This document shows, piece after piece, positions 1 to 63,693 of a stretch of 63,693 bases of DNA. The DNA comes from Octopus bimaculoides. Taxonomy: Eukaryota. Position numbers and translations under genes: made by a program. The DNA lies in assembly GCF_001194135.2 (NCBI RefSeq), contig NC_068994.1, forward strand, positions 38,401,634-38,465,326, given 5' to 3'. The notes under the pieces were generated by a model. That model was not told the origin of the DNA and searched no databases. It saw only the letters and a program-made list of their open reading frames with translations. Each line of letters begins with the position of its first letter. The stretch's first letter is position 1.

Positions 1-39
1 GTAACCTGGAGACATACTTTCTTCTCGGGGAATAAAAAC
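1..39 (-). CDS. Protocadherin gene 1, cytoplasmic exon A (partial, runs off window start)
   Basis: Acceptor tatttatAG at 41-40, then VFIPREESMSPGY, homologous to the five complete 151-bp exon A copies. Confidence 0.8.
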
Positions 40-1159
40 CTATAAATATAAATCCAATGGATCATCATGATGTTCTGGACATTCAAAAGTAGAAATATAA
101 TTCAAAAATTTAAATGATTTTAAGGAACCTTCAGTTGGGATGTTAATTTCTAATCTTTCTGGACTCTAAATTCTAAATTTTCAAAAGTCTAAAAATCGTT
201 TGTTAGAAGGTTGAGCTCAAAACATCAGTCAAAATATTGAAACAACTTTTAGTATATTTTATTTGCTCTGTCTCCAGGATATCTATATAAATAACCACCT
301 CAGGCTACTATGACTTTTGAGTTTATAATTTTCAAAGAAGCTTACAATAGTAAGCAAGAATCATATATTAGGTAATTTAGTTAGCTTAGTAAATTGAAGA
401 TATGAATGATAACAAGCAGTGGAAATAATTCAATATGTATAACAGCAGTCAAGTACCAAACTAACTTTTCAAATTGAATATGACAGTTCATCAATATTAT
501 GTCAGTAACATAAGAACACTATTCTACAGATGAAAATAGCAAACCTGTCTAATATTTACTGCACTTGTACAGATTACAAAATTAGCAATTGTTTGAAATA
601 TTGTGTATATAAAATTCCTCCAACCATAAAGATTGTACTTGTCAATAAATATTTGTTACTTCTTAATTTCCTATGCAGCATTCACATGATGTTTCTCTAG
701 GAATACCCAAATTGAAAAGAGTGTGAAAATACATTTGGAAAAGACAGATGAACAATAAGGAGGACGATTTAAATGTAAATAGTGAGAGTGGTCATCATCT
801 TTTAACATCAGTTCTCCATGCTGATATGGGATGGACAGTATTACAGGAATTAACTAGCTTGAGAGCTGTCCATACTCCATCTCTCTATATTCCCATAGTT
901 TCTATGATTGAATGCCCTTCCTAATACTAACCAGTTAATGTAGTGAGTGCTTTTACATGGCCCCCATCATGGGCACTTTCATGTGGAACCTCTATGGGCA
1001 ATTTTACATGGGACCTCCATGGGTGTGTTTACATGGTACCTAAATGATTGCTCTGAAATATATATAAAGCAGTTATATGTCATGCAGGAGCACAAAAGCA
1101 AATGAAACATACAACAACAATTTTTTCCTTGATATTCCAAATAAATATAAGCAATTTAC

Positions 1160-3505
1160 CTGTTGCGGTCTGTTTAAAGTCAGATCATTCCACTTATCAC
1201 ATGGCATGGTTCTGCAGTGAATATCTTCCCTGTCAAACTTTGATTGTTGAGATGGCTTCAGTTTCCTCGACATTGTGTAATGAACTCCAGGAGGAACACA
1301 GGTAGGATCAAATATATATTTTGATTGGATGTTTATTGCAGGTGTAACCTTGTGGTACATATCAACACTACTATCATAGTTGCTATCTGTCTGCTTCAGT
1401 CTATGAACTATACAGATTGATATAGAGATCACTATAACAACTGATACAATCACAGCTGCTATAACAATAACAATCATCACATTCAATTGGAGACCATTAC
1501 TTGATTCTGTTGTCGTCTTTGAAGGAGTCTTAAATATCTTTGATGTGTTGTNNNNNNNNNNNNNNNNNNNNNNNNNNNNNNNNNNNNNNNNNNNNNNNNN
1601 NNNNNNNNNNNNNNNNNNNNNNNNNNNNNNNNNNNNNNNNNNNNNNNNNNNNNNNNNNNNNNNNNNNNNNNNNNNNNNNNNNNNNNNNNNNNNNNNNNNN
1701 NNNNNNNNNNNNNNNNNNNNNNNNNNNNNNNNNNNNNNNNNNNNNNNNNNNNNNNNNNNNNNNNNNNNNNNNNNNNNNNNNNNNNNNNNNNNNNNNNNNN
1801 NNNNNNNNNNNNNNNNNNNNNNNNNNNNNNNNNNNNNNNNNNNNNNNNNNNNNNNNNNNNNNNNNNNNNNNNNNNNNNNNNNNNNNNNNNNNNNNNNNNN
1901 NNNNNNNNNNNNNNNNNCATACATGTTCTTTTCTTCTCTGTCTAGTGACTCAGTTGTAGAAATAAATCCCACATCAGATATCTGAAATGGTAGAATATAT
2001 TTACCATTAGATAACAAAGAATAGGTTAATTGTCCTCCATCTCCAATATCTGGGTCTGTAGCATTGACATATCCAACAGGGAAGTCTTTGTGTTCGTTTT
2101 CATAGGTGAGGAACTTAAATATGTCCTGACTAAACTGAGGTTGTACATCATTTATGTCAGTAACAAGCACAGAAAACTGTTTCTCTACTTTCAATGGAGG
2201 TAAACCATTATCTTGACATTTAATGGTGAAATTAAAGCTCTTTTCTCTTTCTCTATCTATTTCACTCTTTACAACAACTTTGTATTTCTTTTCAGACTCT
2301 GAGATTAGCTGAAGGTATCTATTTTGTAAATGGCACTTCACTTGTCCATTTACTCCACTGTCATTGTCAATAGCATTGACATAAGCAAAGAAGCTATGAA
2401 TTTGGGTTCCTTCTGAGAGAACAGCTGTTTTTCCAGTTGACTTAACGACAAATTTGAAGTCAATGTTTGGTGGATTATTATGATGAGTGACACCATTTAC
2501 CAGAACAATGGCAGTTGATGACATTGGTGGGTTGCCATTATCTCTGGCTTCAACAAACAATTTATATATCCTTCCGAACTGAAATTCTTTCTTCAGAAAC
2601 AAATATCCAAGTACTTCATCTAATCTGAAAAACTGTACAGCATATTTTGATGTGATGGCATTGAAAAAATAAGATATTAATCCATTTTCTCCTTCATCTA
2701 AATCTGTAGCTGACAGCTTTGCAATAGGTTTGTTTAACTGGTGTGTGTCATTTACAGTGACATTATAACTATTTTCAGAGAACAAAGGTTTATTGTCATT
2801 TATATCTTTAACTAATATTTTAATATGAAGTACACCTTTTTTCTCTGGTGATTCTTTATCTCTGGCAATTAGCTGAATTTCATAAATGCTTTTTGTCTCA
2901 CGATCTAAGACATGTTCAAGATTTAATTGCAATAAAACAGATCCATCGAATTGTTTAGAAACAAGCAATTTAAAAGGAGTATTTAAATTTTCGATCCCAT
3001 AAGTGATTCTGGAATTCTTAATACTGACATCATTATCAATGGCATTTGGAATTATAGACTTGGTTCCTATTGAATCATTTTCATCAAATTTTAAATGAAA
3101 TTCCTCTTTTGGAAACTTGGGATAATTATCATTGACATCTTCTATTATAAGTTTCAGTTTTAATATCTTAATAACAGAATAGCCATGTTGAACAGTTATT
3201 TCCAATATTCTGAAACATTCCACATTATATTGACACAGAATTTCTGCATCCAATATGGCAGCTGTGTACAAGTGTCCTCCCTGTGTAACATTAAATAACA
3301 GAACTGTTTCATCAGTACTTCCCTGAAGTACATTAAACATCAGTTTGCTGCTATCATCCAGAGATGGTACAGTATCCAATAAGTGTGTATCAGTGACAAT
3401 ATCTCCAATATAGCTGTGTATATCATTGTTCTCTTTCACATGGTAGGTATGATCCACACACCAACAACTCTCAGCCATTAACAACAAGAGAAGTATGTAT
3501 AACAT
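1160..3505 (-). CDS. Pcdh: Protocadherin gene 1, large exon (signal peptide, EC1-EC6, TM, proximal tail); N gap at 1552-1917
   Basis: ORF 1073..3505 has a signal peptide (MLYILLLLLMAESCWC), an EC1 C-X5-C motif (CQYNVEC), DxNDN/LDRE cadherin motifs and a TM (VMIVIVIAAVIVSVVIVISISICIV). CAG|GTAAAT donor at 1160, homologous to the other paralogs. Confidence 0.93.
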
Positions 3506-3654
3506 GGTTACAGTCTACAATTCTGTTGTAAGGAAATATATGTATAATGTTGTTGAAACCTATGAAATAGTGACTTCTTGAATATTTTCTGTTATCACCT
3601 GTAAACATATGAAACATAGGAACTTATTTATGCATTAATAACAATGAACTGTTG

Positions 3655-3740
3655 TGGCCATCCAGTTCACCAGTCCACAGTCAAATCGTCCAATCCATGC
3701 TAGCATGGAAAGCGGACATCAAACGATGATGATGATGATG
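3655..3740 (+). repeat. 3' tail of a SINE/LINE-type repeat ending in (GAT)n
   Basis: cagtcaaatcgtccaatccatgctagcat...aaacgatgatgatgatg; the same tail recurs at ~15395-15460. Confidence 0.6.
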
Positions 3741-4674
3741 AAGTTGCATCCTTTACATTTAGGCACTATTCATAAACTTATTCTAAGATAGAAAATTAAA
3801 AAATATTTTAGCATTTCCTTCTAGCAGTCCATTATTAAAATGGACTGAACTCATTTTAACTTGTTTTTCTAATACATATAAAAACTATTTATGGGATGAT
3901 GGAGATCAAAAATACCATTCATTTAAACACCACCACCTGAGTCTTTTTCACTTTTACTGGTTTTACTCATTGAACAGGAGCCATGCTGGGGCTCTCCCTT
4001 AATACTTATAACGAATTCACTCTCTTACAATATTAGTGCTCTCTAACCGTTCTATTCCTAAAGTTATTAAGTTGCAGACTTTTAAAATGGGTTTCTGTTT
4101 CATTGATACGGTTCGTTTCTTAGATTCACAGTTACTACTGAATCACATTCTGTAATTCGCTATTTGATGAAAACGAAGAAAAAGATAAATACTAACAAAA
4201 CACTAACTAAATGAGTTGTTGCCCTTTGATCCTGACCTAAAAAAAAAAAAAATTAAAACACATAATAGCTGCCTAACAGTCTTAGCTGAAATAAATATTT
4301 TCTTTCATCACATCTACCTTCTAATTACTAATATTGAGCATCATTCTCCCATTAAACATTAGCCAATCTAATCACAGTTAAACATTCAGTAATTTAGTGT
4401 TTACTGGAACAGTAAAATTATAAATTTTAAAAATTTAGTTAAATTATATCTTTCCTAAAATTTACCATTCTAGATGGTCTTTGAGAAATACTATTTATAT
4501 TCCAGATTTGATGAATGGAAATCCTGACAAGGTACAAATATCTGTAAGAAATTCTAACAATAAGTAAACTGATTCTATTATTACATCCTGTATGTAACAA
4601 TGGACTGAACTTGTGATTAAATAAACCATTTGAGAAACAAATAAAAGATTACACAACAGAATAAGTTTTAATAA

Positions 4675-4935
4675 GTACTTACCAACAGGTAACAGTTATT
4701 TATATAATCGTTGCTGTGCTGTTTCAGTGTTTTGGTAACAAAGTTATTTTAGTAGCAGAAGTTCTGAGCAGTTTGGTATGTGATAGTGTTATGGAGTTCT
4801 ATGAAGTTGGTTGTGTAGTATGTAATGTGTGTTGTAGCCAATGACAAGCTGTCTTTTATTCTAATGCAAGGAAACGGAAATACAGCCTCCAACTTTTGCA
4901 GTTAATGATGGGCTGACTCAGAGACTGGTTTACTT
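4675..4935 (-). promoter_or_regulatory. Conserved promoter + non-coding exon 1, copy 1 (gene 1)
   Basis: Minus-strand donor TTG|GTAAGTA at 4683; invariant core tgtgtagtatgtaatgtgtgttgtagccaatgacaag (CCAAT 4838-4842); ggaaacggaa; gctgactca. Homologous block found upstream of six genes. Confidence 0.8.
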
Positions 4936-5401
4936 AACCCACCCCCATTTACACATACATATACATGTGTATGTGTGTTAGTACTTTCATAAATGAATAA
5001 GGAAGAAATGTCTAATGATTAGAATGAAGTGGACAGGCAATAAATTCAGTATGGAAAATATTGTTTCAAAATAATGTTAATATAAATGTGTAAAAGTATA
5101 AGGAACCTAACTTTAGTAACTTTATGTTACAAATTGCACATAACTTTCAGAAAGCTATGATGGAACCAAGATAAAATTAATTAGTATTAGATATAGAAAT
5201 ATGGAAATATATTAATACAAAACAACACCAGTGGAATCACGAAGAAAAGTTTTTTTAGAAAATACGAAACTATGGCTATCAATAAACTTATTTATGTTCA
5301 GNNNNNNNNNNNNNNNNNNNNNNNNNNNNNNNNNNNNNNNNNNNNNNNNNNNNNNNNNNNNNNNNNNNNNNNNNNNNNNNNNNNNNNNNNNNNNNNNNNN
5401 N

Positions 5402-7051
5402 AACATTTGCTGTGTTCTCCAGTGATGGTGTTCCTTTATCTTTTACTAAAATCTTAAACTCGTACATGTTCTTTTCTTCTCTGTCTAGTGTCTCAGTTGT
5501 GGAAATAAATCCCACATTAGATATCTGAAATGGTAGAATATCTTTTCCATTAGTCAACAAAGAATAGGTTAATTGTCCTCCATCTCCAATATCTGGGTCT
5601 GTGGCATTGACATATCCAACAGGGAAGTCTTTGTTTTCATTTTCATAGGTGAGAAACTTAAATATGTCCTGACTAAACTGAGGTTGTACATCATTTATGT
5701 CAGTAACAAGCACAAAAAACTGTTTCTCTACTTTCAATGGAGGTAAACCATTATCTTGACATCTAATTGTGAAATTAAAGCTCTTCTCTATCTCTCTATC
5801 TATTTCACTCTTGACAACAACTTTGTATTTCTTTACAGACTCTGAGATTAGCTGAAGATATTTATTTTGTAAATGACACTTAACTTGTCCATTTACTCCA
5901 CTGTCATTGTCAATAACTTTGACATAAGCAACAAAGCTGTGAATTCGTGTTCCTTCTGAAATAACACCCGTTTTTCCAGTTGACTTTATGACAAATTTGA
6001 AGTCAATGTTTGGTGGATTATTCAAATGAGTGACACCATTTACCAGAACAATGGCAGTTGATGACATTGGTGGGTTACCATTATCTCTGGCTTCAACAAA
6101 CAATTTATATATCCTTCCAAATTGAAAGTCTTTCTTTAAGAACAAATATCCAGTTACTTTATCTAATCTGAAACACTTTATAGCATATGTTGATGTTTTA
6201 CTATTGAAGAAATAAGATATTAATCCATTTTCTCCTTCATCTAAATCTGTAGCTGACAGCTTTGCAATAGGTTTGTTTAACTGGTGTGTGTCATTTACAG
6301 TGACATTATAAATATTTTCAGAGAACAAAGGTTTATTGTCATTTATATCTCTAACTAATATCTTTATATGAAGCACACCTTTTTTCTGTGGTGATTCTTT
6401 ATCTCTGGCAATTAGCTGAATTTCATAAATGCTTTCTGTCTCACGATCTAAGACATTTTCTAGATTTAGTTGCAATAAATCAGATCCATCCAATTGTTTA
6501 GAAACAAACAATTTAAAAGGAGTATTTAAATTTTCGATCTCATAAGTGATTCTGGTATTCTTAATACTGACATCATTATCAATGGCATTTGGAATTATAT
6601 ATTTGGTTCCTATGAAAACGTTTTCATCATATTGAATATGAAATTTCTCATTTGGAAACATAGGAGAATTATCATTGACATCTTCAATTACAACTTTGAT
6701 TTCTAATATCTTAATAACAGAATAGCCATGTTGAACAGCTATTTCTAATATTCTGAAACATTCCACATTATATTGACACAGAATTTCTGCATCCAATATG
6801 GCAGCTGTGTGCAAGTGACCTCCAGGTGTAACATTAAATAACTGAACTGTTTTATCAGTGCTACCCTGGAGTACATTAAATGTCAGTCTGTTGCCATCAT
6901 CCGAAGATGGTACAGTATCCAATAAGTGTGTATCAGTAACAATATCTCCAATAAAGCTATGTATATCATTGTTCTCTTTCACATGGTAGGTATGATCCAC
7001 ACACCAACAACTCTCAGCCATTAATAACACCAACAAAAGTATGTATAACAT
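5402..7051 (-). CDS. Pcdh: Protocadherin gene 2, large exon (EC1 to near the end of EC5); 3' part lost in the 100-N gap at 5302-5401
   Basis: Open frame from ATG 7051 to the gap; closest paralog of gene 1 (same MLYILLL..AESCWCVDHTYHVKENNDIHS start). Confidence 0.88.
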
Positions 7052-7407
7052 GGTTACAGTCTACAATTCTGTTACAAAGAAATATATGTATGATGTTGAT
7101 GAAATCTGTGAGATAATTGTAATTTCTTGAATATTTTCTTCTGTTATCACCTGTAAACATATGAAACATAAAAGTTTATTAAACATTAACAAAGATGAAG
7201 TGATCTAGAAAATTCACATAACTGAAAACTGATAGCAGTACAAAATTGTACCAACATATTACAAGGTATGTCAAAAAAATCTACATTATTATTCCATTCT
7301 TTCTCTCTATATGCATTTGATAGAACTTTATGATGTTATTTTCCTCCTACGCAAATAATTTATGTTTTGGTAGGTAAAAATATTGCATCAAGAAATACAA
7401 TAATATC

Positions 7408-8290
7408 GTGACATCTCACATTCCTGAAGTGCAGTGGCACACAGACAATGCAGCTGAAGCCCTGCAAATATTCAAACAAAACATCATGTACTATTGTGAA
7501 GATGAGGATATTACAGAACCAAGGAAAATAGCCTTAAAAATATTAAGAGGCACTGGAAATGAAGGACTCAAATGTCTGAATGCATCTAGCTTATCAAATG
7601 CTGACAAGAAAAACACAAATAAACTGTGGGAATTGTTCAAAGCACAAGTCAAGACAAACATCAATTTCAGCATGATGAGACAATTGATGACAAACAATAA
7701 CCAAAAAATATGAGTCTGAAGAAAATGAGCTTGAACAACGGATCTTTAAATTATTGATTGCTTCAACTCCCATCAAAGCATTCCAAAAAAAGCTGCTAGG
7801 AAAGGAGAAAGACTATAAACTTGAAGATGCCCTAACAGAGGGTAGAAAATTTGAAGCTATTCTTGCTGGAAGAAGTCAGATACAACAACCTGCAAACACA
7901 GAACCAAGCAATGTAGATATTGTCAAGTGTTCATGAGAAAATTGGGAATGAATGCACCCACCAAGAAAGTGCCCTGCATATGAAGATTCCTGTAACTTCT
8001 GCAACAAAAAGGGACATTGGAAAAAATTCTGTCGTCAATGGGAACAAACAGAATAGAACAAGACAGAAAAATGGCGATGGAAAAAGAACACACAAAAAAT
8101 TTCATGATATAGAATCAAGCAACAAGGCTCATAGTGACTCAGAAGAGAACTGTGATCACTACCACTGCATACAAATTTCAAGCATGCAAGATGAAGCCTT
8201 TGCAACATTGGATATCGTATGTCTACAGAAAGAAAAGGTACAACAAATGAAATTAAAGATTGATACAGGAGCAGCAAAATGGTTTTATGG
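7408..8290 (+). mobile_element. Degenerate Ty3/Gypsy LTR retrotransposon, gag-protease part
   Basis: Gag-like ORF pieces, a CCHC zinc knuckle (CNFCNKKGHWKKFC, ~7990-8035) and an aspartic protease motif LKIDTGA (~8250-8275), with stops and frameshifts. Confidence 0.8.
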
Positions 8291-8299
8291 TATAAAGTT

Positions 8300-10805
8300 T
8301 TTGTAGAAATCCAGTGTTTTCACTGTTCTGCTTGATCTTGTGATTCTTTTGTGGGGTTAGCATTGAGCCCTTTTCATGCATTTGGCCATTATTTTGTGTT
8401 TCTGCATTGTTATCAGGAGGATTATTTGTGATTTCTTTCCTTGAACCATGTTGAGTAACATATTCCATGGAGTTTGTAGGGTTCATAACGTTTCGTGGAG
8501 TTTGTGGGGTCTGTTGGATGGTTGTTTGTTTCTATATTGTTGGGCGATCTGACGGGCATTTCCATCTCAGTGGTCTGTTCATACAGTCTGTCTATGCCTA
8601 TGTCAGTATCTCTCAGTTCCCTTCTGTTTCTCCGCAGATCTCCAAGTATTGTTTTCACAATGTAAGACCTCGGTTCTTTACATTGTCCTGCTATTTCTCC
8701 AGGTATTCAATGTGTGTTGCTTTTGTCAAGTACTCATACAGCTTGACCTTTGTGCAACAGAGGTAAGTCCATATTTGCATGCTGGTCATACGCAGCTTTC
8801 ATTTGTACTTTCTTTTCTTCAAGAAGTTTTCTCTGTCTTTGAGTTTAGTGAGAGTAGCTCCAGTGTAATGGCACAAGTGTTGTGATTGGTCTACTAAATA
8901 GATTTCAGTGGGTGACGGCAACTTAAAGTTTAATGATGTGGCTCTTAGATTCAACAATGCATTGTTGGTATGTTTTCTTTGCTTTGTTCACATTTTTGGA
9001 GAGTCTTTTTGATTTTCAGTACTTGTCTCTCTATGAATCTATTTGATTGGAGGTACCTTAGTGATGTGAATTGTTGAAATGGTTTTCCAGTATGTTGAGG
9101 ACCATTGTCGCTGAAAATTTCATCAGGTCTGCTGAAGGGAGACACAGTCTTTTTGAATTCCTCTAGGACTGCTTTGCTTATGGTTTGGCTGAGGTGAGTC
9201 ACAATCGGAAATTTGGAGAAGTAGTCACAAATGAGCAGAGAAGTTTTGCCACTGATTTCAAGTAGATCTGTTCCTAGTTTTTTTATGGGTCGCTGGGAAC
9301 GTCATGAGGTATCAGTGACTCTTTGTTGTTGGTAGTTGCAATACTTGGCTTATTTGACAGGATCTGCACATTTCTTCAGTGTCTTTGTTGATGCTTGTCC
9401 AATAGGCGCCTTCACAAGAGTGAAGTTTGGTTTTTTTCTATCCCTTGATGAGAAGCATGGAGCTGTACTAGAATGTCATATTGTAGACGAGGAGGTATCA
9501 ACATTTGTGTCCCTTTGAAGAGGATTCCATCTCCTACATCCAATTCATCTAGAAAAGACCAGTGTGTCTTTATATCATCTGCGACTTGTTTGATGTTGTC
9601 TGGCCACCCACAAGTGATTGTTTCCATCAGTGTAGCCAAAGTAGAATCTCTGATGGGGAACTCACGCAGTTGGTAACATTTGTTGATGGAAAAATTGACA
9701 AGGTCAAATTCAGATTAGTAGATTTCTCCCGTAGTCAATTCAATCCCATTCACTCTCACGTCAAGGTCAATGTCTTTATTGCCTTCATGGCATGGGAGGC
9801 AAGACAGAGCGTTGGCTGATATCATGGTATGCCCTGGGCGGTATTTGATTTTGAAATCATATCCCTGAATTTTCTGGAGCATCCTTTGTAGTCAGGGTGG
9901 TGCTCAAAGAAGGGATTTTTCTGCGATCACCTCCAGGGCTTTGTGGTCTGTGATGACTTCAAACAGATACCTGTAGAGGTATGTGTGGAAACTGGTGATT
10001 CCAAATACCACAGTCAAACTACCCAAACATCGATCGTGAAACGCTGGCTGAGATTTGTCAAGGGCTTTCTATGGAAATGCCACAGGTTTGCTATCTTGCA
10101 CAATAGCTACTCCAAGTCCTTTCAAAGTGCTGTCTACCTCAAGTCCTGTCTTTTGCTTTGGGTTAAAGAACCTGATATTTGATTTCTCTGAAATGGTTGA
10201 TTTAAGTTTTCCAAAGCAGTGTATGCAGTCTTCAGACAAATGGTATATTTTTCTTGAGGTGGTCCCTTAATGGTTGTGATTCCATGCTGAAGTTTGGCAT
10301 GAATGTTGCAAAGAAATTCATCATTTACAAGAACTTTTGTAGCTCTTCCTTGTTTTCTGGAACAGACAGGTTTCGAATGTCACGAACACTTGCTGGGTCT
10401 GGCCTGATGCCATCTTTGGAATAAATATTTTCTAAGAAAGAGATTTCGGGTTGATGAATGTGGCATTTGTCCTAGTTCAATACCAATCCAGATTCCTTTC
10501 CTTTTTTCCAGGAGTCTTTGTAGATTTCTGTCATGCTCTTCTTCGTCTTTGCCATGGACAGCGATGTCATCCTTTATTCCAAAAACCCCTGGGAGTTCTT
10601 CAATGATTTCGTCCATTCTAGCTTGAAAGATATCGTGAGATATTTTTAGACCAAATGACAATCTAGTCCAACAATATCTTCGAAATGGGGTCCTGAAGGT
10701 TGTGAGCAGCTGACTCACTTCATCCAAATGAACTGACCAGTATCCTGCTTTTACATCTAGTTTACTGAAAAAACTAGAACCAGCGAACTGAGGTTCCTTT
10801 TATCT
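8300..10805 (-). mobile_element. Degenerate Ty3/Gypsy pol (RT-RNaseH-integrase), opposite strand to gag-protease
   Basis: RT: FSKLDVKAGYWSVHLDE..FRTPFRRY..FGLKISHDIFQ..IKDDIAVHG. Integrase: LHASHQGIEK and FSDNGPQH. Many stops. Confidence 0.85.
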
Positions 10806-11480
10806 TTTACTGGTTTCAGTTATTTGATGGCAGCCATACTAGGGAACTCCCTAAATACTTATAACGCATTTACTCTTTTACAATACTAGTACTCCCCAAC
10901 CATTTTATTCCTAAGGTTTATAAGTTGGTTCGTTTCTAAGCGTCACAGTTACTGAGCCACATTCTATAATTAACTAGTCAATGAAAAGGAAAGAAAAAAA
11001 ACATAAATAATAACAGAACTTTAACTAAATGAGTTGTTGCCCTTTGATCCTGACAAAAACGAAAATAAGAAAGAAAACAGATGCCTAACAGTCAAAGCGA
11101 AAGAAATAAATTTCTTCATTACATACACCTTCTAATTATTAATATTTAACATTTATGTTATATTTAACATCATTTTTCCATTAAACATTAGACAATTTAA
11201 TCACAATTAAACATTCAGTAAAATTATAAATTTAAAAAATTTAGTAAAATTATATCTTTCCTAAAATTTACCATTCTAGATGGTCTTTGAGAAATACTAT
11301 TTATATTCCAGATTTGATGAATGAAAATCCTGACAAGGTACAAATATCTGTAAGAAATTCTAACAATAAGTAAACTGATTCTATTATTACATCCTGTATG
11401 TAACAATAGAATGAACTTTTGATTAAATAAACCATTTGAGAAACAAATAAAAGATTACACAACAGAATAAGTTTTAATAA

Positions 11481-11742
11481 GTACTTACCAACAGGTATCA
11501 GTTATTTATATAGTTGTTGCTGTGCTGTTTCGGGGTTTTGGTAACAAAGTTATATTAGTAGCAGAAGTTCTGAGCAGTTTGGTATGTGATAGTGTTATGT
11601 AGTTCTATGAAGTTGGCTGTGTAGTATGTAATGTGTGTTGTAGCCAATGACAAGCTGTCTTTTATTCCAATGCAAGGAAACGGAAATACAGCCTCCAACT
11701 TTTGCAGTTAATGATGGGCTGACTCAGAAACAAGTTTACTAA
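11481..11742 (-). promoter_or_regulatory. Conserved promoter + non-coding exon 1, copy 2 (gene 2)
   Basis: Donor at 11489, CCAAT 11644-11648, TGACTCA 11720-11726; near-identical to copy 1. Confidence 0.8.
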
Positions 11743-12652
11743 ACCCACTCACACATACACATGTGTATGTGTGTTAGTACATAAATGAATAAGGAAGAAA
11801 TGTTTAATGATTAGAATGAAGAGGGCAATCAATAAATTCAGTATGGAAAATATTGTTTCAAAATAATGTTAATATATATGAATAAAAGTGTAAGAAACTG
11901 AACTTTAAAAACTTTTTAGAAAATACGAAACTATGGCTATCAATAAACTTATTCATCTTTAGTGGAAATGTGTTAAGTAGAACATAGAAGAAAAGCAGAA
12001 TGAGATAATGAACAGAAAGAATGATAGTAAAGAGTTGCATAACCAAACTGTTGCATTTGTTAAATTATAGCAACTCACTTCATTTTGGATTTAATACATT
12101 TCCTCAGAATTAATAGTAATATTGAGGAATTTCACAAAGAACAGAAGCATAACAGAACTACTAATAGATATAACTTGTACAAACTACTGCAGTAAAGTAT
12201 TCTGTAAATCTCAAATTTGTAACAGAACAGTAACATTTCAGAGCCTTGGAAAATGTAAATTGATAGCATTACAGACTATAAATACACGATTCTTGAGATT
12301 TACTATTTTAGAAATGGATTCGCAGAAAAGTTAGAATGTTGTATAAAATGATTGCCGTATTTACTTACAAATTATTATGCACTGTGCTAAAATTGCTGTG
12401 GTTAACTTTATTTTATCATTACCAAATGCCATTAAATATAAACCAAATAATTGGGTTGATTTACAGTAACTTTAAATTTAAAAATAGAAGCTGAAAACTA
12501 ACAGAAACTAATGAATAAAACATTACTAATGCATGTTCTACTATAAAATGAAATATTGTTATATTATTAATATTTTCTATTAATGTATTCCTTACTGAAA
12601 ATGTATTGCCTGTCTTGAGAAAATAATGTGTTGTGTTCTTCAAATTATGCAA

Positions 12653-12978
12653 TTAGACGTTTGTTGCAGATAGAGGAGGAGGAGGTACCTGGGGTGATGA
12701 AGGTACCTTTGGTAGTGTTGTTATTTTGGGTACAGCTGGCAGAGATGGTTTACAGTCTGAAGTAAACTGACTTTTCACTGGTACTGTAGAATGTTGTTCA
12801 GTTGTGTTAGATGCAGTCCCAGTTATAGACAAAGGTATTTGGTCATTTGAGAAGGAAGTGTTATCGATGTTAGGTTGATGGTGATATCCATATTTATTAT
12901 CTCCCCTTGATCTGTTGAGCGTGTCTTGCAGTTGATTTCTCCTATTCCATGTATGGTCACTTTGATAACGGCACAGGT
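12653..12978 (-). CDS. Protocadherin gene 3, terminal exon B
   Basis: Acceptor AG at 12980-12979, phase 1. Reads (D)LCRYQSDHTWNRRNQLQDTLNRSRGD...KPSLPAVPKITTLPKVPSSPQVPPPPLSATNV-TAA with no internal stop. Confidence 0.8.
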
Positions 12979-13617
12979 CTAAAAAATATTGAGTTTGTAC
13001 ATTAATTTACTTTGCGATCAACAATTAACTTCATTAACATTTCTTTCATGCATAAAATTATTCTCCCTCTGTGTAGGTTTGTTCAAAATTTTCTATTTCT
13101 TAACAGCTTGATAATTTATTGATAATGAAGAATTTAATTAAATTCAGATGTTTCTAATATTTACATTGTCTTTCTTGATTATGGATCAGTCATGAGAAGA
13201 AAGTTTAGAAGAAAGATTGATTTTTGATTATTGTCAGATCTGAGAAGGAAGTTTGGAAGAAAAATTGATGTGAATGAATTTTAATAGAACTTCTTAGTTA
13301 ATCAATATCTTAACATGTATATTTTATAGTGTGAGAAAAGAACAATAATCGTTAATTTGAAATTATATTTTAGTCTTGTACTTTTGGGGATTGTTGGAAT
13401 GAAAGCTCCCTTGTTTGAAAAGCAATGAAGGCTTATCAACAGAAACATCTCTTGGAATAAAGCATTGCCTCAATATACTGCTCATGCTAGCATAAGAATA
13501 ATGAACATAAAATGAATGAACACATTAAATTAAATATATGTATTACAATCTCATTATGAAATATAATATTTAATTTAAAAGTTTCTTACATCTTAAGAGA
13601 TGCTATTTCTAACTTAC

Positions 13618-13768
13618 CTGGCAGTTCCTCATAGTGTCCAGCACTACCGACACTCCAGCCATGACCACTATCAGTGTGAGATGACAATGTCGACATCTCA
13701 CTGAATTGGTCAGAACTGTTTAGTTCTCTGTAACCAGGAGACATACTTTCTTCTCTTGGAACAAATAT
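13618..13768 (-). CDS. Protocadherin gene 3, cytoplasmic exon A (151 bp)
   Basis: ttttcAG|ATATTT...CTGCCAG|GTAAGT; IFVPREESMSPGYRELNSSDQFSEMSTLSSHTDSGHGWSVGSAGHYEELP. Confidence 0.85.
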
Positions 13769-15224
13769 CTGAAAATATAAATCCAATAGACCATTATAAT
13801 GTTATTAAAATAGAAACCATAAATTTAAAAACAATTTTAAGAAACCTTCAGTTAGGACATTATTTTAGATCTTAACTTTTCAACAGATTACTTATACCAA
13901 ATCTAGAAATTAGACACAAAACAGCAATCAGAATATTGAAGAAATTCATAGCATATTTTGCATTCTTTGTCTCCTAGAGGTCTTCAACATCACCATCTCT
14001 TAACAGAGATAACTATGAATTAAGTTTGTAATATCTGAACAAGCTTACAATAGAATGTTAGAATCATATATTAGATAATTTAGTTAGCATAGTAAACTGA
14101 AGATATGAATAATATCACAACAGCATTCAGATTCTTAATTATCTTTAAAAATTGTATATGATTTGGTCATAATATTATCCAAGCAATATAGGAATGCCAT
14201 TCTGCAGATATTTAGTGACGGAAGTTGCTAGTGAAGATGCTAACACTTTAATGACTGGACCAAGTCATTAATCCAATGGTTGTGAAATTCCCCTGGTGCA
14301 GTAACTAACAACAACACTTGCGTCCGTGCGTGAATATCTTCATATCCAAGGTTTTATTCAAATGTGTAACAAACAAATTCATACTGTGAGTACACAATGT
14401 TCAATAAAGTTATTTGGGATTGAAGTAAAAGATTCTGAACATCTTGCCATGTTTCACGATGACAGTGTGAAAATAGAAGGAACTCAATCTACAAAAATTA
14501 CTTTCAGACAGGCATTAGGCATAGAATACCATAGCGAGTTGCTGGTAGAAAAAACTATCGAATCCATGTGCTTGGCTCTCTCTCTGATGTTGATCTAGTC
14601 ACGTCTTAGAGTAAAAAAGAGAAATTCAATTGGAATTTGCTCTTAAGTAGGCGATATTGCTTCTAACGCCCTCTTGCGTGTGGTTTAGCAGTTACGCCTT
14701 GTATGCTAGCAAAGGGGGAACTAACCAACGTTTGCTTGGAATGTTCTAGAACTTTCAACAAGGGAGATAACTGTAGTTGGCTCCCAATGAATATTTCGCA
14801 GGCTAAGAACCTGTTTCAAATAGCGTTGCCTACAGATGAAAATAGCAAACATGTTTTATTCACATCTATAGTTTACTACACTTGTGTATATATAAGAGCT
14901 CTAGTACGGCTAAGAATATTATCAATTATTTAATATCCAGTGAATATAATATTCCTCTGACACTAAAACTAATTTGTGGGAGTCAAAAATTTGTATCTTG
15001 TCAATTTACTTTGTAGTATTCATATGGTGCTTCTCTTCAAAGAACTAACTGTAAAATGTATGAAAATATATAGCAGACACACCTACATTAGAGAGAACAA
15101 TTTAAATGCGTAATAGTGTGAGTTTTATATAAAGAAAACAATTTCAAAATATTTACTTAAGATGATTGCTCTGAAATATACATAAAACAGTTTTATGTGC
15201 AGGTGCAGGTGGTACATAAAATAC

Positions 15225-15461
15225 ACCATTTTGAGCGTGGCCGTTGTCAGTACCGCCTAACTGGCCTTCGTGCCGGTGGCACGTAAAAGCACACACTACA
15301 CTCTCAAAGTGGTTGGCGTTAGGAAGGGCATCCAGCTGTAGAAACTCTGCCAAATAAGATTGGAGCCTGGTGTAGCCATCTGGTTCACCACTCCTCAGTC
15401 AAATCGTCCAATCCATGCTAGCATAGAAGACGGACGTTAAACGATGATGATGATGATGATG
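15225..15461 (+). repeat. SINE/LINE-type 3' tail ending in (GAT)n
   Basis: gagcgtggccgttgtcagtaccgcc...gttaaacgatgatgatgatgatg; GC-richer than the flanks and shares its tail with 3655-3740. Confidence 0.6.
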
Positions 15462-15543
15462 AGTTTTATTTCATGCAAGATCACATGAACAGATAAACAT
15501 GCAACGTTTTCTTTGAATTTCCAAATAAATATAAGCAACTCAC

Positions 15544-17894
15544 CTGCTGAGGTCTTTTTAAAGTCAGCTCATTCCATCTATCAGCTGACATATTTCTGCA
15601 GTAAATACCTTCCCTGTCTACCAATGGTTGCTGAGATGGCTTCAGCTTCCTCTCCATTGTGTACTGAACTCCAGAAGGAACACAAGTAGGATCAAATATA
15701 TATTTTGATTGGTTGTTTAATGCAGGTGTAACCTTGTGGTACATATCAACACTGTTGTTATAGTTGCTATCTGTCTGCTTCAGTCTATGAACTATACAGA
15801 TTGATATAGAGATCACTATAACAACTGATACTATCACAGCTGCTATAACAATAACAATCATCACATTCAATTGGAGACCATTACTTGATTCCATTGTTGT
15901 CTTTGAAGGGGTCTTAAATATCTTTGATGTGTTGTTACTAACTGTTAGAGTCAAAGACAAAGTTGTTGTTGATGACAGAACTGGACTACCACTGTCTTTC
16001 ACACCTAGTTCCAGTTCATAGNNNNNNNNNNNNNNNNNNNNNNNNNNNNNNNNNNNNNNNNNNNNNNNNNNNNNNNNNNNNNNNNNNNNNNNNNNNNNNN
16101 NNNNNNNNNNNNNNNNNNNNNNNNNNNNNNNNNNNNNNNNNNNNNNNAGTGGGGATGGTAGTGGACATTAAGACTGAAAGGGTTAACATTAGGGAAACTG
16201 AAATAGGGAGCATTATCATTTAAATCCATAACCTCAACAACAACATTTGCTGTGTTCTCCAGTGATGGTGTTCCTTTATCTTTTACTAAAACCTTAAACT
16301 CATACATGTTCTTTTCTTCTCTGTCTAGTGACTCAGTTGTGGAAATAAATCCCACATCAGATATCTGAAATGGTAGAATATGTTTTCCATTAGATAACAA
16401 AGAATAGGTTAATTGTCCTCCATCTCCAATATCTGGATCTGTAGCATTGACATATCCAACAGGGAAGTCTTTGTTTTCATTTTCATAGGTTAGAAACTTA
16501 AATATGTCCTGACTAAACTGAGGTTGTACATCGTTTATGTCAGTAACCAGCATAGAAAACTGTTTCTCTACTGTCAATGGAGGTAAACCATTATCTTGAC
16601 ATTTAATGGTGAAATTAAAACTCTTTTCAGTCTCTCTATCTATTTCACTCTTGACAACAACTTTGTATTTCTTTTTAGACACTGAGATTAGCTGAAGGTA
16701 TCTGTTTTGTAAATGGCACTTCACTTGTCCATTTGCCCCACTGTCATTGTCAGTAACTTTCACATAAGCAACAAAACTGTAAATGTGAGTTCCTTCTGAG
16801 ATGACAGCTGTGTTTCCAGTTGACTCTAAGATAAATCTGACATCAATATTTGGTGGATTGTTAAGGTGACTGATACCAATAATGTGAACCATAGCTGTTG
16901 AGGACATTGATGGTTTACCATTATCTTTGGCCTCAACAAACAATTCATAGACTTTTCCTAAGTGAAAGTCCTCATTTAAAAATATTTCTCCAGTTACTTC
17001 ATCCAATTTAAAACACTGTTTCATCTTATTTAGTGTTTTAGAACTAAAAATATAAGACATTTTTCCATTTTCCCCTACATCTAAGTCTGTAGCAGACAGT
17101 CTTACAACAGGTTTATTCGGCTTGTGTGTATCATTTAAAGTAACGTAGTATGTATCTTGGGAGAACAAAGGAATGTTATCATTTTTATCTTTCACCAATA
17201 TCTTTACATCAAGTACACTTTCTTTACGTGGTGTTCCCCCATCTATGGTAATCAACAGAATAGTATAAATCTCTTTTGTCTCACGGTCTAAGTTACCTTC
17301 CAAAATTAGTTCTAATAAATCTGTTCCATCTGATTTTTTAGAAACAAGCAATTTGAAAGGAGTGTCTTCATCCTGTTTGACTTGATAAAAGAGTTTAGAA
17401 TTCTGGATACTAACATCATTATCAATGGCATTTGGTAGTATTTCTTTTGTTCCTTTCAAATCATTTTCATCAAACTGCAGGTGAAATTGCTTGCTTGGAA
17501 ATATAGGATAATTATCATTGACATCTTCTATCATAACTTTGATTTCTAATATCTTGATAAAAGAATGGTCATATTGAACTGCAATTTCCAGTATTCTGAA
17601 ACATTCTACATTATATTGACAAAGAGTTTCTGCATCCAATATGGCAGCTGTATATAGTTGTCCTCCAGATGTAACATTAAATAACTGAACAGTTCCATCA
17701 GTACCACCCTGGAGTATTTTAAATGTCGGTTTGTTGTTGTCACCCTGAGACTGTATATTATCTACTAAGTGTGTATCAGTAACAATATCTCCAATATAGC
17801 TGTGTATATCATTGTTCTCTTTCACATGGTAGATATGATCCACACACCAGCAACTATCAGCTATCAACAACATCAACAATATCACTGACAACAT
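15544..17894 (-). CDS. Pcdh: Protocadherin gene 3, large exon; N gap at 16022-16147
   Basis: Joins ORFs 16005..17924 and 15481..16002 across the gap. GCC-ATG at 17894 (MLSVILL), acceptor at 17925, CAG|GTGAGT donor at 15544. Confidence 0.9.
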
Positions 17895-20217
17895 GGCTAT
17901 TTTCAATAGTATATAGTTGACCAATCTGATAAAAAAAATTATATATCATTATATGTGGGTGTGCATGTATGTATGTCAATTCACTTTATAACAATATTTC
18001 TCATGAAACCTATAACTTATATTTTGAAAATTATCAAGAATTGAGGAATTTCTCAACATTATTTATTTCCTTTTTTGAGATTATTAAATTAGTTTCTGGA
18101 ATGAAATATTCCAAACACTTTAAAACAAGTGGTTTTGTATCATGAAAACAGACAATATCAGGTTACTTGGTTATCAAAATGTTTAAGCTTATACAATCTA
18201 CTGACAATATGGATTCAAATTAAAAAGGTCAGCTAACTGTTCAAAATATGAAAACGTTTTATCATGTAGTTTCTTATTTACTTTTGCTTCAGATATATCA
18301 CCATTTGATTATCAAAACTGATCAATAGTTTTGTTAACGTGTCAAGTTTATGTCATAAGCAATGAAAACTGCAAAAACTGTCACATAATACACAGAAAGC
18401 AATCTCAAAAAGTAATATTTATGAGGGATATTTAGCAGATATTAAAGTAAATATAAAATAGCTTTCTACTAAATTTGCTAATGCATATGGGAATAATGTG
18501 TTGATCCAGCATGGCTTTGGCTATGATGAGTAACAAACTAATTCACTACAAAAACACAAGGGATTTTAATGTGATTAGATTATGCTTTCACTTGTAAAAT
18601 CCCTATCAGTCGCTGGAGCAGTGCTGGGCATGTAAATCCTCAACAGAAGACTGAGAAATTCTTATATATGCTATCATTAGACTTCATCTCTTCAACTAGA
18701 GATATCCAGTTCTTGAGCCAACACAGTACTATCTGTTTTGCGGTTTTGCTTTTCTCATCATGCTTGTCTTTGTTTGGTGAGGGGGCTATTTAGGCCTCAA
18801 CGAGAAAATGTTGGAACTGAATAGCATGGAGAAAAACTGTGCGACAGAGACATTCAAATTTTTGTAGTAACATGTACAAATAATAATGGTGAAAATAATG
18901 TTAAAAATAATGTGTGTGTTGATAAGGGAGTTCCTGGCCTATATTATGTTCATTTATTTCAATAATATATTATTAAAACCAGGAGATAACTTCAAATACA
19001 TCCGATATGTGATATGAAAATTTCATTAAATTTATTTTATGATTTCTCTCAATGGGCGTAAAATTGTGTGTGTGTATGATATTACAAACACTGTGCCTAT
19101 GTATGTGTGTATATATAATGTACTGTGTGTGCATGCCATAATGTTATGGGTCTATGTGTATCTGTATGTATATGTTTGATCTAATACTGAGTGTCAATGT
19201 GTATATAGTCAAGTACTATTTGTCAATGTGTACGTGGTGGTCATATGAGTGAAGGAGCTCACTGAATTAAAGCAACAAAGCAAATACCAGTAATTTATTT
19301 AGGTTAATTCAGTCAGATACTTTACTAATAGAACTCCCACCACACATACAAAAACACAGAACTCGATCAAACACAGCTTTAGACCATGTACACATCAAAC
19401 TGAAATCAAATCATAAAATAGATGACATGTATAATGAGTTATTGACAGAGACACTACCTAGTCTCTTACACCGCTAAAAATGTCTAGATATATCAGACCC
19501 TACTGTTTCATATAAGTAGATGTATTAGATATCCTGTCTCTTTTGAGACATGTGTGAATATTATCTAACATGGCCTGTCATGTCTTCATGTAAGATAGCA
19601 GGTAAATTTAGTTGCTATTTCTAACAGGCTGAGCGACTGCATCAAAGCAACCTTGTATTTCTTGATGGTGCAAAACCTTAGTTTAGAACCAGTGTTTACT
19701 CCAACTTCTTTTAAATGTCGAAGTTATTCAGTAGCTTAAAGAACAATTTCTTCATTATTTGCCAGGCCTTATTGACAAAACAAGAACAGTTAAGAATTAT
19801 CTCCCCTTATCTCAATACGGAACTCCTATTTGTAATGGAAATTCTAATAATATATTCTAACTTTACTTATATAACTACAAATGAAAAAGTGTAATTTCAT
19901 GAGTACTCTGTTAAATTTCCATTCTTATTATAGTCTATACTTACTCAAATTCTAATGAAAATTCTGATTAGTTTTACAATACTAAATAAAACATTATTAA
20001 TAAAACCATTTCAAAAGATTAAATAGTTCAAAAACTACAANNNNNNNNNNATAAAAAAAAAACATTATTAGAGGACAAGTTTAAGTTTTTACTATAAAGA
20101 ATGATAACAATCAAGTCTTTTGCTTTTTTTTTTGTTTTCTTTTGGCAAGATGGTAGAACTTGGTAAGGTTTCTGTCAACTAAATAAGCAATTCACACATG
20201 AGGATAACTTTTAATAA

Positions 20218-20475
20218 GTACTTACCAACAGTTGTCAGTTGCTTATACAGTTGTTACTGTGCTGTTTCAGTGTTCTTGCAACAAAGTTATAATAGAGGTA
20301 GTTCTGAGCAGTTTGATATGTGATAGTGTTATGTAGTTCTATGAAGTTGGATGTGTAGTATGTAATGTGTGTTGTAGCCAATGACAAGCTGTCTTTTATT
20401 CTAATGCAAGGAAACGGAAGTACAGCATCCAGTTCTTGCAGTTAATGATGGGTTGACTCACAAATTAGTTTACTT
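20218..20475 (-). promoter_or_regulatory. Conserved promoter + non-coding exon 1, copy 3 (gene 3)
   Basis: Donor at 20226, CCAAT 20378-20382, ggaaacggaag, TGACTCA 20454-20460. Confidence 0.8.
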
Positions 20476-20545
20476 TCACCTCACACACTTACATATACTT
20501 GTGTGTTGGTAATTTGTACATAAATTGAAGGGATGAAAATAAATA

Positions 20546-20749
20546 TTAGGTTGGTGCAAAATAACTGCGGCTTTTTTTTCAATAACTTTATTCAACAAAA
20601 AATTTAAACAAAACGCCAAGCAGAAATTGAAGTAAATGGTGAATATGCACTGGTATAATCATTTAAAGATGTTTTTGTTAAATGTTGTTATTGTTTTTCT
20701 TGAATAAAATTTATTGAAAAAAAGATGCAATAATTATGCCCCAACCTAA
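20546..20749. mobile_element. Mariner-type MITE (TTAGGTTGG.. TIRs, TA target duplication)
   Basis: ta|ttaggttggtgcaaaataactgc ... gcaataattatgccccaacctaa|ta; imperfect ~23-bp TIRs, no ORF. Confidence 0.75.
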
Positions 20750-21358
20750 TAATATCTGAAAGGTTTATGTCAAGCAATATATTCATTATTTTAGATAAAC
20801 TTTTACATTTGAAAATAATGTTTTAATCCTAAAGGAAAAAAAGTCATTTCTATTATTTCAAGAAAAGTTTACAAAAAGTTTGTATTTCGATAGTTTTTAA
20901 CTTTTTACTGATTTTATATATGTCATATATTTAAAAAATTCTTTACAAGATTTTTGAAAATAATTCTTAAACAGTTAATCTGTTTATTTAATTACCTGGA
21001 ATATGAAAGTACTGCTTTGAATAATGAATAATTTTTTTTTTAAATGCAATTATGAAAGGAAGAGTCAAATATTCCTTTACAAAAACAGCTGCTAATAAGA
21101 GCATTAAACTCTTGCAAGTTTGGCTTATTGTATCTAATTTGATCGATTATTAAAAATTTTATATGTTGTTTTAAGAAATATTTAGGTTGATTAAATTTGT
21201 GGTTGTAGATTAATAATATAAACTGTACGGTAGTGTTGTGCCACCTTTCTGCCTTATAGAGATATAGTTACTAAAATTTTCTTCCACGTTTTATATTTCT
21301 AATTTAATTTGATTAGTGCAAATAATGGTGGTCCATAATTTTTATTCAAGGTATGGAG

Positions 21359-21678
21359 TTAGTTTTGCACTGAAGATGGGGGAGGTACCTGTGATATTGA
21401 ATGTACCTTTGGTAGTGTTGTTACTTTAGGTACAGCTGGTAGAGGTGGTTGACAGTTTGAAGTAAACTGACTTGTCATTGGCATTGAAGATGGTTGATCA
21501 GTTATGTCAGACGCGTTACCAGTTATATTCAAAGGTATTTGGTCATGGTAGGAGAAAGTGTTAGTGTCAACGTTTGGTTGATATTGATAGCCATTGTTAT
21601 CTCCCCTTGATCTGTTGAGCGTGTTTGGTGTTTGATTTCTCCTATTCCATGTGTGGTCACTTTGATAATGACGCAGAT
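21359..21678 (-). CDS. Protocadherin gene 4, terminal exon B
   Basis: Acceptor at 21680-21679; (D)LRHYQSDHTWNRRNQ...PPLPAVPKVTTLPKVHSISQVPPPSSVQN-stop (within ORF 21359..21733). Confidence 0.82.
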
Positions 21679-22536
21679 CTAGAAATAGATTGATTTTTAG
21701 GAAGTAAATGTGGTAGAAGTTATACTGAATCAATTTTTAACGTTCATGAACACAACTGTATTTTAAGCACTTTTAGACCATACAGTGCTAATAATTTTGT
21801 GCATAGTTCCCAGGTTTGGCAGAATATCATTTTGTAATGCCACTGATAATTAACAAGAACTAAAATTGTTATCTTTTTTGCTTAACTTGTTTGTTGAACC
21901 ATAACCATACACCAAAATATTACTAAAATATATTTAAAATGTTAGTGAGTATATATTCATAAAAAAAAAACACTACTACAATTAATTTCAAAGTAAATGT
22001 TCCTTGTTCGAATCCAGTCCAGTATTACATGTATATTCAGAAATTAAACACTTGATCACTCAAATTAAACTAATCAAAACACCAAAATATAATGTATGTA
22101 TAGCCAAAGCAGTCTCACACAGAAATGAGTATCACTTAATAATAACATGTATCATGATTTCACTTGATGCTGTTATGAGCAGGCACAGACAATATCTTGG
22201 CCCTCCTACCCATTGAGCTAATGGAACATTAGAGATGTGATAGGTAAAGAGAGCAATGGCTACATTAGCACTTGCATGGTACTCATTTCTGCTGAGTAGA
22301 TGAGTGCAGCATTAAATTATATACCTTGTTCAAGGACACAAGACACTTTCTAGTACAGAAACTGGACCCATAACTTTATGATTTTGAGCCCAACATTCTG
22401 CTACTGGGCTATTAAAAAACGTTGGCTCTCTAAAGATAAATTTGATAGTCAAGAGTAATTATGACTGTATTAATAATACTCATCATCAGTAGCATACATG
22501 TTACTAATGTAGAAACATTCAGTGTCTCTAACTTAC

Positions 22537-22687
22537 CTGGCAATTCTTCATAATGTCCAGCACTGCCGACACTCCATCTATGACCACTATCAATGTGAGA
22601 TGACAATGTTGACCTCTCACTGAATCGGTCAGTACCATTAAGTTCTCTGTAACCTGGAGACATACTTTCTTCTCTTGAAACAAACAT
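22537..22687 (-). CDS. Protocadherin gene 4, cytoplasmic exon A (151 bp)
   Basis: AG/GT flanked; MFVSREESMSPGYRELNGTDRFSERSTLSSHIDSGHRWSVGSAGHYEELP. Confidence 0.85.
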
Positions 22688-23210
22688 CTGGATAGAATTA
22701 CATAAATCCAGTGTATCATCATAAAGTTTTACACTTATAAAATTAAACAAATACACAGCACAAGAGTTTAAACATGATATTAAAATATATGTTGGACTGT
22801 TTTTAACATTTATAGAATAAATATACTTTTACTTTATGACACAGATATGACCATATCATAGAATATACAACATAGAAATAAATTTCATAATCATCAAAGA
22901 AAGCAACTGCATTGTGAATTTTACAATATTTGTTTTGCTTTATTTTATTTTTTTATTTTTTATATTTTTTGTTTTTGTTTTGGAAACAATCTATTAGATT
23001 TATTTAGATTCAGTATTATATAACTACAACTAATAATTGTTTAGTTACTTTTCATTGATATTCAGGATCATGAAAAGTATTTTAAAGAATAAGGATTACA
23101 TGAGAATACTTTTACACAATAAGGAATTTAGTTTTGATTTTGGCAAAAGAAACAGAAGATGTATGATATTTTGCATTCAATTGTTTTAAGAAGTCTATCA
23201 ATTATCTTAC

Positions 23211-25601
23211 CTGTGCATGAGGTCTTAAAACTGAGTGATCCCATCTATCACTTGCCGTGGTTCTATAGTGAAATTCTTCTGTATCTACTGATGGTTGTTG
23301 AGATTTCTTCAGATTTCTCTCCATTGCGTACTGAACTCCAGGAGGAACACAAGTAGGATCAAATATATATTTTGATTGTACGCTTAATGTAGGTGTCACT
23401 GTGTGGTACATATCAACACTACTATCATAGTTGCTATCTGTCTGCTTCAGTCTATGAACTATACAGATTGATATAGAGATTACTATAACAACTGACACAA
23501 TCACAGCTGCTATAACAATAGCAATCATCACACTAGACTGGAGACCATTACTTGATTCTGTTGTTGTCTTTGAAGGGGTCTTAAATATCTTTGATGTGTT
23601 GTTACTAACTGTTAGAGTCAAAGACAATGTTGTTGTCGATGACAGAACTGGACTGCCACTGTCTTTCACACCTAATTCCAGTTCATAGAATCCAGCATCG
23701 TTTTGGTAAGGTGAGCGAGAGAAAGATAAGGCACCAGAGTGATGGTTCATTTCAAATAAGTTTTTCTCATTTCCTCTGAGTATTTCATATGTGAGGAAGG
23801 CATTGTGTTGACTGTCTCTGTCAGAGGCCCTAACAACTGTGATATCATGGTCAGAGCGGGGATGGTAGTGGACATTAAGACTGAAAGGGTTAACATTAGG
23901 GAAACTGAAATAGGGAGCATTATCATTTAAATCTATAACCTCAACAACAACATTTGCTGTGTTCTCCAGTGATGGTGTTCCTTTATCTTTTACTAAAACC
24001 TTAAACTCATACATGTTCTTTTCTTCTCTGTCTAGTGACTCAGTTGTGGAAATAAATCCCACATCAGATATCTGAAATGGTAGAGTATCTTTTCCATTCG
24101 TCAACAGAGAATAGGTTAATTGTCCTCCATCTCCAGTATCTGGGTCTGTAGCATCAACATATCCCACAGGGAAGTCTTTGTGTTCATTTTCATAGGTGAG
24201 GAACTTATATATGTCTTGAATAAACTGAGGTTGTACATCATTTATGTCAGTAACCAGCATAGAAAACTGTTTCTCCACTGTCAATGGAGGTAAACTATTA
24301 TCTTGACATTTAATGGTGAAATTTAATCTCTTCTCACTCTCTCTATCTATTTCACTCTTGACAACAACTTTGTATTTCTTTCCAGACAATGAAATTAGCT
24401 TAAGGTATTTATTTTGTAAATGACACTTCACTTGTCCATTTACTCCACTGTCATTGTCAGTAACTTTCACATAAGCAACAAAGCTGTGAATTTGAGTTCC
24501 TTCTGAGATGACAGCTGTGTTTCCAGTTGACTCTAAGATAAATTTGACATCAATGTTTGGTGGATTGTTAAGGTGACTCATTCCATTAATAAGAACAGTG
24601 ACAACAGAGGTCATTGGTGGTTTACCTTTATCACTGGCTTCAATGAATACTTCATAAAATTTTCGAAACTGAAATTCTTTTTTCAAAAATAGCTCTCCTG
24701 ATGTTTGATTTAAAATAAAGAATTTCATATCTTTTTCTGAAGTAAGAGGACTAAAATTATATACAATCGCTCCATTATCACCTTTGTCTAAATCCATTGC
24801 TGATAAAATGACAATAGGTTTAGTTCTCTCTTGTGTCTCATTTACTGTCACCTTGTAGATATTCTGGGAAAATACAGGAGCATTGTCATTTTTATCTTCT
24901 ACTAATATCCTTAAATCCATTAGCCCTTTCTTAGAATGAGATCCCCCATCTGTAGCAATTATTTGAAGATTATAAGTTTCCTTTCTCTCTCTGTCTAATC
25001 GTTTCACTAAAAGCAATTCAATTTTACTTTTCCTATTAGAAACTTTTGAGACCGACAATTGAAAAGTATTTTCCTGGTTATTCCTCAGTTGATAAGAAAT
25101 ATTTGAGTTCTGAATAGTGACATCTTTATCAAAGGCATTTGGAATGATCTCTTTTATTCCTTTTGGGGTACTTTCATCAAAGAGGATATGAAATTCCTTA
25201 TCTGGAAATATGGGATAATTATCATTGACATCTTCTATCATAACTTTGATTTCTAATAACTTGATAAAAGAATGGCCATGCTGAACTGCTATTTCCAATA
25301 TCCTGAAACATTCCACATTATATTGACACAGAGTTTCTGCATCCAATATGACAGCTGTATATAGTTGTCCTCCAGATGTAACATTGAATAACTGAACATC
25401 TCTGTCAGTACTATGCTGCAGTATTTTAAATGAAAATTTGTTGCTATCATCCTGAGACTGTATATTATCCAGTAAGTTTGTATCACTGACAATATCTCCA
25501 ATATAGCTGTGTCTATCATTGTTCTCTTTCACATGGAAGATATGATCTACACACCAGCATCTGTTAGCCATCAGGAGCACCAACATTATCATTAACAACA
25601 T
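23211..25601 (-). CDS. Pcdh: Protocadherin gene 4, complete large exon
   Basis: Gap-free ORF 23202..25601 with 6 EC + TM; acceptor at 25632, CAG|GTAAGA donor at 23211. Confidence 0.95.
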
Positions 25602-27514
25602 GGCTGATATCTTATGTGTAAGTGTAAACGAGCTGAAAAGAAATCAAATATATAAAAAAAAAGATGGTATATTATCTCTAGTTTACATATTTATGTTATT
25701 TATTTTGAGTACTATATTCATATGAACTTCCTTTTGGCATATTATATAACTATGCAGATGTAACAATGGAATCATTTATAAAATTAAAAATATCTACAAT
25801 GACAACTTTGTTTCTTTTGTTCTTTTTTTTTTCAATTATACATCATTATTGTTGTTGTCAAAATGATCTATTTTTAACTTACTTGGCTAGAAGCAAATGA
25901 TGTAAGATTCAGTAGAGACTTCGTCTTAGAAATCATATATTAACTACATAACATGAAAGTAACACAACAAGATCATAAATTCAAAAGTACTCCCTCCTCT
26001 TCAAATACATTTTAATCCTATATATCAGAGAGAATAAAGTTAACTTCCTTCCATTCCAATGCATATTATCGATGAATTATTTTCAACCTGCCTGTCAGAC
26101 ACTTTAGTATGAAGCAGACTTACTTGTCTTTGGCCAGAATAGTTTATCTCTGAATTCTCCCATTTAAACATTAGTCATTTATTTTGCCCAGACAGGTTCC
26201 CTCTCATGCTCAAACCTAATTATGTCCTGTGTAACAGCTATGCCATATTTGATTAGAAACGAAGTATTCTTCAACTTCTGTGGGACACAAAGCACCTCTC
26301 TCTTGCCTGTTTCCCTTTGCCTCATCCTCAACATATCTCTGATCTACCTCCAAGACTCACCACCACATTTCATTTTCCATCAATGACTCTCAGGATTTCT
26401 TTTCACCCATGTCTTTTCCTGTCCCCTTTTTCTCACAACTTCTGCCCATATTTGCCCTCATATAGTGTTAGATAACCTTAGACATCCTTCCCTTGACACA
26501 ACCCACACTATGTCCTTTCAACTCCGTCCCTCCTTGTGTTACCAATCCCTTTCCGCTTCCTTGTTTCTCCTCTCCCCCTCATTTCCTTTTACATAACCTC
26601 CCTCAGCCTTCCATCTAGGACATCTCTCACTCTCTTTTGTTCTCCTTCAGATATGGGGGCCACTTTCTGCCTTTAGCCTTGCAAGTCACTACATGATCAT
26701 CACTCTTGTTGGTATCATGTAAAAAGCATCCAGTACCCTCTGTAAAGTAGTTGGTGTAAGGACATCTGGCCATATAAAGCATACTAAAGTGAACACTAAT
26801 ACATGATATAGTCCTCTGACTTGTCAGACCCTGTCTAATCTCTGTCAGTATGGAAGCTTGACATTAAGTTGATGATGTTTTATTTGAAGTGAAACAAAAG
26901 TTTGTCACCATTCTTCAAATATTACAAACTGTTATAGCTTAGAACTGACACAAACTTGGAATGTATTCTAATGACAACTATTTATTTTATGTACTGGCTA
27001 GTTCACAACCTAAGAGAAACAACCTCATCTTTATCTGTTGCCCCAACACCTGGTCCATGTATGCCAGTAGTAGAGCTCACTCAGTTGCAAGCATTCAGTA
27101 ATGTCTCCATTTTGAGGATAAGTTACTCCAACAAGTCTAGAAGGTACTGAAAAAAGTGGGCCAAGTGGTGCGGTCCCCTCTTTCTCAGATGAAGCAGTTA
27201 AATAAACAAATGAATAATCAAGTAAATAATCTTAATAGTCAATTATATCACTATTTTTGCCTGAGTCTACTCCTACATTAGTAATAACATAGGATAAAGA
27301 TATTCTAAATATTATACAAAAAAAAGCTAATTATATTAGTATTCATTTCTCATCTTATAATAAATAAATATCTATATAAAATATATTCTATAAGAGCCAA
27401 TTCATGACTTTACCAAACTGTCTGAGCTAGTGAAATCACTTTAGTAAGACTTTTGCAGAAAGATGTTGCTAAATGTCTATATAAGTAATTTACATATAGT
27501 AGAAACTTCTAAAA

Positions 27515-27778
27515 ATACTTACCAATAGTTGTCTATTGTATATACTGTTGTTATTGTACAGTTTCAATGTTCTGGTAACAAAGTGTTGTAGTAGTAGCAG
27601 GAGTTCTGAGTAGTTTGGTATGTAATAGTGTTATATAGTTCTATGAAGTTGGTTGTGTAGTATGTAATGTGTGTTGTAGCCAATGACAAGTTGTCTATTA
27701 TTTCAATGCAAGGAAACGGAAATACAGCCTCCAGTTCTTGCAATTAATGATGGGCTGCCTCACAGACTAGTTTACTAA
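27515..27778 (-). promoter_or_regulatory. Conserved promoter + non-coding exon 1, copy 4 (gene 4)
   Basis: Donor at 27523, CCAAT 27680-27684; TGACTCA changed to TGCCTCA. Confidence 0.78.
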
Positions 27779-29063
27779 CACACACAAACTTATATGAATG
27801 TGTATGTATGTCCAAATATAAAATGTATGTACAAATGAAAATAGTGTCTAGAATATTCAAGGCAATATTGTATGCAATCTGTTACTTTAAAATATGTATG
27901 AGCTATTTTTTATTTACAAAAGAGAAAAATGCAACTTTATAACTTTAGTAAACTTTATAAAACATTTTGTAAGTTGCTTTTTTCTTGTTTATTTAGTTGT
28001 TTAAACTTTCCTATTAAACATGCAGCAGCATTTGACATTTCTCCTAAAAATTAATTAAATATTTAAAAAATTTCATTACTGCATTGTAGATGTAATTTCA
28101 AAATACAAAATTATGGCTTTGAATGAAGTTCTATACTAACTCTAATAGTTGTGGCTAAGAAATTCATATTTAGAGAGAGAAGTTAGCTTTAGAAAACAGA
28201 TACAGTTCTATTAAATTTGACCAGTCTTGTAAGGAATTAAAGCAGAGTTGTAAGGAATTATAACAAACAATGTAAATATTTAATTCTATTTAGCTCTAAA
28301 TGAAATAAACACCTTTCTTTTACCAATTCATATTTTTCTTCTAAGGCTGGAGACATTTTTAAGTAATAAAAATTTTAATTTCTAGAAAATAGTTTTTTAT
28401 TGGAACTGTTTATACTACTTACATTTTTTTCAAAACTACTTTTTCAGTTATGAGATTATGAACAATATATTTTTTTAATTTTATTGTGGAGGTGGAGTGG
28501 AGTAGGGGTAGGGTTATATGCTTATATTTTAACCATATTGTGAAATAAATTCTTGAAAGATACATTTAACTTGCAAAGATTCGAGGTTTTATTAATTAAA
28601 TTAAATTAATATATTTCTAATTTTAATTGTTTCTATCTGAGATTCAATAGCTGAATAATTATAGTTCCAGTGAGACAATCTGGAAAATGAGTTTTTAAAA
28701 AAGTTACTGCAGTGAGAATATCCTTTAAATGTATATTTAAAATATATACAATAATATTATAAATGGGATGACTGAACAAAGTATAAAATTGATAACAAGC
28801 TTTACTTGTTATTTGGTTATAATGAGACATTATTTCAATCATATTTACACCAGGCAGTAGCAACTATTTCCTTGTGAATTTCATGATTCATGTATATAAG
28901 TATATAACTAACTTAACTGTAGTTAAACCTAGATAAATTCATAATGCTTTTGTTAAAATCTTATTGTAGACTATATTTTGTGCCTTTTACTTGTCTCAAT
29001 CATTGGTCAGTAACCATGCTGGAGTGCCACTTTGAAATTTAAGTATGCACTAAAATTATGACA

Positions 29064-29136
29064 CAGAGAACACAAGCATGAATCCTGATACCGTCCACAT
29101 GCTAAATGAGTGCTCTACCATCTGAGCTAATTACCC
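29064..29136 (-). pseudogene. tRNA-Ala(AGC)-like pseudogene or tRNA-derived SINE head
   Basis: 73 nt GGGTAATTAGCTCAGATGGTAGAGCACTCATTTAGCATGTGGACGGTATCAGGATTCATGCTTGTGTTCTCTG. Colinear with eukaryotic tRNA-Ala with AGC at 34-36, but the stems are broken. Confidence 0.7.
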
Positions 29137-29402
29137 TCACAGAAGAATTATTCTCATGAGCAGACCTTAAACAAATAATTAACACAAGGTTGATATAATG
29201 AAATTTCTAAAAATATTTGGTTTAAGATGAATTATAGTCTGTCTAATTGTCAACTGTGATGGTAGTAGTAAGAACTTTGTTTATATTGATTATGACAAGT
29301 TATAAGATAACAGCATTTTGAGACTTTATGAGATAAAAACAGTAAATTTTCAGTATTCTTTCAGAATATGGTGTTTAAAATACTAATTAAAAATTAAAGG
29401 TG

Positions 29403-29725
29403 AAATAACAACTAGGGGAGATAATTAGGTTCTCATACCTAAATAACAGCATGTACACTCATGAAGTAATTATACATCAGGAGAACTTTGTAGATCCAAC
29501 AAATGACATCCATATGCAAACTGTGGAGAATATGTGGATGCAGGTAAAAAGAAAATTGCGACATCAATTTGGAACATCAGACAATTTGTTCATTTCCTAT
29601 TAACAAGAGTTTATATGGAGGAATTCTGTACCAAAGTAAAAGACTTTTGTTCACATTTTGGTCGCTTTAGCCAACGCCTACGTTGTTTAACTGTAAGTTA
29701 ACTTATTTTATCTCCCCTTGTTATT
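29403..29725 (+). mobile_element. Merlin/IS1595-like DNA transposon remnant
   Basis: THEVIIHQENFVDPTNDIHMQTVENMWMQVKRKLRHQFGTS..SY*QEFIWRN resembles an ISXO2/Merlin transposase C-terminus. Flanked by short inverted aaataacaa..ggggagataa motifs. Confidence 0.55.
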
Positions 29726-29862
29726 TCCCCTTTAATTTTTATTTACTTTTTAAACACCGTATTGTGAAAGATTACCAAATTTTCTGTTCATATTTTGCAT
29801 ATAATTCAAAATTTGCCTGAATGTTGAATATGGTGGTTAATTGGTCAAGTATTGGGATGGTG

Positions 29863-30185
29863 TTAGTTGTTTAGTGTAGATAGAATAGGTACCTGAGGTA
29901 CTGAAGGTACCTTTGGTAGTGTTGTTACTTTAGGTACAGCTGGCAGAGGTGGTTTACAGTCTGAAGTAAACTGACTTGTCATTGGTGCTATAGATGGTTG
30001 TTCAGTTATGTTAGATGTGGTACTAGATATAGTCAAAGGCACATGGTCAGGATAACAGGAAGTGTTTGAGTCAATATAAGATTGATATTTATAGCCATTG
30101 TTGTTATCTCCCCTTGATCTATCAAGTGTGTGTGGAAGTCGATTCCTCCTACTCCATGTGAGATCACTTTGGTAACGGCATAGAT
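29863..30185 (-). CDS. Protocadherin gene 5, terminal exon B
   Basis: tttccAG acceptor; (D)LCRYQSDLTWSRRNRLPHTLDRSRGD...KPPLPAVPKVTTLPKVPSVPQVPILSTLNN-TAA, open. Confidence 0.82.
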
Positions 30186-30732
30186 CTGGAAATATATTGG
30201 TTTATAAACCATTTAAAATGCATTCTATACAATATGAACTGGAATTTCATTTCTAAGTTATGTCCATATCGAACCTTTGTTTACACATATCCATATATTG
30301 TTGAAACGGTGTATAAGTAGATATAAGTAATCATAAGATTGTTTACGTAAATTGACTGATTTTTCAGGAATGGAAACTTCAGTTTATAAAGGATCATTTT
30401 AAAAGATTTTTAAAGAGAAACCAAGCTGCACTATTCTTATATAACCACTTTTTTTATTTTCATTTTTAACTTCCTTATTGTGTGAAAGTTTTCAGACTAT
30501 GTTGGCAATCCTAAAGAAAATTTTCAAGTATAGAAGCATAAATCTGTCAGAAAACTTATAAGAAATTGCATTGTAATGCATGAAAAAGGAAAATATTCTC
30601 GATATATATAAACAACAAACAAACAAAATAAAACAAGATGCTGTTTAAAAAATATATAGCCGTGACAATGGAATCTTTTTGTTGGCTAATGTTGTTAAGG
30701 CCATTCTAAGATTCTTCTGAATAGACTAAATA

Positions 30733-32011
30733 TTAGGTCGTCAAGTATGAAATTTGTAGTAAGTTAATGGTAAACTTTGACAGCTGCACATTTTGCGCCA
30801 TTATTATATTTTGACAATCATTATTTTTTCTTAGAAAGTTGGAACATCTATTTCTTTATTCCAACTAATTTTGCACTTTATAAGGTATTTATAAATCGAT
30901 TTTTTGCTATTTTTGTTTAGATATGGATAAGTCGGAAATTCGTACAGTTTTGAAATATGGATTCTTTCTTGGAAATGCAGCATCACAGACAGCTCGGAAT
31001 ATTAATGGAGTATTTCATTCTAATGTTATTACACAGCAGACAGTATCAAATTGGTTTGCAAAATTTCATTCTGGTAACTTTGACCTCACAAATGAGCAAT
31101 GTGGTCAACCAGAAACAAAGGTGGATAGCGACAAACTGAAAGCCATCGTCGAGATAGATCCATCTCAAAGTGCCCGTAATTTATCATTGTTATTTGGTGT
31201 TAGCAAGCAAACAATATTGACTCACCTAGTTCAAATCAGTAAGGTGAAAAAGCTGGATAAGTGGGTTCCACATGAACTCAATGAAAATCAAAAGCAGCAA
31301 CGTTTGGAAGCCTGCATTATGCTATTTTCTCATCACAATAATGAATCATTTTTTAATCGAATTGTAACATGTGATGAGAAATGGATCGAATGCAACAACC
31401 ATAAATGTTCAGCACAATAGTTGGACAAAGACAAACCACCAAAATACAGGCCAAAATGCAAAATTCATCAAAAGAAGCTGATGGTGTGTGTTTGGTGGTC
31501 TGGCACAGATGTGATCTATTATGATTTCATTAAACCGGGCTCGTCAATCATAGCCGAAGTATACTGCAGCCAAATGGACCAAATAATGCAGAAACTTACA
31601 AAAAAACAGCCTAGATTACTCAACAGATCCACTCCTATTTTATTGTAAAAAAAACGCCAGACCACACATCATAAAAGTGACTTTGGTGAAACTACAGAGT
31701 TGGAAGTTTTCCATCATCCACCATATTCACCTTATCTTGCCCCCACTAACTACCGCTTCTTCCAGAATTTGTATAACTTTCTTATAGAAAAAAAATTTTA
31801 TTCTGACAATGCTGTAAAACAAGCCTTCCAAGATTTTATTGACTCTAGATTATCAGGTTTTTACAGTTTCAGGCTGGACAAGATACCACTGAAATGGCAA
31901 AAGTGTCTTGATAATATGGGTGCATACTTTAATGAATAAAATTATTCCTTGTAGTTATAAAACATTAGCAAACTTTTTTCTTTTCTACAAATTTCATACT
32001 TGACGACCTGA
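30733..32011 (+). mobile_element. Full-length, inactivated mariner (IS630/Tc1/mariner) transposon
   Basis: 27-bp TIRs with 1 mismatch (ttaggtcgtcaagtatgaaatttgtag / ctacaaatttcatacttgacgacctga) and TA on both sides. Transposase 30923-31939 with WVPHEL, TCDEKW and HPPYSPYLAP, interrupted by stops at ~31418 and ~31646. Confidence 0.93.
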
Positions 32012-33266
32012 TATAATCTTCAAACACAAGACATAACACAGAAAGTAATTTGCTTGGAGAAAGTACAATTCAGGAAAAAATACACTGAACAAAACAAAAA
32101 AGTTCCTCTTTTACATGGATACAGGTTTCACAAAAACATACAGCAATTTTAGACTGAATATGGAAACTGTTTGTAATATTTGACATCTCCTGAAAGGTTC
32201 ACTATGATATAGAGATTCCATGAGTCCATTACATCTTAGAACTTAATTCAAAAGGCAACCTCTAATTTGTTCTATAGAACAAGTATTGTAAAAAAGATAG
32301 CTTTCTAGTACTCACATCATTTCTCTTCCTCTTGATGGCAGTTTTCAAAAACAAAATCTCAGTTGTACAGAGATGGTCATATCTACATTCAGACACATCT
32401 AAATACTAACATCGAAACCTTCTTTACTCAAAGCTACAATCAAAATACCTCATATTCTTCTTCTTTTGACTTGCCTAGAGCATGACAATGGACATACTAC
32501 ATATCTCTTTAATTATAGAATTTGTAGTATTCTTCATAATTGTGTCTTTTGAAGCTGATAATAGTTGGGATTGCTGCTCTTTACAGAAATACTACAGCCA
32601 TTGGTGTTCTTCCCTCATCATCAACCATTAAAGCACATGTTGCTTGATGAAACCAAGTAAATATCAGTATTAATTAATTACATCCCAGGACTTGAGTGTA
32701 ACTAAGTTCTATCAACTCCAGAAGAATGAAAGGCTAAATTCTGAGTACAGATCTCATCAAGGTCAACTTGAGATTTGAACTCAGAATTTAATGGTCTATT
32801 TGGCATATTGTCTAACTGTCAAACAATTCTGCCAATGCACTGCTACTAGTGAAATCCCTATTTTACAAACCTAGAGTATTAATTTCTGCTAATCATAGAG
32901 ATGTCAATGCACATGATAGAGAATGTTTTCAAAAACTGATAAATGACTTATAGTTAAAAAAGAGCCACTAAAACAGATTCTACTTCAGACTAAACAAGAA
33001 TTTTTTAAGCTTCCAAGACTTCACTAGAGTGAATGAAGTTCACATGTCTTGGCAACACACAACTGATGTTAATGCTCAACAGACTTTGGAAATAAGGAGA
33101 AAAATGTCAAAAGTAAGAATAATATTGGGAAAATTTACTCAACGTATTTCCATGTTCTATATTGACTATGAACGTCTAAGCTATACATGCATGCATGTTT
33201 AGATACACACATACTTACATATGCCATGTTGTAGTGTTGCACAAATATCTAGTGTTCCTAACTTAC

Positions 33267-33417
33267 CAGGCAGTTCCTCATAATGTCCAGTACTACCGAC
33301 ATTCCAGCCTTGACTGCTATCTGTGTGAGATGACAATGTTAACATCTCACTGAATTGGTCAGTACTGTTTAATTCTCTGTATCCTGGAGACATACTTTCT
33401 TCTCTTGGAGTGAATAT
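33267..33417 (-). CDS. Protocadherin gene 5, cytoplasmic exon A (151 bp)
   Basis: AG/GT flanked; IFTPREESMSPGYRELNSTDQFSEMLTLSSHTDSSQGWNVGSTGHYEELP. Confidence 0.85.
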
Positions 33418-33725
33418 CTAAATAGAAGTACATAAAGCCATTCTATTATCATAATTTTATGGGCATTCCAAACACACGCACACACACACACAGCATTTTA
33501 AGGTTGTCAATATTTCAAAATAAAAATTATAAAACAAAGTATTGAAAATAAATTATGACCATACTTAGAATATTTTACTTGTAAATAGTTGTTGTCCAAC
33601 AAGAAATAACTTGCAAATAAGGGTCACTAAAAAAAGCACACAAATTTAAACAAAACCAACTTAAGAAATACTAGACTTCAGGTTTGTAATTCAAACAACT
33701 AGTAATTAACTATTACATATCTTAC

Positions 33726-36119
33726 CTGTTCACATGGTTCAGTGAAAGCTGAATTACCCCATCTATCACATAACGCAGTTCTGCAGTGAATATCTTCCAT
33801 GTCCACCGTTGGTTGTTGAGATTTGGTCATGTTTCTCTCTACTGTGTACTGAACTCCAGGAAGAACACAAGTAGGGTCAAATGTATATTTTGATTGGATG
33901 TTTAATGTAGGTGTAACCTTGTGGTACATATCAACACTATTATCATGGTTGCTATCTGTCTGCTTCAGTCTATGAACTATACAGATTGATATAGAGATCA
34001 CTATAACAACTGATACTATCACAGCTGCTATAACAATAACAATCATCACATTCAATTGGAGACCATTACTTGATTCTGTTGTTGTCTTTGAAGGGGTCTT
34101 AAACAACTTTGATGTGTTGTTACTAACTGTTAAAGTCAAAGAGAAAGTTGTTGTTGATGACAGAACTGGACTGCCACTGTCTTTCACACCTAATTCCAGT
34201 TCATAGAATCCAGCATCATTTTGGTAAAGTGAGCGAGAGAAAGATAAGACACCAGAGTGATGGTTCATTTGAAATAAGTGTTTCTCATTTCCTCTGAGTA
34301 TTTCATATGTGAGGAAGGCATTGTGTTGACTGTCTCTGTCAGAGGCCCTAACAACTGTGATATCATGGTCAGAGCGGGGATGGTAGTGGACATTAAGACT
34401 GAAAGGGTCAACATTAGGGAAACTGAAATAGGGAGAATTATCATTTAAATCCATAACCTCAACAACAACATTTGCTGTGTTCTCCAGTGATGGTGTTCCT
34501 TTATCTTTTACTAAAACCTTAAACTCATACATGTTCTTTTCTTCTCTGTCTAGTGACTCAGTTGTGGAAATAAATCCCACATCAGATATCTGAAATGGTA
34601 GAACATCTTTTCCATTAGATAATAGAGAATAAGTTAATTGTCCTCCATCTCCAATATCTGGGTCTGTAGCATTGACATATCCAACAGGGAAGTCTTTGTG
34701 TTCATTTTCATAGGTGAGAAACTTAAATGTGTCCTGACTAAACTGAGGTTGTACATCATTTATGTCGGTAACCAACATTGAAAACTGTTTCCGTACTTTC
34801 AATGGAGATAAACCATTATCTTGACATTTAATCGTGAAATTAAATCTCTTCTCACTCTCTCTATCTATTTCACTCTTGACAACAACTTTGTATTTCTTTT
34901 CAGATATTGAGATAAGCTGAAGGTATCTATTTTGCAAATGGCACTTCACATGTCCATTTACTCCACTGTCATTGTCAATAACTTTGACATAAGCAACAAA
35001 GCTGTGAATTTGAGTTGCTTCTGAGATGACAGCTGTGTTTCCAGTTGTCTTTAAAACAAATTTAACATCAATGTTTGGTGGATTGTTAAGATGACTGACA
35101 CCATTTACAAGAACAGTAGCTCTTGAAATTCTGTGAGGAATGCCATTATCTTTGGCTTCAATAAATAATTTATATAATTTTCCAAACTTATATTCTTTTG
35201 TCATAAATAATTCTCCAGTTACTTTATCTAATCTGAACAGTGTTTTCATTGTTTCTGGTGTTTTAGAACTAATTATGTATGAAATTCTCCCATTTTCTCC
35301 CTCATCCATGTCTGTAGCAGAAAAAATGAATATAGGTTTGTTTATTTGGTGCTTATCGTTTACTGTTATATTGTAGATACTCTGAGAGAATACAGGTGAG
35401 TTATCATTTTTATCTTTCACTAAGATATTTATATCCATTACACCTTCCTTTGGTGGTGTTCCCCCATCTGTAGCAACTAGTTGGATGTGATAATTAGATT
35501 TTGTTTCTCGGTCTAGCTTGTTTTCCAAAACTAACTCGAGTAAATCAGTTTCACTTAAATCATGTGATAAGACCAATTTAAAAGGAATATCTTCATCCTC
35601 TTTGAATTTATAATTGATCATTGTGTTCTGAATACTGACATCTTTATCAATGGCATTTGGAAGTATTTCTTTTGTTCCTATCAATGCATTTTCCTCATAT
35701 TGCAAGTGAAATTCCTTATTTGGAAATATGGGAGAATTATCATTGGCATCTTCTATCATAACTTTGACTTCCAATATTTTCAGAAATGAATGGCCATGCT
35801 GAACTGCTATTTCCAATATCCTGAAGCATTCCACGTTATATTGACACAGGGTTTCTGCATCCAGCATGGCAGCTGTGTATATTTGTCCTCCAGGTGTAAC
35901 ATTAAATAACTGAACATCTCCATCAGTATTACCATGGAGTACATTAAATGTCAGTTTGTTGTTGTTATCCCGAGACTGTATATTATCCAGTAAATGTATA
36001 TCAGTGACAATATCTCCAATGTAACTGTTTAAATCATTGTTCTCTTTCACATTATAAATATGATCCACACACCAGCAGCTCTCAGCCATCAACAGCACCA
36101 ACAATACCATTGACAACAT
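33726..36119 (-). CDS. Pcdh: Protocadherin gene 5, complete large exon
   Basis: Gap-free ORF; acceptor at 36153, homologous ATG at 36119 (MLSMVLLVLLMAESCWC), CAG|GTAAGA donor at 33726. Confidence 0.95.
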
Positions 36120-37771
36120 GACTACAATCTTCAATTGTCTCTGATGTATTAATCTGAAATGGAAATAGATATATAGAGGATAACATTCAATATGCAGAAT
36201 ATATACCGAGATATTGCTTCCATACCAATACATCATAATTTATGTCAGAATATCAATCATCATCATTAGGTAGCATAAATTCTCACAAAATTTTCTCTTA
36301 TTGATCAGTGACTATGAGAATAGTGAAAATTTGATTATCAGCTGATTACATATATATATAAAAATGAAATTCAATCTTGCTTGCTTGCTTACAATGTTAC
36401 ACAGCCAAACTGGTGCATAATGGGAAGATACTCCGAAAATAATTTAACCCAGACAGGGAAGAAACTCTAACCTTTCCCTTAGACACATTATGATGGGCAA
36501 AATATTTTAAAGTGAAACTGACTTTAAAAATACGGTAAGCATTTCGTAAAAAGATTTATTCGCAACTTGGTGTGAAATAGTTTTTTCCATAGGTTTCTTT
36601 CGAGTGCATTCAACATATCTCACCTCCAAAGATTTGGCTGCTATTCCTAGCATGCTCTACAACCACATAGCAGCTATTTGCGATCAAAAGACACAAAATA
36701 ACTGTTACAAGGTGGCTGGGCATGCAAGAAATAGCAGCCAAATCTTTCCTTTTTCTGGGGAAAGGAACTGTTTACGCATGATTTCGATGTCACATTCATT
36801 GAAAGCATGTGAAATATCATGGAAAAGAAAAAAACTCACAAAACAAAACTCCATTGCTAGGAAACTCGGACTTCCCCGGTGACCCAACGAGTCATGGGTA
36901 GTCTAGTATATATATGTATATATTTATATATATAATGTTTATGTGTGTGTTATGATGCAGGCATGGTGTTGTGGTTAAGAAGTTAATTTTCCAGACACAC
37001 AGATCCCATTAAATGGTATCTTGGCCCATTGTCTTTTACAATATCCCTGAGCTCACCAAACCCTTTTGATGGATTTAGGGTAAGGAAACTGAAAGAAACC
37101 CATCATATGTGTGTGAGAGAGAGGGGGAGTGTATGTGTGTGTAATTACATTTAAGTGGAGACAATTTTTTATTTAAACATACATATATCACTAAAACCAA
37201 TTTTTTTCTTTTTACTCCGCAATTTTCTTCACTCTGAAAAGGGAGAGACTTCCATAATTCAGCGCTAGACATGCAGACTTCAAGAGAAGAGTGGGCAATC
37301 ATGTCTAAAAAGTTATTTCTTTTAAAGTTGAATTATCCTTTGAAAGAAGAAAATCAGGTATTTCAGTTGTGGGTTTGTATCATAGAAGCTGAAAGTGTTT
37401 GACTGTCAGTGTCTCCAAATTTTAAAGAAGGATGGAAAAATATTACATCCAAACCAGAGACCTGAATTAAAAGCCCCAAACAGAGAATATATCACTGAAG
37501 ACACACAAGCGTCCGGTGGCTATGTTATAAAGACAGAAAAAATTTTTGTAAGTTTGCTCTGTTACAGCTCATCTATGGCAATAAAACAATGATTATGTAT
37601 TGCCAGTGATCTTCTCTTGACAGGGCAACCAACAATATTACTTTTACAAAAGGGACACTTCAACATTTGCCATGGGATTATGGATTTGCTAGAACTCTCT
37701 GTGAGATACGTTACTATTACAATTACAGAGATATTGAAAGTTGCTTTTATGAGAATCCTCAATATTTTATA

Positions 37772-38178
37772 GGCGCAGGAGTGGCTGTGTGGTAAGTAGC
37801 TTGCTTACCAACCACATGGTTCCGGGTTCATTCCCACTGCGTGGCACTTTGGGCAAGTGCTTTCTACTATAGCTTCAGGCCGACCAAAGCCTTGTGAGTG
37901 GATTTGGTAGATGGAAACTGAAAGAAGACCGTCGTATATATGTATATGTATATATATGTGTTTGTGTTTGTCCCCCCCCCCACACACACACACATTGCTT
38001 GACAACCGATGCTGGTGTGTTTATGTCCCTGTAACTTAGCGGGTCAGCAAAAGAGACCGATAGAATAAGTACTAGGCTTACAAAGAATAAGTCCTGGGGT
38101 CGATTTGCTCAACTAAAGGCGGTGCTCCAGCATGGCTGCAGTCAAATGACTGAAACAAGTCAAAGAGTAAAGAGAGAG
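37772..38178 (+). mobile_element. tRNA-derived SINE (family 1)
   Basis: ggcgcaggagtggctgtgtggtaag...gggttcattccc (A/B-box-like), internal (AT)/(GT) stretch, tail gaataagtactaggcttacaaagaataagtcctggggtcgatttg; other copies at 52469 and 58191. Confidence 0.85.
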
Positions 38179-39254
38179 TTCTGTGATCCTATAGAGTTGC
38201 TTGCAACAGAACACAGCAATGAGTTCTACAAGTTTTAATCATTACACATATCATGAAAACAGTCTTGTATTATAATCAACCAATACATAATCTACACCCA
38301 TTTGAAACTGAACCAATGAAGGATTTTTTTATGTGGCTGTTCAAACTGCTAGAAACAAGGGACAAATCATCCTCAAATCACGTCCTACCCTTTTTGGAAA
38401 TGGATTCATTGAGTAATGTAGTACTGACTTTTCACAGCATAGGAATCAGGCAAAATGACCATAGCTGGAAGGTTTGTTTGATGAGCAGTGACCTGGGTCT
38501 AAACAACGGCAACAAGACTAACATCTGAATTTCTTCCACAAATGAGTGAGTCCCAATTAGTCAATTTATCTGTTATTAATAGTTGACAAATTTTCTACAA
38601 ATATCAACCGGCCATTAAAAAAAGGAACACATTATGCAAAGTAGTCTTTGATATTACTAAAAAGATAGACGGCTGTGGCTGCAATGACTTTGATCATTGG
38701 GATCTTTTCAGACAGGTTGATCAAGGGTTAAACTACAAGTTCTATAATTGCAACAGGTAAATAACCTCACAACTACCGATGAGAAATCAGAATAGCCTCC
38801 CTTGATTATTAAAAATCTACTTTTTCTACCCTGACTTCAATTCCTGTATAGATGGAGTATTTTGAAGATAATATTCTACTGAATTTATACATAAAGGGGG
38901 GAAAAAAATTAATCAAGATATTCTATTGTATACCATTTCCTTTCAGTGCAATATTATCCAATTATTAACCGGTTTGTTGACTCATGTAACAATATATATA
39001 AAAAAGAATGATAATAAAAATATTGATGGTTTAAAGATGTTAAATATTTGAAAAAATAAAAAAACCTATTTAAAAAATTTCTTGCAGTGCTGGTATTTAT
39101 ATATACTATAGTATGTGACAATTTAATTGTCTATTAAAGTGAGAGAATAGTATTCAAGTCAATACATTGTATGTTATTCAGAAAGTTATTTTATCAACAT
39201 AAATAACAGAGATTACCAAATGACTAAAATATAGATAACAAAAACTTTCAATAA

Positions 39255-39518
39255 ATACTTACCAACAGTTGTCATTTATTTTTAAAGTTGTTACTGTACT
39301 TTTAAAAAGTTCTGGCATCGAAAAGTTGTAGTAGTAGCAGAAGTTTTGAGCAATTTGGTATGTAATAGTGCTATGTAGTTCTATCAAGTTGGTTGTGTAG
39401 TATGTAATGTGTGTTGTAGCCAATGACAAGCTGTCTATTATTCCAATGCAAGGAAACGGAAGTACAGCCTCCAGTTCTTGCAGTTAATAGTGGGCTGACT
39501 CACAGACTAGTTTACTTA
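39255..39518 (-). promoter_or_regulatory. Conserved promoter + non-coding exon 1, copy 5 (gene 5)
   Basis: Donor at 39263, CCAAT 39420-39424, ggaaacggaag, TGACTCA 39496-39502, gtttact. Confidence 0.8.
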
Positions 39519-41439
39519 AGCCCACACACTTACATATACATATGTATGTGTTACAGAATAAATAAGGTAGAATATTTAATGTCTAGAATACTGAGGGAAA
39601 GCAATAAACTTATGAAAATATGATTAGATATTTAGCTTTCCAAGATTTAAAAAAATATCCTTATATAATAAATTTGGTAAAAGTTAGAAAAGTTTCCAAC
39701 ATCAAAAGTTTAAAATTTTCAATAACCTTTGCATACCCACCATTATTTAGTAAAAATTTTGGCAAAATTTATTAAAAATACCTTTAATTGCTTTTCATTA
39801 TATTTAGCTCTTATCACTAATTTCAAAATACGAAATTATGGCTTTAAATTAGAGACTCACCAGTAATCAACATATGAAATGACTTTCTACACATAAAAGA
39901 ATTTAGATTTAGAAGCTTAAGATACTAATTTCCAAAACAATAAGACTATACATATTTGTATTATGTATATGTTGTCTGCTACTATATATATCTGTGTGTG
40001 TGTGTGTGTGTGTGTGTTATGTATCACACAAGCTAACTGGTCTAATAAAGAATATTTTCTGATTATTGGAGGGTTTTTATTTTTTTAACAATTATCAAAT
40101 GATCAACAACTGATTTAATTTTTGTTACATTTCGATAATTACTTTTTCCTTACACTACATTATAGACAATAAATTTTGCTTTGATTTATTATAAAACTAC
40201 TTACTAAATACGAAATAATAGCTTTAAATACGAGATTTGACTAAAATTAATTTGTGAAATATGATACTATGTTTTCAACTGAGTGTTGTAAAATGCTAAT
40301 TCAAAAACAATATAACTATACATAAATAGCAAAGCTATATATTTCTTTTGCATGTTGTCTAGAATATGAATATATGTAATTGAAATATTTTACCCTGAAA
40401 TCTAACAAAACTCAAGTTACTTTCCTAGGCCATTCAAGCAGGTAAACTGAATTTGAACAGAAAAATCAAAATAATCTATATAACCTACAAAATGTTTTAT
40501 CTGAACTTGAATGACAATATCAAAATACTTCTCAGATATTATGGTTGATTTAGAAATTGAAGTCAGTTAATGATGTCTAAAGCCATGCATGACATAACTT
40601 TATATAACTTATGTACACAGAATCTGTATTATGACACTAAAAAATATTTGATACTCTATTAAATAGAAAATTAAATTGTATATTTTAATTCTCTATTTCC
40701 TTCACATTCTAAAGATTAGGAAGAATTTCATTTATAACCAAGTAAGAAGAATTCTTTATGCTTCAATGCTTTAATGAAAACTAATCTAATATAAATCCTT
40801 AAATATTACTATCAAGATAATGTCTATAATCACATTTCTACAAATATACTCATACAAATTTTCTTCTTCAGGCTATTTGATGGGCTAGCATACTTTCTGA
40901 CTGAAAATCTCTGTGAATCTTTAATGACTAATTAAAAAATAGTCAGTGTATTCATTAAAGTCCATTTCTTATATTTTTGTGTGAATTTCTGATGTTATAG
41001 TGACTGCATTTCAGTCATTGCAGCCCCTGGCCTTCTTCAGGAGCCTAGCATATTCAATGTCATCTCCAGAATTTCAGGAATACATCAAATATGAAATATT
41101 CATGGAGTGGACAACAAAATGAAAAGAATCTAAGCCTATACTCCTTACTGAATATGACAGACATGTGAAGAATACTGGATGATACATTGTAACTATAACA
41201 ACCAAAAGAACACGAGATGAAATATATCAGTGTATTTCAAGTGTATGGGAAGGAGATTAACTACATTAACAATATAAGTGAATTATGTAGTTGTATGTAA
41301 TATACATTGATCACTAGCATGTCAATCCAAATAAAAAGAATCCTTGTATTATAAAATATGTTTAGAGGAATATTCTATTGATATTTGTATTATTTTCATT
41401 ATGTAAGTTGTGAAGACAACTTACAAGATGCTTATATTA

Positions 41440-41732
41440 TTACAGTGTTTCCATAGAGTTACTGTGTATATTTTTTACTATGGAAAATGAAGGTACCTGA
41501 GGTATTGAAGGTACTTTTGGTAGTGTTGTTGCTTTAGGTACAGCTAGTAGTGCTGGTTTACTGTTCAAAGTAAAGTTACTTGTCATTGGTACAGTAGATG
41601 GTTGTTCAATTATTTTAGATGTATTATCAAATATAGTCAACGGTATTTGGTTATCAGTGTTAATGTCACCATTAGGTTGATATCCATTATTATCTTCCTT
41701 TGAACTGCTGAGCGTGTGATAACAGTACAGAC
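41440..41732 (-). CDS. Protocadherin gene 6, terminal exon B (shortened in frame)
   Basis: ctttcAG acceptor; (G)LYCYHTLSSSKEDNNGYQPNGD...KPALLAVPKATTLPKVPSIPQVP...METL-stop. Confidence 0.75.
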
Positions 41733-42838
41733 CTGAAAGCAGATCGATTTTTAAAAAGTTATTAAAAACGAATTTGATAAAAATTACACTGAAGCTATTC
41801 TTTCTAAATTAGTTTTCCATTTATTAAAAAATTTACTTAATTCCTGTTAAAACTATGGGTGCATATCTTATGATACTTAGAACACTGACAGCCTTCAGTA
41901 TGCACAGGAATTAAATATCTAAAGACAAAGGATGGTTTCATAAATAAAATATCATATGGAAAATAAATTACTTGAGTTAATACTATTTACATATTTAGTA
42001 GACTAATTATGTAAACCTTTCGACTTTTTAGTGTCTAACTATTTCAAAATTTAACAGTCATGGTCAAAATGCTACTCATAAGGTACATGTAAAAATTAAC
42101 ACTTCCTTTCTCCAAACTTAGATTTGAAACTGAATCTGAGGATTCTCACTTGTCTGAGCCACTACTGACCAAATAGGCACGAAAGAAATTTTCTCGGTCC
42201 TGTCAAAAAAAAAAAAATGATCAATCATCTCCCTTTGACCTTCGACCTCAACCATGTCAGGCGAAGTGTAAATAGACAGGAGCTGACCTATTCAAGCACA
42301 ATTTCTCCTGCAGTATGTCTGTCCTTCTAGCTGCCACGATGGGTTATAAATACTGTGGTCAGCAAAGGAAAGGCAGAAGGGATCTTGGACTCAGATAGAA
42401 TGCACAAGATAGCCAACCAGTATTTTTTCAGATGAACAATACACACACTGACAAAGCATTCACTTTTTACCCTAGCATATCCCCAGATGAATACAGTCGA
42501 ATTCCTCGCTGACTCGTAGCAGTTTGTAACAAACTGATGTAGTGAACACTTATGCATAACACCAGCAATATGCAAGTCCTGTAAATAAATAATTTAAACT
42601 ATAAAAATATGTTATTCATTTGTTTACTTTGAAGGCATCCACATGCCTACCGCATCTGTTTATCTCAACACATTTTGATACACACCTTAACCACTACATA
42701 CATGTTGCCCAAAAAGTAACTATGTGTGACTCAAGAAAGCTTTAAACATTCTACCTGCTGGATTTTAAGAACTACAAAACTGATTTGAAATATCATATTT
42801 CTAAATCTCTCAGAGAGATTTAAGCAGTAGTGATGCGG

Positions 42839-43052
42839 TAAAGTTGTTGTATATTGTCAACTTAATGTGACAATCCCAATAAGGGAATATATGACTAGGC
42901 TGGGTGGAGGAGTTTGTCTCCCCCTCGCAAACATAAGGACACTAATTGTGTCAAGGCCGACAGGAAGCGGTCCAGTTTCCTAGGGCTAAACAGCAGTAGT
43001 ATATTCCCTTATTGGGATTGTCACATTAAGTTGACAATATACAACAACTTTA
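42839..43052. mobile_element. MITE with 53-bp perfect terminal inverted repeats
   Basis: 42839-42891 (taaagttgttgtatattgtcaacttaatgtgacaatcccaataagggaatata) is the exact reverse complement of 43000-43052. Confidence 0.85.
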
Positions 43053-43313
43053 CAAAACTGATGACAAAATAAAAGGATTTAATGAGATGAGATCAATGAG
43101 TATTCAGTGAGTTCAACTGTGACTGTATATATGTATTCTTACTTAATATATCTTTTAAAATGTGCGTATATTGTGGGTCTTGAACTTAAGAAAATATTGT
43201 GTGGCTCTTATGTAAAACAGCAAAAAAGAACTTAGCCATCACTAATATATACATAACATACAGATTCGAAGTGTATCATATGATTGAAGAGGTACTCAGT
43301 ATTTTTAACTAAC

Positions 43314-43464
43314 CTGGCAGTTCCTCATAGTGACCAGCACTACCAACAACCAAGCCATGCTGACTATCAGTATCAGTGGACATTGCTGATATCTCACTGA
43401 ATTGGTTAGTTCTGTTTAGCTCTTTGTAACCTGGAGATGGATCTTCTTCTCTTGGGAGAAACAC
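43314..43464 (-). CDS. Protocadherin gene 6, cytoplasmic exon A (151 bp)
   Basis: tttAG acceptor, CCAG|GTTAGT donor; VFLPREEDPSPGYKELNRTNQFSEISAMSTDTDSQHGLVVGSAGHYEELP. Confidence 0.83.
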
Positions 43465-43999
43465 CTAAAGTTTAAGACATTATAATGCAGAGAAAATTTG
43501 AAGAAAGAAAAAAAAAACAAATACACAATTCAAGAGTAAAAGCAAAACCTGCAGCTGACATATATTATTAAGTTCCATTAAAGTATTTTTAGCCAACAAA
43601 CATCAAATTAAACAAAATAATACATCACTGTATGTGATGTTTATAAAGTACAGATAGAAATAGGAAAAAAAAACCCCAAAAAGTCTGCAGATGATGGTAT
43701 TTAATAATTTTAAAATTTTGTAAGAATGTATTGATTTATATAAGATACATACATCAATGGAATAGTGAACAATAAAGTATAAAAAATTCAAAACCAATCA
43801 TTTTAATCTATACACAAAACAATGACTAATGTAATAAAATGATCAGGGCCTGTCAAATATCTTATCTCCAAGGAAGAGTTTATCTACAAAGTAATAATAT
43901 AGTCATTTTTATACTGACTCACATTTTAGAAAAATTGTGATATAGGACATGTCTTTTTTAAAAAAGTAATTCTAAAAATATAACTGAAAAAAATCTCAC

Positions 44000-46390
44000 C
44001 TGTTGATGTTTTACTGAAGCTGGTTCAACCTGTCTATCATATGGCATAGTCCAGCAGTGAATATTTTCTCTGTCTACCATTGGTTGTTGATATTTCTTCA
44101 CATTTCTTTCCAATGTGTATGAAATGCCAGGTGGAACACAAGCAGGATAAAACATATATCTTGATTGCATATTTAATGTGGGTATAACACCATGGTTCAT
44201 ATCAATACTATTATCATAGTTGCTATCGGTATGATTTAGTCTATGAAGTACGCAGAATGTTATAGAGATCACTATAACAACAGATACGATCACAGCTGCT
44301 ATAACAATAATAATCATCACATTCAATTGGAGACCATTACTTGATTCTGTTGTTGTCTTTGAAGGGGTCTTAAATATCTTTGATGTGTTGTTACTAACTG
44401 TTAGAGTCAAAGACAACATTGTTGTTGATGACAGAACTGGATTACCACTATCTTTCACACCTAGTTCCAGTTCATAGAATCCAGCATCATTTTGGTAAGG
44501 TGAGCGAGAGAAAGATAAGACACCAGAGTGATGGTTCATTTGAAATAAGTGTTTCTCATTACCTCTGAGTATTTCATATGTGAGGAAGGCATTGTGTTGA
44601 CTGTCTCTGTCAGAGGCCCTAACAACTGTGATATCATGATCAGTGTTGGGATGGTAGTGGACATTAAGACTGAAAGGGTCAACATTAGGGAAACTGAAAT
44701 AGGGAGCATTATCATTTAAATCCATAACCTCAACAACAACATTTGCTGTGTTCTCCAGTGATGGTGTTCCTTTATCTTTTACTAAAACCTTAAACTCATA
44801 CACTTTCTTTTCTTCTCTGTCTAGTGACTCAGTTGTGGAAATAAATCCCACATCAGATATCTGAAATGGTAGAGTTTCCTTTCCATTTGTCAATAGAGAA
44901 TAGGTTAATTGTCCTCCATCTCCAATATCTGGGTCTGTAGCATTGACATATCCAACAGGGAAGTCTTTGTGTTCATTTTCATAGGTGAGAAACTTAAATA
45001 TGTCCTGACTAAACTGAGGTTGTACGTCATTTATATCAGTAACCAGCATAGAAAACTCTTTCTCTAGTGTCAATGGAGGTGAGCCATTATCTTGACATTT
45101 AATGGTGAAATTAAAACTCTTTTCCCTCTCTCTATCTATTTCACTCTTGACAACAACTTTGTATTTCTTTACAGACTCTGAGATTAGCTGCAGGTATTTA
45201 TTTTGTAAATGACACTTCACTTGTCCATTTGCTCCACTGTCATTGTCAGTAACTTTGACAGAAGCAACAAAACTTTGAATTTGAGTTGCTTCTGAGATGA
45301 CAGTTGTGTTTCCAGTTGACTTTAAGACAAATATGACATCAATGTTTGGTGGATTGTTAATGTGACTGATTCCATTTATAAAAACTGTGACTGTTGATGA
45401 CATTGAAGGAGTACCATTATCTCTGGCATCAATAAATATCTCATAAATTTCACCAAAATTAAATTCTTTCTTCAAAAATAGCTCTCCTGTTGCCTCCTCT
45501 AATTTAAAGCTTTCTTTTATCCTTTCATGTGTTTTAGCAATATTAAAGACATAAGAAATTCTTCCATTTTCCCCTTTATCTAAGTCTGAAGCAGACACCC
45601 TAACAAGAGGCTTGTTTCTCTGGTATGTATCATTTACAGTGACATTATAATTATCCTGGGAGAAAACAGGGAGATTATCATTTTTATCTTTCACTAATAT
45701 TTTTATATCCAATACACCTTTGTTTGGTGGAGATCCTTCATCTGTGGCAATTAACTGAATATTGTACATGTCTTTTGTCTCACGATCTAAGGAACCTACT
45801 AAAATTAGATGCAATAAATCAGTTTCACCTGACTTAGAAACATTCAATTGAAAAGGAACATTTTCATTTTCCTTCAGTTGATAATTGAGTTTAGAATTCC
45901 GACAACTTATATCTTTATCAGTTGCATATGGAATTCTTTCTTTGATTCCTTTTGTCACACTTTCATCATATGACACTTGAAATTCCTTCTCTTGGAAAGT
46001 AGGATAATTATCATTGATATCATCTATTATAATTTTGAGTTCTAATATTTTGGTAAAAGAATGACCATGGTGAGCTGTTATTTCCAATATCCTGAAGCAT
46101 TCCACATTATATTGACAAAGAATTTCTGCATCCAATATGGCAGCTGTGTACAGTTTTCCTCCAGGTGTAACATTAAATAACTGAACACTTTCATCAGTGC
46201 TACCCTGGAGTATATTAAATGTCAGTTTGTTGCTATCATCCTGAGTCTGTTTATCATCCAGTAACTGTATATCAGTGACAATATCTCCAATATAGCTGTG
46301 TGTGTCATTGTTCTCTTTCACATGGTAGATATGATCCACACACCAGCAGCTGTCAGCCATTAACAACACCAACAGTATTACTGATAACAT
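44000..46390 (-). CDS. Pcdh: Protocadherin gene 6, complete large exon
   Basis: Gap-free ORF; acceptor at 46415, ATG at 46390 (another in-frame ATG at 46396), CAG|GTGAGA donor at 44000. Confidence 0.95.
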
Positions 46391-47519
46391 CTTCATTAGT
46401 ATAGGATTTGCCAATCTGAAATAAAATGTTAAATTGTATATAAATCATTCCCTGATAGAAAGTGAAATGTAAATATATATCTAGTGATTAGCAATTCAAG
46501 TTGCTTACTCATAACCATCTCAAAACATAATGTAAGTAATATCAAATAGCAATCAGGGATTTGGATATTAACTAATTTATTTGCCCAATAATGTGCCTCA
46601 AATTCTAGCTCAAACAAATAAAGAACTTGACTACTGTATTATATATTAGATGTCCATAAGTGTATCATTGCAACATTCATTCTCCTCTAGTATCATTTAT
46701 AATTCAGTAAAGAAGCTATAACTCAGAATAACCAATACTAATTTCAACGTCAGCAATTTTGAGGGGAGAAGTCAAGTCAGTTATATCATTCATACTCCTT
46801 GACTGGTACTTATTTTATTGACCCTGAAAGGATTAAAGGCATGGTCGATCTTGACAGAATTTGATCTCAAAACAAAATGAGTTGGAAGAAATACAGTGAA
46901 GCATTTTTTCTGTTTGATATTGCAAAAGAATAAGTTGCAAATTTAAGTGACTTGGGCATTCTTTTTCAACAGCTAAGATTATTAAAATGACTGATAGGCA
47001 TAGCAGAGATTAGTGAAATAATTCCACTGGCACTGCACCAACAGAATCTCTCTCTTGGAAATGCTATTATCATGGGAGAAAATCAGGGAGTGTTAGTGAG
47101 ATCAGCCGAGTCTGATTCCATTAGTTGAACTACTTCCTCTGAAGGTGTTAAAAGTGAGGTAATGTCCACTACTCTGAAGCATTGTTGAACAAAGGGAAAC
47201 ATTACATTCAAGTAGTTTGGCTAAAGGATCACTTTTGTATATGTACAAATGTTTTTAATAAGCACAGGAATGGGAGATATTAATCAAGAATTCAGAGAGA
47301 TGGTTACTGGGGTACACAATTTGAAAATATAAATGAATATCATCACTGATGAAAGTAGACACCAACTGTTATGGGAGAATCCTGAACAACACCATGTGAC
47401 TGAAGGTGAACTAACCAATTACACTAAACAAGAACTGAATGAACTGTCAAGGGATAGTTAGTGTTAGTTCAAACATGTTAGTTTGATGTGTTGGTTTAAC
47501 AATCGGTAGTTGAACAGTG

Positions 47520-47908
47520 TGGAGGTGCAATGGCCCAGTGGTTAGGGCAGTGGACTCGCAGTCATAGGATCGTGGTTTCGATTCCCAGACTGGGCGTTGT
47601 GAGTGTTTATTGAGTGAAAACACCTAAAGCTCCATGTGGCTCCGGCAGGGGATGGTGGCGAACCCTGCTGTACTCTTCCACCACAACTTTCTCTCACTCT
47701 TACTTCCTGTTTCTGTTGTGCCTGTAATTCAAAGGGTCAGCCTTGTCACACTGTGTCACGCTGAATATCCCCGAGAACTATGTCAAGGGTACACGTGTCT
47801 GTGGAGTGCTCAGCCACTTGCACGTTAATTTCACGAGCAGGCTGTTCTGTTGATCGAATCAACTGGAACCCTTGACGTCGTAAGCGACGGAGTGCCAACA
47901 ACAACAAA
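47520..47908 (+). mobile_element. tRNA-derived SINE (family 2)
   Basis: ggaggtgcaatggcccagtggttagggcag...ggtttcgattccc head and (CAA)n tail; highly similar to 60820-61201. Confidence 0.85.
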
Positions 47909-49341
47909 ACCCTTGAGAAAAAGTTCTTGTGAGCTAAGAGTATATCACTTTTAAACAATAGTTAACTGAATCATCTCTCTATCAATTTCTTCTGGTCTTG
48001 AAACATCTGGCTAACGGATATAAATTTAAGACAGTGTCATCAGAACTGTGTGAAGACACAAGACCTTGTTGTGTTGCACTCTCAATTGCATGATCTTGGT
48101 TTTGATTCCTGGTTTGGGTGGTGCATTGTGTACTCAAACAAATCACTTTGCTTCGCTTATCTCTAGTTCACTCAGCTGTAAATGAGGAACCTTCCAATGG
48201 ATTGGCATCCAGTTTCATGAGAACGTTGTGATCTTGGTCACTTATCTGCCATGGAAACTGGATAACTGGCCCCTTGAGGAACAGGACTTGAGACAGTACT
48301 TACTTATACCAGAACTATATTAGAATAGTCCAATAATGGATGTTTATATTTTTGGAATAATGTCAACAAGAATAACATTCAGACTATCTGAGAATAAAGC
48401 AGATTTAGAAGCAGCCGTTGAAAGAATGCCAACTGAGCAAACAGGATGTTTGTTAGCAATATGATTGTCACGAACAGGATATTACTCAAGAACCTCTTCG
48501 AAAACAAGGGAATGTGTAAAATAGGACCACTCCCAAAAGCCTACAAGGAATGGGCAATATAAGAGATCATCAATATCTTCAACACCCATAGTGACCCTAA
48601 TGACTAAAAGGATCTTCCTACCCCTATATAGGATCTTTTTTCATTTTCTTCCAACCATTTAAAGGTTTATTTTGCTGCAGTCCACTCAGCTGGTCAAAAT
48701 GAGTTGCGGCTGTAATTGAAAGGGATCAGCCTTGTTATATTCTATGTGAGACTGAATCTCCTTGAGAACTACGTTAACGGTATGTATGTCTGAATAGTAC
48801 TCAGCCAGTTGCAATTTAATTTTATCATTGATTTAACAATGTGTATATGTATCTATGTATCAACTTTTCTTTTGATCTNNNNNNNNNNNNNNNNNNNNNN
48901 NNNNNNNNNNNNNNNNNNNNNNNNNNNNNNNNNNNNNNNNNNNNNNNNNNNNNNNNNNNNNNNNNNNNNNNNNNNNNNNNNNNNNNNNNNNNNNNNNNNN
49001 NNNNNNNNNNNNNNNNNNNNNNNNNNNNNNNNNNNNNNNNNNNNNNNNNNNNNNNNNNNNNNNNNNNNNNNNNNNNNNNNNNNNNNNNNNNNNNNNNNNN
49101 NNNNNNNNNNNNNNNNNNNNNNNNNNNNNNNNNNNNNNNNNNNNNNNNNNNNNNNNNNNNNNNNNNNNNNNNNNNNNNNNNNNNNNNNNNNNNNNNNNNN
49201 NNNNNNNNNNNNNNNNNNNNNNNNNNNNNNNNNNNNNNNNNNNNNNNNNNNNNNNNNNNNNNNNNNNNNNNNNNNNNNNNNNNNNNNNNNNNNNNNNNNN
49301 NNNNNNNNNNNNNNNNNNNNNNNNNNNNNNNNNNNNNNNNN

Positions 49342-49342
49342 N

Positions 49343-49401
<59 letters not shown>
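49342..49401 (+). repeat. (GA)n(GT)n microsatellite next to an N gap
   Basis: Seen directly. Similar (GT)n(GA)n at 51693-51776 and (AT)n at 53149-53170, 54312-54342, 54663-54700 and 57853-57891. Confidence 0.9.
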
Positions 49402-49404
<3 letters not shown>

Positions 49405-49724
49405 AAGAGAGAGGTGGACACACAGAATAACTGTCAGAAAGATAGGTAGACAGGCAACTTTCTCTTTTACTATTATTCTCTATCCACTCTCTTCCTTCAC
49501 TCTGTCTCCCTAAATCTCTCTTTCCCCCTCCCTCCTCTTGTGTCCTTGCCTCTAACTGTTTAACCTGCCCCTCCTCTAACATCACACTTCCTATTACAGT
49601 TCAAGATGATGTTGAAGTAGTAAAAAAAAAAGTGCTCATAGTACATAGCTATTACATTATGTCACATGATGAAAATTTTATATATTCAGTACATACATGC
49701 ACACATTATGTATATGTGTGTGTG

Positions 49725-50880
49725 TGTAAGTTAAAGAAGAGGAAAACAGTTAATCAAGGCAGGATTATGACATTTAAATTCATTTAGTTTATTTTAGTCT
49801 AAGAGAGTTAATGTTAAAGCAATAAAGGTATAATTAGTAGATATTGTCTCTTACAGCTGTTTCTAGGATATCCCAGACACTGGATCACCATATTGATCTG
49901 AAATTTCATATACGGGTATTTTGTCATCAGAATAATATTAGAAACCTGAACAGGAAAACTTGTTGTAGAAAAATGTGTAGCATGGTAGAAAGTTCATGGT
50001 TTGTTATAGTTTATCATGTTCCAGAGAATAGCAGGGTTTATTCACACTCCTAGGTAAGTCTATTGTTCAAAATAAAGGCTGAATAATATATCCATTTGAG
50101 AAAAGGGAAAAAATAGTGCTAGTGGTTTGAAAGTCATTGTTCACATGGACTTTTAGACTGCTAGCACTATTTTTTTGCTTCTCTCAACTGGATACATTAC
50201 TTAACTTTTATTTTGAACAACGGACTTACCTAGGAATGTATTTAAGGAAGATCCCTTTCATATTGATTTGAATAAATGTCGCTGCCCTCCAGAACACAAA
50301 CTATAAAGAACCATGAACTTTCTACCATGCTACACAATTTTCTACAACAAATTTTCTTGCCCATATTTTCCTATTTATATTTCTCTGATGCTGGAATACC
50401 CAGTATATAGAACCTTAGATCAATATTGTGATCCAGTATATGGTATTCCAGGAACAGCTGTAAGAGACTATATTAACCCATTACCTACCAGTGATCTCAT
50501 ATGAGATCACTTAAAATTACAAATTTTGTAATTATCTGTCAATATTTACACATATCTAACCTTTTTGCTATATCTACTTGGTATATTTCTCTGATATTCA
50601 AATGAGGTTTGCTAATTTTTCACCCAATATCTCGCTTATTTCTATTGAAAATGTCATTTTGAAATGTTATTTTGATCATTCCAGCGTGTTTCTAAGGCTG
50701 TTTTATGCTAGAAATCAAAGTTTCATATAAAAATTCAATTTAATAGAATTATGGGAGGTAATGGGTTAATTCTACCTACATTGCCTTGGCATTAACTCTC
50801 TTAAACTAAAATAAACTAAATGATCTTAAATGCCATAGTCCTGCCTTGATTAATTGTTTTCCTCTTCTTTAACTTATACC
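49725..50880. repeat. Large degenerate inverted repeat (foldback) centred near 50140
   Basis: 49725-50137 is the reverse complement of 50150-50476 plus 50770-50880. Examples: cctaggtaagtc..gacttacctagg; cagctgtaagagac; aagagagttaatg/cattaactctctt. Confidence 0.85.
50477..50765. mobile_element. piggyBac-type MITE inserted in the right arm of the palindrome
   Basis: TTAA|cccattacctacca ... tgggaggtaatggg|TTAA; absent from the left arm. Confidence 0.7.
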
Positions 50881-51690
50881 TACTGACTCAAGGGTAAGCT
50901 ACTCGTTGACAGTTCTCTACCAACTGGGCTTTTTTGTGCTACCACATTATAATAGACCTGTGTGTGGTGGGGAAACATGAATAATTTGACCTTGGATACA
51001 TAATAGGGTCATCAGTTTATTTTTTTTATTAAAAATAATATTGCTTTATATCTATGATTTACTTTAAAAATACTTTAAAAAGGCTTTTCAGTGTCAGCTT
51101 CCAGTATTGACATAGTAATGGCAATATTTCCAGTTTTAATTTGCAAAATCTCTCCCTCTCAATTTTAATGTTTCTGTTCCAATTCACTATCTGTAAACAA
51201 CAATGATAAATTACTGAAAGAAATGTTTGCTAAGTTCACAAATTTAAATATTTGGCACAAGATAGTTTTTAATGTGCTTTTAGTTATACGATTTTTTCAT
51301 TTCATGTTTATTTCTTTCATTGTTTGTAATGTTCTCTCCCCACCCCCCCTCTCTCTCTCTCTCACACACACACATACTCCAAGTGTAATTTTGTTATTAC
51401 TCAAATATCACATTAAAATTTTGCAATTCAACATGGGGTATCCGAAAAAATATGGGCATTCTTTCACTTGAACTTCGTTAATTTCTGTAACAATTTTTTA
51501 TTTATTTACTTTTTGTACACCATGTTCAGCTCTATATATTTGTAGTCAGTCACGCATACACACGTATTTTCGTATGTACATTTGTATACATTTATTTATG
51601 TGTGTGTGTGAGAGAGAGAGTGAGTGAAGGGATGTGTTGTCATGTGTACATACATAAATACATATGCTTACATCTTTTTTGTATGAATGC

Positions 51691-51778
<88 letters not shown>

Positions 51779-51896
51779 TCTAAGTAGCACTCACTCACTC
51801 TCTCTCACACACACACACATGCATGCACATACATACAAAAAAGATGTATGTTTATTTATGTATGTACGTATACATGACAACACACCTCTTCACTCA

Positions 51897-51938
<42 letters not shown>

Positions 51939-51954
51939 TCCATTTCATCTGATG

Positions 51955-52452
51955 TTTGATATTGGAAATCAAGTAGTCCATTACCCAACAGAGTTCCTTA
52001 ATTCTCTTGAGCCAACTGGAACTCCTCCATATAAACTTTTTCTGTAGGTGGGAGTCCTAATAATGTTTCCAAGAAATTTAGATCCTCCTAAATTATGCAA
52101 TGGGTCAAGGTTGATCGTGAAGACATTATCACCTAATATGATAGAAACTACCATCATCACTGGACGTGCCTTGAGGAAGAGGTTTTCATTCCAAGAATTG
52201 CAGTGAAACCAATAGCCATACCTTTTGAGTTCAAACAAACACAATTCCAAGTGTGACTTTGCTTTGCAATGTCTATTAATAAAGCTCAAAGTCAAACTTT
52301 GAAATCTACTGGCTTGCACTTAATTTGAGCCTTGCTTTTCTCATGGTCAACTTTATGTTGGTTGCTCCAGGGTTGGTAGATTGCAAGACTTATTTGTCTA
52401 TGCTCCAAACCAGAAAACAAAGAATGTTATTTACCCAGAAGCTCTTACATAA
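51955..52452 (+). mobile_element. Helitron RepHel C-terminal (PIF1 helicase) fragment, degenerate
   Basis: YPTEFLNSLEPTGTPPYKL..RNLDPPKLCNGSRL..VFIPRI..FAMSINKAQSQTL..CFSHGQLYVGCSRV..TKNVIYPEAL, with stops and frameshifts. Confidence 0.85.
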
Positions 52453-52468
52453 TTTCCATCAACATATA

Positions 52469-52809
52469 GGCATAGGGGTGGCTGCGTGGAAAGTAGCTTG
52501 CTTACCAACCACATGGTTCCGGGTTCAGTCCCACTGCGTGGCATCTTGGGCAAGTGTCTTCTACTATAGCCTCGGGCCGACCAAAGCCTTGTGAGTGGAT
52601 TTGCTAGACGGAAACTGAAAGAAGCTTGTCGTATATGTGTGTGTGTGTGTGTGTGTGTGTATGTTTGTGTGTCTGAGTTTGTTTGTCCCCCCAACATCGC
52701 TTGACAACCAATGCTGGGGTGTTTACGTCCCCGTAACTTAGCGGTTCGGCAAAAGAGACCGATAGAATAAATACTAAGCTTCCAAAGAATAAGTCCTGGG
52801 GTCGATTTG
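52469..52809 (+). mobile_element. tRNA-derived SINE (family 1), runs into an N gap
   Basis: Homologous to 37772-38178. Confidence 0.85.
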
Positions 52810-53399
52810 NNNNNNNNNNNNNNNNNNNNNNNNNNNNNNNNNNNNNNNNNNNNNNNNNNNNNNNNNNNNNNNNNNNNNNNNNNNNNNNNNNNNNNNNNNN
52901 NNNNNNNNNNNNNNNNNNNNNNNNNNNNNNNNNNNNNNNNNNNNNNNNNNNNNNNNNNNNNNNNNNNNNNNNNNNNNNNNNNNNNNNNNNNNNNNNNNNN
53001 NNNNNNNNNNNNNNNNNNNNNNNNNNNNNNNNNNNNNNNNNNNNNNNNNNNNNNNNNNNNNNNNNNNNNNNNNNNNNNNNNNNNNNNNNNNNNNNNNNNN
53101 NNNNNNNNNNNNNNNNNNNNNNNNNNNNNNNNNNNNNNNNNNNNNNNTATATATATATATATATATATATTGCACTTAAGTATAGCTATACTAAAACTAG
53201 CTGCTAGACCTCAATTTACATACACTTTAAAATAAAATGTCAGTCAAATACTAGATTGGAATATGAATTAAGGAATTGGACTCTCTTAGTCATTTTCACT
53301 AGATTGCAGCTGCTTCTGTAACAGGAAGCAATACACTCAGAGCTGAGTGTCGGAGGAAAATCCTATTATTCATTGGAAGCACTAAAAACTGAAAAGTGT

Positions 53400-54300
53400 C
53401 GCTCGCATCTCAACTATAAATTGATGGCCCAACAACAGGATATTTTCTCTTGTTTAAGTGAACCTCTAGAATTCATCTCCTTCGTTTCGAACTCATACCT
53501 TACAGAGTATGCATTCTTCTCACAAGGAAATACACGGTCTTCTTTCAAGTAATCTCCTTTGAAGCCATATCCTCTCATCATGTCAACTGTCAACGTTTTG
53601 CCAGTAAATTCACATTGGAGCATTTCCAACATGGCGTCTGTCTTCATCTTCCTCACTGGTTCTTCCCGTGCAATCACCACTGAGCATGCGCAGTATAATA
53701 AGCACCCTAAATCTCGACAGTTTTCTATTGCATTCACCTGTCTCGAATTTTCCATGTGACTGGACTTTGACAGCCATGCAGAACAGCGTTATCATCAACA
53801 CCACCAATACCGCTGCCACAGCCTTTGTACCTGACTACAGTGCTAACACCACCACCACTTCACCACTAATCTCAACTCATTCCTGCTCCATCTTCTGTAC
53901 AGCAACTGGTTTTGTGGCTTTATACATCAAATTCCAGTCACTCTGAGAATGGCACAGTTGGATGGCACTTTAAGTGCTGGAAGGCAATGCTGGTAACGAT
54001 TACGCTCTAATGGTGCTATTTACGGGACACTAGCACGGAAGCCAGACAGCTGCTCTGGCAATGTACCCGCTCGACAGTGCTGTTAATGCTCCACTGGCAC
54101 GCTGACCAGTCATCGGGTATGGTTCAATTTTGATTTCACTTGCCCCAACAGGTCTTCCCAAGCAGAGTTTAGTGTCCAATGAAGGAGAGGTTGGCGTGGG
54201 TGCCAGTCATCAGATTCGGTTCGATTTCGATTTCAGATTTCAAATTCACCTGCCTCAACAGGTCTTCGCAAGCAGGGTTTTTAGTGTCCAATGAAGTAGA
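53400..54300. repeat. Degenerate LINE-like or unclassified repeat region with a short internal tandem duplication
   Basis: GC-richer block. Minus-strand peptide with GYGF is weakly endonuclease-like. The unit caacaggtctt..caagcag..tttagtgtccaatgaag is duplicated at ~54147 and ~54257. Confidence 0.35.
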
Positions 54301-54306
54301 TATGGA

Positions 54307-54342
<36 letters not shown>

Positions 54343-54666
54343 NNNNNNNNNNNNNNNNNNNNNNNNNNNNNNNNNNNNNNNNNNNNNNNNNNNNNNNNNN
54401 NNNNNNNNNNNNNNNNNNNNNNNNNNNNNNNNNNNNNNNNNNNNNNNNNNNNNNNNNNNNNNNNNNNNNNNNNNNNNNNNNNNNNNNNNNNNNNNNNNNN
54501 NNNNNNNNNNNNNNNNNNNNNNNNNNNNNNNNNNNNNNNNNNNNNNNNNNNNNNNNNNNNNNNNNNNNNNNNNNNNNNNNNNNNNNNNNNNNNNNNNNNN
54601 NNNNNNNNNNNNNNNNNNNNNNNNNNNNNNNNNNNNNNNNNNNNNNNNNNNNNNNNNNNNNNTATA

Positions 54667-54704
<38 letters not shown>

Positions 54705-55379
54705 TGTATGTGTATTACAAGTAGATGTTGCTGCATTTTCACATGTATTCTAAATCACATCTAAAAGAATTTCATTTTGTTTAGGAAATTATCTCGTACA
54801 TGCTTTACTGTGTTTTCTTGTGGTATTGATGTTGAGCTCCAAGTCATCCCTACTTGGATGCAACATACCAATCACCAGAAGCACCCCCTGCAGTGACAAT
54901 CCTGTGTCATGCCATATGCAAAACACAGAATGTCATTTGAGGGAGATTTGGTTGTTATTTCTCACAAGTCAAGTAGCCACCAATTCTTTCATTAGCTTGT
55001 ATCTAGCTTATAGACAAGCTTATGGAATTTGTACGTGAATAAGAATTTCCTAGTTTCTCTAGTTGTGGTAGACTTCAAAGAACAGAGCTGTTACCTTTCC
55101 TCTCACAATTTAAAATAGCTAACAAAACATACATAATGACAAAAAAAAAAAAAAAAATCAGAGTAGCTACCCTTGATTAAGTTTCTTGTTACTGAATCGT
55201 AATCAAAGTACTTAGACATTTAACAATTTTTTGACTTGATAAGAATATAACTAAGATATATTTAGTTAATTTGAAATTATAATATTGAAATGTTACCATA
55301 TTGCTAATATTCTTTTTCTCCAAATGATAACTGAGAAATATTAGTAAATGTTTAAATGACAAATATGCACAACTAATGA

Positions 55380-55612
55380 ATACTTACCAACAATTGTCTG
55401 TTGTTTATACAGCTGTTACTATTTCATGTACTGGTAGCAAAGTTGCAGCTGGAGTTCCGAGTAGTTTGATGTATGGGTGTATTAAGTAGTTCTATCAAGT
55501 TTTTTGTGTAGTATGTAATGTGTGTTGTAGCCAATGACAAGCTATTATTCCAATGCAAGGAAACAAAAGTACAGCCTCCAGTTCTTGCAGTAAATGATGG
55601 GCTGACCACATA
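55380..55612 (-). promoter_or_regulatory. Conserved promoter + non-coding exon 1, copy 6 (gene 6), most diverged copy
   Basis: Donor at 55388, 37-bp core intact (CCAAT 55531-55535). cggaa changed to caaaa, 4-bp deletion after the core, TGACTCA/gtttact segment lost. Confidence 0.75.
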
Positions 55613-56934
55613 CACTTACATATCCATGTTATAGTTGTATGTGAGATGTACATAAATGAATAGTTAAGAATGATGGTTATCTAGAATTTCAACGATAGGT
55701 AATAAATTCTATTTGGGTAATAGTATTGAATATATATACCTGTTTTAAGAATAAAATGTTTTATGACTAAATTAAATGTTTGCAAGTTTTCAGGATCAAA
55801 TATTTTTAATTTCTCATTAACAATACTTAGTATATGTAACAAAATGGTGCTAAAATTAATAGGAAGTATTATGAATGTAATTTATATACACTATTCTGAA
55901 TTATCAAACTAATTTTAACATACAAAATCAAGTCTTTAAATAAGAAATTAATTACAATCAAATATAAAAGAATTTTAGGTGGTTTTATAACAATTCCAAT
56001 TTAGCATTGTGTAAAATATTAACTCAATCCAATATAATGATATTTACATTATTTGTATATTGTTTGTAATATTATATGTGTGTATATATATCATCATATT
56101 CTCCAAATTAAAACAATATTCTAGTTCATTCTTATATTTTTTCCAATTAAGTGAGCAAATGAAGAATAACAATACCGAAGTGTATTGTTTTTGTAATATT
56201 CTCAGTAAAGGAATCCTCATAATGTTTGAAGCTTAATATATTTCTACATGAGGGAAGAATGATTCCTCGTGTTTAAAGACTGATCTAGAAAATGTAATCA
56301 GCTAATGAAGACTATATGACATATATGACAATATTCTCCATAACAAAATATTTAAAAAATCCTACAATTATATATTTACTCAAACATTTAAGTAAATATA
56401 AAGTCTCACATCTGATCACTTATAATAATCATATTAAACTACACACATTAATAAGGAGGGAAATTAATCAGTCATTTTGCATACATTTCAAAAATTAAAC
56501 TATATACTATTTATAACTAAATAAAGGAAGTTTTAATGAAAACCTTACACTTGATCATATGATAAAATCCTAATAAAAACTATCAAGCTTGTGATATTTA
56601 TGATATTACTTCTACAAATGTACTATAACAATATATATTGCAAGCATTTACTATTGAAGTAATACTGTTTTTTGGAACAAGGAATCTCAAAGCAGTTGAT
56701 AAAGCTATAACTAATAGTGTTCTTTTATTATTTTACTTGTTTTAGAGATTTGACAGTGGCCATGCTGGAGCACCACCTTAAAGGGTTTTAATCGATGAAA
56801 TCAACCCCAGTACTTATTCTACTGGTGTCTTTTGCCAAACTGCTAAGTTACAGGGACATAAACACACCAGCATCAGCTGTCAAGCCATAGTGGGTTGGGG
56901 TGGAGACAAACACACATACACACATAAATATATA

Positions 56935-57816
56935 CAGGATATGGTGAATAAATTGTTGTCTAAGTTACTCAAAAATGGAAATAACATTGACATTTCATTG
57001 TAACAGATATATTTACCAAACTTACATTAAAATATCTTGAAATACTAAAGAGTAAATTTATTCAATAAAATCGCCATTGAGTTCAACCTCGGCCTCCAAA
57101 CGACTTTGGAATCTCCTACAACTCTTCTGGACAGTTTCCTTGTTTAAGTTGGTTAATGCTGCCATAATCCTTGCCTTTAGTTCATTTTGGTTTTACAAGG
57201 AGTTTTGTTAGTCTCTTGCTCAACTGTGCCCCACACATAATCAAGGGGGTTGCAGTCTGGGAGTTAGGTGGCCAGATGTTAGGGGTGGTATGGTTACAGA
57301 AATTGCCTGACAGCCATGACTGGGTTCTCCTGGTTGTGTGGCATATTGCAGTGTCCTGTTGCACAGACATAGGGTCTTCCCTAACCCTAGCCACCCACTT
57401 GACTCAGGACAGCACTACCTCCTGCAGGCACTTGATGTAGGCTTCTGTGTTGAGTGTGAGGCGATGTGGTAAGATGGAGGCATAACTTTGCCATCACTAG
57501 TGATCACTCCAAACACCATGATGTTGATTGGATGTTTGATTTTTATCGTTCTCAGTACACATCTTTTGATTGCATGGTCCACATATTGACACTCAAACAC
57601 TCTGAAATATTTATACTGGAGCTTCTAGTGTGAATGCCAAACAGTACAGCATGTCATTTCCAAATTACTGGCAGAGTGAACTGCGGCATGGTGCTGTCTT
57701 TCTCACAGACAGTGCCCAATTAATCCTACTATACTGTGTAGATGACAAAATCAAAAACAATGTGCATGTGTGATATTAAAAATATAAAATGGCAACAATT
57801 TACCCATCACACCCTG
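56935..57816 (-). mobile_element. Degenerate Tc1/mariner-superfamily DNA transposon
   Basis: TA-flanked imperfect TIRs (caggatatggtgaataaattgttg / caacaatttacccatcacaccctg). Transposase pieces IMVFGVITSDGKVMPP, QQDTAICHTTRRTQSWL and IWPPNS. Confidence 0.8.
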
Positions 57817-57845
57817 TACATACATTATATATATATGTGTGTGTG

Positions 57846-57922
<77 letters not shown>

Positions 57923-58152
57923 TAGCAGACATACCTAGTGTTGCTCAGGATTTAAACTGCATAGTGCACACATATGGTACACTTAAGTTGAAACATGATA
58001 CAGGGAAGTGCAGCATTGATGACAAAACATTTGAGGAGTAAATGATAGGCTAATTTGACTAAGTGACATTTCATGCATCTCTTTGGAAGATTCCAGGCCC
58101 TAACCATTTCATGGGAAAGTGGGTGGGAGGTATGTGATTTATATATGTGATT

Positions 58153-58190
<38 letters not shown>

Positions 58191-58191
<1 letters not shown>

Positions 58192-58347
58192 GACAGATTT
58201 CTTTCAGTTTCTGTCCACCAAATCCACTCACAAGGCTTTGGTGGGCCCCTAGATTATAGTAGAAGACAACTTGCCTAAGGCGTAAAACAGTGGGACTGAA
58301 CCAGGAACCTCATGGCTGGGAAGCAAACTTCTTACCACACAGCCATG
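58191..58347 (-). mobile_element. SINE family 1, 5' part, reverse orientation
   Basis: Reverse complement matches catggctgtgtggtaagaag...ccaaagccttgtgagtggatttgg..gaaactgaaagaa. Confidence 0.7.
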
Positions 58348-58922
58348 TCTGAAAAAGGTTTTGAAAAGAAAAAGTGTTTTAACCTAATATTCACACTCTA
58401 TCATTTATAGCTTTGTCATCGGCTTCAAGATCCACTGTTCCAAAAATAAACAAAGAAGAATTATTTCACTTTCTCTTATGACATCAACAATTTACTATTG
58501 AATACTTTTGACAAACATTTTAAGAGGATTATCTTTTCTGAAGAAGTATTTCTCTTTAAACCTCTAAATTCAAGTAGTCTTTGTAGTGAGGTTGAATATT
58601 TAATGCCAATAATTAATATCGAATGAAATATTATTCATGCTATTTAATGTCTTATGTCTTTTATACTTTAGTTTATTTTGGAAAAGTAATTGAAACTGAT
58701 AATATTTCTAAATTATAATTCCATGCAATAAATATTGATTATTCAATCTACACAAGATAAAATATGCTAGAGGATACTGGTATGGAAGGGGTACAGGAGA
58801 TGAATGGGGAAAACGTGTGGAAACAGTTTGGGGGCATCCTATGGAACGACCTAGATGAGATGATTGACATATATATTATTTCATTGTTCTCTTAAAGCTG
58901 ACATCTAAGTTTTTTGTAATAG

Positions 58923-59230
58923 CTATAAATTGGTGATACCTAAGGTATTGAAGGTACTGTTTGGTAGTGTTGTTACTTTAGGTACATCTGGTGAAGGTGG
59001 TTTACTGTGTGAAGTAAACTGACTTGTCATTGGTACTGAAACTGGTTGTTCAGTTAAATTCAATGTAGTATTAGCTGTAGTCAAAGGCATTTGGTCAGGA
59101 TAATAGGACGTGTTTATATCAACGTTATGGGGATAATATCTGTTATTGTTATCTCCCTTTGATCTGTTCAGTGTAGGTGGGAGTTCATTTCTCCTGTTCC
59201 ATGTAAGTTCACTTTGGTAACGGCACAGGT
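58923..59230 (-). CDS. Protocadherin gene 7, terminal exon B (1-nt insertion changes the last ~12 aa)
   Basis: ttcccAG acceptor; (D)LCRYQSELTWNRRNELPPTLNRSKGD...VPKVTTLP-NSTFNTLGITNL-TAG. Confidence 0.75.
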
Positions 59231-59605
59231 CTGGGAATAAATAGATAATTTATCTATCAAAGAGTTCACTATCTAGAATGCATTTCAGACAAACCAAAAT
59301 GATGCTGTTTTACTAAATTGGTTCTTAGTAGCTAAAATTTTAATATTTTTATACTTTAGCAGAAAAATGTCTGTGTATTTATATACATTGCTCATAATAT
59401 TGTTGAATATATTGAAATATAGAAAATGAACTCACTTTTAAACTAAAAAGATGGACAATCAGTTGATCGAATTAATATTTACATCTTTGATATCATAATT
59501 ATATCAATCCCTTATTTAATATTCATTTCTACTTTTGACCTCCTAGTATTCATTTCTACTTTGGACCGCTTAGCAATATAGAAATATTCAGCATTTCTAA
59601 CTTAC

Positions 59606-59756
59606 CTGGCAATTCCTCATAGTGTCCAGCATTACAGACACTCCAGTCACGACCACTATCAGTGTGAGATGACAATGTTGACATCTCACTGAATTGGTCA
59701 ATACTGTTTAGTTCTCTGTAACCTGGAGACATGCTTTCTTCCCTTGGAACAAACAT
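59606..59756 (-). CDS. Protocadherin gene 7, cytoplasmic exon A (151 bp)
   Basis: AG/GT flanked; MFVPREESMSPGYRELNSIDQFSEMSTLSSHTDSGRDWSVCNAGHYEELP. Confidence 0.85.
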
Positions 59757-60819
59757 CTAAAATTATAAATCCAGTGGATCATCATAATGTTCTGGACATT
59801 TAAAAATGAAAATATAAAATATAAACCAGAAATTAAAATATCAACAAACCATCAATTGGAATATTCATTTCTAAACTATGGTACAAGTCATAGGCTAAAA
59901 ACTTGAACTCTAACATAGACACAAAACATTAATCAGAATATTTGAACCAATCATAGCATATTTTATGTTCTTTGTCTCCAATGCATCCACAAAATCACTA
60001 TCTCTTGACACAGATTACTATAACTTGAATTGCAAATAATTAAATAAACTTAGATAAAGAAGAAAATAAGACTCGTATTAAATAATTTAGCTAGTCAAGT
60101 TCAATGAGGGTATGAATAACACTGTGCAACAAAATTTTTAATTTTTTCTGTCTTTGGTCAGTAAGTAATATTACCTATTTGCTTCTATCTAGAAATCAAA
60201 CGAAATGACTACTATTCCCTTCAAACTTTACTTTTGACATCAATGTTTTCAAACTCACCTATTTTCCATTACATTTCAGACACATTCATCACTGAGTGGC
60301 TGAAGCATAAATATCTTTATAGCAAATGTTCAGCTCAATACCACAGGTTTGCTTCTCACTTGTTTGGCATTGACCACTTGAGCATGTCTCTTAATGGCTG
60401 ACAATATATGCATCTCTGATCATAAGCAGGAGTAGTGTGGGAGTATCATAGCCATATGTTGAGATTCTTTGGGGTTTGAACAAATGAACAAAAGGGAGGT
60501 TTGAAGGAAGTATTAGCCATTTTTCATACTTTCTAGGGATAAGCAAATAGGAAATGACAGTTGCTACCTGAGGATAAAAATCGTGTTACACAGTGTAATA
60601 ATGAATAAGTTAAGACCATGTTCAAATTCCCAGATATCTGTTAATGCTATCACAGCATGTTCCTTTAACAGTAGGAATAACCTAGATGGAATCTCTACCT
60701 GATTCCCATTAAAGCAGTAGTGAACAAAACATGTAGAAACAGAAAAAAATATTGAAAATAGATTGCTGAACATGTTGCAGCTTTGTAGTCAAGTATGTTT
60801 ATGATTCATTGTTAATGGT

Positions 60820-61201
60820 GGAGGTGCAATGGCCCAGTGGTTAGGGCAGCGGACTCGCGGTCATAGGATCGCAGTTTTGATTCCCAGACCGGGCGTTGTG
60901 AGTGTTTATTGAGCGAAAACGCCTAAAGCTCCACGAGACTCTGGCAGGGGATGGTGGCGAACCCTGCTGTACTCTTCCACCACAACTTTCTCTCACTCTT
61001 ACTTCCTGTTTCTGTTGTGCCTGTAATTCAAAGGGTCAGCCTTGTCACACTGTGTCATGCTAAATATCCCCCGAGAACTACGTTAAGGGTACACGTGTCT
61101 GTGGAGTGCTCAGCCACTTGCACGTTAATTCCACAAGCAGGCTGTTCCGTTGATTGGATCAACTGGAACCCTCGACGTCGTAAGCAATGGAGTGCCAACA
61201 A
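60820..61201 (+). mobile_element. tRNA-derived SINE (family 2) with a 13-bp target site duplication
   Basis: CATTGTTAATGGT at 60807-60819 and 61202-61214; body homologous to 47520-47908. Confidence 0.88.
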
Positions 61202-63289
61202 CATTGTTAATGGTATCCCTCATAGCTGTTACTTTACTTTGGTTTTAATGGAAAAAGAAAAAAAAATCAGATTGTTTTGAGATGAAACAAGTGTGATAAA
61301 CCCATCACATCATCTGGTAAATGAGCAAGGCCTAGGTTCTTTATAGTTGTGGAAATTATTGATGATATTCATTCTTAGGATGAAAAGTGAACAAGAATTT
61401 TAGTAAGTTTACCCTTATGCAGACAATGAGAGTCATTTGGACAAGTAAACTGGTGAAAATGGTGAGGAAAGAAGTGATTTGGATGAACAAATATGGTAAT
61501 TGAGAGATAAGTGTACTATTGTTCTTCTCCTGAACCTTTTTTTGTGATTCTATCCATTTGTTTGCCTGTAATAATTACTCTTGAGCTGTGTATGCAACTC
61601 ATTGTTTTTTAGCTCAAGTGTGCAGGTAGAGGGTAAAATTAGATGGGGGAGGAGCAAGTCTGAGAGGGTTAAACTTGTGTACCATGATTCCCTAGGTGGC
61701 ATACTGAAACCTTTCTAGCAATGGAAATGACAAGCACATTTCATTCACATCTATTGACTACAGCATATGTGCAGATAATAATTGTGGTAAAGAAATTAAT
61801 GGTTTCAAATTTTGGCACAAGGCCGGCAAGTTTTGGGGGAGTAGAGTAGGTCGATTACATCCACCCTAGTGTTCAAATGGTACTAATTTTAACCCTAAAT
61901 GGATGAAAGCTGAAGTCGACCTTGACAGTATTTGAACTCAGAATGTAAAAACATGAAATACTGCTAAACATTTTGTCCAGTGTGCTAATGATTCTGCCAG
62001 CTTGCCACCCTGTGGTATGGTAAGTAATGTAAATATTTATTTAGATAACTATGGCTATAAAACCCTCCAATTCCAAAAGGTAACTCATGGTGGTGGCTGG
62101 TGTATAGGCATTGCAGAACTGCAGCACCCCCTATTTCCACTTGACATTATCGATAACATTCTATATAAGGAGTCCTTTTTTCTTAATTCTTTCTTGATAC
62201 TTGTACATTATATAATCCTTAAGTTTAATGTCAATAGCCTTCCCCTAGTTTATGAAAAAAATACAAAAATCCTTGTATAGAACTGTGCACTTCAAAGTTC
62301 CAGCAATGCAGTGTTTGGCTGTTGTGCGCATGCTCACATGTCCGAGATAGGAAGCTTCACACTAGAGAGTGAGAGCACCGTCGTTCATGCAGTGCCAGTG
62401 AAAGGTAGTGTTTCTTTTTGACTCTGCATGAGTTGTGCTTAAAGATGTGTTTATATTCTTGAATACGATAAAGTGTAGAATTAGATTATTATCCTGCTTC
62501 CAGTTTTGGTGTTGCTGCCAGGATTTGAAAAATAGGGCTCATTTCCCCACTTTATTTTGTGAATTAGGGGGTGATTTTTGAAAAACAAGGAGGAATTCAT
62601 GCGGTATTCAGTGAACAAATTAATCACACTCTACTTGGCTGTGGCTAAAATGTGAACCAATCAAGTTTATGTATAAATATTCTTTTTAGATGTTTGTTTC
62701 CTTTTACACAGTATTAAAACAATGCCTAAAAATTTTCTGAAGCAGCACCTTTACTAATTTTATCTACAAGCCACCACTGGTAACTCGTGGTATTCAATAT
62801 ATATTTGTAGGTTCCGAATTTTCATTGCAGCTCTTACATGGTGTGGTTTAATTGTAAAACAAGTGAATATCGGTAAATATTGTAGTCAGAGTAATGGTGG
62901 ATGATGTCTTACAAGATATACAAATATGAGAGATCACTTGTTTGAGTGGAGAGTTACTGAAACTGGATAAGTTGATCTATTGATAACATCATTTACACCA
63001 GCTTCAAAATTTATAGCAATCTTTAAACTCTACATAGAGATTACTGTCTTTGGTTGGAACAAAACTAAGACCAGCAAAAGAAACTGTGTTTAAGGAAGAT
63101 TATTTAGAAACCATTTCTGCAATTGAATCTCAGATTTTGAGGTTCACACTTCACCAAAGTAAAAGTATATGTTACTTTGAATATATCTTTATATTTTAAA
63201 GGAAAAATTCTGTTTTTAATCTGTACAGAAGAAGCTGCATCTGACATGATTAAAAATTAATATGCAAAATTGCAAAAATTTCATCTTAC

Positions 63290-63693
63290 CTGATTGTTTT
63301 CTCTTGAAGCCTGATCATCCCATCTATAAGACATAGTTCTGCAGTGAATATTGTCTCTGTCTACTATTGGTTGTTGAGATTTCTTCACATTTCTCTCCAC
63401 TGTGTACTGAACTCCAGGAGGAACACAGGTAGGGTCAAATGTATAATTTGATTGGATGTTTAATGTAGGTGTAACTTTGTGATACATATCAACACTGTTG
63501 TTATAGTTGCTATGTGTCTGCTTCAGTCTATGAACTATACAGATTGATATAGAGATCACTATAACAATTGATACTATCACAGCTGCTATAACAATAACAA
63601 TCATCACATTAAATTGGAGGCCATTACTTGATTCCAGTGTTGTCTTTGAAGGTGTCTTAAACATCTTTGTGTTGTTACTAACTGTTAGAGTCA
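63290..63693 (-). CDS. Pcdh: Protocadherin gene 7, 3' end of large exon (end of EC6, TM, proximal tail); the rest is beyond the window
   Basis: TLTVSNNTKMFKTPSKTTLESSNGLQFNVMIVIVIAAVIVSIVIV...; CAG|GTAAGA donor at 63290. Confidence 0.9.

Follow-up and report, generated by a model that had tools for sequence, protein, structure and literature searches.

The genes of one tandem protocadherin subfamily in incirrate octopods each carry a conserved upstream block that we read, with a probability of roughly 75%, as the gene's proximal promoter and non-coding exon 1, the promoter part having been kept by purifying selection since before the Octopus-Argonauta split. The anatomy of this cassette, its one-to-one pairing with genes, its conservation across species and the contrast in rate between its parts are direct observations. 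We found no description of a cephalopod protocadherin promoter element in the literature searched, and the cassette is apparently undescribed before.

The window, the whole stretch of DNA that was analysed (63,693 bp, G+C 33%, seven runs of N), was placed on Octopus bimaculoides chromosome CM046614.1 and contains seven tandem minus-strand protocadherin genes; a 26-kb locus of that chromosome (GCA_001194135.2 CM046614.1, 38.42-38.45 Mb) is 100% identical to window positions 19863-46119. Six large minus-strand ORFs encode cadherin repeats (Pfam PF00028, E = 1e-43 to 1e-71), and the 3' end of a seventh gene, g7, was located by tblastn at 63266-63693. The g4 ORF is 100% identical to O. bimaculoides UniProt entry A0A0L8H7U2, and the g5 ORF corresponds to the N-terminal 806 residues of NCBI protein P0004 (955 aa). 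Paralogues within the window share ~73% protein identity and 81-85% coding DNA identity. Their nearest relatives are proteins of O. sinensis and O. vulgaris (75-79% identical) and of Argonauta hians (67%), whereas the remaining protocadherins are only ~50% identical at the protein level, and the window genes therefore constitute a small, distinct subfamily. Two private C-terminal exons lie 3' of the large exon in g3, g4, g5, g6 and the partial g7; four genes are complete in the window, each with private 3' exons, and shared constant exons are absent. These are thus complete four-exon units that follow one another head to tail, and they do not serve as variable exons for a common constant region. 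The genes of the window have the following coordinates.

1073-3522, minus strand: g1 large exon 2 (cadherin ectodomain and transmembrane region); N gap 1552-1917
5288-7068, minus strand: g2 large exon 2, cut by N gap 5302-5401; last ~230 codons and exons 3-4 missing
15550-17925, minus strand: g3 large exon 2; N gap 16022-16147; exon 3 ~13619-13768, exon 4 ~12707-12979
23211-25632, minus strand: g4 large exon 2 (A0A0L8H7U2); exon 3 ~22538-22687, exon 4 ~21362-21679
33726-36153, minus strand: g5 large exon 2 (P0004, 955 aa); exon 3 ~33241-33417, exon 4 29863-30192
43958-46415, minus strand: g6 large exon 2; exon 3 ~43315-43464, exon 4 ~41470-41718
58962-63693, minus strand: g7 3' part; large-exon end 63266-63693, exon 3 ~59607-59756, exon 4 ~58962-59237; cassette outside the window

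Gene g2 (window 4943-7068) is broken at the 100-N gap 5302-5401, with the g1 cassette only ~350 bp further on; either the assembly has collapsed here or the gene copy is truncated. ORFs called over 48809-49585, 1483-1985, 52774-53235 and 54311-54742 were rejected as genes, being runs of N read as codons. On the same chromosome, the gene models of two O. bimaculoides protocadherins of other subfamilies, P0020 and P0032, span 135 kb and 112 kb, and the P0020 model overlaps the adjacent one. Such long models may reflect genuine splicing over long distances to remote 3' exons, or they may be read-through fusions, which have been reported for PCDH genes in the O. vulgaris annotation (PMC9712504).

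The original prediction described six blocks sharing an exact 37-mer upstream of these genes, and this description holds. The 37-mer, TGTGTAGTATGTAATGTGTGTTGTAGCCAATGACAAG, has exactly six occurrences, all on the plus strand (4812, 11618, 20352, 27654, 39394 and 55505), where none is expected by chance (100 shuffles), and allowing up to 3 mismatches adds no further copy in the window; the same six copies, and no others, are recovered with a profile HMM of the block. Blocks are ~250-290 bp long, with 73-94% pairwise identity among copies. Their edge is sharp at the minus-strand TTGGTAAGTA, a 10-mer found six times in the window, each time at a block end, in agreement with the claim that the blocks end in a TTG/GTAAGTA splice donor. 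A polypyrimidine-CAG acceptor lies 17-34 nt ahead of the ATG in six of six genes. The blocks had been placed 1.2-9 kb upstream of their genes, and the donor-to-acceptor distances, which are putative first introns, bear this out: 1160, 4420, 2300, 1890, 3109 and 8972 nt for g1 to g6. The gene ranges retrieved begin at the ATG (CDS only); for g5, the ATG at 36119 agrees with NCBI protein P0004. A search for Logan/TSA contigs of the subfamily, with a profile of six 250-aa N-termini and also with a 41-aa N-terminal query that was too short, returned none. The six cassettes, c1 in its parts and the others entire, are as follows.

4828-4942, minus strand: nearly invariant promoter-like part of c1 (g1), from the four-species alignment of 18 sequences; K = 0.097 vs dS = 0.49
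4683-4827, minus strand: variable, G-poor and ATG-poor part of c1, read as non-coding exon 1, with a putative transcription start inside it or a little upstream; alignable among paralogues, as the introns are not
4676-4685, minus strand: 5' splice site TTG/GTAAGTA of c1; last exon base 4683, GT 4682-4681
3523-4682, minus strand: putative g1 intron 1, 1160 nt, ending in ttccttacaacag; exon 2 from 3522, ATG 3505
11479-11748, minus strand: c2 (g2); core 11618-11654, exon 1 end 11489, intron 1 7069-11488, ATG 7051
20216-20481, minus strand: c3 (g3); core 20352-20388, exon 1 end 20226, intron 1 17926-20225, ATG 17894
27514-27783, minus strand: c4 (g4); core 27654-27690, exon 1 end 27523, intron 1 25633-27522, ATG 25601
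39253-39524, minus strand: c5 (g5); core 39394-39430, exon 1 end 39263, intron 1 36154-39262, ATG 36119
55378-55626, minus strand: c6 (g6); core 55505-55541, exon 1 end 55388, intron 1 46416-55387 (3 N gaps), ATG 46390

Related loci in O. sinensis (L002, L004, L009), O. vulgaris (L005) and Argonauta hians (L003) hold 13 further blocks, giving a total of 19 across the four species. All 19 are in gene-sense orientation. For sixteen the downstream large exon is in view, at a distance of 1.1-8.9 kb; the loci of the remaining three stop short of it. Blocks and genes are paired one to one in each of the four species: wherever the region upstream of a subfamily gene is in view, a block is present. 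The annotation splits one O. sinensis subfamily gene (L009, 10001-14478) into ORFs of 376 and 550 aa, which must be due to a frameshift or to misassembly; its cassette is intact at 6781-7093.

The assertion that each protocadherin has its own copy is thus correct for all subfamily genes in view, but does not extend to the family: four protocadherins of other subfamilies (L006 and L007 from the same O. bimaculoides chromosome, L008 and L010 from an ENA assembly) have no block within 10 kb upstream. An nhmmer match in L008 (E = 5e-8) was rejected as a homologue because, on reading the sequence, the similarity is that of a CA repeat. As far as these four genes test it, the cassette is subfamily-specific. 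Three of the four have an acceptor-like site 27-67 nt ahead of the ATG, and an upstream non-coding exon may therefore be general.

The same distribution bears on the idea of a dispersed repeat, or a piece of a transposon, lying near these genes by chance, the alternative that the original prediction had itself named in the form of a repeat common at non-protocadherin loci. No copies were found beyond the subfamily genes in the DNA sampled, which comprised the 63.7-kb window and ~92 kb from loci of other protocadherins, and neither the one-to-one, same-orientation pairing with subfamily genes in four species nor the perfect splice donor at the block end fits a repeat. Around c4, the one copy checked, there are no inverted terminal repeats. 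We consider a repeat origin extremely unlikely. A structured non-coding RNA gene was likewise rejected: no Rfam family matches at gathering score, the weaker E-value matches being at chance level, and the core-to-donor part of c4 has no stable fold (z = +0.73). The window also contains no tRNA-like gene.

Eighteen of the 19 blocks, 14 of them from Octopus, were aligned, and in gene sense the cassette divides into three zones. The first, of ~100-115 bp, is nearly invariant across both genera and has the form GTCTGTGAGTCAGCCCATCATTAACTGCA..AACTGGAGGCTGTAYTTCCGTTTCCTT..(CATTGG)..ACAGCTTGTCATTGGCTACAACAC; in c1 it reads AGTAAAC .. TGAGTCAGCC .. TAACTGCA .. TTCCGTTTCC .. CATTAG .. CTTGTCATTGGCTACAACAC. 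The second is a CA-rich leader of 134-181 nt, variable in sequence and in length, with a sense-strand G content of 7-13%. The third is the donor TTG/GTAAGTA, which does not vary among the 18 aligned copies of the four species. In most Octopus copies a TG/CA- and TA-rich low-complexity tract adjoins the 5' edge of the cassette (window 4936-4985 for c1). In three Argonauta copies an ACT/CTA microsatellite is expanded within putative exon 1 (L003 ~7040-7090, 14960-15020 and 23230-23290), lengthening the leader from ~145 to 169-181 nt.

The 37-bp core that had been called invariant is so within the window, but between species conservation in all 18 aligned copies is limited to the first ~20 nt (CTTGTCATTGGCTACAACAC); the other 16-17 nt are kept in most Octopus copies, but two O. 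sinensis copies have lost 4 nt of them and Argonauta has a different sequence there. Each cassette has one or two inverted CCAAT boxes, the second inside the invariant CTTGTCATTGGCTACAACAC, and the distance from CCAAT box to donor is 147-161 nt. As to the further motifs said to be kept in most copies, GGAAACGGAA is retained in five of the six window copies and so is GTTTACT, yet the latter is a common 7-mer (22 occurrences in the window), and GCTGACTCA is exact in only three of six. The most diverged copy is c6, in which the AP-1-like and ETS-like motifs are degraded and 4 nt are deleted. From consensus sequences, and as leads, we take AGCCAATGA to be a match to an NF-Y site, TGAGTCAGC in the first zone to be NF-E2/AP-1-like, GCTGACTCA to be of the NF-E2/CNC-Maf and AP-1 class, the tandem TTCCGTTTCC (on the other strand ACGGAAGT/GGAAAC) to be ETS-like, and TAACTG/CAGTTA to be Myb-like.

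Substitution rates separate the zones. Over 105 pairs the mean NG86 dS is 0.49 and dN 0.17, with a K of 0.28 at 4-fold sites; mean pairwise K is 0.097 in the promoter part and 0.30 in the leader (exon part). Between Octopus and Argonauta the corresponding K values are 0.13 and 0.44, against a dS of ~0.6. Measured against silent sites, evolution of the upstream zone is thus slower by a factor of 3-5, and it is slower than that of amino-acid-changing sites as well. The leader changes at about the silent rate, yet remains alignable, unlike the flanks. Over the short distance between O. bimaculoides and O. vulgaris the block (~95%/90%) is only slightly better conserved than its flanks (88-92%).

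That the flanks of genes 3-6 fail to align was also confirmed by sensitive blastn (word size 7): introns and intergenic DNA of the paralogues show no homology except between g1 and g2, which are a recent duplicate pair, and in one ~340-bp repeat. The latter, 82-84% identical, occupies window 37768-38107 and 52465-52809 in intron 1 of g5 and of g6, adjoins an N gap, and is probably a transposable-element fragment. With flanks unalignable and ~100 bp of upstream sequence evolving 3-5 times slower than silent sites, recent duplication alone is, as originally argued, insufficient to explain the cassettes.

Identity among copies might instead arise mainly by concerted evolution, that is, by gene conversion between neighbouring paralogues and not by purifying selection. 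Some pairs of neighbouring blocks are indeed almost identical though their coding sequences differ more, for example Os_a/b (dS 0.115, K in the exon part 0.007), Os_c/d (0.164 vs 0.007) and Ah_b/c (0.254 vs 0.012). The O. sinensis pairs, however, sit in kilobase-scale flanks that are 93-99% identical, and so are recent whole-unit duplications. More generally, the differences between blocks track gene orthology, with signature substitutions joining Ob_g1/g2 to Os_c/d/e and Ov_b/c, and Ob_g5 to Ov_a, and with block distance correlated with silent-site distance (Spearman 0.59-0.74). Nor could conversion within a genome produce conservation of the promoter part between species and genera. We consider concerted evolution a very improbable main cause, while some local gene conversion may have occurred in Argonauta, where the flanks of Ah_b/c are ~76-85% identical. 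Concerted evolution of the 37-mer in particular had been considered in view of L002, which lacks it, and was dropped: other O. sinensis copies and O. vulgaris copies carry the 37-mer, and the differences follow orthology.

The O. sinensis duplications offer a separate observation. Between Os_a and Os_b (L002 1-12406 vs 14500-22273) the coding exon is 95.2% identical (dS 0.115, dN 0.045) whereas non-coding sequence is 98.3-98.9% identical, a contrast that suggests diversifying selection in the ectodomain exon, or patches there converted from other paralogues. The contrast is absent between Os_c and Os_d (L004 5500-12475 vs 14000-20227), at 94.1% coding and 93.3% non-coding identity.

Purifying selection on a promoter joined to a non-coding exon 1 is our preferred account of these patterns. 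The claim of a promoter/first-exon cassette is strongly, if indirectly, supported by the gene-sense orientation, the one-to-one pairing, the invariant donor, the matching acceptor and the slow upstream part. From these we infer a start within the block: transcription would begin some tens of nucleotides downstream of the CCAAT box, giving a first exon of ~80-120 nt, and the donor TTG/GTAAGTA would be spliced across the 1.2-9 kb intron to the polypyrimidine-CAG acceptor ahead of the start codon in the 2.4-kb ectodomain exon. The cassette would have been present in the subfamily ancestor before the Octopus/Argonauta split and copied with each gene duplication. With the cassette inherited by all members and its promoter part kept, all members would therefore receive the same transcription-factor input, most simply a common cell-type or stage expression programme.

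A different division of the block was also weighed, in which all ~270 bp would be transcribed from the 5' edge or above, and conservation would reflect an RNA-level leader function such as translation control or mRNA localisation. Sense ATGs are depleted across the entire block, in the promoter-like part (2 vs 28 expected) as in the leader (8 vs 23.6 expected from shuffles), although these counts are not independent across copies, and conservation begins abruptly beside the TG/TA-rich low-complexity tract. Because the depletion extends over the promoter-like part too, the start site cannot be placed from it. Yet the most conserved part is the upstream one, dense in promoter motifs (CCAAT, ETS, AP-1/NF-E2-like), while the donor-proximal part evolves at a nearly neutral rate, and neither the predicted fold of the core-to-donor part of c4 nor the Rfam search points to a structured RNA. 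Transcription of the whole block is in our view unlikely.

In motif content and order the cassette matches an ordinary TATA-less Pol II promoter of the NF-Y CCAAT plus ETS/AP-1 kind with a non-coding first exon. Like such a unit, it places a CCAAT box upstream of a short, unstructured, ATG-poor leader, has a promoter more conserved than its leader, and couples a strong 5' splice site to an acceptor just ahead of the start codon. Unlike one, it has a TATAAA-like motif 22-24 nt before the donor and its CCAAT box 147-161 nt from the donor; the factors are putative. The TATA-like hexamer (TATAAA/TATATA; for example window 4705-4710 and 27544-27549) occupies this position in 13 of 18 copies, and one further copy has it at -16 relative to the donor. 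If transcription began 30 nt beyond the hexamer, the start would already lie past the donor, which leaves the hexamer unexplained by the promoter/exon-1 reading. Judged from sequence, the cassette is nonetheless a feature of an ordinary kind that appears to agree with promoter and first exon in every respect examined, from the consensus donor at a fixed exon end and the matching acceptor to an upstream part slower than both leader and neutral sites.

The original prediction went further and likened the cassette to the conserved sequence element (CSE) of vertebrate clustered protocadherins. The CSE contains a CGCT box within a CTCF-type consensus and lies at a fixed short distance from the start codon of the variable exon. 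Vertebrate clusters have no intron between CSE and start codon, and their alpha and gamma variable exons are spliced to shared constant exons. Present at nearly all cluster members, the CSE mediates stochastic, enhancer-dependent promoter choice. It was described by Wu et al. 2001 and later shown to be a CTCF site (PMC7811963). The octopus cassette is similarly a short, highly conserved element, one per gene and gene-oriented, in the promoters of locally duplicated tandem protocadherins, but at its core stands an inverted CCAAT box accompanied by ETS-like and AP-1/NF-E2-like motifs. With a CTCF-type pattern, CCASYAGRKGGCRSY, we found no consensus inside the blocks (four matches in the window at up to 2 mismatches, vs 1.4 by chance), and CGCT/AGCG is absent from all 14 Octopus copies among the 18 aligned. 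The likeness fails in architecture as well: a putative intron of variable length (1160-8972 nt) separates block from ATG, the block being fixed in position relative to the donor and not to the ATG; each gene has private 3' exons; and among the genes sampled the element occurs in one subfamily only. The cassette thus resembles the CSE only in the abstract, a weak analogy in which motif, ATG distance, constant exons and family-wide presence each failed.

Could the cassette nevertheless be a convergent CSE analogue, the substrate for stochastic or combinatorial promoter choice among subfamily members in each neuron? Tandem, head-to-tail genes with near-identical promoter cores have the formal prerequisite for competing for a shared distal element, and single-cell data from O. 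vulgaris show ~19 PCDH genes per cell on average, some of them cell-type specific and others ubiquitous (PMC9712504). Against this stand the missing CTCF-type consensus and CGCT box, the absence of the block upstream of the four other protocadherins, and the completeness of each gene with its own 3' exons, so that a variable-to-constant splicing choice is not needed. We regard such an analogue as improbable. One might also imagine an independently evolved, CTCF-independent counterpart of the CSE, in which a shared promoter of NF-Y/ETS/AP-1 type at every subfamily member would allow neurons a stochastic or combinatorial choice and other octopus protocadherin subfamilies would have equivalent cassettes of their own; its chances appear similarly slim.

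Tandem families elsewhere provide looser parallels. Vertebrate olfactory receptor promoters have O/E and homeodomain sites common to the tandem family. Alternative promoters occur in the shortened Dscam arrays of chelicerates (cited in PMC6339937). In both, as in the subfamily described here, tandem paralogues have a similar promoter inherited by duplication, which is compatible with co-regulation or with choice. The octopus motif set is distinct, and the conservation, ~100 bp nearly invariant, is far tighter than a loose motif pair.

Octopus protocadherin genes number ~170 and expanded independently. As a candidate promoter with an exon 1 downstream, the cassette gives a handle on their regulation: an invariant promoter of ~100 bp whose candidate sites can be named, a predicted junction of exon 1 with exon 2 for each gene, and a profile for scanning cephalopod genomes. 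It would also be useful for annotation, marking true 5' ends and separating read-through 'fusion' gene models in these clusters. If members of the subfamily are simply co-expressed, the cassette would be an ordinary conserved promoter; if they are expressed in random subsets of neurons, protocadherin promoter choice would have been solved a second time, by a different mechanism.

Follow-up and report, generated by a model that had tools for sequence, protein, structure and literature searches.

Evidence for gene conversion that spares EC2-EC3 in a tandem protocadherin array of Octopus bimaculoides

In the clustered protocadherins (Pcdhs) of vertebrates, silent-site divergence (dS) peaks in EC2/EC3 and is lowest in EC5/EC6, and gene conversion spares EC2-EC3 (PMC4978886, PMC7811963), the repeats that set trans specificity inside an antiparallel EC1-EC4 interface (PMC4978886; PMC7811963). 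As related in PMC4978886, region-restricted conversion in the alpha, beta and gamma variable exons goes back to Noonan et al. 2004, and the identity profile of mouse alpha runs EC1 96, EC2 69, EC3 59, EC4 85 and EC5 98% (PMC4978886). Only in the clustered protocadherins of vertebrates is a cis interface through EC5-EC6 known (PMC10084454). An earlier, sequence-only reading of the octopus locus had drawn on this background, which agrees with PMC4978886 and PMC7811963, and had taken the pattern to have arisen independently there; an independent origin of the cephalopod expansion is stated in PMC9068888 and PMC4978886.

For cephalopod protocadherins (PCDHs), 'homogenization through gene conversion' at the scale of whole genes is suggested by Albertin et al. 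2022 (PMC9068888) and by Styfhals et al. 2019 (PMC6339937), the latter citing Albertin et al. 2015. These proposals concern the same family and organisms and use conversion to explain similar clustered paralogues and lineage-specific clades. They address whole genes, however, with conversion as one option beside recent duplication, whereas the present analysis is resolved by domain. A domain-resolved dS, a breakpoint or a test of orthology versus species was not found in the cephalopod PCDH literature covered, with Albertin et al. 2015 and Wang & Ragsdale 2017 lying outside this coverage.

The octopus locus resembles the vertebrate clusters in being a tandem same-strand array with a large exon for six EC repeats and a transmembrane (TM) helix, in having its highest dS in EC2/EC3 and its lowest in EC5/EC6, and in a converted part that clusters by species while EC2-EC3 holds the phylogenetic signal. 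The octopod profile, that of Argonauta above all, resembles the mouse alpha identity profile. In contrast to the vertebrate clusters, the octopus expansion is independent, its units are complete genes with their own 3' exons and no shared constant exons, and a variable cytoplasmic tail lies in the same exon and escapes conversion.

Protocadherin genes in the window

The window, i.e. the whole stretch of 63,693 nucleotides analyzed, is part of a tandem protocadherin array of O. bimaculoides and contains seven genes (G1-G7), all on one strand. The units are complete genes, each consisting of a probable non-coding 5' exon, a large exon coding for the whole ectodomain and the TM helix, and two small cytoplasmic exons. 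An uninterrupted reading frame of 2.4 kb running from ATG to a CAG|GTRAG donor was present in G1 and G3-G6, the frame of G2 being interrupted by an N gap ahead of the donor, and an acceptor (polypyrimidine-AG) lies 18-35 nt 5' of every ATG. Shared constant exons were not found; tblastn of P0001, P0009 and P0015 located two downstream coding exons for each of G3, G4, G5, G6 and G7, sitting between each gene and the next one. The same lack of shared constant exons has been described for cephalopod PCDHs (PMC9068888).

1160..3505, (-) strand: G1 large exon; N gap 1552-1917 over EC5-EC6
5402..7051, (-) strand: G2 large exon; N gap 5302-5401 cuts the exon after the EC6 start
15544..17894, (-) strand: G3 large exon; N gap 16022-16147 in EC6, EC3/EC4 break at ~16871
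23211..25601, (-) strand: G4 large exon; EC3/EC4 break at ~24578, core at ~23834-24086
33726..36119, (-) strand: G5 large exon, fifth gene (reading frame, donor and Pfam)
33241..33417, (-) strand: G5 exon 3 of 4, the first small coding exon (tblastn)
29866..30192, (-) strand: G5 last coding exon (tblastn of P0001, 99% over 109 aa)
39240..39621, (-) strand: conserved element 5' of G5 with a terminal GTAAGT donor; one copy before each gene
44000..46390, (-) strand: G6 large exon; EC3/EC4 break at ~45367
63299..63693, (-) strand: G7 large exon, 3' end only, running off the window (tblastn)
59607-59756 and 58962-59237, (-) strand: G7 small exons (tblastn)

G2 is a recent duplicate of G1. Three genes lose sequence to the N gaps: G1 lacks EC5-EC6, G3 most of EC6, and G2 all that lies 3' of the EC6 start. 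The upstream element, of which ~270 nt are conserved with an invariant 45-nt core and the GTAAGT donor ahead of every gene, probably comprises a promoter together with a non-coding 5' exon.

The G5 stretch 33726-36119 corresponds to exactly one large exon, as previously read, with the ATG at 36119 and a CAG|GTAAGA donor at 33726. Its product comprises a signal peptide, six cadherin repeats, a TM helix and a juxtamembrane part. Pfam matches of G5 were Cadherin_2, five Cadherin repeats and one CELSR2-9th-like repeat, the Cadherin_2 score lying about at the cut-off in G4, G5 and G6 (22.6-23.7 bits compared to 23), and the hydrophobic TM stretch is visible in the translation. The NCBI record 'protocadherin beta-3-like [Octopus bimaculoides]' (P0001) matches the G5 protein at 100% identity. 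Among solved structures the best matches of G5 are protocadherins: by sequence it aligns across EC1-EC6 with the homologous vertebrate ectodomains of clustered gamma-B4 (6e6b, E = 3e-80) and non-clustered delta-2 Pcdh10 (6vg4, E = 2e-72). On these matches the genes are assigned to the protocadherins of the cadherin superfamily. The peptides quoted earlier for EC2-EC3 were all recovered, namely IGTKEILP in G5, KGIKEIIP in G4 and KGIKERIP in G6, as well as LEGNLDRE in G3, VKRLDRE in G4, ENKLDRE in G5 and VGSLDRE in G6.

Silent-site mosaic inside the large exon

Among G3-G6, dS was calculated by Nei-Gojobori counting rather than with a likelihood codon model. It amounted to 0.23-0.41 in EC1, 0.62-1.34 in EC2 and 0.87-1.31 in EC3, the values of EC2-EC3 being near saturation, to 0.14-0.27 in EC4, 0.06-0.15 in EC5, 0.04-0.12 in EC6 and 0.03-0.20 in the linker + TM, and to 0.27-0.55 in the cytoplasmic part. 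A dS uniform along the exon, which would have refuted the earlier reading, was clearly rejected by these values, by a sliding window and by the maximum chi-square analysis below. The zones of the G5 large exon are as follows.

35736..36068, (-) strand: EC1, partly homogenised (dS 0.23-0.41)
35090..35735, (-) strand: EC2-EC3, old cassette that is not homogenised (dS, bootstrap, quartets)
35090..35114, (-) strand: shared 5' breakpoint, EC3/EC4 junction immediately before the NNPPNID linker (maximum chi-square)
33925..35089, (-) strand: homogenised block of EC4, EC5, EC6, linker, TM and ~15-20 juxtamembrane codons (dS 0.03-0.27)
34352..34604, (-) strand: core of the block, from the EC5 end to the EC6 start (sliding window pS = 0)
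33726..33924, (-) strand: cytoplasmic tail in the large exon, not homogenised (dS 0.27-0.55)

The boundary is as sharp as had been claimed. Maximum chi-square analysis yielded one break for all six G3-G6 pairs at the EC3/EC4 junction (alignment codons 336-344, equal to G5 35090-35114), and the observed maximum was reached in 0/200 permutations. Nucleotide difference was 27-35% 5' of the break and ~6% 3' of it, third-position difference 38-49% and 8-10%, respectively, and in the nucleotide alignment divergence collapses across ~10 codons at this junction. A three-segment fit placed the G5 breaks at 35708 and 35096. The longest identical runs measured 89-167 nt compared to 35-38 nt expected (reached in 0/1000 permutations), and codon columns ~510-590 (G5 ~34352-34604) contained zero synonymous differences among G3-G6. 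The stretches 23690-24050, 34200-34560 and 44470-44830, previously cited as nearly identical, are homologous and 96% identical, ~8-9 nt out of register. These data confirmed that the mosaic is real and highly non-random.

The block stops within the exon, ~15-20 codons past the TM helix (G5 ~33925-33960), where the tail is diverged again. Homogenisation from EC4 to TM, as first described, holds for EC5-TM, but EC4 is intermediate (dS 0.14-0.27), representing an older or partial portion of the G5 block, and the block ends past the TM. Two-zone evolution likewise describes the old EC2-EC3 and the homogenised EC4-TM correctly but not EC1, which is partly homogenised (mean nucleotide difference in Octopus 13.8% compared to 31.4% in EC2-EC3), nor the cytoplasmic tail, which is not. 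At least four zones are present: EC1, the old EC2-EC3, a graded EC4-TM whose core lies where EC5 meets EC6, and the cytoplasmic tail. The flanking introns are diverged, as had been noted: paralogous similarity ceases 12-17 nt beyond the large exon and was not detectable between the paralogous introns compared. Since both block limits lie inside the exon and similarity ends so close outside it, the pattern is not a segmental duplication, and the absence of homogenisation from the flanking non-coding DNA likewise argues for tracts rather than duplication.

Purifying selection on the protein alone, with EC4-TM more constrained and no exchange between genes, would agree with a dN far lower in EC4-TM (0.01-0.09) than in EC2-EC3 (0.21-0.35), and also with another subfamily whose EC4-6 retains 93-100% identity even when Octopus proteins are compared with those of Argonauta. 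The drop is, however, 5-15-fold at silent sites as well. dN/dS was mostly ~0.2-0.6 in all regions, noisier in the short and little-diverged EC6 and linker + TM; as it is similar everywhere, the contrast lies at silent sites and not only in protein constraint.

The young pair G1-G2 showed an even dS of 0.15-0.22 from EC1 through EC5, which indicates that silent sites of EC4-EC5 are not intrinsically slow. In EC5, G2 is nearer to G3, G5 and G6 (dS 0.09-0.10) than to its sister G1 (0.165). The dN/dS of this pair was 0.41-0.52 in EC2-EC3 compared to 0.17-0.21 in EC4-EC5; a region-wide dN/dS > 1 in EC2-EC3 was found neither between orthologues (0.2-0.6) nor for G1-G2 (0.41-0.52). GC3 was ~0.29-0.37 in the block and ~0.23-0.25 in EC2-EC3, a small difference confounded by amino-acid content, which hints weakly at GC-biased conversion.

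Orthology and species signals among octopods

The array of O. vulgaris, of which nine genes were sampled, is syntenic (loci L001-L005). Orthologous non-coding DNA is 87-92% identical between the two species, and around G6-G5 gene order and non-coding DNA are collinear. The orthologue of G1 is the O. vulgaris gene at 7.006 Mb and that of G6 is P0005, while for G3 and G4 a close EC2-EC3 orthologue was not found among the nine sampled genes.

Separate trees, evaluated by explicit split-support counts on nucleotides (midpoint-rooted protein trees were set aside, their support labels being unreliable after re-rooting), gave two different histories, which supports the earlier reading. In EC2-EC3 the genes pair by orthology with 100% bootstrap; in EC5-TM they split by species with 97%, orthologue pairs receiving 0%. 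In the quartet of G5, G6 and their O. vulgaris orthologues, 155 sites from signal peptide to EC3 supported orthology and 5 concerted evolution (133 and 1 in EC2-EC3), compared to 0 and 8 in EC5-TM and 18 and 2 in the cytoplasmic tail, where orthology was also recovered for G6/V7029 (100% bootstrap) and G1/V7006 (98%). In EC2-EC3, 129 polymorphisms are common to both species and 0 differences between them are fixed, whereas EC5-TM contains 0 shared polymorphisms, 4 fixed differences between O. bimaculoides and O. vulgaris and 54 between Octopus and Argonauta. All 4 fixed differences between the two Octopus species are derived in O. vulgaris and occur in 9/9 sampled copies. Together, the non-uniform dS and the switch in topology refute protein constraint alone, to which the derived substitutions common to all nine O. 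vulgaris paralogues are equally foreign; we assign it practically no probability.

Orthologue dS in EC2-EC3 was 0.12-0.22 (G5 0.13-0.15), compared to 0.6-1.3 between paralogues. The latter is 4-9x the species divergence and, together with the undetectable similarity of introns, indicates that the duplications are old. If instead all genes were young and the dS of EC2-EC3 inflated by a local mutation rate or diversifying selection, the highest dN would be expected there, as observed, and the G1-G2 pair with its higher dN/dS in EC2-EC3 than in EC4-5 would fit as well. Nevertheless, the orthologue dS of EC2-EC3 is ordinary, the 129 trans-species polymorphisms predate the split, and paralogous introns without detectable similarity, next to orthologous non-coding DNA of 87-92% identity, show that the genes are old, which makes a young origin extremely improbable. 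Residues that are paralogue-specific and conserved between species numbered 62/215 in EC2-EC3, 5/111 in EC4 and 0/76 in EC5. Together with an orthologue dN/dS of 0.2-0.6, this argues that EC2-EC3 is functional and not decaying.

Conversion after speciation is proven for O. vulgaris, in which dS of EC5-TM between paralogues is 0.01-0.05 and thus well under species divergence. The evidence is weaker for O. bimaculoides: dS of EC5-TM among G3-G6 is 0.07-0.14, near species divergence, and no derived substitution fixed in all of G3-G6 was found, only 2 reaching 75% of the copies. Apart from the identical core, conversion in O. bimaculoides may have slowed to a large extent after the two species separated.

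Silent sites of EC4-TM might also be constrained without any conversion, by editing dsRNA, splicing or other exonic signals. Cephalopod protocadherin transcripts undergo heavy A-to-I editing, the core lacks any synonymous difference across four O. bimaculoides copies, and between species the dS of G3-G6 is slightly lower in EC5-TM (0.06-0.13) than between EC2-EC3 orthologues (0.14-0.17). The former range falls within the non-coding divergence of 8-13%, and some nucleotide-level constraint in the core is possible. Such constraint cannot, however, make species-specific substitutions common to all paralogues (4 and 54 sites), and dS in EC4-EC5 is at the neutral level (0.16-0.23) for G1-G2 and for the G1 orthologues. 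Furthermore, in a folding test covering local structure only, the core folded no better than shuffled sequence (z = +1.35; EC2 control z = -0.86). Silent-site constraint may contribute but cannot be the main cause, and as the explanation of the mosaic it is very improbable.

The six paralogues examined from Argonauta hians showed the mosaic most clearly, with dS of 0.01-0.08 in EC1, 0.5-2.6 in EC2-EC3, 0.01-0.11 in EC4 and 0-0.03 in EC5-TM, and nucleotide differences of 2.0% in EC1, 33.1% in EC2-EC3 and 1.1% in EC4-TM. The breaks lie at the EC1/EC2 and EC3/EC4 linkers; EC1 is fully homogenised, whereas it is intermediate in Octopus. The breaks between EC3 and EC4 in O. vulgaris (col 365) and Argonauta (col 353) coincide with that of G3-G6. 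An assembly artefact, with a draft assembly collapsing repeats or filling gaps, might be suspected from the three N gaps, which in G1, G2 and G3 fall within, or immediately 3' of, the region homologous to the identical core. True near-identical repeats would, however, cause such gaps; moreover, a record on an O. bimaculoides scaffold of 60.6 Mb carries a protein with 100% identity to that of G5, and the same pattern is present in the large-scaffold assemblies of O. vulgaris and A. hians, so that the probability of an artefact is close to nil.

The O. vulgaris gene at 6.939 Mb has a G5-type EC3 end, which indicates that the exclusion of EC2-EC3 is not absolute. In O. vulgaris P0002, a G5-type EC2-EC3 is followed by a TM/cytoplasmic end of G3 type (94.5% identity, 505 nt), and the gene next to it is the G1/G2 orthologue. 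An unequal-crossover deletion between the G5 and G3 orthologues was considered for P0002 but is not supported, as the non-coding DNA downstream of G3 does not match that downstream of P0002; a conversion tract or a more complex history is as likely.

The mosaic in general might consist of chimaeras, with unequal crossing-over or a recent duplication of the 3' half having placed a young EC4-TM behind an old EC1-EC3 in the absence of recurrent short-tract conversion. Tandem same-strand copies are good substrates for this, copy content differs by species, G3 and G4 being without a close O. vulgaris EC2-EC3 orthologue, and P0002 does combine two types. A crossover would, however, homogenise everything 3' of the break, yet tail, intron and small exons have drifted apart between paralogues, and for G6 and G1 the cytoplasmic tail follows orthology. 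Both block limits lie inside the exon, the region around G6-G5 is collinear across species, and in Argonauta homogenisation occurs on both sides of EC2-EC3. Finally, the graded dS (EC4 > EC5-6) and the mosaic block point to many events, and we consider chimaeras improbable to a high degree.

Proposed mechanism and significance

Concerted evolution by gene conversion from which EC2-EC3 is excluded is very probably the explanation. Conversion is supported by the silent-site mosaic, the common breakpoint, the switch in topology from orthology to species, the derived substitutions in 9/9 O. vulgaris copies and the recurrence of the same domain-bounded mosaic in three octopod lineages. Interlocus gene conversion has time and again overwritten the exon interior, which begins at the EC3/EC4 linker and extends ~15-20 codons beyond the TM helix; it is strongest around the EC5/EC6 junction and affects EC1 to a lesser degree. 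EC2-EC3 is spared, remaining paralogue-specific, orthologous across species and under purifying selection. Exchange presumably proceeds in short tracts via homology-directed repair between misaligned tandem copies. Selection against losing distinct EC2-EC3 sequences may hold the boundary at the domain linkers, possibly reinforced mechanically, in that divergence of >30% would block heteroduplex extension.

If the analogy to the clustered and delta protocadherins of vertebrates holds, homophilic trans specificity would reside in EC2-EC3; delta-class protocadherins also use an antiparallel EC1-EC4 trans dimer. With a uniform EC5-EC6/TM scaffold, all isoforms would remain equivalent in cis association and in functions close to the membrane. 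The identity code that the sequence-only reading placed in EC2-EC3 is a candidate role, consistent with the data. With more doubt than confidence, the arrays may be viewed as a swappable EC2-EC3 cassette in a homogenised scaffold with limits selected at the linkers, amounting to a full convergent re-invention of clustered-protocadherin logic, which would jointly comprise variable trans specificity, an isoform-neutral cis and membrane-proximal part, and individually selectable promoters. This tentative view leans on Argonauta, with 98-99% identity on both sides of the 33%-diverged cassette, and on the conserved putative promoter/5'-exon element of each gene.

Cephalopods and vertebrates, both with large brains, have expanded their protocadherins independently, and octopod arrays and vertebrate clusters share one domain-specific mode of evolution. 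Such a footprint would be expected with specificity residing in EC2-EC3 and a scaffold that has to remain interchangeable. Because whole-gene trees of cephalopod protocadherins mix two histories, EC2-EC3 is preferable for assigning orthology. Short-read assemblies tend to break or collapse in EC5-EC6, as judged from the N gaps here. For swap experiments the segment can now be named, i.e. G5 35090-35735 and its homologues, and the Argonauta paralogues represent natural near-isogenic sets that differ almost only in EC2-EC3.

A tandem array of full genes

All large reading frames of the window lie on the minus strand, and six large exons (complete or gap-interrupted) plus the end of a seventh were recovered from the seven tandem protocadherin genes, G1 to G7.

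Large exons of the array
3505..1160, minus strand, G1, with an N gap at 1552-1917
7051..5402, minus strand, G2, cut by the N gap 5302-5401
17894..15544, minus strand, G3, with an N gap at 16022-16147
25601..23211, minus strand, G4
36119..33726, minus strand, G5, the exon under study
46390..44000, minus strand, G6
63693..63299, minus strand, G7, extending past the window edge

Every large exon with a readable 3′ end (G1 and G3-G6) is closed by a CAG/GTRAG donor. Pfam recognised five cadherin repeats and a CELSR2-ninth-like sixth repeat (EC1-EC6), followed by a transmembrane (TM) helix, the first repeat being of protocadherin type with a score about at the cut-off. The G5 product matches 'protocadherin beta-3-like [Octopus bimaculoides]' at 100% identity. 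Each gene has two small downstream coding exons of its own; in contrast to vertebrate clustered protocadherins, the array units are full genes rather than variable exons feeding shared constant exons, the same arrangement as reported for cephalopod protocadherins (PMC9068888).

Two further features were noted between the large exons. At 48800-49600, a 464-nt N gap (48879-49342) is bordered on either side by (GA)n/(TC)n and (GT)n/(CA)n dinucleotide repeats, which generate spurious long ORFs on both strands. A 165-aa ORF (30923-31420, plus strand) within the last intron of G5 appears to be a transposon remnant; its translation reads like what we take to be the N-terminal portion of a transposase of the mariner/Mos1 type.

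A silent-site mosaic within the large exon

Nei-Gojobori distances were calculated from a codon alignment of the six large exons.

Synonymous divergence (dS) among G3-G6
EC1: 0.23-0.41
EC2: 0.62-1.34
EC3: 0.87-1.31
EC4: 0.14-0.27
EC5: 0.06-0.15
EC6: 0.04-0.12
Linker and TM: 0.03-0.20
Cytoplasmic part: 0.27-0.55

The dN/dS ratio was mostly about 0.2-0.6 in all regions, being noisier in EC6 and linker plus TM, which are short and little diverged. In sliding windows the proportion of synonymous differences dropped from 0.35-0.70 to 0.09-0.21 across codon columns 330-340 and was zero at columns ~510-590. The maximum chi-square break fell at columns 336-344 (G5 35090-35114) in all six pairs of G3-G6, with nucleotide differences of 27-35% on the 5′ and ~6% on the 3′ side (0 of 200 permutations as extreme). 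Identical runs reached 89-167 nt compared to 35-38 nt expected (0 of 1000 permutations). The sharp boundary proposed by the sequence-only reading was thus borne out by dS, sliding window and shared break, and the three stretches it had cited as near-identical (23690-24050, 34200-34560 and 44470-44830) proved to be 96% identical. Its claim of diverged flanking introns also held, since paralogous similarity ends 12-17 nt beyond the large exon.

Gene conversion and its limits in octopods

In the young pair G1-G2, dS is uniform (0.15-0.22) from EC1 through EC5, and silent sites of EC4-EC5 are therefore not intrinsically slow. Within EC5, G2 shows a dS of 0.09-0.10 to G3, G5 and G6 compared to 0.165 to G1. 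The syntenic array of O. vulgaris (OX597827.1, 6.93-7.12 Mb, loci L001-L005) yielded nine full large exons. Orthologous non-coding DNA of the two species is 87-92% identical, and orthologue dS in EC2-EC3 (G5/P0002 0.14, G6/P0005 0.17, G1/7.006 Mb gene 0.16) lies far below the 0.6-1.3 of paralogues. Conversely, EC5-TM dS among the nine O. vulgaris paralogues is only 0.01-0.05, far below species divergence.

Informative sites in the quartet of G5, G6 and their O. vulgaris orthologues
Signal peptide to EC3: orthology-type 155, concerted-type 5, other 1
EC4: orthology-type 5, concerted-type 2, other 2
EC5-TM: orthology-type 0, concerted-type 8, other 0
Cytoplasmic tail: orthology-type 18, concerted-type 2, other 1

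For orthologue pairs, nucleotide split support was 100% in EC2-3 but fell to 0% in EC5-TM, with 97% for the species split there; in the tail, support returned to orthology for G6 (100%) and G1 (98%). EC2-3 holds 129 cross-species shared polymorphisms and no fixed species differences. Both these polymorphisms and the ordinary orthologue dS contradict a locally hypermutable EC2-3. EC5-TM holds no shared polymorphisms, with 4 fixed differences between O. bimaculoides and O. vulgaris and 54 between Octopus and Argonauta. With Argonauta as outgroup, all four of the former changed on the O. vulgaris side and are shared by 9/9 sampled copies. Conversion that spread them after speciation accounts for this sharing, whereas nine genes mutating independently would not. 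Silent-site constraint, e.g. for RNA editing, cannot make species-specific substitutions common to all paralogues, and no unusual folding was seen for the core block. Such constraint could add a little; between species, EC5-TM dS of G3-G6 (0.06-0.13) lies near the lower limit of neutral values. Homogenisation from EC4 to TM is due to gene conversion rather than constraint. That the 3′ halves were recently duplicated or exchanged by unequal crossover is contradicted by both block limits falling within the exon, by the diverged tail, intron and small exons, and by the collinearity of gene order and non-coding DNA between species.

The same mosaic was found among six Argonauta hians paralogues (loci L006 and L007), with dS of 0.01-0.08 in EC1, 0.5-2.6 in EC2-EC3, 0.01-0.11 in EC4, 0-0.03 in EC5-TM and 0.05-0.31 in the tail.

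Breaks from three-segment least-squares fits (codon columns; nucleotide difference per segment)
O. bimaculoides G3-G6: 142, 350; 13.8% / 31.4% / 6.0%
O. vulgaris, 9 genes: 134, 365; 13.8% / 28.4% / 3.3%
Argonauta, 6 genes: 132, 353; 2.0% / 33.1% / 1.1%

In all three species both breaks fall at the same places, the EC1/EC2 and EC3/EC4 linkers, so the spared unit is EC2-EC3 and its limits are domain linkers. Near-identity through assembly error is contradicted by the pattern in three independent assemblies. Short-read assembly would be expected to fail at genuine repeats, and of the seven N gaps in the window three (1552-1917, 5302-5401 and 16022-16147) lie inside the EC5-EC6 core of G1, G2 and G3 or immediately 3′ of it, at or beside the segment where homogenisation is strongest. 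Past the gap 5302-5401 no further part of the G2 large exon was detected, and the array is probably incompletely assembled around these three gaps.

In O. bimaculoides itself, no derived substitution is fixed across G3-G6, and their EC5-TM dS (0.07-0.14) is close to species divergence. Conversion was clearly active until about the species split, and later activity shows mainly in the identical core (G5 ~34352-34604).

Exclusion of EC2-3 from conversion is strong, not absolute. One O. vulgaris gene (6.939 Mb; L003 18363-20765) has an end of EC3 (columns 318-350) almost indistinguishable from that of G5/P0002, with the remainder of its EC2-3 diverged. Here a conversion tract extends ~30 codons into EC3, and the boundary is therefore leaky. 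P0002, the G5 orthologue by EC2-EC3, has a TM/cytoplasmic end 94.5% identical to G3 and not G5 (L001 11914-12417 versus window 15517-16021), and tail bootstrap support for G5/P0002 was 0%. This tail may stem from an exchange event of its own or be chimaeric; a simple deletion as its origin was not supported. Between P0005 and P0002, an isolated O. vulgaris fragment (L002 17091-17579 = L001 3360-3848) shows TM/cytoplasmic homology only, 80-91% to the window genes, and is followed by small exons. The P0005 model of NCBI (1091 aa) merges all of these; the fragment probably represents a truncated pseudogene from a rearrangement.

A second octopod subfamily (P0076, P0091, P0093, P0095, P0102 and P0104 of O. 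vulgaris/sinensis; P0087, P0096, P0099, P0108, P0109, P0115, P0118 and P0119 of Argonauta), compared at the protein level only, follows the same profile, being 54-62% identical in EC2-3 versus 93-100% in EC4-6. As its EC4-6 remains ~94-98% identical even between Octopus and Argonauta, protein constraint may weigh more there.

Putative recognition repeats and a conserved upstream element

With a dN/dS of 0.2-0.6 between orthologues, EC2-EC3 is under purifying selection in each orthologous line. Paralogue-specific residues conserved across species amount to 62/215 in EC2-EC3, 5/111 in EC4 and 0/76 in EC5. EC1-EC6 of G5 can be aligned with the solved ectodomains of clustered and delta-2 protocadherins. 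In vertebrates the trans dimer forms through an antiparallel EC1-EC4 interface whose specificity is set by EC2-EC3 (PMC7811963), and cis contacts are made via EC5-EC6 (PMC10084454). By analogy, we infer as the simplest reading that EC2-EC3 would act as a recognition cassette that varies between genes, carried on a uniform scaffold. Region-restricted conversion is well known in vertebrate clustered protocadherins (PMC4978886). For cephalopods, the searchable literature, with incomplete coverage of key papers, yielded suggestions of conversion for whole genes only (PMC6339937, PMC9068888) and no domain-resolved analysis. Octopods provide a convergent case whose limits are unusually clean and coincide with domain boundaries.

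A conserved element of ~270 nt was observed between every gene pair.

Copies of the conserved element
39240-39621, minus strand
27477-27811, minus strand
20179-20504, minus strand
11466-11853, minus strand
4660-5061, minus strand
55375-55613, minus strand

These copies are 79-85% identical, and the neighbouring non-coding DNA is without paralogous similarity. They share an invariant 45-nt core, CTTGTCATTGGCTACAACACACATTACATACTACACA, with ATTGG within, and end in an invariant TTG/GTAAGTA donor; a polypyrimidine-AG acceptor lies 18-35 nt 5′ of every ATG. Element and acceptor together look like a putative promoter and non-coding 5′ exon for each gene, and the element is also found in O. vulgaris (~84%).
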